Shown: positions 1-64,000 of the stretch, piece by piece
Position numbering within the stretch: position 1 is the stretch's first letter
Layout of the letters: each line of letters begins with the position of its first letter
Assembly: GCA_965261215.1 (NCBI GenBank)
Contig: CBDHDT010000100.1
Location: 56,905-120,904 of the forward strand
Source of the DNA: Ekhidna sp.
GTDB lineage: Bacteria; Bacteroidota; Bacteroidia; Cytophagales; Cyclobacteriaceae
Reading direction: 5' to 3'
Length of the DNA: 64,000 nt
Made by a program: the position numbers and the translations under genes
Notes under the pieces: generated by a model
What the model was told of the DNA's origin: nothing
Database searches by the model: none
What the model saw: the letters and a program-made list of their open reading frames with translations, nothing else

Positions 1-227
1 GCAGAAGTGAGCGCACAGACAGTGCAGCTAAAGTGAGGGCACAGACTGTGCAGCTGAAGTGAGTGCGCATATTGTGCAGCAGAAGTGACTGCGCAGAGTG
101 TGCAGTGGAACTTAACAGACTGTGCAGCTGAAGTGAGCGCGCAGACTGTGCAGTGAAGTGAGCACGCAGATTGCAGCTGTAGTGGGCGCACAGACTGTGC
201 AGCTGAAGTGAGCGCACAGACTGACCA
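1..227. repeat. GC-rich minisatellite with a ~26-bp unit (near GCAGCTGAAGTGAGCGCACAGACTGT), about 9 units, cut by the window start
   Basis: GCAG(C)TGAAGTGAG(C)GCACAGACTGT recurs head-to-tail from base 1 to ~227 with point variants and two shortened units. Confidence 0.85.
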
Positions 228-1062
228 TACTACATGAGAAAAGGGCTCAATTGAAAGAAAGACCTTTCAGATGATATAAAAAATATGTACTAAGGAAAAA
301 AATATGGAGTTAGAAACATTCAATTCAAAATCATAGAGAGCTAAAACACTTTTTTCTGGGATTTAAGGATCTCCATAGATTCCTCTCCTTTGTATGAACT
401 TAATTTATAGTCCTAAAGATCTATCACTCTGTGCTCTCTTTTTGAACTGGAAATGAGTGCATAGGCACAACCATGCCAAATTTACATGTAGCCCAAATCA
501 TGTATCTTAAAATATGAGTCATAGTTTGACTTTATTATGGTTATGAATTTAGCTCCATTAATTATACATTCTTAATTGTGTGGACTTGATTTATAATGCA
601 AAAGGTAGATCTCTCTGTGTGTCACTCTAATACTAAAATGTGTTGCATATGCAAAACCATACCAAGGTTACATGCAGCCAATGTCAGATCCTCAAAATCT
701 TACGTAACGGACTCATGAGTACCTCCTGATAGGAAGTGGAAAACAGCTATAATTGTGGTGTATTTAGAGCCTTACTCTATAAAAGTTTTTCAATAGACAC
801 TAATGGGGTAGTAGATAAGGAAGTGTGGGCCTGGAAAAAAGATAATTTAAAACACACATGCACACACACACAATCAGTACAGTCTTGTTTCCATTCCTTT
901 TCAATCCAATATTACTTCTTCTTTTTTTTAATTTTGGGGTTTTATTTTACCAAGCATGTTAGGACAGACACCTGGCATTGCCTGGACAAAATGAGGGAAG
1001 AGATGAATGTATTGATTACTGATACTTACACTGTTGTTATCGCTAATCTGTTTGTCTCGCTC

Positions 1063-1137
1063 TGTGTATGTGTGTGTGTATGTGTGTGCATGTGTATGTG
1101 TGTGCATGTGTGTATGTGTGTGTGTGTTTACAAGCTG
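1063..1137. repeat. Imperfect (TG)n / (TGTGTA)n microsatellite
   Basis: A run of tgtgtatgtgtgtgtgtatgtgtgtgcatgtg... is read directly. The overlapping Cys/Val- and His/Thr-rich ORFs on both strands are artefacts of it. Confidence 0.9.
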
Positions 1138-1680
1138 TGGGATACCTTACCATATGTTGTTGGCGTGTGTTTAAGCTGGTGTGGTGTTCAACAAACAGAC
1201 AGACACAGTTATCTATTATGGTCGATATTGGTGCTGGCCGTTGTGAATTTGTCAATTTCAGCAACAGCTGTTTTTTTTTGTTTTTTTAGAGTAGGTCCAG
1301 AGGCTGCATTACTAGAAAACGGCTTACATTATATTTAACCTCTAATGTAGCTGGCATAGTAGCTAGCATAGTTTGTTAGTAATGCTGCCATGCTGCAATA
1401 TTTGTGTGCTATCATCGGGAACATTAAAAATGCATGCACAGGTATAGCCCTAAACAAAATGGCCAACAACCGCAAACAGTCCAAAGAGATCTACTTCTTC
1501 CACAAAAAATAACAACAACAACAAAAATGATGGGCTGTCCTTAAAGCACATGCCAAGTTTGTCAGGATTGGCCATGTGGTCCTGAGTTACATATTATGTA
1601 TGTACAAGTGGTATTGTATGTAACATACACATAGACAGACATTTTTCTCTTCTATATATTATTAGATATATACGAACAAA

Positions 1681-1974
1681 AATGTTATATTAAAAATAAA
1701 AATTTAACTACATGTATACTGGATTGGCCTGTTAAAAGAGAAAGGAAACATTCTCATGTAGACTACAACCAGTTATGTGAACCTTGACCATTTAAACCAT
1801 ATACAGCAAGAATCAACTGATTATAAAGGCTGTACAATATTAGTGTACATGATTTTAAATGGTAAAGGTTATCTCTCTGGTTGTGGTCTATATGGCTTTC
1901 CTTTATTTTTAACAGGACAATCCAAGGTTTCTAGACAATACATTTTTTCTCTTCTTTCAAGTGTTGTAGTTTAA
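1681..1974 (+). repeat. Truncated copy of a dispersed repeat also present at 52641-52925; it abuts the left edge of the satellite array
   Basis: Shared blocks with 52641-52925: aaatgttatatt, ctcatgtagac.aca.cagtta, gtgtacatgat..taaatggtaaa, ctggttgtggtcta.at, ctct.tttcaagtgttgt. Identity is roughly 75-80% by eye. Confidence 0.6.
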
Positions 1975-4900
1975 CAAGTTTGAAAAGGAGCAAATCCTGA
2001 GGAAAATCTGGATTTGTTTAAACAACTGTGTTTGATCAAACCAGTAAAATGGGGGAAATATTAACAAAAAATGTTTTTCTCCCGAAAGTGAGCCACATAG
2101 AGCTAAACTGTGCTTTTTTGTTGTTTTGAAGCATTTTCGGGGAAATTCACAGGGATCTATCCTTTTTAGTCCTAAAAGTGACTATCTCAGGTAAGAGCAC
2201 AGAAATACTCAGAAAGTTTGTTTTTCTTAACAAGTTTGAAAAGTGGCAAATCCTGAGGAAAAGTTGGATTTGTTTAAACCAATTTTTTTGAACAAACCAG
2301 TAAAATGGGGGAAATATTAATAAAAACTTGTTTTTCTCTCCATAGTGAGCTAGATTCAGCTAAAATATGCTTTTCTGTTGTTTTGAAGCATTATCGGGAA
2401 AATTCACAGTGAATTTCTCTTTTCAGTAAAAAAAAGTGACTATCTTAGAAAGGAGCACTGAATTACTCCGAAATTTTGTTTTTCTTAAAAAGTTTGAAAA
2501 GGGAAAATCCTGAGGTAAATTTGGATTTGATTAAACTACTGTTTTGATTAAAGCAGTAAAAGGGGACAAATTTTAATAAAAAACTGATTTTCTCAGCAAA
2601 ATGAGCCGCATACAGCTAAACTATTCGGTTCTGTTGTTTTGAAGCATTTTCGGGGAAATTCAAGGGAAACTTCTCTTTTTAGTCCAAAAATGATTATCTC
2701 AGAACAGAGAACAGAAATACTCAGAAAGTTAGTTTTTCTTAACAAGTTTGTAAAGGGGCAAATCCTGAGGAAAATCTGGATTTGTTTAAATAACTGTTTT
2801 TGATCCGACCAATAAAATGTGGGAAATATTAACAAAAACATGTTTTTCTCCTCAAAGTTAAACTATGCTTTTCTGTTGTTTTGAAGCATTTTCGGGGAAA
2901 TTCACAGAGAACTTGTCTTTTTAGTCAAAAAATTAACTATCTCAGAAAGGAGCACTGAAATACTCAGAAAGTTTGTTTTTCTTAAAATTTGTGAAAAGGA
3001 TAAATCCGATGAAAATATGGATTTGTTTAAACAATTCTTTTTGATCAAACCAATAAAAGGGGACAAATAATAACAAAAATTGTTTTTCTCGCAAAGTGAG
3101 CTACATACAGCTAAACTATGCTTTTCTGTTGTTTTGAAGTATTTTCGTGGAAATTTACAGTGAACTTTTATTTTTAGTCCAAAAATTGACTATCTCAGAA
3201 CAGAGCAGAGAAATACTCAGAAAGTTTGTTTTTCTTAACATGTTTGAAAAGTGGCAAATCCTGAAAAAAATATGGATTTGTTTAAACAAATATTTTTGAT
3301 CAAACCAGTAAAATGGGGAAAATATTAACAAAAACTTGTTTTTCTCCAAAATGTGAGCCACAAACAGCCCAACTATTCTTTTCTGTAGTTTTGAAGCATT
3401 TTCAGGGAAATTCTTGGTGAACTTCTCTTTTTAGTTCAAAAATTGACTATCTCAGAACAGTGCACAGAAATACTCTGAAAGTGAGTTTTTCTAATAAGTT
3501 TGAAAAGGGGAAAATCCTGAGGAAAATCTGGATTTGTTTAATCAACTTTTTTGATCAAACAAATAAAGGTGAGAAATATTAACAAAAAATTTTTTTTCCC
3601 CAATGTGAGCCACATACAGCTAAACTATGTTTTTCTGTTATTTTAAAGCATTTTGGGGGAAATTCACAGAGAACTTCTCTTTTTAGTCCAAAATTAACTA
3701 CCTCAGAAAGGAGCACTAAAATACTCAGAAAGTTTGTTTTCCTTAAAAAGTTTGAAAAGGGTAAATCCTGTGGTAAATTTAGATTTGTTTAAACAATTCT
3801 TTATGATCAAACCAGTAAAAGGGGACAAATATTATTAAAAACTGTTTTTCACCCCAAAGTGAGCCACATACTGCTAAACTATACTTTACTGTTGTTTTGA
3901 AGCTTTTTCCAGAAAATTCACATTGAACTTCTCTTTTTAGTCCAAAAAGTAACTATCTCAGAAAGGAGCACTGAAATACTCAGAAAGTTTGTTTTTCCTA
4001 AACTGTTTGAAAAGGGTAAATCCTGAGGAAAATTTGGATTTGTTTAAACAACTGTTTTTGATAAAACCAGTAAAATGGGTGAAATATTAACAAAAACTTA
4101 TTTTTCTCCCCAAAGTGAGCCACATACAGCTAAACTATTCTTTTCTGTTGTTTTGAAGCATTTTCGGGGAAATTCACAGTGAACTTCTCTTTTTAGTACA
4201 AAAATTGAATATCTCAGAACTGAGCACAGAAATACTCAGAAAGTTTGTTTTTTAACATGTTTTAAAAGGGGCAAATCCTGAGAAAAATCTGGATTTGTTT
4301 AAACAAATATTTTTTATCAAACCAGTAAAATGGAGAAAATATTAACAAAAACTGTTTTTCTCCTCTAATTGAGCCATATACAGATAAACTATGCTTTTCT
4401 GTTGTTTTGAAGCATTTTTGGGGAAATTCACCGGGAACTTCACTTTTTAGTCAAAAAAGTAACTATCTCAGAAAGGAGCACTGAAAATTCAGAAAGTTTG
4501 TTTTTCTAGACAAATTTGAAAATTAAAGGACTACACCTGAAACCACCGAAATTTGAACACATATTTATAGGAAAATTTGGATTTGTTTAAACAATTTTTT
4601 TTATCAAACCAGTAAAATGGGTGAAATATTAACAAAAATTGTTTTTCTCCTCAAAGTGAGCCAAATACAGCTAAACTATGCTATTCTGTTGTTTTGAAAC
4701 ATTTTTGGCGAATTTCACAGTAAACTTCTTTTTTTAGTCCAAAAAGTGTGTATCTCAGAATTGAGCACTGAAATACTCAGAAATTTTTTTTTCTTAAAAT
4801 ATTTGAAAAGGATAAATCCTGAGGAAATTTGGATTTGTTTAAACAAATGTTTTTGATCAAACCAGTAAAATAGGGGAAATATTAACAAACAAAAAAATTT

Positions 4901-7900
4901 TCTCAAAGTAGGCCACATACAGTTAAACTATGCTTTTCTGTTGTTTTGGAGCATATTCGGGGAAATTCACAGAGAACTTGTCTTTTTAGTCAAAAAATTA
5001 ACTATCTCAGAAAGGAGAACTGAAATACTCAGAAAATTTGTTTTTCTTAAAATGTTTGAAATGTGTAAATCCGAGGAAAATATGGATTTGTTAAACAATT
5101 CTTTTTGATCAAACCAGTAAATGGGACAAATATTTAAAAAAAAAATGTTTTTTTGCCAAAAGTGAGCCACATACAGCTGAACTATGTTTTTTGTTGTTTT
5201 GAAGCATTTTTGGAGAAATTTAGAGTGAACTTCCTTATTTACTTCAAAAATTAACTGTTTCAGAGGGTGCTCTGAAATACTCAGAAAGTTTATTTTTCTT
5301 AACTGTTTGAAAAGGTTAAATCTTGAGGAAAATTTGGATTTGTTTAAACAACAGTTTTTGATCAAACCAGTAAAATGGAGGAAATATTAAAAAAACTTGT
5401 TTTTGTTCCCAACGTGAGCCACATACAGCTAAACAATGCTTTTCTGTTGTTTTGAAGCATTTCGGGGAAATTCACAGTGAACTTCTCTTTTTAGCCCATA
5501 ATATGACTCCCTCCGAAAAGAGCATTGAAATACTAAAAAAGTTTGTTTTTCATAAAATGTTTGAATAGGGTAAAACCAGAGGAAAATTTGAATTTGTTTA
5601 AACTTTTCTTTTATCAAACTAGTAAAATGGAACAAATATTAATAAAAACCATTTTTCTCCCCAATCTGAGTCACATAGAGCTAAACTATGCTTTTTTGTT
5701 GATTTGAAGTATTTTTTGGGAAATTCACAGAGAACTTCTCTTTTTAGTCCAAAAAGTAACTATCTAAGAATGGAGCAATGAAATACTCAGAAATTTCATT
5801 TTTCTTAAAATGTTTGAAAAGGGTAAATCCTGAAGAAAATTTGGATTTGTTTAAACAACTTTTTTTGATCAAACGGTGAAATAGGGGAAATATTAACAAA
5901 AAATTATTTTTCTCCCCAAAGTGAGCCACATACAGCTAAACAATGCTTTTCTGTTGTTTTTAATCATTTTTGGGGAAATTCACAGGGAACTTCTCTTTTT
6001 AGTCCAAATTTGACTATCACAGAGAGGAGCACTGAAATACTCAAAAAGTTTGTTTTCTTAAAATATTTGAAAAGGGTAAATCCTGAGGTAAATTTGGATT
6101 TGTTTAAACAATTCTTTTAGATCAAACAGGTAAAATGGGAGAAATAGTAACATAAAGTGTTTTCCTACCCAATGTGAGCCACATACAGCTAAACTATGCT
6201 TTTCTGTTTGTTTTAAGGATTTTCTGAGAAATTCACAGTGAACTTCTCTTTTTAGTCTAAAAAGTAACCATCTCAGAAAGGAGCACTGAAATAATCAGAA
6301 AGTTTTGTTTTGTAAATCCTCAGGAAAATTTAGATTTGTTTAAACAACTGTTTTTGATCAAACCAGTAAAATGGGGGAAATATTAACAAAAAATTGTTTT
6401 TCTCCCCAATAGAGCTAAACTATGCTTTTATGTTGTTTTGAAGCATTTTCGGGGAAATTCACAGTGAACTTCTCTTTTTAGTACAAAAATTGACTATCTC
6501 AGAACAGAGCACAGAAATACTCAGAAAGTTGTTTTTTTTTTAACATGTTTGAAAAGGGGCAAATCCTTAGAAAAATATGGATTTGTTTAAACAAATATTT
6601 TTTTATCAAAACAGTAAAAAGGGGAAAATATTAACAAAAACTGTTTTTCTCCTCTGATTGAGCCATATACAGATAAACTATGCTTTTCTGTTGTTTGGAA
6701 GCATTTTTGGGGAAATTCACAGCGAACTTCTCTTTTTAGTCAAAAAAGTAACTATCTCAGAAAGGAGTACTGAAATACTCAGAAAGTTTATTTTTCTTGA
6801 CAAATTTGAAACTTGGCATATCCTGAGGAAAATTTGGATTCCTTTAAGCAATTTTTTTTGATCAAACCAGTAAAATGGGTGAAATATTAACAAAAATTGT
6901 TTTTCTCCTCAAAGTGAGCCACATACAGCTAAACTATGCTTTTCTGTTGTTTTGAAACATTTTTGGTGAATTTCACAGTAAACTTCTCTTTTTAGTCCAA
7001 AAAGTGTCTCTCTCAGAATTGAGCATGAAATACTCAGAAAGTTTTTTCTTAAAATGTTTGAAAAGGGTAAATCCTGAGGAAATTTGGATTTGTTTAAACA
7101 ACTGTTTTTGATCAAAACAGTAAAATGAGAGAAATATAAACTAAAACTTTTTTTCTCCTCAAATTGAGCCACATACAGCTAAACTATGCTTTTTGCTATT
7201 TTAAAGCATTTTTGGGAAAATTCACAGAGAACTTCTCTTTTTAGCCCAAAATATGACTATACCAGAAAGGAGCAATGAAATACTCAAAAAGTTTGTTTTT
7301 CATAAAATGTTTGAAAAAGGGTAAATCCAGAGGAAAATTTGGATTTGTTAAAACAAATTTTTTTGATCAACCAGTAAAAGGGAACAAATATTAACAAAAA
7401 CTGTTTTTCTCCCCAATCTGAGCCACATACAGCTAAACTATGCTTTTCTGTTGTTTGGGAGCATTTTTTGGGAAATTCAGTGAACTTTTCTTTTTATTCC
7501 AAAAAGTAACTATCTCAAAAGGAGTACAGAAATACTCAGAAAGTTTTTTTTTCTTAAAATGTTTGAAAAGGTTAAATCTAGAGGAAAATTTGGATTTGTT
7601 TAAACAACTTTTTTTGATCAAACCAATAAAAGGGGACAAATATTAACAAAACTGTTTTTTTCCCAAAGTGAGCCACATACAGATGAACTATGTTTTTCTG
7701 TTGTTTTGAAGAATTTTCGGGGAAATTCATAGAAAAATTCTCTTTTTATTCCAAAAAGTGACTATCTGTGAAAGTAACACTGAAATACTTAGAAAGTTTT
7801 TTTTCTTAAAATGTTTGAAAAAAATTAATCTTGAGGAAAATTTAGATTTGTTTAAACAATTATTTTGATCAAACCAGTAAAAGGGGACAAATATTAACAA

Positions 7901-10900
7901 AAACTGTTTTTCTCCCCAAAATGAGCCATATACAGCTAAACTATGCTTTTCTGTTCTTTTGCGGCATTTTGGAGGAAATTTATAGTGAACTTCGCTTTTT
8001 GGTCCAAAAAAGACTATCTCCGAACAGAGCACAGAAATACTCAGAAAGTTTGTTTTTCTTAACAAGTTTGAGAGGGGGGGGCTGGTCCTGAGGAAAATCT
8101 GGATTTGTTTAAACTAATTTTTTTGATCAAACCAGTAAAATGGGGGAAATATTAACAAAAAGTTGCTTTTCTCCTCAAAGTAGGCCACATAGGGTTAAAC
8201 TATGCTTTTTTTTTTTTTTTTGGAGCATATTCGGGAAAATTCACAGAGAACTTGTCTTTTTAGTCAAAAAATTAACTATCTCAGAAAGGAGCACTGAAAT
8301 GCTCAGAAAGTTTGTTTTTCTTAAAATGTTTGAAAAGGGTAAATCCGAGTAAAATATGGATTTGTAAAACAATTCTTTTTGATCAAACCAGTAAAAGGGG
8401 ACAAATAATAACAAATATTGTTTTTCTCACCTAATAGAGCCATATACAGCTAAATTATGCTTTTCTGTTGTTTTGAAGTATTTTCCAGAAAATTCACAGT
8501 GAACTTCTCTTTTTAGTCCAAAATGTTACTATCTCAGAAAGGAGCACTCAGGAAGTATGTTTTTCTTAAAATGTTTGAAAAGGGTAAATCCTGAGGAAAA
8601 ATTGGATTTGTTTAAACAATTGTTTTTGATCAAACCAATAAAATGGGGGAAATAAAAACTTGTTTTTCTGCTCAAAGTTAGCTACATACAGATAAACTAT
8701 TCTTCTCTGTTGTTTTGAAGCATTTTTGGGAAAATTCACAATGAACTTCTCTTTTTAGTCCAAAAAGTAACTATCTCAGAAAGGAGCACAGAAGTACTCA
8801 GAAAGTTGTTTTTTTCTTAAAAAGTTTGAAAAGGGTAAATCCTGAAGAAAATTTGGATTTGTTTAAACAATTTTTTTTGATAAAACTAGTAAAATGGGTG
8901 AAATATTAACAAAATCTTGTTTTCTCCTCAAAGTGAGCCACATAGAGCTAAACTATGCTTTTCTGTTGTTTTGAAGCATTTTGGGGGATATTCACAGAGA
9001 ACTACTCTTTTTAGTCCAGAAATTAACAATCTCAGAAAGGAGCAATGAAATACTCAGAAAGTTTGTTTTTCTTAAAATATTTGAAAGGGTAAATCCTGTG
9101 GTAAATTTGGATTTGTTTAAACAATTCTTTTTGATCAAACCAGTAAAAGGGGACAGATATTAACAAAAACTGTTTTTGAACCCAAAGTGAGCCACATACA
9201 GCTAAACTGTGCTTTACTGTTGGTTTGAAGCATTTTCTGGAAAATTCACAGTGAACTTCTCTTTTTAGTCCAAAATTTGACTATCTCAAAACAGAGCACA
9301 AAAATACTCAGAAAGTTTTTTTTAACCAGTTTGAAAAGTGGCAAATCCTGAGGGAAATCTAGATTTGTCTAAACAAATGTTTTTGATCAAACCTGTAAAA
9401 TGGGGGAAATATTAACAAAAACTTGCTTTTCCCAACAAAGTGAGCCACATAGAGATAAAATATGTTTTACTGTTGTTTTGATACATTTTTAGGGAAATTC
9501 ACAGAGAACTTCGCTTTTTAGTCCAAAATGTGACTATCTCAGAAAGGAGTACTTATATACTCAGAAAGTTTGTTTTTCTTAAAACTTATAAAATGGGAAA
9601 ATCCTGAGGAAAATTTGGATTTGTTTCAACAAATGTTTTTAATCAAACCTGTAAAACGGGACAAATATTAACAAAAAATGTTTTTCTCCCCAAAGGGAGC
9701 CACATACAGCTAAATTATGCTTTTCTGTTGTTTTGAAGCATTTTCGGAGAAATTCACAGTGAACTTCCTTTTTTAGTCCAAAAAGTAACTATCTCAGAAA
9801 GGAGCTCTAAAATACTCAGAAAGTTTATTTTCTTTAAACTGTTTGAAAAGGGTAAATCTTGAGGAAAATTGGATTTGTTTAAACAACTGTTGTTGATCAA
9901 ACCAGTAAAATGGGGGAAATATAAACAAAAACTTGTTTTTCTCCTCTTAGTAGGCCACATACAGCTAAACTATGCTTTTCTGTTGTTTTGAAGCATTTTC
10001 GGAGAAATCCACAGTGAACTTCCTTTTTTAGTCCAAAAAGTGTCTATCTCAGAAAGGAGCACTGAAAAACTCAGAAAGTTTTTTTCTAAAAATATTTGAA
10101 AAGTATAAATCCTGAGAAAAATTTGGATTTGTTTAAATAACTGTTTTTGATCAAACCAGTAAATTTAGGGCAAAAAAATAAAAATAAATATTTTTTCTCC
10201 TCAAAGTGAGCCACATACAGCTAAACTATGCTTTTTTGTTGTTTTAAGAATTTTTGTTGAAAATTCACAGAAAACTTATCTTTTTAATCCAAAATATGAC
10301 TATCTCAGAAAGGAGCACTGAAACACTCAGAAATTTTAATTTTTTTAAAATGTTTGAAAAGAGTAAATCCTGAGGTAAATTTGGATTTGTTTAAACAACT
10401 GTTTTTGACAAAACCAGTAAAAGGGGACAAATATTAACAAAAACTGTTTTTCTCCCGAATATGACCCACATATATCTAAACTATGCTTTTCTGTTCTTTC
10501 GAAGCATTTTGGGGGAAATTCACAGTAAACTTCTCTTTTTAGTCCAAAAAGTAACCACCTCAGAAAGGAGCACAGAAGTACTCAGAAATTTTTTTCTTAA
10601 AAATTTTGAAAAGGGTAAATCCTGAAAAAAATTTGGATTTGTTTAAACAAATTTTTTTAATCAAACTAGTAAAATGGGTGAAATATTAACAAAAACTTGT
10701 TTTCTCCTCATAGTGAGCCACATATTGCTAAACTATGCTTTTCTGTTATTTGAAGCATTTTTGGGGAAATTCACAGTGAACTTCTCTTTTTAGTCCAAAA
10801 ATTTACAATCTCAGAAAGGAGCAATGAAATACTCAGAAAGTTTGTTTTTCTTAAAATGTTGAAAAGGGTAAATCTTGTGGTAAATTTGGATTTGTTTAAA

Positions 10901-13203
10901 CAATTCTTTTTGATCAAACCAGTAAAAGGGGACAAATATTAACAAAAACATGTTTTTCTACTCAAAGTGAGCCACATACAGCTAAACTATGCTTTTCTGT
11001 TGTTTTGAAGCATTTTCGGAGAAATTCACAGTGAACTTCCTTTTTTAGTCCAAAAAGTAACTATCTCAGAAAGGAGCTCTGAAATACTCAGAAAGTTTAT
11101 TTTACTTAAACTGTTTGAAAAGGGTAAATCTTGAGGAAAATTGGTTTTGTTTAAACAACTGTTTTTGATCAAATCAGTAAAATGGGGGAAATATAAACAA
11201 AAACTTGTTTTTCTCCTCTTAGTAGGCCACATACAGTTAAACTATGCTTTTCTGTTGTTTTGAAGCATTTTCGGGGAAATTCACAGAGAACTTGTCTTTT
11301 AGTCAAAAAGTAACTATATCAGAAAGGAACACTGAAATACTCAGAAAGTTTGTTTTTCTTGACAAATTTGAAAATTGGCAAATCCTGAAGAAAATTTGGA
11401 TTTGTTTAAACAAAGGTTTTTGATCAAACCAGTAAAATGGTTGAAATATTAACAAAAACTTGTTTTTCTCCTCAAAATGAGCCACACACAGCTAAACTAT
11501 GCTTCTCTGTTTTTTTGAAGCATTTTTGGGAAATTTCACAGTAAACTTCTTTTTAGTCCAAAAAGTGTCTATCTCAGAAACGAGCACTGAAAAACTCAGA
11601 AAGTTTTTTTCTAAAAATATTTGAAAAGTATAAATCCTGAGAAAAATTTGGATTTGTTTAAATAACTGTTTTTGATCAAACCAGTAAACTTAGGGGGGGA
11701 AAAAAAAAAAAAAAATTCTCCTCAAGTGAGGCACATACAGCTAAACTATGCTTTTTTGTAGTTTTGAAGCATTTTTGTTGAAAATTCACAGAGAACTTAT
11801 CTTTTTAATCCAAAATATGACTATCTCAGAAAGGAGCACTGAAATACTCAGAAATTTTGATTTTCTTAAAATGTTAGAAAAGGGTAAATCCTGAGGTAAA
11901 TTTGGATTTGTTTAAACAACTGTTTTTGACAAAACCAGTAAAAGGGGACAAATATTAACAAAAACTGTTTTTCTCCCGAATGTGAGCCACATAAATCTAA
12001 ACTATGCTTTCCTGTTCTTTCGAAGCATTTTTGGGGAAATTCAGAGTGAACTTCTCTTTTTAGTCCTAAATGTAACTATCTCAGAAAGGAGCACAGAAGT
12101 ACTCAGAAAGTTTTTTCTTAAAAAGTTTGAAAAGGGTAAATCCTGAAGAAAATTTGGATTTTTTAAACAAAATTTTTTGATCAAACCAGTAAAATGGGTG
12201 AAATATTAACAAAAACTTGTTTTCACCTCAAAGTGAGCCACATAAGAGCTAAACTATGCTTTTCTGTTGTTTATAAACATTTTTGGGGAAATTCACAATG
12301 AACTTCTCTTTTTAGTCCTAAAAGTAACAATCTCAGAAAGGAGCACTGAAATACTCAGAAATTTTTTTTTTCTTAAAATGTTTGAAAAGGGTAAATCCTG
12401 CGGTAAATTTGGATTTGTTTAAACAATTCTTTTTCTCAAACTAGTAAATGGGGACAAATATTAACAAAAAATGTATTTCTCCCCAAAAAGAGCCACATAC
12501 AGCTAAACTATGGTTTTCTGTTGTTTTACAGCATTTTTGGTGAAATTTACAGTGAACTTATCTTTTTTGTCCAAAAAAGACTATCTCAGAACAGAGCACA
12601 GAAATACTCAGTAAGTTTGTTTTTCTTAACTAGTTTGAAAAGGGAAAATCCTGGGGAAACTCTGGGTTTGTTTAAACAACTTTTTTTGATCAAACCAGTA
12701 AAATTGGGGGATATATAAACAAAAACTTGTTTTTCTCCTCAAAGTAGGCTACATACAGTTAAACTATGCTTTTCTGTTGTTTTGAAGCTTATTCGGGGAA
12801 ATTAACAGCGAACTTGTTTTGTTTTTTGTCAAAAAGTAACTATCTCAGAAAGGAATACTGAAATACTCAAAAAGTTTGTTTTTCATAAAATGTTTGAAAA
12901 GGGTAAATCCTGAGGAAAATTTGTATTTGTTTAAACAAATTTTTTTGATCAAACCAGTAAAAGGGGACAAATATTAACAAAAAATGTTTTTCTCCCCAAT
13001 CTGAGCCACATACAGCTAAAAAATGTTTTCTCTTGTTTTGAAGCATTTTTTGGGGAAATTCACAGAGAATTTCTATTTTTAGTCCAAAAATTAACTATCT
13101 AAGAAAGGAACAATGAAATACTCAGAAAGTTGTTTTTTTCTTAAAATGTTTGAAAAGGCTAAATCTTGAGGAAAATTTGGATTTGTTTAAAAAATTATTT
13201 TGA
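1975..13203 (+). repeat. Satellite DNA with a ~254-256 bp AT-rich monomer, block 1 (orientation defined here as forward)
   Basis: The landmark gagccacatacagctaaactatgcttttctgttgttttgaagcatttt recurs every ~253-258 bp (for example near 2090, 2347, 2602, 3098, 3354, 3606, 3860, 4118). The consensus monomer I assembled is 256 bp. Confidence 0.95.
4523..4568 (+). mobile_element. Solo left-terminus remnant (~45 bp) of the palindromic MITE family, inside a satellite monomer
   Basis: ttaa|aggactacacctgaaaccaccgaaatttgaacacatatttatag replaces ~15 bp of the monomer consensus (tgggcaaatcctgag). It aligns to the left end of copy 3, ttaa|ggggggcctacaccttaaaccaacgaaattgtaacacttatttgtag. Confidence 0.6.
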
Positions 13204-16200
13204 ACTTTTAGGAGAAAAACAAGTTTTTGTTAATATTTCCCCCATTCTACTGGTTTGATCAAAAGCAGTTGTTTAAACAAAACCAAATTTTACTCAAATT
13301 TACCCTTTTCAAACATTTTAACAAAAACAATCTTTTTGAGTATTTCAGTGCTCCTTTCTGAGATAGTCAAAATTTGGACAAAAAAGAGAAGTTCACTGTG
13401 AATTTTCCCGAAAATGCTTCAAAACAACAGTAAAGCTTAGTTTAGCTGTATGTAGCCTACCTTGAGGAGAAAAACAAAAATTTTCTTAATATTTCCCCCA
13501 TTTTACTGGTTTGATTAAAAGCAGTTGTTTAAACAAATCCTGATTTTCCTCAGGATTTTGCCCTTTTCAAAGTTGTTAAGAAAAACAAATTTTTGAGTAC
13601 TTCGGTCCTCTGTTCTGAGATTATCATACTTGACTAAAAAGAGAAGTTCACTATGAATTTCTCCAAAAATGCTTCAAAACAACAGAAAAGCATAGTTTAG
13701 CTCTATGTGGCCTACTTTCAGAAGAAAAACAAGTTTTTGTTAATATTTTACCCATTTTACTGGTTTGATCAAAAATATTTGTTTAAACAAATGCATATTT
13801 TCCTCAGGATTTGCCCCTTTTCATTCTTGTTAAGAAAAAAAAAATCTGAGTATTTCAGTTCCCCTTTCTGAGAGAGTTAATTATTTGACTAAAAAGAGAA
13901 GTTCTCTGTGAATTTCCCCCAAAATGCTTCAAAACAACAAAAAAAGCATAGTTTAGCTGTATGTAGCCTAACTTGAGGAGAAAAACAACTTTTTCTTAAT
14001 ATTTCCCCCATTTTACTGGTTTGATTAAAAGCAATTGTTGAAACAAATCCAGATTTTTCTCAGGATTTGCTCCTTTTAAAAGTTGTTAAGAAAAATAAAT
14101 TTTTGAGTATTTCGGTCCTCTGTTCTGAGACGGTCATTTTTGGACTAAAAAGAGAAGTTCACTATGAATTTCCCTAAAAATGCTTCAAAACAACAGAAAA
14201 GCATAGTTTAGCTGTAGGTGACTCACTTTGGGGAGAAAAAACAGCTTTTGTTATCATTTGCCACCTTTTACTGGTTTGATAAAAAGAATTGTTTAAACAA
14301 ATCCAAATATTCCTCAAGATTTACTCTTTTCAAACATTTTAAGAAAAAAAAACTTTCTAAATATTTCAGTGCTCCTTTCTGAGATAGTCACTTTTTGGAA
14401 TAAAAAGAGAAGTTCACTGTGAATTTTCCAGAAAATGCTTCAAAACAAAAGAAAAGCATATTTTTACTGTATGTAGCACACTATGGAGAGAAAAACAAGT
14501 TTTTATTAATATTTTCCCAATTTTAATGGTTTGATAAAAAAAATTGTTTAAAAAAATTCTGATTTTCCTCAGGATTTGCCGCTTTTTAAAACTTGTTTTG
14601 AAAAACAAATTTTCTGAATATTTCTGTGCTCTTTTCTGAGATAGTCAATTTTTGGACTAAAAAGAGAAGTTCACTGTGAATTTCCCTGAAAATGTTTCAA
14701 AACAACAGAAAAAATAGTTTAGCTGTATGTGGCTCACTTTTAGGATAAAAACAAGTTTTTTTATATTTCCCCCATTTTACTGGTTTGATCAAAAACAGTT
14801 GTTTAAACAAATCCAAATTTTCCTCATGATTTACATTTTTCAAACATTTTAACAAAAAAAATTTTTTTGAGGATTTCAGTGCTCCTTTCTGAGATAGTCA
14901 AAATTTGGACAAAAAAGGGAAGTTCACTGTGAATTTTCCCGAAAATGCTTCAAAACAACAGAAAAGCATAGTTTAGCTATATGGCCCACATTGGGGAGAA
15001 AAACTGTATTTATTAATATTTGTCACCTTGTACTGGTTTGAACAAAAAGAATAGTTTAATCAAATCCAAATTTACCTCAGGATTTACCTTTTCCAACATT
15101 TTAAGGAAAAAAAACTTTCTGAGTATTTCATTGCTCCTTTCTTAGATAGTTACTTTTTTTACTAAAAAGAGAAGTCTCTGTGAATTTCCCCCAAAATGCT
15201 TCATAACAACAGAAAAGTATAGTTTAACTGTATGTGGCTCAGATTGGGAAGAAAAACAGTTTTTGTTATTATTTGTTCCCTTTTACTGGTTTGACCAAAA
15301 TCTTTGGTTTAAACAAATCCAAATTTTCCTCAGGATTTGCCCATTTTCAAATTTGTCAAGAAAAAAAATCTTCTGAGTATTTCAGTGCTCCTTTCTGAGA
15401 TAGTTACTTTTTTGACTAAAATGAGAAGTTCGCCGTGAATATCCCCAAAAATGCTTAAAACAACAGAAAAGCATAGTTTCTCTGTACGTGTCTCCACTTT
15501 GAGGAGAAAAATAGGTTTTTGTTAATATTTCTTACCTTTTACTGGTTTGATCATAAACATTTGTTTAAATAATCCAAATTTTCCTCAGGATATACACTTT
15601 TCAAACCTTCTAAGAAAAACAGACTTTTTGAGTATTTCAGTGCTCCTTTCTGAGATAGTCAAAATTTGGATTAAAAAGAGAAGTTCACTGTGAATTTCCC
15701 CGAAAATGCTTCAAAACAACAGAAAAGTATAGTTTAGCTTGTATGTGGCTCACTTTGGGGAGAAAAACAGTTTTTATTAATATTTGTCCCCTTTTACTGG
15801 TTTGAACAAAAAGAATTGTTTAATCAAATCCAAATTTACCTCAGGATTTAGTCTTTTCAAACATTAAAAAAAAAAAAACTTTCTGAGTATTTAAGTGCTC
15901 CTTTCTGAGATAGTCACTTTTTGGAATAAAAAGAGAAGTTCACTGTGAATTTTCCCGAAAATGCTTCAAAACAACAGAAAAGCATAGTTTAGCTATATGG
16001 CCCCACATTGGGGAGAAAAACTGTATTTATTAATATTTGTCACCTTGTACTGGTTTGAACAAAAAGAATTGTTTAATCAAATCCAAATTTACCTCAGGAT
16101 TTACCTTTTCCAACATTTTAAGGAAAAAAAACTTTCTGAGTATTTCATTGCTCCTTTCTTAGATAGTTACTTTTTTTACTAAAAAGAGAAGTCTCTGTGA

Positions 16201-19200
16201 ATTTCCCCCAAAATGCTTCAAAACAACAGAAAAGTATAGTTTAACTGTATGTGGCTCAGATTGGGAAGAAAAACAGTTTTTGTTATTATTTGTTCCCTTT
16301 TACTGGTTTGACCAAAATCTTTGGTTTAAACAAATCCAAATTTTCCTCAGGATTTGCCCATTTTCAAATTTGTCAAGAAAAAAAAATCTTCTGAGTATTT
16401 CAGTGCTCCTTTCTGAGATAGTTACTTTTTTGACTAAAATGAGAAGTTCGCCGTGAATATCCCCAAAAATGCTTAAAACAACAGAAAAGCATAGTTTCTC
16501 TGTACGTGTCTCCACTTTGAGGAGAAAAATAGGTTTTTGTTAATATTTCTTACCTTTTACTGGTTTGATCATAAACATTTGTTTAAATAATCCAAATTTT
16601 CCTCAGGATATACACTTTTCAAACCTTCTAAGAAAAACAGACTTTTTGAGTATTTCAGTGCTCCTTTCTGAGATAGTCAAAATTTGGATTAAAAAGAGAA
16701 GTTCACTGTGAATTTCCCCGAAAATGCTTCAAAACAACAGAAAAGCATAGTTTTGCTTGTATGTGGCTCACTTTTGGGAGAAAAACAGTTTTTATTAATA
16801 TTTGTCCCCTTTTACTGGTTTGAACAAAAAGAATTGTTTAATCAAATCCAAATTTACCTCAGGATTTAGTCTTTTCAAACATTAAAAAAAAAAAAACTTT
16901 CTGAGTATTTAAGTGCTCCTTTCTGAGATAGTCACTTTTTGGACTAAAAAGGGAAGTTCACTGTGAATTTCCCCAAAAATGTTTCAAAAAAACAAAAATG
17001 CATAGTTTAGCTGTATGTGGCCTACTTTCAGGGGAAAAAACCAGTTTTTATTAATATTTCACCCATTTTACTGGTTTGATCAAAAATATTTGTTTAAACA
17101 AATCCATATTTTCCTCAGGATTTGCCCCTTTCCAAACTTGTTAAGAAAAACAAACTTTTTGAGTATTTCAGTGCTCCTTTCTGAGATAGTCAAAATTTGG
17201 ATTAAAAAGAGAAGTTCACTGTGGATTTCCCCGAAAATGCTTCAAAACAACAGAAAGCATAGTTTAGCGGTATGTGGCTAACTTTGGGGGGGGGGGAAAC
17301 AGTTTTTATTAATATTTGTCCCCATTTACTGGTTTGAACAAAAAGAATTGTTTAATCATATCCAAATTTACTTCAGGATTTAGCCTTTTAAAAACATTAA
17401 AAAAAACAAAAAAAATCTGAGTATTTAAGTGCTCCTTTCTGAGATAGTCACTTTTTGGACTAAAAAGTGAAGTTAATTGTGAATTTCCCCAAAAATACTT
17501 CAAAACAACAGAAAAGCTTAGTTTAGCTGTATGTGGCCTACTTTCAGGAGAAAAACAATTTTTTATTAATATTTCACCCATTTTACTGGTTTGATCAAAA
17601 ATATTTGTTTAAACAAATCCATATTTTCCTCAGGATTTACCCCTTTCCAAACTTGTTAAGAAAAACAAACTTTTTGAGTTTTTCAGTGCTCCTTTCTGAG
17701 ATAGTCAAAATTTGGACTAAAAAGAGAAGTTCACTCTGAATTTCCCCGAAAATGCTTCAAAACAACAGTAAAGCATAGTTTAGCTGTATATGGCCCACAT
17801 TGGGGAGAAAAATCGTATTAATTAATATTTGTCCCCTTTTACTGGTTTGAACAAAAAGAATTGTTTAATCAAATCCAAATTTACCTCCGGATTTACCTTT
17901 TCAAACATTTTAAGAAAAAAATACTTTCTGAGTATTTAAGTGCTCCTTTCTGAGATAGTCACTTTTTTTTACTAAAAGAGAAGTTCTCTGTGAATTTCCC
18001 CAAAAATGCTTCAAAACAACAGAAAAGTATAGTTTAACTGTATGTGGCTCAGATTGGGGAGAAAAACATTTTTTGTTATTATTTGTTCCCTTATACTGGT
18101 TTGACCAAAATCTTTTGTTTAAACAAATCCAAATTTTCCTCAGGATTTACCCTTTTCAAACATTTTATGAAAAACAAACTCTTTTTTTTAGCATTTCAGT
18201 GCTCCTTTCTGAGATAGTCATATTTTGGACTAAAAACAAAAGTTCTCTGTGAATTTTACCTAAAATGCTTCAAAACAACAAAAAAGCATAGTTTAGCTCT
18301 ATGTGGCTCACTATGAGGAGAAAAACAAGTTTAGTTAATATTTCCCTCCTTTTACTGATTTGATCAAAAAAAATTTTTTAAACAAATCCAAATTTTTTTC
18401 AAGATTTACCCTTTTTAAATATTTTAAGAAAAATCCTTTCTGAGTATTTCAGTGCTCCCTTATGAGATAGACCCTTTTTGGACTAAAAGGAGAAGTCCAC
18501 TGTGAAATTCCCCCAAAATGCTCCAAACAACAGAAAAGCATAGTTTATCTGTATGTATCTCACTTTCAGGGGGAAAAAATTTTTTTTTTTAATATTTCAC
18601 CCATTTTACTGGTTTGATCAAAAACATTTCTTTTAAACAAATCCAAATTTTCCTCAGGATTTGCCCATTTTCAAATTTGTCAAGAAAAACAAATTTTCTG
18701 AGTATTTCAGTGCTCCTTTCTGAGATAGTTACTTTTTTGACTAAAATGAGAAGTTCGCCGGGAATATCCCCAAAAATGCTTAAAACAACAGAAAAACATA
18801 GTTTCTCTGTACGTGTCTCACTTTGAGGAGAAAAACAGGTTTTTGTTAATATTTCTTACCTTTTACTGTTAGATCATAAACATTTGTTTAAATAATCCAA
18901 ATTTTCCTCAGGATGCTTCAAAACAACAGAAAAGCATAGTTTAGCTGTATGTGGCCTACCTTGAGGAGAAAAACAAATTTTTCTTAATATTTCCCCCATT
19001 TTACTCGTTTGATCAAAAAAAGTTGTTTAAACAAATCCAGAATTTCCTCAGGATTTTCCCCTTTTCAAACTTGTTAAGAAAAAATAAATTTCTATGTATT
19101 TCTGTTCTCTGTTCTAAGATTATCATTTTTGGACTAAAAAGAGAAGGTCACTGTGAATTTTTCCGAAAATGCTTCAAAACAACAGAAAAGCATAGTTCAG

Positions 19201-20227
19201 CTGTATGTGGCTCACATTGGGGAGAAAAACATTTTTTATTACTATTTCTCCGCTTTTACTGGTTTGATCGGAAAGAATTGTTTAAACAAATCCAAATTTA
19301 CCTCAGGATTTCCCTTTTCAAACATTTTAAGAAAAACAAACTTTTTGAGTATTTCAGTGCTCCTTTCTGAGATATTTTGGACTAAATAGAGTATTTCACT
19401 GTGAATTTCCCCGAAAATACTTCAAAACAATAGAAAAGCATAGTTTAGCTGTATGTGGCTCACTTTGGGGAGAAAAACAGTTTTTGTTAATAATTGTCCC
19501 CTTTTACTGGTTGGATCAAAACATTTGTTTAAACAAATCCAAATGTACCTTAGGATTTGCCCTTTTCAAACATTTTAAGAAAAACAAAATTTCTGAGTAA
19601 TTCAGTGCTCCTTTCTAAGATAGTAATTTTTTGACTGAAAAGAGAAGTTCACTGTGAATTTTCCCGAAAATGCTTCAAAACAACAGAAAAGCATATTTTA
19701 GCTGTATGTAGCTCACTATGGAGAGAAAAACAAGTTTTTAATAATATACACCCCATTTTAGTGGTTTGATCAAAAACATTGGTTGAAACAAATCCAAATT
19801 TTCCTCAAGATTTGCCACCTTTCAAACTTGTTAAGAAAAACAAACTTTCTGAGTATTTCGGTGCTCTTTTCTGAGATAGTCACTTTTTGGACTAAAAAGG
19901 GAAGATCACGGTGAATTTCCCAAACAATGCTTCAAAACACCAGAAGAGCACAGTTTAGCTGTATGTGGCTCACTTTCGAGAGAAAAACAGTTTTGGTTAA
20001 TATTTCCCCCATTTTACTGGTTTGATCAAAAACATTTGTTTAAACAAATCCTGATTTTCCACAGGATTTGCCGCTTTTCAAATTTGTTATTAAAAAAAAA
20101 TTTCCAAGTATTTCTCTGCTCTTTTCTGAGATAATCAATTTTAGGACTAAAAAGGGAGAATTTCACTGTGCATTTCCCTAAAAATGCTTCGAAAAAACAG
20201 AAAAGAATAGTTTAGCTGTATCTGGCC
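13204..20227 (-). repeat. Same satellite, block 2, inverted orientation (~7 kb, about 27 monomers)
   Basis: From 13204 the sequence reads as the reverse complement of the monomer (ttactggtttgatcaaaa..., catagtttagctgtatgtggctcac). It reverts to forward orientation at 20228. Confidence 0.95.
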
Positions 20228-23200
20228 AAACCAGTAAAAGGGGACAAATATTAACAAAAACTGTATTTCTTCCCAAAATGAGCATCATACAGCTAAACTA
20301 TGCTTTTCTGTTCTTTTGCAGCATATTTGGTGAAATTTACAGTGAACTTCTCTTTTTTGTCCAAAAAAGAGTATCTCAGAACTGAGCACAGAAATATTCA
20401 GAAAGTTTGTTTTTCTTAACAAGTTTGAAAAGGTACAAATCCTGAGGAAAATCTGGATTTGTTTAAACAACAGTTTTTGATCAAACCAGTAAAATGGGGG
20501 AAATATTAACAAAAACTTGTTTTTCTCCTCATACTATGCCACATACAGTTAAATTATGTTTTTCTATTATTTTAAGCTTATTCGGGGAAATTCACAGAGA
20601 ACTTGTCTTTTGAGTCAAAAAAGTAACTATCTCAGAAAGGAGCACTGAAATACTCAGAAAGTTTGTTTTTCTTAAAATGTTTGAAAAGGGTAAATCCGAG
20701 GAAAATATGGATTGATTTAAATAATTCTTTTTGATCAAACCAGTAAAAGTGGACAAATAATAACAAAAATTGTTTTTCTCGCCTATGTGAGCCACATACA
20801 GCAAAAATATGCTTTTCTGTTGTTTTGAAGCATTTTCGGGGAAATTTACAGTGAACTTCTCTTTTTAATCCAAAATGTGACTATCTAAGATAGGACCACT
20901 GAAATACTCAAAAAGTTTGTTTTTCATAAAATATTTGAAAAGGGTAAATCCTGAGGAAAATTTGGATTTGTTAAAACAATTCTTTTTGATCAAACCAGTA
21001 AAAGGGGGCAAATATTTTTAAAAAACTGTTTTTCTGCCAAAAGTTAGCCACTTACAACTAAACTATGCTTTTCTGTTGTTTTGAAGCATTTTCGGAGAAA
21101 TTCCAGTGAACTTCATTTTTTAGTCCAAAATGTAACTATCTCAGAAAGGAGCTCTGAAATACTCAGAAAGTTTATTTTTCTTAAACTCTTTGAAAAGGGT
21201 AAATCTTGAGGAAAATTTGGATTTGTTTAAACAAATTTTTTTGATCAAACCAATGGGAGAAACATTAACAAAAATTGTTTTTCTCCTCAAAGTGAGCCAT
21301 ATACAGCTAAACTATGCTTTTCTGTTGTTTTGAAGCATTTTTGCAAAAATTCACAGAGAACTTCTCTTTTTAGTCAAAAAATTAACTATCTCAGAAAGGA
21401 GCACTGAAATACTCAGAAAGTTTGTTTTTCTTAAGAAATTTGAAAATGGGCAAATCCGAAGGAAAATTTGGATTTGTTTAAACTAATGTTTTTGATCAAA
21501 CCAGTAAAATGGGTGAAATATTAAGAAAACCTTGTTTTTCTCCTCAAAGTGAGCCACATACAGCTAAACTATGCATTTTTTTTGTTTTGAAGCATTTTTG
21601 GAGAAATTCACAGTGAACTTCCCTTTTTAGTCCAAAAAGTGACTATCTCAGAAAGGTGGACTGAATTACTCAGAAAGTTTGTTTTTCTTAAAATGTTTGA
21701 AAAGGGTAAATCCTGAGGAAAATTTGGATTTGTTTAAACAATTCTTTTTGATCAAACCAGTAAAAGGGGGCAAATATTAACAACAACTATTTTTCTCCCC
21801 AGATGAGCCACATATAGCTAAACTATACGTTTCTGTTGTTTTGAAGCATTTCCGTGGAAATTCACAGAGAAATTCTCTTTTTAGTCCAAAAAGTGACTAT
21901 CTCAGAAAAGAGCACAGAAATACTCAGAAAGTTTGTTTTTCTTAACAAGTTTGATAGGAGCAAATCTTGAGAAAAAATGGATTTGTTTAAATATCTGTTT
22001 TGGATCAAACCAGTAAAATGGGACGAATATTATAAAAAAACTTTTTTTCTCCTCAAAGTGAGCCACATAGAGTTAAACTATATTTTACCGTTGTTTTGAA
22101 TCATTTTTAGGGAAATTCACCGAGAACTTCTCTTTTATTCAAAAAAGTAATTATCTCAGAAAGGAGCACTGATATACTCAGAAAGTTTGTTTTTCATAAA
22201 ATGTTTGAAAAGAGTAAATCTATAGGAAAATGTGGATTTGTTTAAACAACTCTTTTTGATCAAACCAGTAAAAGGGGACAAATATTAACAAAAACTGTTT
22301 TTCTCTCCAAATTAACTATCACAGAAAGGAGCACTTTTCATGATGTTTTGAAGCATTTTTGGGGAAATTCACAGAGAACTTCTATTTTTTGTAAAAAAAA
22401 AAAGGTATCTCATAATGGAGCACTGAAATACTCATAAAGTTTGTTTTTCTTAACAAATTTGAAAATGGGCAAATCCTCAGGAAAATTTGGATTTGTTTAA
22501 ACTAATTTTTTTGATCAAACCAGTAAAAGTGGACAAATATTAACAAAAACTTGTTTTTTTCTTTAAAGTGAGCCCCTTTCAGCTAATCTAAGCTTTTCTG
22601 GTGCTTTGAAGCATTTTTGGGGAAATTTACAGTGAACTTCACTTTTTAGTCCAAAAAGTATCTCAGAAAGGAGCACTGAAATACTCAGAAAGTTTCGTTT
22701 TTCTTAAAATATTTGAAAGGGGTAAATCCTGAGGAACATTTGGATTTCTTTAAACAACTGATTTTGATAAAACCAGTATATGGGAATACATATTAACAAA
22801 AACTGTTTTTCTTCCCAAAGTGAGCCACATACAACTAAACTATGCTTTTCTGTTGTTTTGGAGCATTTTCGGGGATATTCACAGAGAACTTCTCTTTTTA
22901 GTCCAAAAAGTGACTTTCTCAGTATGGAGCATTGAAATACTCAGAAAGTTTGTTTTTCTTAAAACGTTTGAACAGGGTGTATCCTGAGGAAAATTTGGAT
23001 TTGTTTAAACTACTATTTTTGATCAAACAAGAAATATGGAACAAATATTAATAAAAATTTGTTTTCTCCCAAATGTGAGCCACATACAGCTAAACTATGC
23101 TTTTCTGTTGTTTTGAAGCATTTTCGTAGAAATATTCACAGTGAACTTCTCTTTTTAGTCCAAAATGTGACTCCCCGAAAAGAGCACTGAAATATTCAGA

Positions 23201-26200
23201 AAGTATGCTTTTCTTAAAATGTTTGAAAAGGGTAAATCCTGAGAAAAATTTGGAATTTTTTAAACAACTGTTTTTGATAAAACAAGTAAATGGAGACAAA
23301 TATTAACAAAAACTGTTTTTTCCCAATGTGAACCACATACAGCTAATCTATGCTTTACTGTGGATTTGAAGAATTTTTTAGGAAATTCTCAGTGAACTTC
23401 TCTTTTTGCTCAAAAAAGTAACAATCTCAGAAAGGAGCACTGAAATACTAAGAAAGTTTGTTTTTCTTAAAATGTTATAAAAGGGTAAATCCTGAGGAAA
23501 ATTTGGATTTGTTTAAACAACTATTTTTTATCAAACCTGTAAATTGGGTGAAATATTAATAAGAACTTTTTTTCTCGTCAAAGTGGCCAAATAGAGTTAA
23601 ACTATGCTTTTCTGTTGTTTTGAAGCATTTTGGGGGAAATTCACAGAGAACTTCTCTTTTTAGTCCAAAAATTAACTATCTCAGGAAGTAGCACTGAAAT
23701 ATTCAGAAACTTTGTTAAACTTAAAAATTTTGAAAAGAGTAAATCCTGAGGAAAATTTGGATTTGTTGAAATACCTGTTTTTGATCAAACCAGTAAAAGG
23801 GGGAAAATATTAACAAAAACTGTTTTTCTTCCCAAAGTGAGCCACATACAGCTAAACTATGCTTTTCTGTTGTTTTGAAGCATTTTCGGGGAAATTCACA
23901 GTAAACTTCTATTTTTAGTCCAAAACATAACTATCTCGGAACAGAACACAGAATACTCAGAAAGTTTGTTTTTCTTAACAAATTTGAAAAGGGGAAAATG
24001 ATGTGAAAAATATGGATTTGTTTAAACAGCTGTTTTTGATCAAACCAGTAAAATGGGGGAAATATTAGGGAAAAAAACTTGTTTTTCAAATCATAGTGAG
24101 CCACGTACATATAAACTATGCTTTTCTGTTGTTTTGATGTATTTTTTGGAAAATTCACAGAGAACTTCGCTTTTTAGTCAAAAAAGTAACTAACTCAGAA
24201 AGGAGCAATGAAATACTCAAAAAGTTTGTTTTTCTTAAAATGTTTTAAAAAGTTAAATCTTGAGAAAAATTTGGATTTGTTTAAACAACTATTTTTGATC
24301 AGACCAGCAAAAGGGGACAATTATTAAGAAAAACTCTTTTTCTATCTAATGTGAGCCACGTACAGCTAAATTATGCTTTTCTGTTGTTCTGAAGCATTTT
24401 CTGGGATATTCACAGAGAACTTCTCTTTTTAGTCAAATTTAGACTATTTCAGAAAGGAGCAATGAAATACTCAAAAAGTTTGTTTTTCTTAAAATGTTTG
24501 AAAAGAGTATATTCTGAGGAAAATTTGGATTTGTTTAAACAACTGTTTTGATCAAACCAGTAAAAGGGGACAAATAGTAACAAAAACTCTTTTTCTTCCC
24601 AAAGTGAGCCACATACAGCTAAACTATGCTTTTCTGTTGTTTTGAAGCATTTTCGGGAAAATTTAGAGTAAACTTCTCTTTTTAGTCCAAAAAGTAACTA
24701 TCTCAGAACAGAACACAGAATATACAGAAAGTTTGTTTTTCTTAACAAATTTGAAAATGGGCAAATCCTGAGGAAAATTTGGATTTGTTTAAACAAATAT
24801 TTTTTATCAAACCATTAAAATGGGTGAAATATTAACAAAAACTTGTTTTACTCCTCAAAGTGAGCCACATACAGCTAAACTATGATTATCTGTTGTTTTG
24901 AAGCATTTTTGTTGAATTTCACTGTAAACTTCTCTTTTTAGTCCAAAAAGTGTCTATCTCAGAAAAGAGCACTGAAATACTCAGAAAGTTTTTTCCTGAG
25001 GAAAATTTGGATTTGTTTAAACAACTGTTTTTGACCAAACCAGTGAAACGAGGGAAATATTAACTAAAACTTGTTTTTCTCCTCAAAGTGAACCACATAC
25101 TGGTAAACTATGTTTTTTGTTGTATTGAAACATTTTTGGGGAAATTCACAGAGAACTTCCCTTTTTAGTCCAAAAATTAACTATCTAAGAAAGGAGCAAT
25201 GTAATTCCCAGAAAGTTTGTTTTTCTTAAAATGTTTGAAAAGGGTAAATCCTGAGGAAAATTTGGATTTGTTTAAACAACTGTTTTAGATCAAACCAGTA
25301 AAATGGGGGAAATATTTTTTTTAAAACTTGTTTTTCTCCCCAATATGAGCCCCATACAGCTAAACTATGTTTTCTGTCATTTTGAAGCATTTTCGGTGAA
25401 ATTCGAAGAGAACTTCTCTTTTTAATCCAAAAAGTAACAATCTTAGAAAGGAGCACTGAAATACTCAGGAAGTTAGTTTTTCTTAAAATGTTTGAAAAGG
25501 GTAAATGCTGAGGAAAATTTGGATTTGTTTAAACAACTGTTTTTGATCAAACCAGTAAAATGGGGGAAATAAAAACTTGTTTTTCTCCTCAAAGTGAGCC
25601 ACATACAGCTAAACAATGCTTTCTGTTGTTTTGAAAGATTTTTGGGAAAATTCAGTGAACTTCTCTTTTTAGTCCAAAAAGTAACAATCTTAGAAAGGAG
25701 CACTGAAATAACCAGAAAGTTTGTTTTTCTCAAAATGTTTGAATAGGGCAGATCGTGAGGAAAATATGGATTTGTTTAAACAACTGTTTTTGATCAAAGC
25801 AGTAAAATGGGAGAAATATTAAAATAACATGTTTTTCCCCTCAAAGTGAGCCACATCCAGATAAACTATGCTTTTCTGTTGTTTTGACACATTTTTGGGA
25901 ATATTCTCAGAGAACTTCTCTTTTTAGTCAAAAAAGTAACCATCTCAGAAAAAGGTCTGAAATACTCAGAAAGTTTGTTTTTCTTGAAATTTTTGAAAAG
26001 GGTAAATCCTGAGGAAAATTTGGATTTGTTTAAACAACTTTTTTTAATCAAACCAGTAAAAGGGGACAAATATTAACAAAAACTGTATTTCTCCCCAATG
26101 TGAGCCCCATACAGCTAAACTATGTTTTTCTGTTGTTTTGAAGCATTTTCGGTAAAATTCCAGAGAACGTCTCTCTTTAGTCCAAAAAGCAACCATCTTA

Positions 26201-29200
26201 GAAAGGAGCATTGAAATACTCAGAAAGTAAGTTTTTCTTAAAATGTTTGAAAAGGGTAAATGCTGAGGAAAATTTGGATTTGTTTAAACAACTGTTTTTG
26301 ATCAAACCAGTAAAATGGGGGATATAAAAACTTGTTTTTCTCCTCAAAGTGAGCCACATACGGCTAAACTATGCTTTTCTGTTGTTTTGAAACATTTTTG
26401 GGAAAATTCAGTGAACTTCTCTTCTTAGTCCAAAAAGTAACTATCTCAGAAAGGAGCACTGAAATAACCAGAAAGTTTGTTTTTCTCAAAATGCTTGAAT
26501 AGGACAAATCCTGAGGAAATATGGATTTGTTTAAACAACTGTTTTTTATCAAACCAGTAAAATGGGGGAATTATTAACAAAAACTTGTTTTTCTCCTCAA
26601 ATTGAGGCACATACAGCTATACTATACTTTTCTGTTATTTTGAAGCATTTTGGGGGAAATTCACATAGAACTTCTCTTTTTAGTCCAAAATTAACTATCA
26701 CAGAAAGGAGCACTGAAATACTCAGAAAGTTTGTTTTTCATAAAATGTTTGAAAAGGGTAAATCCTGAGGAAAATTTGCATTTGTTTAAACAACTGTTTT
26801 TGATAAAACCATTAAAAGGGGATAAATATTATAAAAAACTGTTTTTCTCCCCAAAGATTAAACTTAGCTTTTCTGATATTTTGAAGCATTTTATGGGAAA
26901 TTTACAGAGAACTTCTCTTTTTAGTCCAAAAAGTGACTATCTCAGAAAAGAGCACAGAAATACTACGAGAGTTTGTTTTTCTTAACATATTTGAAAAGAG
27001 GCGAATCCTAAGAAACATTTGGATAAGTTAAAACAACTGTTTTGATCAAACCATTAAAAGGGGACAAATATTAACAAAAACTTTTTTTCTCCCCAAAGTG
27101 AGCCACATACAGATAAACTATGCTTTTCATGATGTTTTGAAACATTTTTTGGGAAACTCACAGAGAACTTCTCTTTTTGGTAAAAAAAAGGTTATCTCAG
27201 AAAGGAGCACTGATATACTCAAAAGTTTGCTTTTCTTAACAAATTTGAAAATGGGCAAATCCTCAGGAAAATTTGGATTTGGTTAAACTAATGTTTTTGA
27301 TCAAACCCCTTACAGCTAATCTAAGCTTTTCTTTTGCTTTGTAGCATTTTGGGGGAAATTCACAGAGAACTTCTCTTTTTAGTCAAAAAAGTAACCATCT
27401 TAGAAAGGAGCTCGAAAATACTCAGAAAGTTTGTTTTTCTTGAAATTTTTGAAAAGGGTAAATCCTGAGGAAAAATGGATTTGTTTAAACAACTGTTTTG
27501 ATCAAACCCGTAGAAGGGGGAAAATATTAATAAAAACTTTTTTTCTCCCCAAATGAGCCACATACAGCAAAACTATGCTTTTCTGTTGATTTGAAGCATT
27601 TCCATAGAAATTTACAGAGAACTTTTCTATTAAGTCCAAAAATAATTATCTCAGGAAAGAGCACAGAAATACTCAGAAAGTTTGTTTTTCTTAACAAGTT
27701 TGAAATGGGCAAATCCTGTGGAAAATATAGGTTTGTATAAATATCTGTTTTTGATCAAACCAGTAAAATGGGGGAAATAAAAACATGTTTTTCTCCTAAA
27801 TGTGATCCACATACAGCTAAACTATGCTTTTCTGTTGCTTTGAAGCATTTTGGGGGAAATTCACAGAGACTTCTATTTATAGTCAAAAAAGTGGCTATCA
27901 CAGAAAGGAACATTGAAACAAACAGAAAGTTTGTTTTTCTTAACATTTTTGAAAAGTTGCAAATCCTGAGGAAAATTTGGATTTGTTTAAACAAATGTTT
28001 TTGATCAAACCAATAAAAGGAGACAAATATTAACAAAACTATTTATCTCCCCAAAGTGAGCCAAAAACAGCTGAATTATCCTTTCCTGTAGTTTTGAAGC
28101 ATTTTTGGGAAAATTCACAGTGAACTTCTCTTTTTTGTCCAAAATATTACTATCTCAGAAAGGAACACTGATATACTCAGGAAAAAAAAGTGTCTTAAAA
28201 TGTTTGAAAAGGATAAATCCTGAGGAAAATTTGGATTTGTTTAAACAACTGTTTTTGAGCAATGCTTTTCTGTTGTTTTGAAGCATTTTAGGGGAAATTC
28301 ACAGAGAACTTCTCTTTTAAGTGCAAAAAGTGACATCTCAGAAAGGTGCATTGAAATACTCAGAAAGTTTGTTTTTCTTGAAATTTTTGAAAAGGTGCAA
28401 TACCTGAGTAAAATTTGGATTTGTTTAAACAACTTTTTTTGATAAAACCAGTAAAAGGGGAAAAATATTAACAAAACTGTTTTTCTCCCAAATGTGAGCC
28501 ACATACAGCTAAATTATGCTTTTCTGTTGTTTTGAAGCAGTATCGGGGAAATTCCGAGTGAAATTCTCTTTTTAATCCAAAATATGACTATCACAGAAAG
28601 AAGCATGAAATACTCAAAAAGTTTGTTTTTCTTAAAATGTTTGAAAAGTGTAAATTTGAGAAAAAAATGATTTGTTTAAACAACTGTTTTTGATCAAACC
28701 AGTAAAAGGGGACAAATATTAACAAAAACTGTTTTTCTCCCCAATGTGAGCCCAATACAGCTAAACTATGCTTTTCTGTTGTTTTGAAGTATTTTCGGTG
28801 AAATTCACATAGAACCTCTCTTTTTAGTTCAAAAAGTAACTATCTCAGAAAGGAGCAGTGAATAACTCAGAAAGTTTGTTTTTCTTAAAATGTTTGAACA
28901 GGATAAATCATGAGGAAAATTTAGATTTACTTAAAACAAATGTTTTTGATCAAACAAGTAAAATGGGAAAAATAATAACAAAATCTTTTTTTTCTCCTCA
29001 AAGGTAGCCACATAGTATTAAATATGCTTTTCTGTTGTTTTGAAGAATTTTCGGGAAATTCACAGAGAACTACTCTTTTAAGTCCAAAATCTCAGAAAGG
29101 AGCACTGAAATATTCAAAAAGTTTGTTTTTCTTAAAATATTTGAAAAGGGTAAATCCTGAGGAAAATTTGGATTTGTTTAAACAAGTGTTTTTGATCAAA

Positions 29201-31447
29201 CCAGTAAAAGGGGACAAATATTAAAAAAACTGTTTTTCTACCCAATGTGAGCCACATACAGCTAAACTATGCTTTTCTGTTGTTTAGAAGCATTTTTGGG
29301 GAAATTCACTGAGAACTTCTCTTTTTTGTCCAAAATTTAACTATCCCAGAAAGGAGCTCTGAATACTCAGAAAGTTTGTTTTTCTTAACAAGTTTGAAAA
29401 TGAGCGAATCATGAGGAAAATTTGGATTTGTTTAAACATATGTATTTGATCAAATCAGTAGAATGGGTGAAATATTAACAAAAACTTGTCTTTCTCCTCA
29501 AAGTGAGCCACATAACAGCTAAACAAACCAGTAAAAGGGGACACATATTAACAAAAATTGTTTTTCACCCCATAGTAAGCCACACACAGCTAAACTGTGC
29601 TTTACTGTTGTTTTGAAGCATTTTCTGGAAAATTCACAGTGAACTTCTCTTTTTAGTCCAAAAATTTACTATCTCAGAACAGAGCACAGAAATACTCAGA
29701 AAGTTGTTTTTTTCTTAACAAGTTTGAAAAGTGGCAAATCCTGAGGAAAATTTGGATTTGTTTAAACAACTGTTTATGATCAAACCAGTAAAAGGGGATA
29801 AATATTAACAAAAACTGTTTTTCTCCACAAAGTGAGCCACATACAGCTAAACTATGCTTTTCTGTGGCTTTGAAGCATTTTGGGGGAAATTCACAGAGAA
29901 CTTCTCTTTTTAGTCAAAAAATGACTATCTCAGAAAGGAGTATTGAAATACACTGAAATTTATTTTTCTTAACATGTTTGAAAATGGGCAAATCCTGAGG
30001 AAACTCTGGATTTGTTTAAACAACTGTTTTTGATCAAACCAATAAAATAGGACAAATATTAACAAAAACTTGTTTTTCTCCTCAAAGTAGGCCACATAAA
30101 GCTAAATGTGGCTTTTCTTTTGCTTTGAAGTATTTTTGGGAAAATTTACAGAGAACTTCTCTTTTTAGTCAAAAAGGTGGGTCTCAGAAAGGAACATTAA
30201 ACACTCAGAAAGTTGTTTTTCTTAAAATGTTTGAAAAGAGTAAATCCTGAGGAATATTTGGATTTGTTTAAACAACTGTTTTTGATCAAACCAGTAAAAG
30301 GGGACAAATACTATGCTTTTCTGTTGTTTTGAAGCATTTTCGGTAAAATTCAGAGAGAATTTCTCATTTTAGTCCAAAAAGTAACTATCTCTGAAAGGAG
30401 CATTGAATTACTCAGAAATTTTTTTTTTTTAATGTTTGAACAGGTTAAATCCTGAGGAAAATTTAGATTTGTTTAAACAACTGTTTTGATCAAACCAGTA
30501 AAATGGGGGATATATTAATTTAAAAAAAATGTTTTTCTCCTCAAAGTGAGCCACATACAGCTAAACTATGCTTTTCTGTTGTTTTGAAGCATTTTCGGGG
30601 AAATTCACAGAGAACTTCTCTTTTTAGTCCAAAATGTGACTATCTCAAAAAGGAGCCCTGAAATATTCAAAAAGCTTGTTTTTCTTAAAATATTTGAAAG
30701 GGGTAAATCCTGAGAAAAATTTGGATTTGTTTAAACAACTGTTTTTGATCAAACAAGTAAAAAGGGACAAATATTTAAAAAAAACTGTTTTTCTACACAA
30801 TATGAGCCACATACAGCTAAACTATGCTTTTCTGTTGTTTAGAAGCATTTTTGGGGAAATTCACAGAGAAATTATCTTTTTTGTCCAAAATGGAACTATC
30901 TCAGAAAGAAGCACTGAAATACTCAGAAAGTTTGTTTTTCTTAAAATATTTGAAAAGGGTAAATCCTGAGGAAAATTTGGATTTGTTTAAATGATTGTTT
31001 TTGATCAAACCAGTAAAATGGGGGAAATAAAAACTTGTTTTTCTCCTCAAAGTTAGCTATATACAGCTAAACTATGCTTCTCTGTTGTTTTGAAGCATTT
31101 TTGGGAAAATTCAGTGAACTTTCCTTTTTAGTCCAAAAAGTAACTATCTCAGAAAGGAGCTCTGAAATACACTGAAATTTTGTTTTTCATAAAATGTTTG
31201 AAAAGTGTAAATCCTGAGGAAAGTTTGGATTTATTTAAACAATTGTTTTTGATCAAGCCAGTAAAAGGGAATAAATATTAACAAAAACTGTTTTTCTCCC
31301 AAAAGTGAGCCACATACAGCTAAGCTATGCTTTTCTGTTGTTCTGAAGCATTTTCGGGAATATTCACAGTGAACTTCTCTTTTTAGTCAAAAAAATGACT
31401 ATCTCAGAACAGAGCACAGAAATACTCAGAAAGTTTGTTTTTTTTAA
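20228..31447 (+). repeat. Same satellite, block 3a, forward orientation
   Basis: Forward monomers resume at caaaccagtaaaaggggacaaatattaac (20227/20228) and continue to the TTAA at 31444-31447. Confidence 0.95.
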
Positions 31448-32197
31448 GGGGGGGACCACCCCATTTTTCCCGAAACTTTCATTTTTTTGGTAGCTGTCAT
31501 AACTTTTTTTCCCTTTCTTCTGTGCAAATAATTTTTATACCAGCTTGTTGCTTATTGTGTGTGCTTTAAGATGATATAAAAAAAGTCTCTATAGGCATAT
31601 TTTCTTAGTAGATATATCCAAACACGCAAGGGTTTCTCACAACAAAAAAAATCCTCCTAATTTGTGGCAAAGATAACTCAAAGGCGCCTTGACCGACGCG
31701 CCCACAAATTGGTCTGAGGGTAGCTAACGCACTTAGCTGTGATACTGACGAGTCAGAATTTTTTTCCGGTGAACCTCCCCTCGAGTTCTAGTGTTGAAAA
31801 GAGGCGGACCGCGAAAAATTGGCGCAAATTTCCGCGGTCCGCCTCTTTTCAACACTAGAACTCAGGGGAGGTTCACCGGAAAAAAATTCTGACTCGTCAG
31901 TATCACAGCTAAGTGCGTTAGCTACCCTCAGACCAATTTGGGGGCGCGTCGGTCAAGGCGCCTTTGAGTTATCTTTGCCACAAATTAGGAGGGGTTTTTT
32001 TGTGAGAAACCCTTGCGTGTTTGGATATATCTACTAAGAAAATATGCCTATAGAGACTTTTTTTATATCATCTTAAAGCATACACAATAAGCAACAAGCT
32101 GGTATAAAAATTATTTGCACAGAAGAAAGGGGAAAAAAGTTATGACAGCTACCAAAAAAAAACTGAAAGTTTCGGGGAAAAATGGGGTGGTCCCCCC
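31448..32197. mobile_element. Palindromic (long-hairpin) non-autonomous element, copy 1, inserted in a satellite monomer
   Basis: The left arm gggggggaccaccccattttt...gaggcggaccgcg and right arm cgcggtccgcctc...aaaatggggtggtcccccc are reverse complements, with only a few mismatches seen. The loop is ~18 nt (aaaaattggcgcaaattt, centre ~31822). The element interrupts the monomer at cttaa|caagtttgaaa. Confidence 0.85.
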
Positions 32198-32825
32198 TCA
32201 AGTTTGAAATGGGACAAATCCTGAGGAAAATTTGGATTTGTTTAAACAAATGTTTTTGATCAAACCTGTAAAATGGTGGAAATATTAACAAAGATTTGTT
32301 TTTCTCATCAAAGTGAGCCACATACAGATAAACTATGCTTTTCTGTAGTTTTGAAGTATTTTTAGGGAAATTCACAGAGAACTTCTCTTTTTAGTCAAAA
32401 AATTAACTATCTCAGAAAGGAGCACTGAAATACTCAGAAATTTTTTTTTCTTAACAAGTTTGAAAATGAGCAAATCCTGAGGAAAATTGGATTTGTTTAA
32501 ACAAATGTTTTTGATCAAATCAGTAAAATGAGTGAAATATTAACAAAAACATGTTTTTCTCCTCAAAGTGAGCCACATACAGCTAAACTATGCTTTTCTG
32601 TTGTTTTGAAGCATTTTCGGGGAAATTTAAGGAAACTTCTCTTTTTAGTCCAAAAAGTAACTATCTCAGAAAGGAGCTCTGAAATACTCTGAAAGTTTGT
32701 TTTTCTTAAAATGTTTGAAAAGGGTAAATCCTGAGGAAAGTTTGGATTTATTTAAACAATTGTTTTTGATCAAGCCAGTAAAAGGGGACAAATATTAACA
32801 AAAACTGTTTTTCTCACAAAAGTGA
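32198..32825 (+). repeat. Same satellite, block 3b (last ~2.5 monomers); the array ends near 32825
   Basis: The monomer sequence resumes at caagtttgaaatgggacaaatcctgagg. Homology stops after ...aaaactgtttttctcacaaaagtga. Confidence 0.9.
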
Positions 32826-33834
32826 TGTTCTTCCATAATGACATTATATTCCACACATGTGAGCTTGCCTATGTTTATATGGCCAAGAGAGATAGTGCTA
32901 TTAGCGCCAAACGAAACAAGTAGGCCACTGGTTCAACTGTTAGGAGGTTCTGACAGAAGCCATGGTCAGCTGAAGAAGTCTATTGAATGGCAGGACAAAG
33001 AGAATCAGGATAAACTGTGACATCTACAAACAATGGCTATCTTTAAAAGTGCGCTGCTTTTTTTGAACTTATTGACCATCTTCTAGCCTTACCAGATTCA
33101 ATCTGAGCAATTTGCTATTTATGGTAGACACATAATGCACTAGTTGCTATACATCATGTTTTAAGCACTGTATTAATTCAGTAGGGTCCCTACAGGTAAC
33201 TTTGTAATGTAGAAGCTTAGTATTGTGCCATTTTGATGCTAGTACATCATCTGTTTCAAATACCATAAGTAAAAAGTTGTTAATGGTTGTTATGGATACA
33301 GAATATGGTTTTCACACATGATTAGCTTTTACCATGATAATTTACTCTATTGTGATGCGAGTTAGATAGCACTAATACTAAGTATCTTGTTTAATAGGAG
33401 ATGAGACTGCACGCTAGGGTTGCAGTGTGAACCACTCTTATAGGATCAGTCAGTTTTTTATCGTTTTTTTCTCTCGTTATTCGTCAGGTGTAAAGCTTGT
33501 CCTTTATGAATTACTGAATCTCTTCCCCATTTCTGTTCAAGTTGGGAAATATTGACTCTGAAGCTGAAGCAATGATATATACATATGTTATGATCATGGA
33601 CACATTACACACTCTTCCAGTTACGGCTTATAATCAACTCAGAACCTGTACAAAACTCTGTGTCATAGTATTGCTGGAAAACTAAACTGGTGCTTGATTT
33701 TTTTTAATCCTAAACATTAAAAGTTGCTATACCTGTTCAAGTAATATTTGATAGACAAGAATCTTTGATGAACTGTGAATAACCAGTTTATATATTGGAT
33801 TGACCACTTTTTAAAATGGAGGACCGATATCCTC

Positions 33835-34500
33835 CCTCCCAAAAAAAAAGTTTACAGCTAAAACTCACATTGGCAGCTGCTTAACTTTCTAAATGGTGGT
33901 TCGGCCACTATTACCATTAAAAAGACTCCACGAGTGCCGAAATCGTTCACTAAGGTAGTAAACAGGCAGTGTAAAAAAAAACCTTCCTTCTTAAAATCTT
34001 TGTTTGTTTGTTCAATAATCTTCGTTCGCATAGCTGGCTTACAATAGGTCCTCTCATCATAATTTTAGTACTAAAAGACTCCAAATGTTCCAATAAATAT
34101 CAATCACTGCTCCATTTCACAATCCAGTTAAGCCAAAAAAAAATATGACAAAAATGGTTAAGTATTGTCAGACCACACTTAGGTTGAATATTCGTATCAC
34201 AACAAATAACTCATATTTAGTTCAGTCTATTTTGTTTGTGCAGTTCTCACTCCAGGTCAACTATTAAAATGTTCAATGGAGGCCATAGCTGATCATTTGC
34301 CAAAATATCTGCAGTATGTTCTCCTGTGCAATGCCAAGTTCTGGAAGCTGCCCTACATGGGTGCAGTCCGCAATAGCAACAAGATATGGTATAATTTTGC
34401 AGTGGACAATATAGTGTACATGGGTAGAGTTACCAATACATATCATGTATCTATCGATAATGATATGTGTAGCATAAAGCAACAATAAATAGTTTTAAAA
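33835..34500 (-). repeat. Copy of dispersed repeat family X, which carries an exon-8-like block and a single 29-bp motif
   Basis: 33835-34020 aligns with 47935-48120 (ctaaactcaca.tggca, tctaaatggtggtt.ggcc, ctaaggtagtaaa). 34030-34120 is the reverse complement of 53400-53500. 34290-34480 is the reverse complement of 53080-53270 (ccatatcttgtt...gactgcacccatg). Confidence 0.6.
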
Positions 34501-34504
34501 AGTA

Positions 34505-34615
34505 TTAAATGCCTAGGAGCCATCCACTAATCTGCTCACATTTGATGAAAGCTAACAGAAACGCATCTCTATGCCTCTTCATGTCCCCATAGTCCTCTAC
34601 TTCTCCACTGCTCAA
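34505..34615 (-). CDS. Candidate terminal coding exon (36 aa plus stop), product unknown
   Basis: The signal is acag|TTGAGCAG...GGCATTTAA. Translation: LSSGEVEDYGDMKRHRDAFLLAFIKCEQISGWLLGI*. The paralog at ~58660-58765 keeps EDYRDMERLRDVFLFAFIKCEHVSGWILGI* but carries a 2-nt deletion near its 5' end. Confidence 0.3.
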   Translation of the reverse strand: MSSGEVEDYGDMKRHRDAFLLAFIKCEQISGWLLGI

Positions 34616-35308
34616 CTGTAATAGCAGAAACAAACAAAAAAAAATACTTGAAAAAGAGCAAAATAAGTCTTATTTGTATAGAATCATACGATTCAAGTCC
34701 AATTTATCGGAACAATTGTACGCTTACTAGTCGGGTAATTGCATGAGGTGAAGCCAAGTGAAATTTTGACTGTTACAAGTATTTTTATTCCCAAATAATA
34801 GACCCAATTCTTATTCCTGAAAAAAGTTGCAACTATAAAAAAAAAAACCTGAAATTAAGTGTATAGCCAATGGTTAATAATTAGACCAATCTTATGACAG
34901 TATACTGCTTCCTGATAGCAGTATTAGCTCTCTACTTATCATTCAAATATTTATTAAGGTCTATTGCTTACTGAGCAAATGAATGAGTGCCAGGAAGCCA
35001 TGGAACATGTGACACATCTATTCAGCAGCACACTAACTCCAGCATCATTACTACATTTACCACATAGTACACCTTGAGATCAAGAAGATGTAGAGTTAGT
35101 GGATGAGGTGGACGAGGAGGAGTAGGAGGAATGATGTGGAAGAGAATGTGGAGGAGAATGAGGAGAAAAAGGAGAAGAAGAAGGGAAGAGGAAGATGAGA
35201 AGGAAAACAATGGTGGAGTGGGTCTGACAAACTTTTTTTTTAAGAGTCCAAATATGATTTCTAATGATTTTCATGCAATATTATACACTGGTTTGCTACG
35301 GGGCTCAC

Positions 35309-35495
35309 CTTCCCTACCACAGTTGCACTGGAAATCTGGGTCACTTTTTCTAAACTGGTACATACAGAGCTTGGAACTGCCATTTTTCCCAAGGCTATTC
35401 TCAAATGCACAGCGGTAATAGCCAGCAGGACAAATAGAAATGTATAGATTCACTTCGGCAGTGTCTGAAGGGTTGAAGGTTGCCCAAGTTCCATG
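35309..35495 (-). CDS. Candidate Cys-rich exon (187 nt); may be a gene-family fragment or pseudogene
   Basis: The signal is attag|CATGGAAC...GGGAAG|gtgagc. Translation: HGTWATFNPSDTAEVNLYISICPAGYYRCAFENSLGKNGSSKLCMYQFRKSDPDFQCNCGREG. I could not join it in frame to the next candidate exon. Confidence 0.35.
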
Positions 35496-35966
35496 CTAAT
35501 ATGCATATATATAGTATTTATAAAAAATGCACAGAATATGTTACGATTGCATAATTGTCAGGAATAGAGGGGGGAAAAATTTTGGCTATATGTTATAGTA
35601 GCTTGATTGTGGTACAAAACTATTTTTCAAGGATATATTCATGAGGACTTTGGACCATAACACATCATGCATGATCAGAATGCACTAGCTAAAAACAATT
35701 TTACTCCTTGTTCGCTGGCCTTCACTATGGAGCAAGATTACTTCTACTAACCATTATGCGATTTTTGACTTGATCTGCATGTAACTAAGCTGAACAAATT
35801 GGTGCAAAAACAGCCTATTTTTTTCTTAGCATAAAAGTGGCAAGACATAGTGCCAAAGTTTCTAGCAATCCACTGACAGCTATGGTATTCATCTAAGTGT
35901 AGAGGCACAAAATTATCTTCAAAATATCATTCTGCAACAATGGAGCATTCATGTACATGCATGTGC

Positions 35967-36065
<99 letters not shown>

Positions 36066-36439
36066 ATAGCAGAGTTTTATTTACTACACACACATGCAGA
36101 ACTGATCAGTATAATACCGATAATGTGGAAAACAGGCTGGAGAGACATCTAGAAAACACTGTTCTCTAGCTGTCTTCCATTATCCATAAACTGGGTAACT
36201 TAGCTGTTAGTGCTAGCTCCTATGATTTTAAACCAATTTGTCCTTAGTTATTTAATGTGTTTAAATGTCAAAAACATCAAGCACATTAGCACTCAAGACA
36301 TCAGATAGCAGCAAAGAAAGATGTGAAAATGAGCAGATAATGTCTAGTACACATGGCATTTGCGAAAACCATAACCTTTTCGGCTACTTCTGTTATTGGC
36401 AAGCGAAGCAAGCCTTCAGTGGGTAGTGGATGGAAAACT

Positions 36440-39100
36440 ACGTATTGCCTGGTATGGCCGATGCAGTATATATGTGCCATACATTCATACATTACGGACT
36501 CGACATTAAAAAAGGAAATGGTCATCTTAGAAAATCCGCCATAGATGGGCGAGATTCATCCGATGAAGAAAAATGTTACAGATTCTAAGGCCAAAGTAAA
36601 GAAACATGGATGAACATGCAGCATGCTTGATTAAGTGCTGTTAGGGAAAGGATGCTGGAGTTTTATTCAGACTAGAATACTCATTACATCAACACACTAG
36701 AATTGGATGTGACAAGTTCTTGATAGTGGAAACTATTTTCGATCTTGCTAAGGTAAACACAGTTTCTTGCATGTGTGCAGCTGCTCTCTCTTTCGGACAA
36801 TGAGTAGACGCTGAATAGTTAAGCCTATACAGAAAGAATAACTTGTGCATATAGTCAATAGTTGTGCTAATGATATAGAGTATACAGAAAACAATAAACA
36901 GTGTCAAAAGTGCAAACTTTCAATTGAACAAATTCTTGTCAGCTTCTGCATGGTCTTCACTTAGTTTTCTGATAATTTCTGCAGAAAGTACTGCTTGCAG
37001 ACCTAACTCTTAATGTGTTGCTCTTCTCATCCTCATAGAAAGCAGTTTCAAACAAAAATACTTACTGCCACATGAACATTTCCATTTCAGAATTTGTCAT
37101 TCCGTTGTGTTGTAGGCATCAGGTTGTTCTATCATACACCTGTAAGGAATGCAGTAAAGGAATGCAAATCTTGGCTACATCCCCATATTACTATTCAACC
37201 ACTTACAACAGTTGTGAATTTCTAAGGAACATAATTCTCGACTGCATCACATTTCACAATCAAAGAAAATCTCTGCAAATCAAATTCTTGATGATGGAAC
37301 TATTTCCAATCCAGCTAAGGTAAGCACATTTTCTTGCGTGTTTACTGCAGCTCTCTCTCTCTCTCGAATAGTGACTACATAACTGGAGAGTTTACCATAT
37401 CTAGAAACCATAACTGATGCAGCTAATGATATAGAGCAAACTGAAAACAATAAACAGTTTTTAAATATGCAAACTATCATTTCAACAATTTCTGCAGAAA
37501 GCACTGCCTGATGCCCCAACACTTAATGTGGTACTCATCTTTAAGGAAAGCAGCTTCCAAATAATTTTAACAAAACAACTTCCACATGCATATTTCCATT
37601 TCAGAATTTTTAATCCCATTACTTTGTCTGGTATCTGGTTGTTCAATCTTGCATGTCTGTGAAATATCTAAAAACCTACAATTCTTGGTTACTTCCCCAT
37701 ACTACAGTCCAACCACTTACACAAGTTGTGAATCTCTAAGAAATTCTTGGCTGTATCACATCCCACAATCGTAATGAAGACATCTACATATCACATCATA
37801 AATCAGTATTGGGTTAGCTCTTCAGCTTGTCCATACCAACGTTGTGGCCAGAGCAATGTCGATTTTTTTTGCCTGTGTAGTAGTTAAGGCTAGGCAAATA
37901 TCTAGAAAATAGAACAAAAATCTTGACAATACTGACATTACTGCCTTATGACATCACCCCTAAAATGCTTTCCTATTTGTTTCTAAGTAAAGTAGAAACT
38001 CTAACACAATGTAATTCACTCTCAGCTATATTTCCATATGTGCATTTCTATCTATATATACTATATATTGCCATACGTCCATAACCCAAAGAGTGCACAG
38101 AAGATTTTACGGACTAGACTAAAAACGGAAACTGTTGTCTTAGAAAACCAGCCTTATATAAGCTAGATTCATCAATGATGAAGAAATGCACATGGCCTGC
38201 TTGTTTAATAGCTGTCACGGAAAGCACACTGATGTTTTATTCTGAGTAATCTAATCAATTCATCACAATACTGGCATTGGCTGTGATACAAGTTCTTGAT
38301 AGTAGAAACTATTTTCAATCTTGTTGAGGTAGACACTGTTCCTTGTATGTGTGCAGCCTCTCACTCTCTTTCAGACAACGAGTATGGACAGGCTGGATAG
38401 TTTAGCATACATAAAAAAACATAATTGATGCATGTAATCAATACTTTGTTAATGATATAGAGCATAGTGAAAGCAATAAACAGTATCAGCTTCAGCATGG
38501 TCTTCCCTTGGTAATCTGATAATTTCTGCAGAATGAACTGCCTGATGAGCTCACTCTTAATGTGGTGCTCTTCTCATCTTCAAGGAAAGCAGTTTCTAAT
38601 TACTCGTAACAAAACAACTATTTCCAAATGTACATTTCAGAATTTTTCATCCCATTATGCTGTGGGTATCAGGTAAGGAATACAGTAAAAACATAAAATT
38701 CATGGCTACTTTCCCATATTAAAATCCAACCAATTACACCAGTTCTGAATCTATAAGGAACATATAATTCTCAACTGCATCACATCTCACAATCATAAAA
38801 AATACATCTACAAGTCAATTCATAAATCGGTACTGGGTTAGCTCGTCAGCTTCCTTACTAAGGTAATGGCCAGAGCAATGGCTATGATTTAGCCTGAGCA
38901 GTAGTTAAGGCTAAGAAAATATCTAGAATAATAAAACAATAATCCTGACAATTCTGACAACCAATACTGCCTTATGACATCCTTCTCCTTATGACATCAC
39001 TCTCCTTATGACATCACTCTCCTGACATCACACTTTGTGTTTTTTCATGTAAGTAAAGTAGCTACTTTTACATAAATCAAAGCAATTTACTCTCAGCCAT
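36440..39100 (+). repeat. Nested tandem repeat in duplication copy A: ~0.5-kb units inside a ~1.5-kb higher-order period
   Basis: The block ...ttcttgatagt.gaaactattttc.atcttg..aaggta.acac...aataaacagt...ttctgcagaa.g.actgc...catttcagaattt... recurs near 36710, 37280 and 38290. The 36440-36710 segment recurs at 38050-38290. Confidence 0.75.
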
Positions 39101-39639
39101 ATTTCCATATGTGTTTTTCTGTCTCACAACCAGTATTTGCTGGCATGGCAGTATTTACTCACCTTCAATGTTTGAATGGCAATACTAGTATGTTATAGAT
39201 GCTAGCTGAAAGGCTGCACAACTGTGGACGAGGTAGTGCATGCTATTGCTGCCGGAGGGTTCCTGTCCCTTTTCAGCCACGAAGATGCAGACTATGTCCA
39301 CACTCAGAAACTGGCTACTACTCTTGAGTATGCTACATTTATGATCGACCAGCTGAAAGTCAAGCAGCAGTACAGCAACTACAGACCACACAGACTTTGG
39401 TACAACTGAAGTGATCAACGGCAAAGGAACTACCACGATGAAGGACACTGGAGGAGAAACTACAATCCTTCATCACCTAGACGAGATCAACCAAGCATAC
39501 TCTCTCTCAACCTGTCAACAGGATACTGATTCTAAACACAGCAGCAACCAGGATAGCAAAACTGTGGTGTGCATGGCTGTGGGAAAATGAGCCACAAACA
39601 TCCGCATGACAGATCCGGAGGATAATATCTCCCACACCT

Positions 39640-39830
39640 CAGGAATGAGCAGGAAAGATTGGTCAGTTCAAATGGGGCAGACTCCCCATTGATTCCGGTT
39701 CTGTTTTTATTATAGTGTATCTGAGACATGTCCAACCATATGACACAGGAGAAACTACCACACTGTTTGGCTTTGGCAGCATGCACGAGAATGGCCCCTG
39801 GCAAATGTTAGATTCCATGTGGGCAAACAT
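39640..39830 (+). pseudogene. Retropepsin-like protease remnant of the retroelement
   Basis: The frame giving GQFKWGRLPIDSGSVFIIV has D-S-G at 39691-39699. A CX4CX4H-like knuckle remnant (CGVHGCGKMSHKH) lies upstream at ~39562-39609. Confidence 0.5.
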
Positions 39831-40249
39831 TATGACTTCTACACCATTGTACTCGCTGACTTGGTCAACCAGGACAATGCATACCTTGGGATGCTCCTAG
39901 ATCTTTTGGACCATCTTCTGTATGTCGAAAAACCGCAGCGAGCTCAAGCTGCCTTGGTGCAAGTGACCAGAGCACAGGCTGCCAAGGACCAAGCTGAGAA
40001 ACAACTGGGTGATGAAGCAACCTAACAGTCAGGAGCAGCTCCCATACTATGGGTGACATTTACGACTTTGATGACTTAACGCTCCAGACAGACCCATTCA
40101 ATCAGGTTCCAGTGCAGGCTGTGTCACAAGCCAATCTGACTAACTCTGAGCTAATTCCAGCTATCTCGGATCGAGTGGACCTCATTGAGCAGAAAATAGT
40201 GGACTCATCACTAGCTCTTCTACATTATGTAGCAGACGAACAAGAGAAT

Positions 40250-41345
40250 GGCTATTCCTGGGAGGATGACCTTCTTATGCACCATGACATGGACAAACTT
40301 GGTACCAACCGTATCAGAATTGTGCTGCCAGAATCTAGACCCCACACAGTTTTAAAAATGGCACACTTGGCTCTCACTACTTTGCAATAAAGATGGCATA
40401 AGCTCGAATTAGACAGCATTTCAGTTGACCAGTACATGAGTATTGCTGTACCTGCCCCGAGTGCCAATGTGCTGCTCCATACATGCACAGCCATGTCCCT
40501 CTCAACCATAGCCAATCACCGTGACACATTTTCCAAAATATCCTTTGAAATAATAGGACTTCTACCCTGGACCAAATCTGGTTACTAGTATTGGTTGACC
40601 AGAATGTGTTGCACAAGCAAATACCCATGGGCGATCCCACTCAAAAGAGTCACTGCTGAGATCATAGCTGAGGCTATGATGGAGGTATTCTCTAGAACCG
40701 GCCTCCCAGAAGAAATTCTTACTGACCATGGCATTATTTTTGTTGGTCATATTATACCCAATCTGTTACCTGTTAGGTATTGACCATCTGAAGATGTCTC
40801 CCTCCAGCCCCAATATGCATGCTGAAGCACTGGCATGCCTAACTCAAGGCTATACTAAGGAAGGCCACTGAAGACAAACAGAATTTGGATGGTACCATAA
40901 GTTCTCAGTGTTGTCTTACTGAGATAACCCCCACACCATGATGAGACATGCCTCATTTGAGCTCATCTATGGCCAGAACACCAGAGGCCCTCTGAAAGTG
41001 CTCTAGTCCACATGGTTGACAGGAGAAACCTATAAAACTACTGTGGTAGACTAATTTAGGGTTTCAAAGCACAGGATGGAAAACATGGCAGCCATTGTCA
41101 GCCCATGAGAACAGGCAGCCAAAGAAAGAAGTCTTAAGACAGGACAGTAACATGCAGGGAGTTCCCACCTGGATCCATGGTCTTGATCCGAGTGTTTCAT
41201 CTCACAGGCAAGCTGGTGGACTTTTGAAATGGCAATATGATATTACACAGAAGGCCTCTCCACTCAATTACCGGATCGCTATTTCTGGGAGAGTCAACTG
41301 TTCAAGAATGCCACACATTAGCATGTTGAAATCTTGGCGGACAGT
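40250..41345 (+). pseudogene. Integrase remnant (gypsy-type) of the retroelement
   Basis: Translated motifs across frameshifts: YSWEDDLLMHH...NRIRIVLPESRPHTVLKMAH; KYPWAIPLKRVTAEIIAEAMMEVFSRTGLPEEILTDHGIIF; SFELIYGQNTRGPLKVL; MPHISMLKSW. Confidence 0.7.
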
Positions 41346-41399
41346 CGACAACAGAAGACAACCAGGAAAACCCTTCTCAACCACCTGGCCTCTATCTCT

Positions 41400-42400
41400 C
41401 ATTGCACTGACCGAGCAGCAAGCAGAGCAACTGCAGGCTCTCCTGCCCCATTTTCCACAAGTCCTTACCACCGCACCTGGTCTTGTTACCTTTGTCAGCA
41501 AGGAATCAGCACCAATGAAGCTCTACCTATAAGGACTGCACCCACTGTCTGGCCCCAGCCAAGAAAGACCAGCTATGATTGGAGATACACACCATATGAG
41601 AGGCTGGCATCCTAAACTATCACTAAGTTTTTGATTGTCCTCTCTCCTACTAGTATGGAAAAGAGACAGTAGAATTAGACTATATGTGGACTTCAAATAA
41701 CCACGGTCCTGGACCCGTATTTGATGCCAAGGATAGATCATATCATAGACGACAATGTAGCGGGTAATGGACGTGTTAATCCCATGGGTTGCAAGGTGGC
41801 AGTTATCCAGAGACATTGCTAAACCCAAGACGAAATCTGACACAACTCCTTCTTAGGACTCACTGGGTATTATCAAAAGTTTGTTCCTCAATTCGCCCAG
41901 TACTCGTTAACACTCACTGCATCTACTACTAAAGCAGCCACAGAGACAATTGAGTGGACGGATGTGATGAATTCTGATTTTGTATACTCAAAAAAAATCT
42001 CTCTCTACTTTACACTCTCTTGCTATCCCCAGATACACACAAATTTTCATATTGCAGGCGGATGCTTCAATCAGAGTTCTGGGTGCTGTACTCACAGTTA
42101 TCAGGGACAGAGTCAAGATGCAGATGACCATTTACTCCCAACAGCTGCTGCCAGCCGAAATGTTACTTTCCACTGAATTGAAAGGCCTGGCTATTATTTC
42201 CGCAGTTGAATATTTTAACTATCACTTGATTTGCCAACCCTTCTCCATCCAAATTAACTACCATGCCTATTATTCCTGCCACTACCAAACAATTCAACAG
42301 ATCCCTGGCAATTTGGGCATTGCGACTACAGTACATCTTCACCACCTATAGGCTCGGCAATGAGATTGCCAATGTGGGTGCTCAGCAGGCCAGGACAGAC
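41400..42400 (+). pseudogene. RT (N-terminal part, core apparently deleted) plus RNase H remnant of the retroelement
   Basis: Translated motifs: LTEQQAEQLQALLPHFPQVL; KRDSRIRLYVDFK (KKDGS.R.CVDYR-like); SLGIIKSLFLNSP (FLGL.gYYR-like); FILQADASIRVLGAVL...STELKGLAIISAVEYFNYHL. No YxDD motif was seen between these blocks. Confidence 0.6.
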
Positions 42401-42879
42401 GACAATGTTCCAGTTAAAGATGTATTTCAGCCACTAGAAGAAGGGGAGGATACTGAGCCCCAGCCTAACTAGAACATGAACATATGCATGAATACTATCA
42501 CACACTGAGTAGCTAGCCCTTGCATCCCTGCCAACAGATACTAAACTTATCTAATATACACCTGAACACAATAATTTCTTAACTAAACTTATCATGAATT
42601 GCTAGTTTGGGTACAAGCCACCCTTAGCTAGGTGGGTTGGATAGCTTAGACTCTGGTGGCAGATATCTACATCCTTACCCCAAAAGCCACAAAACCTGAT
42701 ATTTACCCAGCACAGAGTTGAACTGATCCAGCAGCCACTTGAATATCTCCTCTAGCAACAGACAAGATGGCTTTACGATATGTCTTGTATTTTGCCAACT
42801 ATGCCATTTTGTCTTTCATCTGGTCTTTTGTGAAGTGTAATAAGGCGACATGCTAATAAAGAAGCAGTACACTAGGAAT

Positions 42880-43650
42880 CGATCATGGTGATACATAAAT
42901 GTTTGGCTGAGAAAGTAAGAGACTGACAGAGAGCATGTGAGGAAGAGTTAAAAGATATGCACCTTCTTCTCCAGGCAATAGCATCCAGACATGATAAACC
43001 TGCAGCCTCACTTGTGTGCAGTGAAGTAAAATGGATCAGTAATGCATCAATTTTATTGTAGATGACGGGATGGATATCTGGTAGAACACCTTGATTGATG
43101 GGTTCATGTGAGATAGGACAGGGGGATGCTTACTCCCCAGGATCCTCTCACAGATAATGATTCTGTATCATTAGTACTTGTTGCTTCATTGAGGTGGAGG
43201 ATACACCGCTGCTGCTTGCGTCTTCCCCTGAAACATCAGGTTTGCAAAAGAACACGATAGTTACTGCTCAGCTTGTTTTGAGAACATAGGTATGTGTTTC
43301 TGTATTGTCCTCCCTCCTTAACCAGGTCTATTAGATTCCCACCTTTCCAAGTCTTTAGGTATCTCTCTACACAGGCAGTTTGTTCCCTTACATTTGAAGT
43401 GCAGTAGGGTTTCTGGACCAGTCATACGGCATAACAATGGATGCCTTCTGAGCCACTGATTTGAGGGCTACGGCTGTGGAAAAAGCATAAAAAAGATGTG
43501 CTAATTCAGACACAAACAACTTGCCAGTATTTCCTTGAGGGAGCTTGAAGCAATTCTTTCGCCAATGCATAAGTTCACCATAGGTGGGTTCAAATGATAT
43601 GATAATGATCCCGAGTCCATTAACCCCCAGGAAAACTTTCAATCATCTAT
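42880..43650 (-). mobile_element. N-terminal ORF fragment of a second, unrelated retroelement-like sequence (3'-truncated)
   Basis: Minus-strand translation gives HWRKNCFKLPQGNTGKLFVSELAHLFYAF...ALKSVAQKASIVMP and then GVLPDIHPVIYNKIDALLIHFTSLHTSEAAGLSCLDAIAWRRRCISF. From memory, these motifs match N-terminal regions of RT-containing ORFs common in aquatic invertebrates. Confidence 0.4.
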
Positions 43651-44029
43651 GGATACAGGTTTAGAAATAGAATGGACTGAGTAGATGGTAGAGGTGATTA
43701 CATTGGTGGTGGTGATTCCACTTGGTCTGGTTGAGCGGAATCATACATTGCAGGACTGTGGACATTAATTGGAATTCAGGCTCTGAATCGTAACAATATG
43801 CTGTTGTGGGATTGGTTGAGGTTGGATTGTGGGAGGTAGGTGGCATGCTGTTATTGCACAGGAGCAACTGATGAACTAATCATCTGAAGGTTTATGTAAT
43901 TCTTCTTACTTGGTAAGTAATCGATTTAATAAACAATAAACAGTGACAAGTTGTCTAAATAGTGCCGCAGCAAAATATTGCGTGTAATATATTACTATAA
44001 AACTGGACTATCATTCCACTAAAGTGAAG

Positions 44030-44440
44030 GGTTACCTCCTGCTCATGATTCCATGCATGCGTACTGCCGCTCTCTCTTGGACACTGAGTAGACTGGCTAC
44101 TTAGTTAAGCAAGTATATTTAGAGATCAAAACTGTCAATAAAGGAGAGTTAGGCTAATGATGGAGAGCACTAAAAATAATAAACAGTGACTAGAGAGCAA
44201 ACTATGCAAAAAGCACAGTCTAATGACCTTACTCTTAGTGTAGTGCGCATCCCATCTTCAAGGGAAGCAGCTTCCAAGGTTAACAAAACTCCTTACTTGC
44301 ACATGCACATTTCCATTTCAGAATTTGTCATCCCATTATGTAGTGCATCAGGATATTCAACCTTGCACATTAAAGAATGTATAAATATACACAATTCTTG
44401 GCTACTTCCCAATTCACAATCCAACACCATTACATGAAAT
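44030..44440 (+). repeat. Isolated copy of the 0.5-kb repeat unit found in the duplicated segments
   Basis: The blocks ...ctctctcttggacactgagtagactggct..., aataaacagtgac, cttcaagggaagcagcttccaag, and cacatgcacatttccatttcagaatttgtcatcccattatg align with units at 37280-37790 and 61320-62450. Confidence 0.7.
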
Positions 44441-45160
44441 ATGAATATATCATTAATGTATTTTACCTTCAGCTATGCTAGGGGTGTATAGGACAATGGG
44501 TAGAGTAATGAACTAACCATGCTAGGATTTAAAGTTTTGTCCCTAGGGCATTAGGCTAAAATAATCATCAGTTTGTGTTTCTTTAGTTTCTCTCTTTTCC
44601 TCTTCCCTCTCTTGCACTTCGCTCGCCTCACAATACCTTGCATTCATTTCTTGTACTATAGCTATATTCACTATTACAGCAACACAATGACTATAGGGGC
44701 ATTAGACAATCTACCTTGAAAAAATTTGGACTCGCACTGAGAATGACAGCCTCAAAGTGGAAAGATTGGGGGGGACTCTTGGCATCTTTGTTCTTGGATG
44801 TCGTCAACAATGAAAGTTCTATGCAATGTTCTAGACAATAATAAAATATGGTTGTGGTGGATGTAAATAGTTTTGGTTACAAGATTGCATGCTGATATAG
44901 GAAAACTGTATTTTGGTTTCTAACCTGGAAAGAAAGAAAGCAAAGCTCTTCAGAGTAGGATGAAGGGCTACTTCCAGATGTAGCTGCTCAGGATCTATGA
45001 AACAGAAGCTGCACCTACTGGAAAATAGCGTATTATCTACTGCTAGCTCTTTTTTTTAATAGTTTTCACCTTCTGCACTCACTAATGTTGAAGGTGATGG
45101 TAGGATGATGGTATAGAAACCAGTGAAGGAGTCCTTGGTTCAGAATAAAAAATAGGAAGT

Positions 45161-45358
45161 CTAGCTGGTCATTATATATGGTTGAGGTTTTATGTTGTTC
45201 TTGTTCTTATACTGCATCCAAGTAATAAGTCCATGTTCCTTTCTCATAATTTGTACGTCTGGTGAAGCCACACACCCTGTGGTTGCTAAGGTTTCAAGTG
45301 GATTTCGGAGATCGATTGGTAGCACTAGAATCTGGGCATGAAGGACTCCTCCAGGCTT
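45161..45358 (-). CDS. Same gene, terminal exon 9
   Basis: The signal is ttttaaaag|AAGCCT...AGCTAG. Translation: KPGGVLHAQILVLPIDLRNPLETLATTGCVASPDVQIMRKEHGLITWMQYKNKNNIKPQPYIMTS*. The nine exons sum to 1362 nt, or 454 codons, with a consistent phase chain. Confidence 0.5.
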   Translation of the reverse strand, partial: KPGGVLHAQILVLPIDLRNPLETLATTGCVASPDVQIMRKEHGLITWMQYKNKNNIKPQPYIMTS

Positions 45359-45852
45359 CTTTTAAAATCAAAGATGATTGTTGGTTTCCTGCTTATATAG
45401 CAGGAATGCCTTATTATCATGTGATTATAAGATAGCATACATCTTTCTAGTCATAAAAAAACAACAAATTTGAACAAATTCTGAACAGCAGTTGGTAAGT
45501 TATGCTAGGCTGTAAACAAAGCATCTGGGAATGTTTAACTTGTTTTGACACTATATTCTTCTACCATACCTGGAAGGAGGGGTGATTGTATATATGCCAT
45601 AGAAATTTTCCCACCAGAAAATAAAGAGTTTGTAATAGTTTGCATTCTATTAGAAACTCTACTATTATGATGAAGAAAAAAGAAGATATTTGGGTTTACT
45701 ACCCTCCGACTACCTAATTAGTCACTGTTACAGTATAATTACATTATGCAATATATTGATCATGCAAAAGTATTATCATAAAAATTAAAAACACAAAAAA
45801 ATTCTTGTAAATATATGCATATACAGTTTAATTAATAATCAATTACCAGTAC

Positions 45853-45946
45853 CTGTGATGTATAGTTACTAGCTACATGAACAGAATTAAAGTTTTCCGC
45901 TCCATCTACTGGATCCAAGGTCTGCAGTCCCATTCTCTTTCGCCAT
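45853..45946 (-). CDS. Same gene, exon 8 (assignment rests on phase and motif continuity)
   Basis: The signal is ttactatag|ATGGCG...TCACAG|gtactg. Translation: (K)WRKRMGLQTLDPVDGAENFNSVHVASNYTSQ. It accepts phase 2 from exon 7 and ends in phase 0. Confidence 0.5.
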
Positions 45947-46187
45947 CTATAGTAACTTCCATAATAAAATTAATTCATATACAGTAAAAAAAAAAAATTA
46001 ATCAACATTGAAGGGCTCAGAACAAGTCACGTAACGCACAAATTACTGGTTCTGGTTTTTCCCCCTGATTTACTGTTGCATACTGTGGTACAACATTATA
46101 TACAGTGATTTTGCCAACTGCTGCATGCATTGTTATAAGCCACAGGAGTTATCCTCAAAGGAAGTGTCTGAACTTTCTTGAGCCTTA

Positions 46188-46927
46188 GGGGGGGGGTCTA
46201 TCCCAAGCTTCCGAAATTGTTTTTTTTTGGTTTTTTACCTGTCATAACTTTTTTCCCCTTTACTCTGTGCAAATAATTATTATACCAGCTTGTTGCTTAT
46301 TGTGTGTGCTTTAAGATGATATGTAAAAAGGCTCTATAGGCACTTTTTCTTAGAAGATATAGCCAAACACGCAAGGGTTACTCAAAAAATGGCACTTCCT
46401 AATTTATAACATGTCTAATTTCGAGGTGCCTTGAGCTACAGACCCCAAACTTCCTGTGTGGCTTGCTAACACCCTAAGTTGTGATATGACTCAGCCATAA
46501 TTAAAACGCGGTGAAGTGTTGAATAGATATGAGACACTTTATTTCCAACCCCGGCAAAATCCACGGAAATCTGTGACCCCGCCTCTTCCAATCACCATAA
46601 CTCAACATTGCTTCACGGAAGAAAAAAATTGACTGAGTCATATCACAGCTGAGGCTTATGGGAAGCCACAACACAAGTTTGGGGTCTGTAGCTCAAGGCA
46701 CCTGGTAATTAGACATGTTATAAATTAGGAAGTGCCATTTTTTGAGTGACCCTTGCGTGTTTGGCTATATCTTCTAAGAAAAAGTGCCTATAGAGACTTT
46801 TTACATATCATCTTAAAGCACACACAATAAGCAACAAGCTGGTATAATAATTATTTGCACAGAGTAAAGGGGGGAAAGTTATGACAGGTACAAAACCAAA
46901 AAAAAAATTTCGGAAGATTGGGATAGA
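46188..46927. mobile_element. Palindromic MITE family, copy 2 (divergent and degraded), inside the long intron between exons 7 and 8
   Basis: The left end reads ggggggggtctatcccaagcttccgaaatt and the right end aatttcggaagattgggataga, which has lost the terminal C-run. It shares the ~150-bp subterminal core (ctgtcataactttt...ccaaacacgcaagggt) on both arms. The inner arms pair only partly. Confidence 0.75.
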
Positions 46928-47934
46928 TAACATGGTAACGATTTTTGTGAAACCTGTATAGCTATTTATAAGTTCTCCTGGTCCTTCATCGGTAACAGGC
47001 TCAGAGACATCATCCGGGGTTTTAGAAGGAAGGAATATCCCACCTATATATCATGATTTCTATAAGAAACTTTAATCTGGCGATGCAGCAAATCCAAATC
47101 TGAGGACTAATGTTACACCGCACTATAATGACAAGCAGAAATAGTTTCAGATTCAAAATATGTTGTGTTTTTTTTATTGTGCTCAAATTTTTCGTTAGAC
47201 ATGTTGAAAGTCCTATCACATTTAAATTCCTTAAATAAATTCTATTATTTCATTAAGAAACGTAAACTATGACAAAAGCAAGATAACGCGAGTTACATTA
47301 CTCTGGTTCGCGGCCTTTCAATTGTGAGTGCATGTGTGTGCGTATGAGAATATGCCTCCAACACTAGCTATATTCCGGCACTTTTAGTGCCCAAACAGAA
47401 ATTTCAGGGGAAATAGGAGGAGAAGTACCAAGTTGGAATCAATGTTATAAGTATTTTGTCTTACACTATCCTAGGTCAAATGTTGGTTGTTGAGCATGTG
47501 AAAAATTGCTTTTTATTCTGCTGAATTTTCAATAATTAAACTTTGAACAATGCTACTATTCAAGGAGAAAGTATAGTCTTGTATGTCCCTGCATGAAACA
47601 GTTCAACTATAAGAAATGTAAGGAACAGATAAAAAGGATTCAGAAGCCAGAGGAACAAAGGAAGCAACATCATCCAGATTTGTGTAGGAAAAAAATAGAA
47701 AGCTCCTCTACAGTCTACATGATATGAGAAGGAAAGTCCTGAGAAGCAAACATATGTATTTACAGTAAGCATGCAATGAGAGAGCAGGAAATCTTTAGAT
47801 GCCAGTTGAGAGCATTATCACCTACACTTCTGAATCCATAGTCTAAAGGTTTACATAGCCTACCATGACAGAACATTGGTTTTAAAGTATGTGGAAAAAG
47901 GAATGGCAAAACTGTCTGGGGAGTGGTTGATGCC

Positions 47935-48260
47935 AAAAAATAAACAAAATACATCTCTAAACTCACAATGGCATACTAAATGGTGGTTTGGCCTGATTTT
48001 AGCTCCAAATACACCAGCATTGTGCTGTAAACCCTTTTCTAAGGTAGTAAATTGTCAACAAAAAAAATAAACAGTTAAAAAACAAGAAATTTGTCTTCAT
48101 ATGATTATCTATATCAATCTAATCTTTTCCACACATAACTTGAGTACCAAAGTAATATTCAATATTAATATCAGGAAGACTCCAAATTGTCCAATGCATT
48201 GCAGTAACTAATCTGTTTCGCCATTCTGTAAAAAAAAAACCGAAAAATGGACATAACAAA
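47935..48260 (-). pseudogene. Family-X fragment in the intron, containing a frame-shifted copy of exon 8 (48140-48225)
   Basis: The minus strand reads ttttttttttacag|AATGGCGAAACAGATTAGTTACTGCAATGCATTGGACAATTTGGAGTC...GGTACTCAAG|ttatgtg. This aligns with exon 8 (ATGGCGAAAGAGAATGGGACTGCA...). One extra A after the AG shifts the WR.R frame relative to exon 7. Confidence 0.55.
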
Positions 48261-48804
48261 CAAGCCCATTTCTGGTGCAATTTTGAGCTTAGCTAACTGA
48301 TTCAGCATTTTAGATGCAAAGAAGTGACCTATCAGTTAGTTAACTAAGAAGCTTACTCTTGCAACAGTAGTAAACGGCACAGACCTTCAACACAGATCTT
48401 CAACAAAACCTGGTAAACCATTTGCAGCTAACCATGTATATATGTGAATGTGTGTGTGCACTTGAATATAATAAATAACATCTGAGTGATTGATTAAGTT
48501 CTGGAGTAATCCTGAGCAACCTACTGAAGGATTTTTTTTTTTTTACTATTGAGAGAAAACAAAACAGAAATATGACAACAAATGTTTTATTTAAGAAATA
48601 TATATATATATTGACTTGTCAAAAAAGAAAGGAAACAAGAGTTTAATATAGGCCACATTAATAGGGCTTCTATCTCTAATAATGAGCACCATCCGTTATT
48701 ATATTTGGTGTTCATTATTTTTATGTAGATTGATGGTTCACTGCTCTATACTGCTGCTCTAACTGAGAATAATGTTAGCAAATAGACACAAAGTTCAAGC
48801 TTAC

Positions 48805-49112
48805 TTGTATAAGTGAATTAGCAGATGGAAACCAACAGCAATTGCAGCAACTATCAATGGAATGTAATAAACTGGAGCAAGTAGATAAACAATGTTACTG
48901 ACATTGCTTATGTGGCTATTGCAAATACCATCAACAGAATCTGCAGGGAATAGGAATAGGTCCTGTTTAACCTGGGGAAGTGCCTCCAGTAGGAGTAATG
49001 TCAGGAGGTTGAGTTGGAGTAGAATATCCAGAATATTGGCAGTGTTGGATTTGTATGGGAGGTTGTAGGTATACAGAAATATGCTGATCACGAGAACAAG
49101 TGCAGCAAAGAC
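48805..49112 (-). CDS. Same gene, exon 7
   Basis: The signal is ttaataatag|GTCTTT...TATACAA|gtaagc. Translation: VFAALVLVISIFLYTYNLPYKSNTANILDILLQLNLLTLLLLEALPQVKQDLFLFPADSVDGICNSHISNVSNIVYLLAPVYYIPLIVAAIAVGFHLLIHLY(K). If unspliced, the frame stops at the TAA at 48801-48803. Confidence 0.65.
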
Positions 49113-49662
49113 CTATTATTAATAAAATTATAAGTATATGATGAACACTAGATTGTTCATACCATTAGATTACTTCATCATTACAAATATTCATAAACTT
49201 TTTTTCTTGTTTGACAGGGCAAGCGAGAAAAAAAAAGGAATTTTTTTAAATGGCTGATAATTGCAACTACAGTCATGGACAGCCTCTTCTAGGCCTTTAC
49301 TGCTGTTTCTGGAAGCTGGTCTTCTTAGAAAAGCTTCATAGGCACCTGTGTTTATCAGGAATCATTTAAAGGATGTGTTCCTAGTGGATTTCCTTGCTGT
49401 AAGTTATGTGGTGCTGCATAGCTTTTGTTTTCTTACATCAATGGAGCAAATCTTTGAAAAACTGCAGTTTATTGTACTTGCATTAGAATATTATGAAAAG
49501 ATTTTTCTGGAAAAACGTTATAACCATTAACACAAAAATTAAGTTTGGGTCAATAGGTTAATTATATGAAGCACTTCCATGTTGTCATTAGGTGTTACAC
49601 ATAGTTATAGAGATTGACTTGCTTTGTAACTGTAATATTACTACTAAAATATAAAATAATAC

Positions 49663-49788
49663 CGTATTTCTTGGAAATGGGATTAGAGCCAGGAGAAACA
49701 AAAATCTTCTTCCAAGTTCCACACCATACCAAAACTTCAGGTCATCCTTGAAATATTTCGTAAATGGTTCCTTAAAATGCTTAGTGAA
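49663..49788 (-). CDS. Same gene, exon 6
   Basis: The signal is aattgcag|TTCACT...AATACG|gtatta. Translation: FTKHFKEPFTKYFKDDLKFWYGVELGRRFLFLLALIPFPRNT. Confidence 0.7.
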
Positions 49789-50279
49789 CTGCAATTTCTA
49801 TGAATTACGAGAGAATAACATATTTATTGACACAAGGTTAAATTACAGGTAGGAAAACAGCTGACCTTTCCTTCACATACAAAATACAAAATAATATGTT
49901 ATGCACATTTCTATACTATGCCACTAACAATGTAATGATAAAAATGCTAAACTCACAACAATCCATTGCAGCTGTTTAAATTGTCAGACTTTATTAGTAT
50001 GAGCTTATATATATATATATACATATTTGCTATGCATTTCACAGACATACAATTCTCAGACATAATTACAAAATGAATAAACTTTAATAAAAATATAAAT
50101 AGGTAAATAATTGTAAAACAGCCACTTGGTACAAAACAACCAGTACAGCAACAATCAAAAACAAAAATAAATATATCACTGCACAATTATTCTCTAATTG
50201 TTCATAAGGGCTTTAGATTTTTTTGAAAAGTGATCTCTTTTCGTAGACCCTATCACACATCAGCATCAACAATACTTAC

Positions 50280-50405
50280 TACAATTGGAAGGAGGGCTAC
50301 TAGGAAGACAAATAAAAAGCACACCACCATCATAAATATTGCCAGTAGAGCCAAAGGAATGTGACCTCCAGTGAAACACACAGTTTCTCCATTTATGAAC
50401 CAATG
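50280..50405 (-). CDS. Same gene, exon 5
   Basis: The signal is cttccttccatatag|CATTGG...ATTGTA|gtaagt. Translation: HWFINGETVCFTGGHIPLALLAIFMMVVCFLFVFLVALLPIV, which includes a clear transmembrane helix. Confidence 0.7.
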
Positions 50406-50650
50406 CTATATGGAAGGAAGGGAATTATAAGAACAGGTTATAAGGTACGTGAATTTACGTTAGTTAGATAGAAACTGCAATCTAAAAGTAATGTCTTGCA
50501 TGTTTTATGTAAATTTTACAGGACAATAAAAAATACACACCGCCATAAATGGGTTACTACCTCAGTGCTCTATAACAAAACCATGCAATAAATGAACTAC
50601 ATTTTAATGCAAATATTATATCAGCTAGAGTTTCTAAAAACTATGTTTAC

Positions 50651-50786
50651 CTTTTGAAGTGAGCCATTGGTAGGAATGGATGGACAATTCAGTATCGAGA
50701 ATGAAGTGTGTGTAACTGATGAGTACAATAAGAGTATACACCACCAAGATGCATAATGATGCAGTGACTTCTTTTTCAACAATTTC
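50651..50786 (-). CDS. Same gene, exon 4
   Basis: The signal is gtcaag|GAAATT...CAAAAG|gtaaac. Translation: (W)KLLKKKSLHHYASWWCILLLYSSVTHTSFSILNCPSIPTNGSLQK. A second frame is also open; this one was chosen for phase continuity with exons 3 and 5. Confidence 0.55.
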
Positions 50787-50865
50787 CTTGACATGTTTAA
50801 GATTAATGTGAAGTAAATTCAAATACCTTTATTTAAATTAGTTAAAAAAAATTGTGATGACTAAC

Positions 50866-51011
50866 CATGATAGCCACATAAGGAAGTACACCAAACTTGT
50901 TATGCCCACAGGAATATAGCGGAGGAGATAGGAGTGTATGGTAGTAAGATTGCTGGAAAGACAGAAATCGTAGACAAAGTAGAAGCCACAGGCGCTCGAA
51001 AGATAATGCAA
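50866..51011 (-). CDS. Same gene, exon 3
   Basis: The signal is atatatag|TTGCAT...TCATG|gttagt. Translation: LHYLSSACGFYFVYDFCLSSNLTTIHSYLLRYIPVGITSLVYFLMWLS(W). The exon ends in phase 2. Confidence 0.6.
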
Positions 51012-51076
51012 CTATATATAAAGCACAAAAAAACTAAATCTGATATGTATGCAAAAAAAACAATCAATGTCCTTAC

Positions 51077-51133
51077 ATAGTTTCCAACTACTTGAAAAGT
51101 TTCTGGGAAGAAAGCACTGGCATATGGAGCATT
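51077..51133 (-). CDS. Same gene, exon 2
   Basis: The signal is acacag|AATGCT...AACTAT|gtaagg. Translation: NAPYASAFFPETFQVVGNY. Confidence 0.6.
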
Positions 51134-51532
51134 CTGTGTATTGTTGCAAAATATTATGTGTTTCAAATCCAGCATTACATTGTCAGGGCATAATTGGTTT
51201 GGGAGAGGAGGGAGGGTGGGGAACAGCTGGCTCAGGATAGTTATTATTTACTCTGAATTCTCAATATTGATTACGAACAAAGTCAATGTTATTCTGATCT
51301 GCCACATTCAGAAAGAATGTCAACCAAGGGCTCTCACAGCACAAAACCACAGTAAGCAACATCATATTGTCTTAAAAGAGAACAATTCTGTTCAACGCTT
51401 TGACACAGATATGGCAGAACGTACATCAAGTTCCTTAAAAAAAAAAAAAAAGCCAAATCACTCAAAGAATTCAAATGTACTGACTTCAAATCGTTTATGT
51501 ACATTCAATAAGCAACTTTGGAATATACTTGC

Positions 51533-51703
51533 CTGTATGTAGAAGAGGAAAGGTATTGCCAGCACTGGTAATGACTTGTCCAAAAGAATGATACAAGCCA
51601 CTAGTACAGCAACAATCACAACTAAAATAAAATAACAAACATAATTTTCACATAACGGGATATGAGGATGGCCTTTGATTCGATGGAAAAAAGACCAGAG
51701 ATT
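51533..51703 (-). CDS. Multi-pass membrane protein gene, first recognisable exon (the 5' end of the gene was not found)
   Basis: The signal is cctag|AAT...ATACAG|gcaagt, a GC-type donor. Translation: NLWSFFHRIKGHPHIPLCENYVCYFILVVIVAVLVACIILLDKSLPVLAIPFLFYIQ. Phase is 0 at both ends. Confidence 0.55.
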
Positions 51704-52640
51704 CTAGGAATATGATATATACATTAAAAATGAATCCTTGTTTGGCATTGTATTTTATCTTAATCACATAAAAACCTGGTTGTTAAAGTGCATCTGGCTA
51801 TTAAGCAAACACATTTTGCCATTTATAGCTATTACTATTAGATGCCATACCAACTCTATGCTCCATGTTACTCTTTGCCTTTGCTTTAACAGGCCTAGCT
51901 CAAATGCTTTGTGGTTGGTAAGGGAAGCAAATCCTCAATGGTGTTCAATGTGTGGCCATATCTGCAATAATGTGGCTATCTATGTATATATATCTGCCGA
52001 ATGTTCACTCCAAATATATGAATGGTCTAATGGCCGTTAAATAAAATGAGCTGATGTAAACAATGAATTGGTCATCTGTTAAAAAAAAAAATTTAAAGAT
52101 CAAAAGACCTGGCTGGCCAACAAGGAAAGAGGGAACTGGCTGCACAGTAGTAGTCACACTAGCCAGATTTTCATATGCCCACTTACTGGCTAGTAAGACT
52201 ATATAACATAGGAGTATCGATAGGATGCATAGCTAGAAGCTGTCAGGACAAGGGTGGTGGAGTTCCATTAAGATATAGCTACTTAATGGATATAAGATGG
52301 TGTAGATACTACCCAAGCTTGGCAATTAAAAACACAAATCCTTGTGTGTACCCCCAACTCTCCTTTGTGGGTGCTGTTCTCTCAGACTCGAGTACAAAAC
52401 AGAACAAGCTACCCAATTGGCATAGAGGAAAGATAACCAACTGCATATTATCAAGAAGAGTAATATGGAGAATATTCTGAATATATAAATAGATCAAGCG
52501 TGTAAAATCCTATAACAAAATGTCTGAAGTTACTGTCACCTATTGCATGGTCTTCACTTCAGTACTCGGATAATTCTTCAGATAATTAAATAAATATAAA
52601 TGGACCTACTCTACAGAGATAGATATGAAGATATGAGAAA

Positions 52641-52990
52641 AAAATGTTATATTTGAAAACAAGCAGCTATAATGGCTGAGCCTGTACTCATGTAGACCAC
52701 AATCAGTTAGATTCCCTTCATCATTTAAAAACATACACACCAATATTGTGGATTTGTGGCTGCATAGTCGCTCTGTGATTTTAAAGCCAGCACAATTTGG
52801 TGTACATGATAATAAATGGTAAAAGTCGTCTAACTGGTTGTGGTCTAAATGAGTACAGTGTTGCTTTCTTTTTTTTAGAATTTTTTTTATTTTTTAAGTG
52901 TTTTACTCTTGTTTCAAGTGTTGTTGTATTTCGTTTGTTTGTTTTGTTGTTTGTGTATATTATAGTTCAACAGTGGAAGAAGTGGAGAAC
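52641..52990 (+). repeat. Dispersed repeat, the longer copy of the sequence at 1681-1974
   Basis: See feature 1681-1974. Here the repeat continues past ...cttgtttcaagtgttgttgtatttcgtttgtttgttttgttgttt into family X instead of into the satellite. Confidence 0.6.
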
Positions 52991-53473
52991 TACATCAAGG
53001 GTAAGATAATTGGTGGAGGGTCGCCTAGATATTTATACAGTATTGTAACATTATATTGTTGCTGTACACAAGAGACAAACCAATATGATGCATTGTTGCT
53101 ATTGTTGACCATTCCAATGTTGTCCACTTCAGAACATACCATATCTTGTTATTATCATTGACTGCACCCATGCAGGGTCAGCTACGGCCTCCTTCAAGAA
53201 ATTGGTATCATTGCAGATAATACTACAGCAGATGTTTTAGTTGAGGATCAGTGATGGCCTCCTTTGACACGGTTATAGTTGAACAGAAGCAAAACCAAAC
53301 AGCTGTACTAAGCGTGAGTCATTCATTTGGGTGTGAAACATCAAATTAAGTGTGGTTTTTAAGATATTTACCTCTTTGTGCCAGTTTTTTCGGCTTTACT
53401 AATCAAGAAACGGAGTAGTCAGAGGCATTTATTGGAACATTTGGAGTTCACAGGCACTAAAATATGAAAGGAC
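52905..53473 (+). repeat. Family X, copy C1 (head plus body); its 29-bp motif is expanded into the adjacent minisatellite
   Basis: The head cttgtttcaagt...gtttgtttgttttgttgttt...tatagtt...tggagaactac is repeated at 54733-54815. The body is the reverse complement of 34030-34480. Confidence 0.6.
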
Positions 53474-54732
53474 CTATTGTACGTCAGTAATGATGAGAGG
53501 ACCTATTTTACGTCAGTTATGATGAGGGGGATATTGTATGCCAGTTATGTTGAGAGGACCGATTGTATGCTAGTTATGATGGGAGGACCTATTGTACATC
53601 ATTTATGATGAGGAGGATATTGTATGCCAGTTATGTTGAGAGGACTGATTGTATGCCAGCTATGATGAGTGGGTGTATTGTATGCCAGTTATGATGAGAG
53701 AACCTGTTGTGTGCCAGTCATGGTGAGAAGAGATTGTACGTCAGTTATATTGAGGGGACCTATTGTATGCCAGTTATGATGAGGGGAGCCTATAGTAAGC
53801 CAGTAATGATGGGGGGACCAATTATACGTCAGTAATGATGAATAGATCTATTGTACTCCAGTTATGATGAGAGGACCTATTGGAAACCAGTTATAATGAG
53901 GGGACCTATTGTATGCCAGTTATGATGAGAGGACCTATTGTATGCCAGTTATGATGAGTGGACTTTATGTGCGCCAGTTATGATGAGAGGACATATTGGA
54001 TGCCTGTTACGGTAAGGTTACCTATTGTACGCCAGTTATGATGAGTGCACCTATTGTATGCCAGTGATGAGGGGGCCTATTGAACGCCAGTTGAGAGGAC
54101 CGATTGTATGCAAGTTATGATGAGTGGACCTATTGTACTGCAGTTATGATCACGGGGCCTATAGTACACAAGTTAGGATGAGAGGGCCTATTGTGTGTCA
54201 GTTATAATGAGGGGGCGTTTTGTAAGCCAGTTATGATAAGTGGACTTATTGTGCATCAATTATGATGATAGGACCTATTGTATGCCAGTTATGATGAGGG
54301 GACCTCCAGCTCTGATGAGGGGATCTATTATACGCCAGTTATGATGAGGGGGCATATTGTATGCCGGTTATGATGAGAGGACCTATTGTATGCCAGTTAT
54401 GATGAGTGGACTTATTGTGTGCCAGTTATGATGCCAGTTATGATGAGTGGATCTATTGTATGCCAGTTATGATGAGAGGACATACTGTAAGCCAGTTATG
54501 ATGAGTGGACTTATTGTGCGCCAGTTATATTGTATGCCAGTTATGATGAGTGGACCTATTGTATGCCAGTTATGTTGAGGGGACCTATTGTAAGGTAGTT
54601 ATGATGAGGGGACCTATTGCATGCCAGTTATGATGAGGGGGTGTATTGTATGCCAGTTATGATGAGAGGACCTATTGTACGTCAGTAATGATGAGGGGAC
54701 CTATTGTACACCAGTAATGATGAGGGGGTGTA
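53474..54732 (+). repeat. Minisatellite with a 29-bp unit (ATGATGAGAGGACCTATTGTATGCCAGTT), about 43 units
   Basis: The unit recurs head-to-tail with point variants and a few partial units. There are no unique spacers. The array ends abruptly at ...gatgagggggtgtattc|ttgtttcaag. Confidence 0.9.
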
Positions 54733-55760
54733 TTCTTGTTTCAAGTTTTTTTAAATGTTTGTTTGTTTTGTTGTTTTTATAGTTGATTGATGGAGAACTA
54801 CTCAAAGATCAACAGCATGTACACATTCACCACAGCCTGTTTGATGATCCAATAATATAAATCATATACACCAATGATTTTATATTACACAGCAACTCAT
54901 ACTATATCTTGTTGCTAAGGTTGACAGTATCCATCAGACAACATTGTGTATTACATAAATCACTACTGTTGACTGTTCTTATAGATACTATAAGTTACAC
55001 TAATTTTTCTTGGCCAGGTTGTTGAATTGCTCCAAGTTTATATTTTACTCACCTTTTTCATAAAAGAATATGACTCTCGACCTGGCCAGTGACGGCTTAC
55101 TTCTTTGGTGGCAGGAAAATGCAGCAGCTGAAGATTGCAGCTGCGCACTTGGTAACAGTTGTACAGGAGAACCAAACAGAGTAGAGGATTAGCGAGAGCC
55201 TATTTAGTACTACGTAACTGTTTTCCAGGAGCAAGAACTCGACAAACCCACTGAACACAGGTCATAATTCTGAATATAATACAGCTCGTGTAGTCTTTAC
55301 TCAATTATTAAATTCTAAATATAAAAAACAGCCAACGAGATTTAGCTTGATTGTATTATCCACAAAACTGCTGACAAATCCATTTTACCTAATTTGATAA
55401 ACAGATTGGTTGATTCAATGCATTGGACAATTAGGAATATTCTGGTAATAAAATTATGACAAATGAACCTACTATACACAAGTTATGTTAGGCAAGAAAA
55501 ATAGATAAATAAATAGATAGCTAGATACAAGATCCAGAAGACCGAATTTCTTGCTTTTTAGGCTGACGATTTATTACCGTTGGGAAGGATTCAAGGCATG
55601 CTCAAACTGTTTGTTTTTTTTAGTTGAAATTGGTTAAAGTCACTGTTTTAGAAGCTGCCAAAGTTAGTTTTAGTTGAGATATAAGTAGAGTTTTATTTGG
55701 TGCCATCGTTTTGAAATAAGGGCCAAACCAATACATGGAGTGCTAACTCATTCCCTAATA
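54733..55760 (+). repeat. Family X, copy C2 (head, body, a single 29-bp-like motif at ~55456-55490, and tail)
   Basis: The head matches 52905-52990. The block gataaacagattggttgattcaatgcattggacaatt matches the reverse complement of 48185-48220. The tail 55500-55760 is the reverse complement of 33835-34020 and 47935-48120 (gctgccaaagttagttttag, ggccaaaccaa). Confidence 0.55.
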
Positions 55761-56199
55761 GAACTAGCAGAGGTATGTACCCATTCTATGTTATGGAATG
55801 TAGGAAACTGGGCATGCACAAACTGCCACCACTGTTGTTTGACAAGTAAATTGGCCCAAATAATGGCTGCATTGAAAATTTGTGATGATGATATTGTAGT
55901 TTAGCAGTTGAGATGCACTAATACATAATGGATAAATAATCATGTAAGTTTGTATTTGTGGTTGGATTAAGGTGAAACCAGTAGTGCTAGTACGAGTTCA
56001 AGTCGCTGTTAGTAATTAGTGTTGCTAGTCGATATCAGTAGGCAGTCAGAACACTTGTGAGTAAAAACGAAAGGCTTAAAAAAGAATGGACCTTTGGAAC
56101 AGCAGCTTTTGGGTGATGGTGGTTTCTTGTGACTTTGTAGTCCAATGATACCGAGCCCATATAAATCCTAGGTATTGAGCTGGCCACCTTGAATATTTT

Positions 56200-56830
56200 C
56201 AGGAAAGTGAGCCCAATAGATTCAGCGTGAAAAGGTGACAACACAACCCAATTTTTTCTCCTTTATAGTATAGAAGTGCCCAGATTATTACAAAAAGTCC
56301 TAATACAATGCAACAGAGCACCCATGTACTCACGCAATGGCTGCTCTGTTGAAAGAATACAGAAGATATATGTGGTACCATGATAATGTCCTAATCAGTG
56401 GCATGAAACCCCTATTAGAAGAGGTTGACAAGATCTATGAAGATATTGCAGGCCACAGCATAAGTAAAGGCCCTCATGCACCATCCTTCCAGAGCTACTC
56501 TTAACACTGCTCCGCCCATGGCCAGGTGTAGTGCATATGGTGGAATTAACCGTGCTGTTTAAAACTACGCAATCTTTATAGCAAGCAAGGTAGAGGAAGT
56601 GAGAAAATTACCATATGTTGCCAAGTGATTTGGAGGTTAAGTGCTTGACAACCCTTTTCATGACAGTGGAGATTGGTGCTCTAGATTACCAAGCTCAACA
56701 TTTGCAATGAAGAAGGTACTCCCTCTGTTATGGTATCAAAAGAAACAATTAGAAGGCTATTTGATGAGGTGGCCAAGGTCGCCATATCTACGTCCCATTT
56801 AATATTTCAATAAAGGAAAAAAACTTGGTG
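56200..56830 (+). mobile_element. Decayed 3' fragment of a retroelement-like ORF with a PD-(D/E)xK-like module
   Basis: Translation across frameshifts gives YRRYMWYHDNVLISGMKPLLEEV, LLRPWPGVVHMVELTVLF, FMTVEIGALDY and RRLFDEVAKVAISTSHLIFQ*. From memory, this fits the pattern Y.WRHD.VL / RPD.V..ELTV..E / K..KY / EVG.RG seen at the C-termini of some invertebrate retroelement ORFs. An aataaa follows the stop. Confidence 0.4.
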
Positions 56831-57009
56831 GAACTCAAACTGTCAACTGTATCAATGACACTCGCAGTTTGTTTTCATATCCTGTTTGTTTTTAACTCTT
56901 GTTGAGATCACTGGTCAATCTTTGTCTTTTGGAACACTAGGACAAGTTTTTGTATTGTCATTATCACTATAATAAAATTGGTATTCTCTCTCTTCTTTAC
57001 TATATCAAT

Positions 57010-57165
<156 letters not shown>

Positions 57166-57431
57166 TAATATTAAATAATTTAAAAAAAAAAATAATTAAA
57201 AATAAATACTACTGTGCACACTGACTGATCTTGCTGATGCCCCATGTCTGGGGCACTAGCATAGCTAATATTCCATACTAAATGAGTGGTCCCAACTTTC
57301 AGCTGGCACCCCTACATGCCCCAGCTTCTTTCATTAGCTCTTTGGATGGTTCAAGGACACACATTGCTAGGATGCTTGAATATAACTCAAGAGATCAGTT
57401 TCTGTTCTGGCAGAGCTGGCTCTGACACTGG

Positions 57432-57953
57432 CTAAGCCATATTGAGTCTCCATTCAGGACAGGGAGCTCCATCTCCAACAAAAGGCTTTCGCCCATGCAA
57501 TAGATCAAGCTGTCTAGGACCATCTCCTTGTACAGGGCCTGGATACCCGTTCAATGCTGCTGGCTCTCTATACCACCATCCCTCATGCCAATGACAGGTC
57601 AATGTAATCCCTTCCCAGTCCCTTGGTCTCCTTTTTGATGCCAAGTTTCTCCTGTGTGTAATCATTATTGCTTGTGCCTCCAGATGGTGGGAGGGTGGAC
57701 ATAGTGCGCTACTCGTCATGCTTCTGCTGACCCTTTTGGCGACCACTAGGTGAGTTTTGGGGGGCAATGGGAATAGATTTTTCCAACAAGACTTCTTAGG
57801 GATGCACATTCTCTGCAGCCCACTCTGCTGCTTTTGCATCCAAGAAAAAAATGCCAAATCAAATCCCAAGGAAGGTGCCAACCAGCTGCCTTCAATGTCA
57901 ATGTTATTACTCCAATGGAACAATTGCCAATTATTGGAGCTTCTATCACTCAA
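57432..57953 (-). pseudogene. Fibrinogen-related-domain (FReD)-like ORF, degenerate or divergent (C-terminal two-thirds of the domain)
   Basis: The 173-aa ORF contains WQLFHWSNNIDIEGSWLAPSLGFDLAFFSWMQK (compare WT.IQRR.DGS.DF.R.W..Y..GFG...EFWLG) and LASKRRPRD...CHWHEGWWYREPAALNGYPG (compare FST.DRDND...CA...GGWWY..C..SNLNG.Y.G). The conserved Cys after WWY is absent. An in-frame stop lies just upstream. Confidence 0.45.
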
Positions 57954-58234
57954 GGCTTGTGCTCACAGTTGCCAACGATAATATATAGGAAGATGGCCAC
58001 CCACATAAGAGCCTGCGACAAGGTAGTGGTCCACTTCATTTCTGTAAATTTAGGGTTATTGGTGGGCTGGAGTAGGGAGAGAGCAGATACCATCAAGACT
58101 ATTGGCCATCTTCATGGATGATGCCTGGAAATACCTCAAAAAAACTACACACCAGCGTTTGTCCATTGGTCTATGGCAAGTGAATGCTGGCATGTGGATT
58201 CTTTGCCTTCCTCCCATTCCCCTATGTTGGAGTG

Positions 58235-58285
58235 GCAGCTATAAATATGTGTTCAAATTTCGGTGGTTTCAGGCATAGACCCCCC
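58235..58285 (-). mobile_element. Solo right-terminus remnant (~50 bp) of the palindromic MITE family, exactly at the proximal boundary of duplication copy B
   Basis: gcagctataaatatgtgttcaaatttcggtggtttcaggcatagacccccc is the reverse complement of the terminus type seen at 4527-4568 and resembles the copy 3 ends. It is followed directly by aagcaaaaaaaaatatgg, which matches copy A ttaagccaaaaaaaaatatg. Confidence 0.6.
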
Positions 58286-59410
58286 AAGCAAAAAAAAATA
58301 TGGCAAAAGTGGTTTGTCAGACCACACTTAGGCTGACTATTCGTACCACAAGAAATAACTCATATTTAGTTCAGTCTATTTGGTTTGTACAGTTCTCACT
58401 CCTGGTCAACTATTAAAATGTTCAATGGAGGCCATAGCTGATCATTTGACAAAATGTCTGCAGTAGTGTTCTCCTGTGCAATGCATCTTGAAACTGCCCT
58501 ACATGGATGCAGTCAGCAATAGCAATAAGATATGATATAATTTTGTAGTGGATAATATAGTGTACATGGGTACAGTTACCAAAAAATATCATGTACCTAT
58601 CGATAATGATATGTGTAGCATAAAGCAACAATAAATAGGTTAGAAAATATCTTAAATGCCTAGGATCCATCCACTAACGTGCTCACATTTGATGAAAGCA
58701 AACAGAAACACATCTCTAAGCCTCTCCATGTCCCTGTAGTCCTCTTTCTCCACTGCTCAACTATAATAGCAGAAACAAACAAAAACAATACTTGAAACAA
58801 GAGCAAAATAAGTCTTATTTGTATAGAATCATACGATTCAAGTCCAATTTATGGGAACAATTTTACGCTTACTAGTCGAGTAATTGCATGAGATGAAGCC
58901 AAGTGCAATATTCTTATTCCCAAATAATAGACCCAATTCTTATACCTGGCTGACATTTTAAATTATCATTCCTGAAAAAAGTTGCAACTATAAAAACACA
59001 CATGAAATTAAGTCTATAGCCAATGGTTAATAATTAGACTAATCTTGTGACAGTATACGCTTCATGATAGCAGTATTAGTTCTCTACTTATCACTCAAAT
59101 ATTTATTAAGGTCTATTGCTTACTGAGCAAAGGAATGAGTGCCAGGAAGCCATCGGAACATGTGACACATCTATTCAGCAGCACACTAACTCCAGCATCA
59201 TTACTACATTTACCGCATAGTACACCTTGAGATCAATGTAGAGTTAGTGGATGAGGTGGACGAGAATGTGGAGGAGAATGAGGAGAAAAAGGAGAAGAAG
59301 AAGGGAAGAGGAGGATGAGAAGGAGAACAATGGACTTTTTTTAAAGAGTCCAAATATGATTTCTAATAATTTTCATGTAGTGTTATATACTAGTTTACTA
59401 TAGGGCTCAC

Positions 59411-59597
59411 CTTCCCTACCACAGTCGCACTGGAAATCTGGGTCACTGTTTCTATACTGGTACATACAGAGCTTGGAACTGCCATTTTTCTCCAGGCTAT
59501 TCTCAAATGCACAGCGGCAATAGCCAGCAGGACAAATAGAAATGTATAGATTCACTTCGGCAGTGTCTGAAGGGTTGAAGGTTGCCCAAGTTCCATG
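59411..59597 (-). CDS. Paralog of the candidate Cys-rich exon at 35309-35495
   Basis: It has the same length (187 nt), the same attag| and |gtgagc signals, and an intact ORF: HGTWATFNPSDTAEVNLYISICPAGYCRCAFENSLEKNGSSKLCMYQYRNSDPDFQCDCGREG. Five amino acids differ from copy A. Confidence 0.35.
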
Positions 59598-60484
59598 CTA
59601 ATATGCATATACACAGTATTTATTAAAAAAATACACAGAATATGTTACGATTGCATAATTGTCAGGAATATAGGGAAAAACATTTTGGCTATATGTTATA
59701 GTAGCTTGATTGTGGTACAAAACTATTTTTCAAGCATATATTCATGAGGACTTTGGACTATAACACATCATGCATGATCAGAATGCACTAGCTAAAAACA
59801 ATTTTACTCCTGGCTCGCTGGTCTTTGCTATGGAGCAAGATTATTTCTACTAACCATTATGCGATTTTTGACTTGATCTGCATGTAACTAAGCTGATCAA
59901 ATTGGTGCAAAAAAAGAGTATTTTTTGTCCTAGCACCAAAGTGGCAAGACATAGTGCCAAAGTTTCTAGCAATCCACTTACAAATATGGTATTCATCTAA
60001 GTGTACAGACACAAAATTATCTTCAAAGTATCATACTGCAACAATGGAGCATTCACATACATGCATGCTGCACACACACGCATGCATGCACGCACGCACG
60101 CACACACACACAGTTTTAAGAAATGTATAATATGTACTATACACACACATGCAGAACTGATCAAATACTGATAATGTGGAAAACAGGCTGGGGAGACATC
60201 TAGAGAACGTGTTCTCTAGCTGTCTTCCTTTGAGTAGCTTGGCTTTTAGTGTTAGCTCTTATACTTTTAAACCAACTTGTCCTTGGTTATTTAACGTGCA
60301 TCAATGTCAAAAACATCAAGCACACTCAAGACACACAAACGCAAAGAAAGATGTGAAAATGAGCAGAAATGTCTAGTACACAAGGCCATTTGGCAAAACC
60401 ATAACCTTTTCGGCTACTCCTGTTATTGGCAAGCGAAGCAAGCCTTCAGTGGAAAGTGGATGGAAAACTACGTATTGCCTGGTT

Positions 60485-63400
60485 TGGCCGTATGTGGTAT
60501 ATATATGTGCCATACATTCATAACTTTACAGACCCGACATTAAAAAGGAAATAGTCGTTTTAGAAAACCCGCCATAGATAGGCTAGATTCGTCCGACGAA
60601 GAAAGCGGCTACAGATTCTAAGGCCAAAGGAAAGGAACATGGATCTACATGCTGCCTGCTTGGTTAAGTGTTGTTAGGGAAAGGATGCTGGAGTTTTATT
60701 CAGTCTAAACTACTCAATACTCAATTCATCAACACACTGGCATTGGATGTGACAAGTTCTTGATAGTAGGAACTATTTTCAATCTTGCTAAGGTCGACAC
60801 AGTTCCTTGCATGTGTGCAGCTGCTCTCTCTTTCGGACAGTAAGCAGATGGCTGGATAGTTTAGCCTACAGAAAGCCTAACTTATGCATATCGTCAATAG
60901 TTGTGCTAATGATATACAGAGTACAGAAAACACGCTTGAACAAATTTTTGTCAGCTTTTGCATGGTCTTCCCATAGATTTCTGATTTCTGCTGAAAGCAC
61001 TGCTTGCAGACCTCACTCCTAATGGGTTGCTCTTCTCATTCTCATAGATTCTCATCCTCATAGAAAGCAGTTTCAAACAAAAATACACACTGCCACATGA
61101 ACATTTCCATTTCAGAATTTGTCATCCCATTATGTTGTAGGCATCAGGTTGTTCTATCATGCACCTGTAAGGAATGCAGTAAAGGCATGCAATTCTTGGC
61201 TACTTCCCCATATTACAATCCAACCACTTACAATTTTCTAAGGAACATAATTCTCGACTGCATCACATCTCACAATCTAAAGAAAACATCTGCAAATCAA
61301 ATTCTTGATGATGGAACTGTTTCCAATCCAGCTAAGGTAAGCACAGTTCCATGCATGTTTACTGCCACTCTCTCTTGGACAGAAAGTACATGACTGGATA
61401 GTTTAGCATATATGGAAAGCATAACTGATGCATCTAATGATATAGAGAAAAAATAAAAAATAAACGGTGTTAAAAGTGCAAACTATTACTACAACAATTT
61501 CTGCAGAAAGCACTGCCTGATGACCTAACTCTTAAGGGGGGCCTACACCTTAAACCAACGAAATTGTAACACTTATTTGTAGCTGTCATAACTTTCTTTC
61601 CCTTTCTTCTGTGCAAATACTTTTTATACCAGCTTGTTGCTTATTGTGTGTGCTTTAAAATGATATATAAAAAGTCTATATAGGCACATTTTCTTAGAAG
61701 ATATATCCAAACACGCAAGGGTCATTAAAAAAAACACTTCCTAATCCCCAACAGGATTTACAGCCAGGCGCCTTGACCGCAGCGCCCCAAACTCGGTATG
61801 AATGTAGCTAAAGGCATTAGCTGTGATGTAGTGGTTTTATTTATTTTTTCCGGTGAATCCCCCCTGAGTTTTAGTGTTGAGAAGAGGCGGGACCCAAAAA
61901 ATTGCGCGATTTTTTTGTGTCCCGCCTCTTCTCAACACTAAAACTCAGGGGGGGTTCACCGGGAAAAAAAAATAAAACCACTACATCACAGCTAATACCT
62001 TTAGCTACATTCGTACCGAGTTTGGGGCGCTGCGGTCAAGGCGCCTGGCTGTAAATCCTGTTGGGGATTAGGAAGTGTTTTTTTTTAATGACCCTTGCGT
62101 GTTTGGATAAATCTTCTAAGAAAATGTGCCTATATAGACTTTTTATATATCATTTTAAAGCACACACAATAAGCAACAAGCTAGTATAAAAAGTATTTGC
62201 ACAGAAGAAAGGGGAAAAAAGTTATGACAGCTACAAATAAGTGTTACAATTTCGTTGGTTTCAGGTGTAGCCCCCTTAATGTGGTACTCATCTTCAAGGA
62301 AAGCAGCTTCCAAATAATCTTAACAAAACTACTTCCACATGCACATTTCCATTTCTGAATATTTAATCCCATTACTTTGTCGGTTACTAGGTTGTTCAAT
62401 CTTGCATCTGTAAGGAATATGAAAAAACTTACAATTCTTGGCTACTTCCCCATACTACAATCCAACCACTTACACCAGTTGTGAATCTCTAAGAATATAT
62501 AATTCTTGGCTGCATGACATACCACAATCATAATGAAGACATCTACAAATATCATCATAAATCAGTATTGGGTTAGCTCTTCAGCTTGTCCATACCAAGG
62601 TTATGGCCAGAGGAATGTCTTTTTTTTTGCTTGGTGTAGTAATTAAGGCTAGGCAATTACCTAAAAAAAATTTTTTTTTAATTGACAATTCTGACATTAC
62701 TGCCTTATGACATCACCCTTAAAATGCTTGCCTATTTGTTTCTAAGTAAAGTAGCTACTCTAACACAAAGTGATTCACTCTCAGCTATATTTCTATATGT
62801 GTATTTCTATCTATATATACTATTTATATGTGCCGTACGTCCATAACCCAAAGAGTACACGGAAGATTTTATGGACTAGACTAAAAAACAGAAATCGTTG
62901 TCTTGGAAAACCCGCCATATATAAGCTAGATTCATCAATGATGAAGAAATGCACATGGCTTGCTTGGTTAATATCTGTCAGGGAAAGGACGCTGATGTTT
63001 TATTCAGATAAAACGACTCAATTCATCAACACACTGGCATTGGATGTGATACAAGTTCTTGATAGTAGGAACTATTTTCAATCTTGCTGAGGTAAACAGT
63101 TGCTTGCATGTATGCAGCCTCTCACTCTCTTTCAGACTGCGAGTAGACAGGCTGGATAGTTTAGCATATATAAAAGACATAACTGATGCATGTAATCAAT
63201 ACTTTGCTAATGATAAAGAGCATAGTGAAAACAAACAGTATCAGCTTCAGCATGGTCTTCCCTTGGTAATCTGATAATTTCTGCAGAAAGAACTGCCTGA
63301 TGAGTGCTCTTCTCATCTTCAAGGAAAGCAGTTTCTAATTACTCGTAACAAAACAACTATTTCCAAATGTACATTTCAGAATTTTTTATCCCATTATGTT

Positions 63401-63850
63401 GTAGGTATCAGGTAAGGAATAGAGTAAAAACATATATTTCATGGCTACTTCCCCATATTACAATCCAACCAATTACCCCAGTTCTGAATCTATAAGGAAC
63501 ATATAATTCTCAACTGCATCACATCTTAAAATCATTAAAAAAAGACATCTGCAAATCAATTCAGAAATCGGTACTGGGTTAGCTCTTCAGCTTCCTTACT
63601 AAGGTAATGGCCAAAGCAATGGCTATATTTTTTGCCTGAGCAGTAGTTAAGGCTAAGAAAATATCTAGAACAATAAAACAATAATCATGACAATTCTGAC
63701 AACCAATACTGCCTTATGACATCATTCTCCTTATGCCATCACTCTCCTTATGACACCACTCTCCTTATGACATCACTCTTAGTGTTTGTTTTTTCATGTA
63801 AGTAAAGTAGCTACTTTAACACAAATCAAAGCAATTTACTCTCAGCCATA
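60485..63850 (+). repeat. Nested 0.5/1.5-kb tandem repeat in duplication copy B (interrupted by MITE copy 3)
   Basis: It has the same unit structure as 36440-39100. Confidence 0.75.
61536..62275. mobile_element. Palindromic MITE family, copy 3, flanked by TTAA on both sides
   Basis: The sequence reads cTTAA|ggggggcctacaccttaaaccaacgaaatt...aatttcgttggtttcaggtgtagccccc|TTAAtgtgg. The arms are reverse complements around the loop ccaaaaaattgcgcgatttttttgt (centre ~61906). The paralogous site in copy A (37523-37526) has a single TTAA and no element. Confidence 0.9.
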
Positions 63851-64000
63851 TTTCCATATGTGTTTTTCTGTCTCACAACCAGTATTTGCTGGCATGGCAG
63901 TATTCACTCTCCTTCAATGTTTGAATGGCATTACTAATATGTGATAACTGATATCACCAGAATGTAGCTTGGACATATGTGCCACTAACATAAAGATTAA

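Follow-up and report, generated by a model that had tools for sequence, protein, structure and literature searches.

Palindromic elements and their surroundings

Within the window, the whole stretch of 64,000 nucleotides analysed here, three palindromic elements are present at 31448-32197 (copy 1), 46188-46927 (copy 2) and 61536-62275 (copy 3), which is where the first-pass annotation had placed three full hairpin copies. Copy 1 is a 750-bp non-autonomous element lying within a 255-bp satellite. Its left arm carries, on the plus strand, a core (31494-31636) that is 91-99% identical to all other copies found, and the mirror core lies on the minus strand of the right arm (32006-32148). The element is preceded by the target site TTAA (31444-31447) and followed by a degenerate one that reads TCAA (32198-32201). 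Copy 2, an older element, has its cores at 46239-46379 (plus strand) and 46749-46887 (minus strand), contains an asymmetric centre of ~130 bp (46498-46629) and is without the right C-run terminus. In copy 3, a palindrome of 740 bp, the cores occupy 61583-61722 (plus strand) and 62091-62230 (minus strand), and the element is bordered by a TTAA target-site duplication (61532-61535 on the left, 62276-62279 on the right). Whole elements, centres and target sites are given without strand.

When each copy was compared with the window by blastn, its top non-self match was its own reverse complement. Arm-against-arm identity reached 95.6% in copy 1, 92.4% over 300 bp in copy 2 and 95.9% in copy 3, against 79%, 73% and 72% between the window copies in the same type of search. 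Gap-free global alignment gave self-symmetries of 98.1%, 89.4% and 96.7% for copies 1, 2 and 3, respectively, and the identity between the three window copies is 78-84%. The predicted fold of copy 1 is one hairpin of -665.7 kcal/mol, compared with -190 ± 7 kcal/mol for shuffled sequences (z = -68). Each copy had been described as essentially one long hairpin with arms of ~365 bp; this holds for copies 1 and 3, where the palindrome reaches nearly to the centre and only ~6-20 nt are imperfect, but not for copy 2, the arms of which pair over only ~300 bp. In the window there are 6 occurrences of a core 19-mer, for which 0.08 would be expected, and neither this count nor the fold can be put down to chance.

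The surroundings are rich in other repeats. An AT-rich array of the 255-bp satellite, with ~81% identity between units, extends from 2859 to 32825 and flips its orientation near 13200 and 20226. A ~5-kb repeat is present at 34134-39197 and again at 58289-63946, and comprises ~700-bp internal repeats (36610-37283, 37281-37956 and 38190-38818), with a similar sequence near 44183. At its left border, one copy has TTAA and the other adjoins a solo terminal fragment of the element family (58233-58283, minus strand), which ends in ...GACCCCCC. A second solo terminal fragment of the same, related subfamily (TTAA-AGGACTACACCTGAAACCACCGAAATTTGAACACATATTTATAG; 4528-4570, plus strand) lies inside one satellite unit, part of which it replaces; the two fragments are 100% identical over 35 bp and may be remnants of excision or of deletion. 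Between ~39500 and 42500 lies a degenerate Gypsy-type LTR retroelement with an RNase H domain (41980-42351) and a weak match to an integrase C-terminal domain (41095-41532). A 29-bp minisatellite of ~40 units occupies 53464-54734; a single inverted unit of it (34029-34062) is found again, together with ~380 bp of the sequence next to it, at 34034-34412.

Related copies, subfamilies and arm layout

Further copies were retrieved with a protein query, the ORF at 32073-32375 (minus strand), which spans satellite, terminus and core. This query returned ~60 short ORF 'proteins' with the C-terminal sequence ...SCHNFFPLSSVQIIFIPACCLLCVL, all of them located on long contigs in ENA metagenome assemblies. 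From one sample, ERZ26693861, we took nine loci of 10-20 kb (~185 kb together; elements and positions in them carry the prefix L), and found in them the same satellite and 16 further elements. Since one of these, L014_b, is 98.5% identical to copy 1, we read the contigs of this sample as those of the same or a sister species. A search with the core pattern gave no match in viral contigs and none in JGI metagenome contigs, and the 19-mer alone gave 5 metagenome matches, all of 20-28 nt, which we rejected as chance. In locus L008, a copy 1-like element with one arm partly deleted has been co-amplified three times with the satellite array (L008:10321-10976, 13517-14161 and 17972-18623).

The elements fall into subfamilies that are 94-98.5% identical internally and 76-88% identical to one another. 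Subfamily B comprises copy 1, L014_b and L008_b1-3; subfamily A, copy 3, L008_a, L010_a and L015_a; subfamily A2, L009_in, L011_a and L013_a; and subfamily C, copy 2, L014_a and L011_in. A further terminus type is shared by the two solo fragments of the window and by L009_out, L014 and L015, where it is joined to the core. Examples within a subfamily are copy 1 and L014_b (98.5%, as above), L008_a and L010_a (97.4%) and copy 3 and L010_a (95.4%); copy 3 is 94-95% identical to L008_a and L010_a, and copy 2 is 85-86% identical to L014_a and L011_in. The asymmetric centre of copy 2 is common to L014_a and L011_in, which it matches clearly better in one orientation, and is a trait of the subfamily and not private decay.

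This classification bears on the observation that had singled the elements out, namely that arms match far better within a copy than between copies. The contrast stands across subfamilies, but inside a subfamily the identity between two copies is about equal to that between the two arms of one copy, which is the outcome that had been named as one to refute the observation. The contrast arises because each window copy comes from a different subfamily: copy 1 from B, copy 2 from C and copy 3 from A. Among the origins that had been listed for the pattern, separate palindromic master copies are thus directly supported.

The self-symmetry of individual elements forms a continuous series (99.4, 99.2, 98.4, 98.1, 98.1, 97.9, 96.7, 96.0, 92.6, 89.4, 86.5, 81.8 and 81.1%), which indicates that insertions begin as near-perfect palindromes and then decay in place. 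In subfamilies A, A2 and B the centres of the palindromes fall at homologous positions. Subfamily B has a small asymmetry at the centre and subfamily C the ~130-bp one, so symmetrisation is incomplete. Two derivatives depart from the full-length form. L013_a is a 615-bp element that has lost the inner ~55 bp from both arms and is still 97.9% symmetric, and L010:2211-2582 amounts to a single exact arm that breaks off at the centre of the palindrome. This half element lies 65 bp beyond a ZMYM1-like hAT transposase pseudogene that carries a frameshift (L010:563-2145). Elsewhere, family members are often nested in one another or adjacent (L009:9891-11343, L011:15054-16518, L014:3725-4572 and L015:9314-10810).

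Alignment of the six arms of the window copies revealed a nearly invariant subterminal core of ~145 bp, close to the ~150 bp first proposed, together with the short conserved inner blocks that had been reported. Each arm consists of a variable terminus of ~45 bp, the strongly conserved core and a variable inner part of ~180 bp. The outer ~45 bp and the spacers had been said to differ strongly between copies while remaining complementary within each copy, and they do so; the outer 45 bp are nevertheless alignable and have a skeleton in common in all subfamilies (G-run, N8, ..CGAAAYTT.., GTAG). The terminal G-run, like the C-run that matches it, is 4 to 24 nt long and differs from copy to copy and even from one end of a copy to the other (for example, L011:10052-10805 and L011:15509-16234). 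Across the four subfamily consensi the core is 85-100% identical and the remainder 5-55%, and on account of this difference the core is a candidate for, and probably is, the cis-region needed for mobilisation. No repeated motifs resembling binding sites were found in the core. It is open in one reading frame, which ends in the same C-terminal sequence as the retrieved ORFs, followed by a stop. A core far better conserved than the termini is unusual for a miniature inverted-repeat transposable element (MITE), and could help to pin down the sequence recognised by a Kolobok-type transposase.

Target site, termini and superfamily assignment

The ~5-kb repeat provides a paralogous empty site for copy 3. 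Segment 34134-37526 aligns with 58289-61535 and segment 37522-39197 with 62275-63946, at 84-89% identity, and the alignments meet at a single TTAA (37523-37526). The empty site reads ...CAACAC-TTAA-TGTGGTACTC... and the filled one ...TAACTC-TTAA-[740 bp]-TTAA-TGTGGTACTC.... This demonstrates that the element was mobile and that its insertion duplicated the 4-bp sequence TTAA. Three further observations concern the target site. Firstly, the position in the 255-bp satellite at which copy 1 is inserted is a TTAA in neighbouring units. Secondly, L014_b is inserted at a TTAA within the core of another element, with a perfect TTAA on both sides. Thirdly, TTAA adjoins most other ends; L009_in is flanked by ATAA on both sides. 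A TA target, as in Tc1/mariner-like elements, was considered and rejected, since at most ends the bases flanking TA are also T and A; this reading (an element A-GGG...CCC-T) suits every TTAA site taken singly, and its exclusion is purely statistical.

All intact ends open with a G-run and close with a C-run. Clean copies read TTAA-GGGGGG, without an A, whereas TTAA-AA-GGGGGG is seen at some ends and TTAA-AGGAC in one fragment. The remark that these termini have the opposite polarity to those of piggyBac was correct, and it proved to be the key to identification. The combination of a TTAA target and 5'-RR...YY-3' ends sets Kolobok apart from piggyBac (PMC9587614, PMC6004289), and both features are found here: the TTAA target in the empty and filled sites of copy 3, in the nested L014_b and at most ends, and the purine-purine termini as GGGG..…..CCCC ends and, in one fragment, AGGAC. 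Hence the elements are assigned to Kolobok rather than to piggyBac, an assignment that we infer from the target site and the termini. piggyBac is the best-known TTAA-specific transposon, and MITEs derived from it would equally leave a TTAA duplication and a clean empty site. Their ends, however, are 5'-CC...GG-3' (PMC9587614), whereas the intact ends here are 5'-GG...CC-3', and no piggyBac transposase domain was present in any of the ORFs tested; we therefore hold membership of the piggyBac superfamily to be quite improbable.

The family shares several traits with the Kolobok elements of Xenopus. T2-MITE is a non-autonomous Kolobok element with TTAA and the motif AGGRR (PMC6004289); the TTAA target and purine-purine termini are common to both, although the termini read GGGGGG or AGGAC in the present family. 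The Xenopus elements likewise form several long-lived subfamilies (PMC6004289), and a palindromic Kolobok MITE, Kolobok-N2_XT, has already been described (PMC12676858). In addition, the short terminal inverted repeat of the autonomous XKol A5 of Xenopus, AGGGGAACTATC, resembles the GGGGGGACTATC ends found here. Sequence homology with Xenopus Kolobok is not detectable past the terminus, where it covers ~12 nt. The present elements further differ in being, from end to end, one palindrome with ~370-bp arms; their most conserved part is the 145-bp subterminal core and not the terminus, their G-run is hypervariable (4-24 nt), and their host is read as an AT-rich eukaryote and not a frog.

Long inverted arms that make up nearly the whole element, and that can be closer to each other within a copy than between copies, are also found in Foldback (FB-type) and other long-inverted-repeat transposons. 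In classical FB elements the arms are made up of tandem sub-repeats and the target duplications are longer. The present elements differ from Foldback in having a 4-bp TTAA duplication, a uniform size of ~740 bp and no tandem sub-repeats in the arms; no tandem repeats were detected within copies 1 and 3 by TRF at a score of 30.

We searched for an autonomous partner and for a Kolobok transposase (THAP, DDD/E, H2CH) in the window and in the nine related loci (~185 kb), and found neither. Among 27 ORFs from the window and the loci, Pfam identified no fitting transposase; the matches were to retroelement RNase H and, weakly, to DUF4371. The elements themselves contain only short ORFs (up to ~70 aa), and matched no Pfam family and, at the gathering threshold, no Rfam family. 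Two candidates for the partner were rejected. The ORFs beside the half element of L010 belong to the ZMYM1-like hAT pseudogene, the only transposase nearby, which is 47-48% identical to its best named relatives, proteins of Hydra vulgaris. The region inside the fragment at 58233-58283 does not recur at the other loci, and so is no autonomous element.

Taken as a whole, the family has the properties of MITEs: its elements are short (615-754 bp), code for nothing, carry terminal inverted repeats, duplicate their target site and exist in many copies of rather uniform make-up; a length of 740 bp is at the upper end of the usual 'miniature' range. We consider it probable that these are non-autonomous, MITE-like, cut-and-paste DNA transposons that insert at TTAA, have 5'-GG(G)n...(C)nCC-3' ends and derive from palindromic masters, that a Kolobok transposase encoded elsewhere mobilises them, and that their arms are copied from one another in the propagating lineage. 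The family is best filed as palindromic, TTAA-targeting, Kolobok-type and non-autonomous, and not as a new category of element; it is of an ordinary kind except for the way in which both halves change together, and it may already stand in Repbase or Dfam. For annotation, it is an abundant TTAA family that calls for masking, and several of the repeats, nested insertions and terminal fragments in the window are due to it.

Matched changes on the two arms

The first-pass annotation had called for a test of compensatory changes between the arms, and this test gave a clear outcome: differences between lineages are nearly always present on both arms. Among 326 ungapped arm columns, 133 show two or more different symmetric states, distributed as 29 of 39 columns in the terminus, 12 of 131 in the core and 92 of 156 in the inner part. 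RNAalifold analysis of nine elements yielded 352 pairs, 129 of which have changes on both sides, many of them transversions, while one-sided (wobble) states are very few. Independent mutation cannot account for ~130 matched changes; once selection on structure and conversion at resident copies are set aside as well (see below), the data call for a step in which one arm is rewritten from the other in the propagating lineage.

Such massive covariation on both sides, together with an extremely stable fold, could also be expected of a functional family of hairpin-RNA or siRNA genes, in which selection on the RNA or DNA structure maintains the hairpin by compensatory evolution, and matches to miRNA precursor models in Rfam seem to point the same way. 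These matches, obtained with an E-value threshold, fall below the gathering score, occur equally on the two strands and mirror nothing but the hairpin shape, and we rejected them as artefacts. In addition, all ~350 pairs are kept, including those in the poorly conserved and neutral spacers; the changes are exact complements, transversions included, with almost no G:U intermediates, which is the signature of DNA copying; older copies drop to 81-89% symmetry; and the copies sit in satellite DNA, within one another and beside TTAA duplications. Structure-preserving evolution by selection, one of the origins first listed, is thus disfavoured, and we find it scarcely credible. The pattern points instead to arm copying at the DNA level.

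Where this copying would take place can be narrowed down by comparing young and old copies. Arm-to-arm gene conversion acting on every resident copy, as in the large palindromes of sex chromosomes, would likewise make arms more alike than subfamilies are. However, self-symmetry decays continuously from 99.4% to 81%, and within a subfamily the arms of a copy are no more alike than two copies are. Moreover, in the older copies asymmetric private changes dominate over symmetric ones (76 versus 7 in copy 2, 73 versus 12 in L011_in). We regard conversion at resident copies as very doubtful. Copying in the propagating lineage would mean, in contrast, that each subfamily descends from a near-perfect palindromic master, that new insertions start symmetric and thereafter decay neutrally, and that one arm is repeatedly rewritten from the other in the lineage that propagates.

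Alternatively, each subfamily could have gained its palindrome anew when one end of a different, non-palindromic (autonomous) parent was duplicated by fold-back, in which case symmetrisation would not be ongoing. An exact single arm that ends at the centre does exist (L010:2211-2582), and young copies are perfect right up to the centre, as such an origin would have it. Yet the centre lies at the homologous position in A, A2 and B, and symmetric private changes are seen among close relatives inside a subfamily: L009_in has 18 of them and only 2 asymmetric ones. Furthermore, the neighbour of the half element is the unrelated hAT pseudogene and not a Kolobok-like gene, and no non-palindromic parent was seen in the window or the nine loci. 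A separate origin for each subfamily is on this evidence unlikely.

We therefore return to arm copying in the propagating lineage. Amplification through a single-stranded snap-back intermediate, which had also been suggested, is plausible: some arm copying is needed for masters to have stayed symmetric while diverging by 15-25%. The likeliest routes would be fold-back self-templated synthesis or the correction of a hairpin heteroduplex, and the copying could occur in active copies at times when gap repair, replication or transposition leaves them single-stranded. The symmetric central deletion of L013_a and the half element of L010 may be by-products of the kind that the processing of hairpins or folded-back strands should leave. 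We deduce the arm-copying step from the pattern of substitutions, and what we propose for its timing, its mechanism and its extent (whole arm or patches) reaches by inference beyond that pattern.

A bolder reading, which we put forward tentatively as a possibility rather than as a probability, is that the family effectively inherits a single arm. In active lineages the second arm would be made again at or between transpositions, either through self-primed synthesis on the folded-back strand or through repair of a snapped-back hairpin. The family would then evolve as ~370 nt of sequence shown in palindromic form, symmetric central deletions and exact half elements would be side products, and the 145-bp core would be the only part read by the transposase or the host. 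If true, this would be a distinct and self-correcting mode of propagation for a cut-and-paste MITE. With its subfamilies, its age series, its symmetric deletions and its half elements, the family offers a clean natural data set on the evolution of long DNA palindromes, and it could allow the frequency and completeness of arm rewriting, and any tie to transposition, to be measured.

The elements also constitute a large set of potential sources of long-hairpin RNA inside or near genes. If transcribed, they would yield a near-perfect dsRNA of ~365 bp, like the hairpin RNA and siRNA loci collected in LIRBase (PMC8728187), a likeness that is structural only. Copy 2 plausibly lies in an intron, judging from conserved exons that precede it on the minus strand (49660-49797 and 48810-49112). 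These two exons belong to a host gene that resembles those for multi-pass membrane proteins, and its homologues are detectable only as unnamed ORFs, 37-78% identical, that lie on contigs of eukaryotes within ENA metagenome assemblies.
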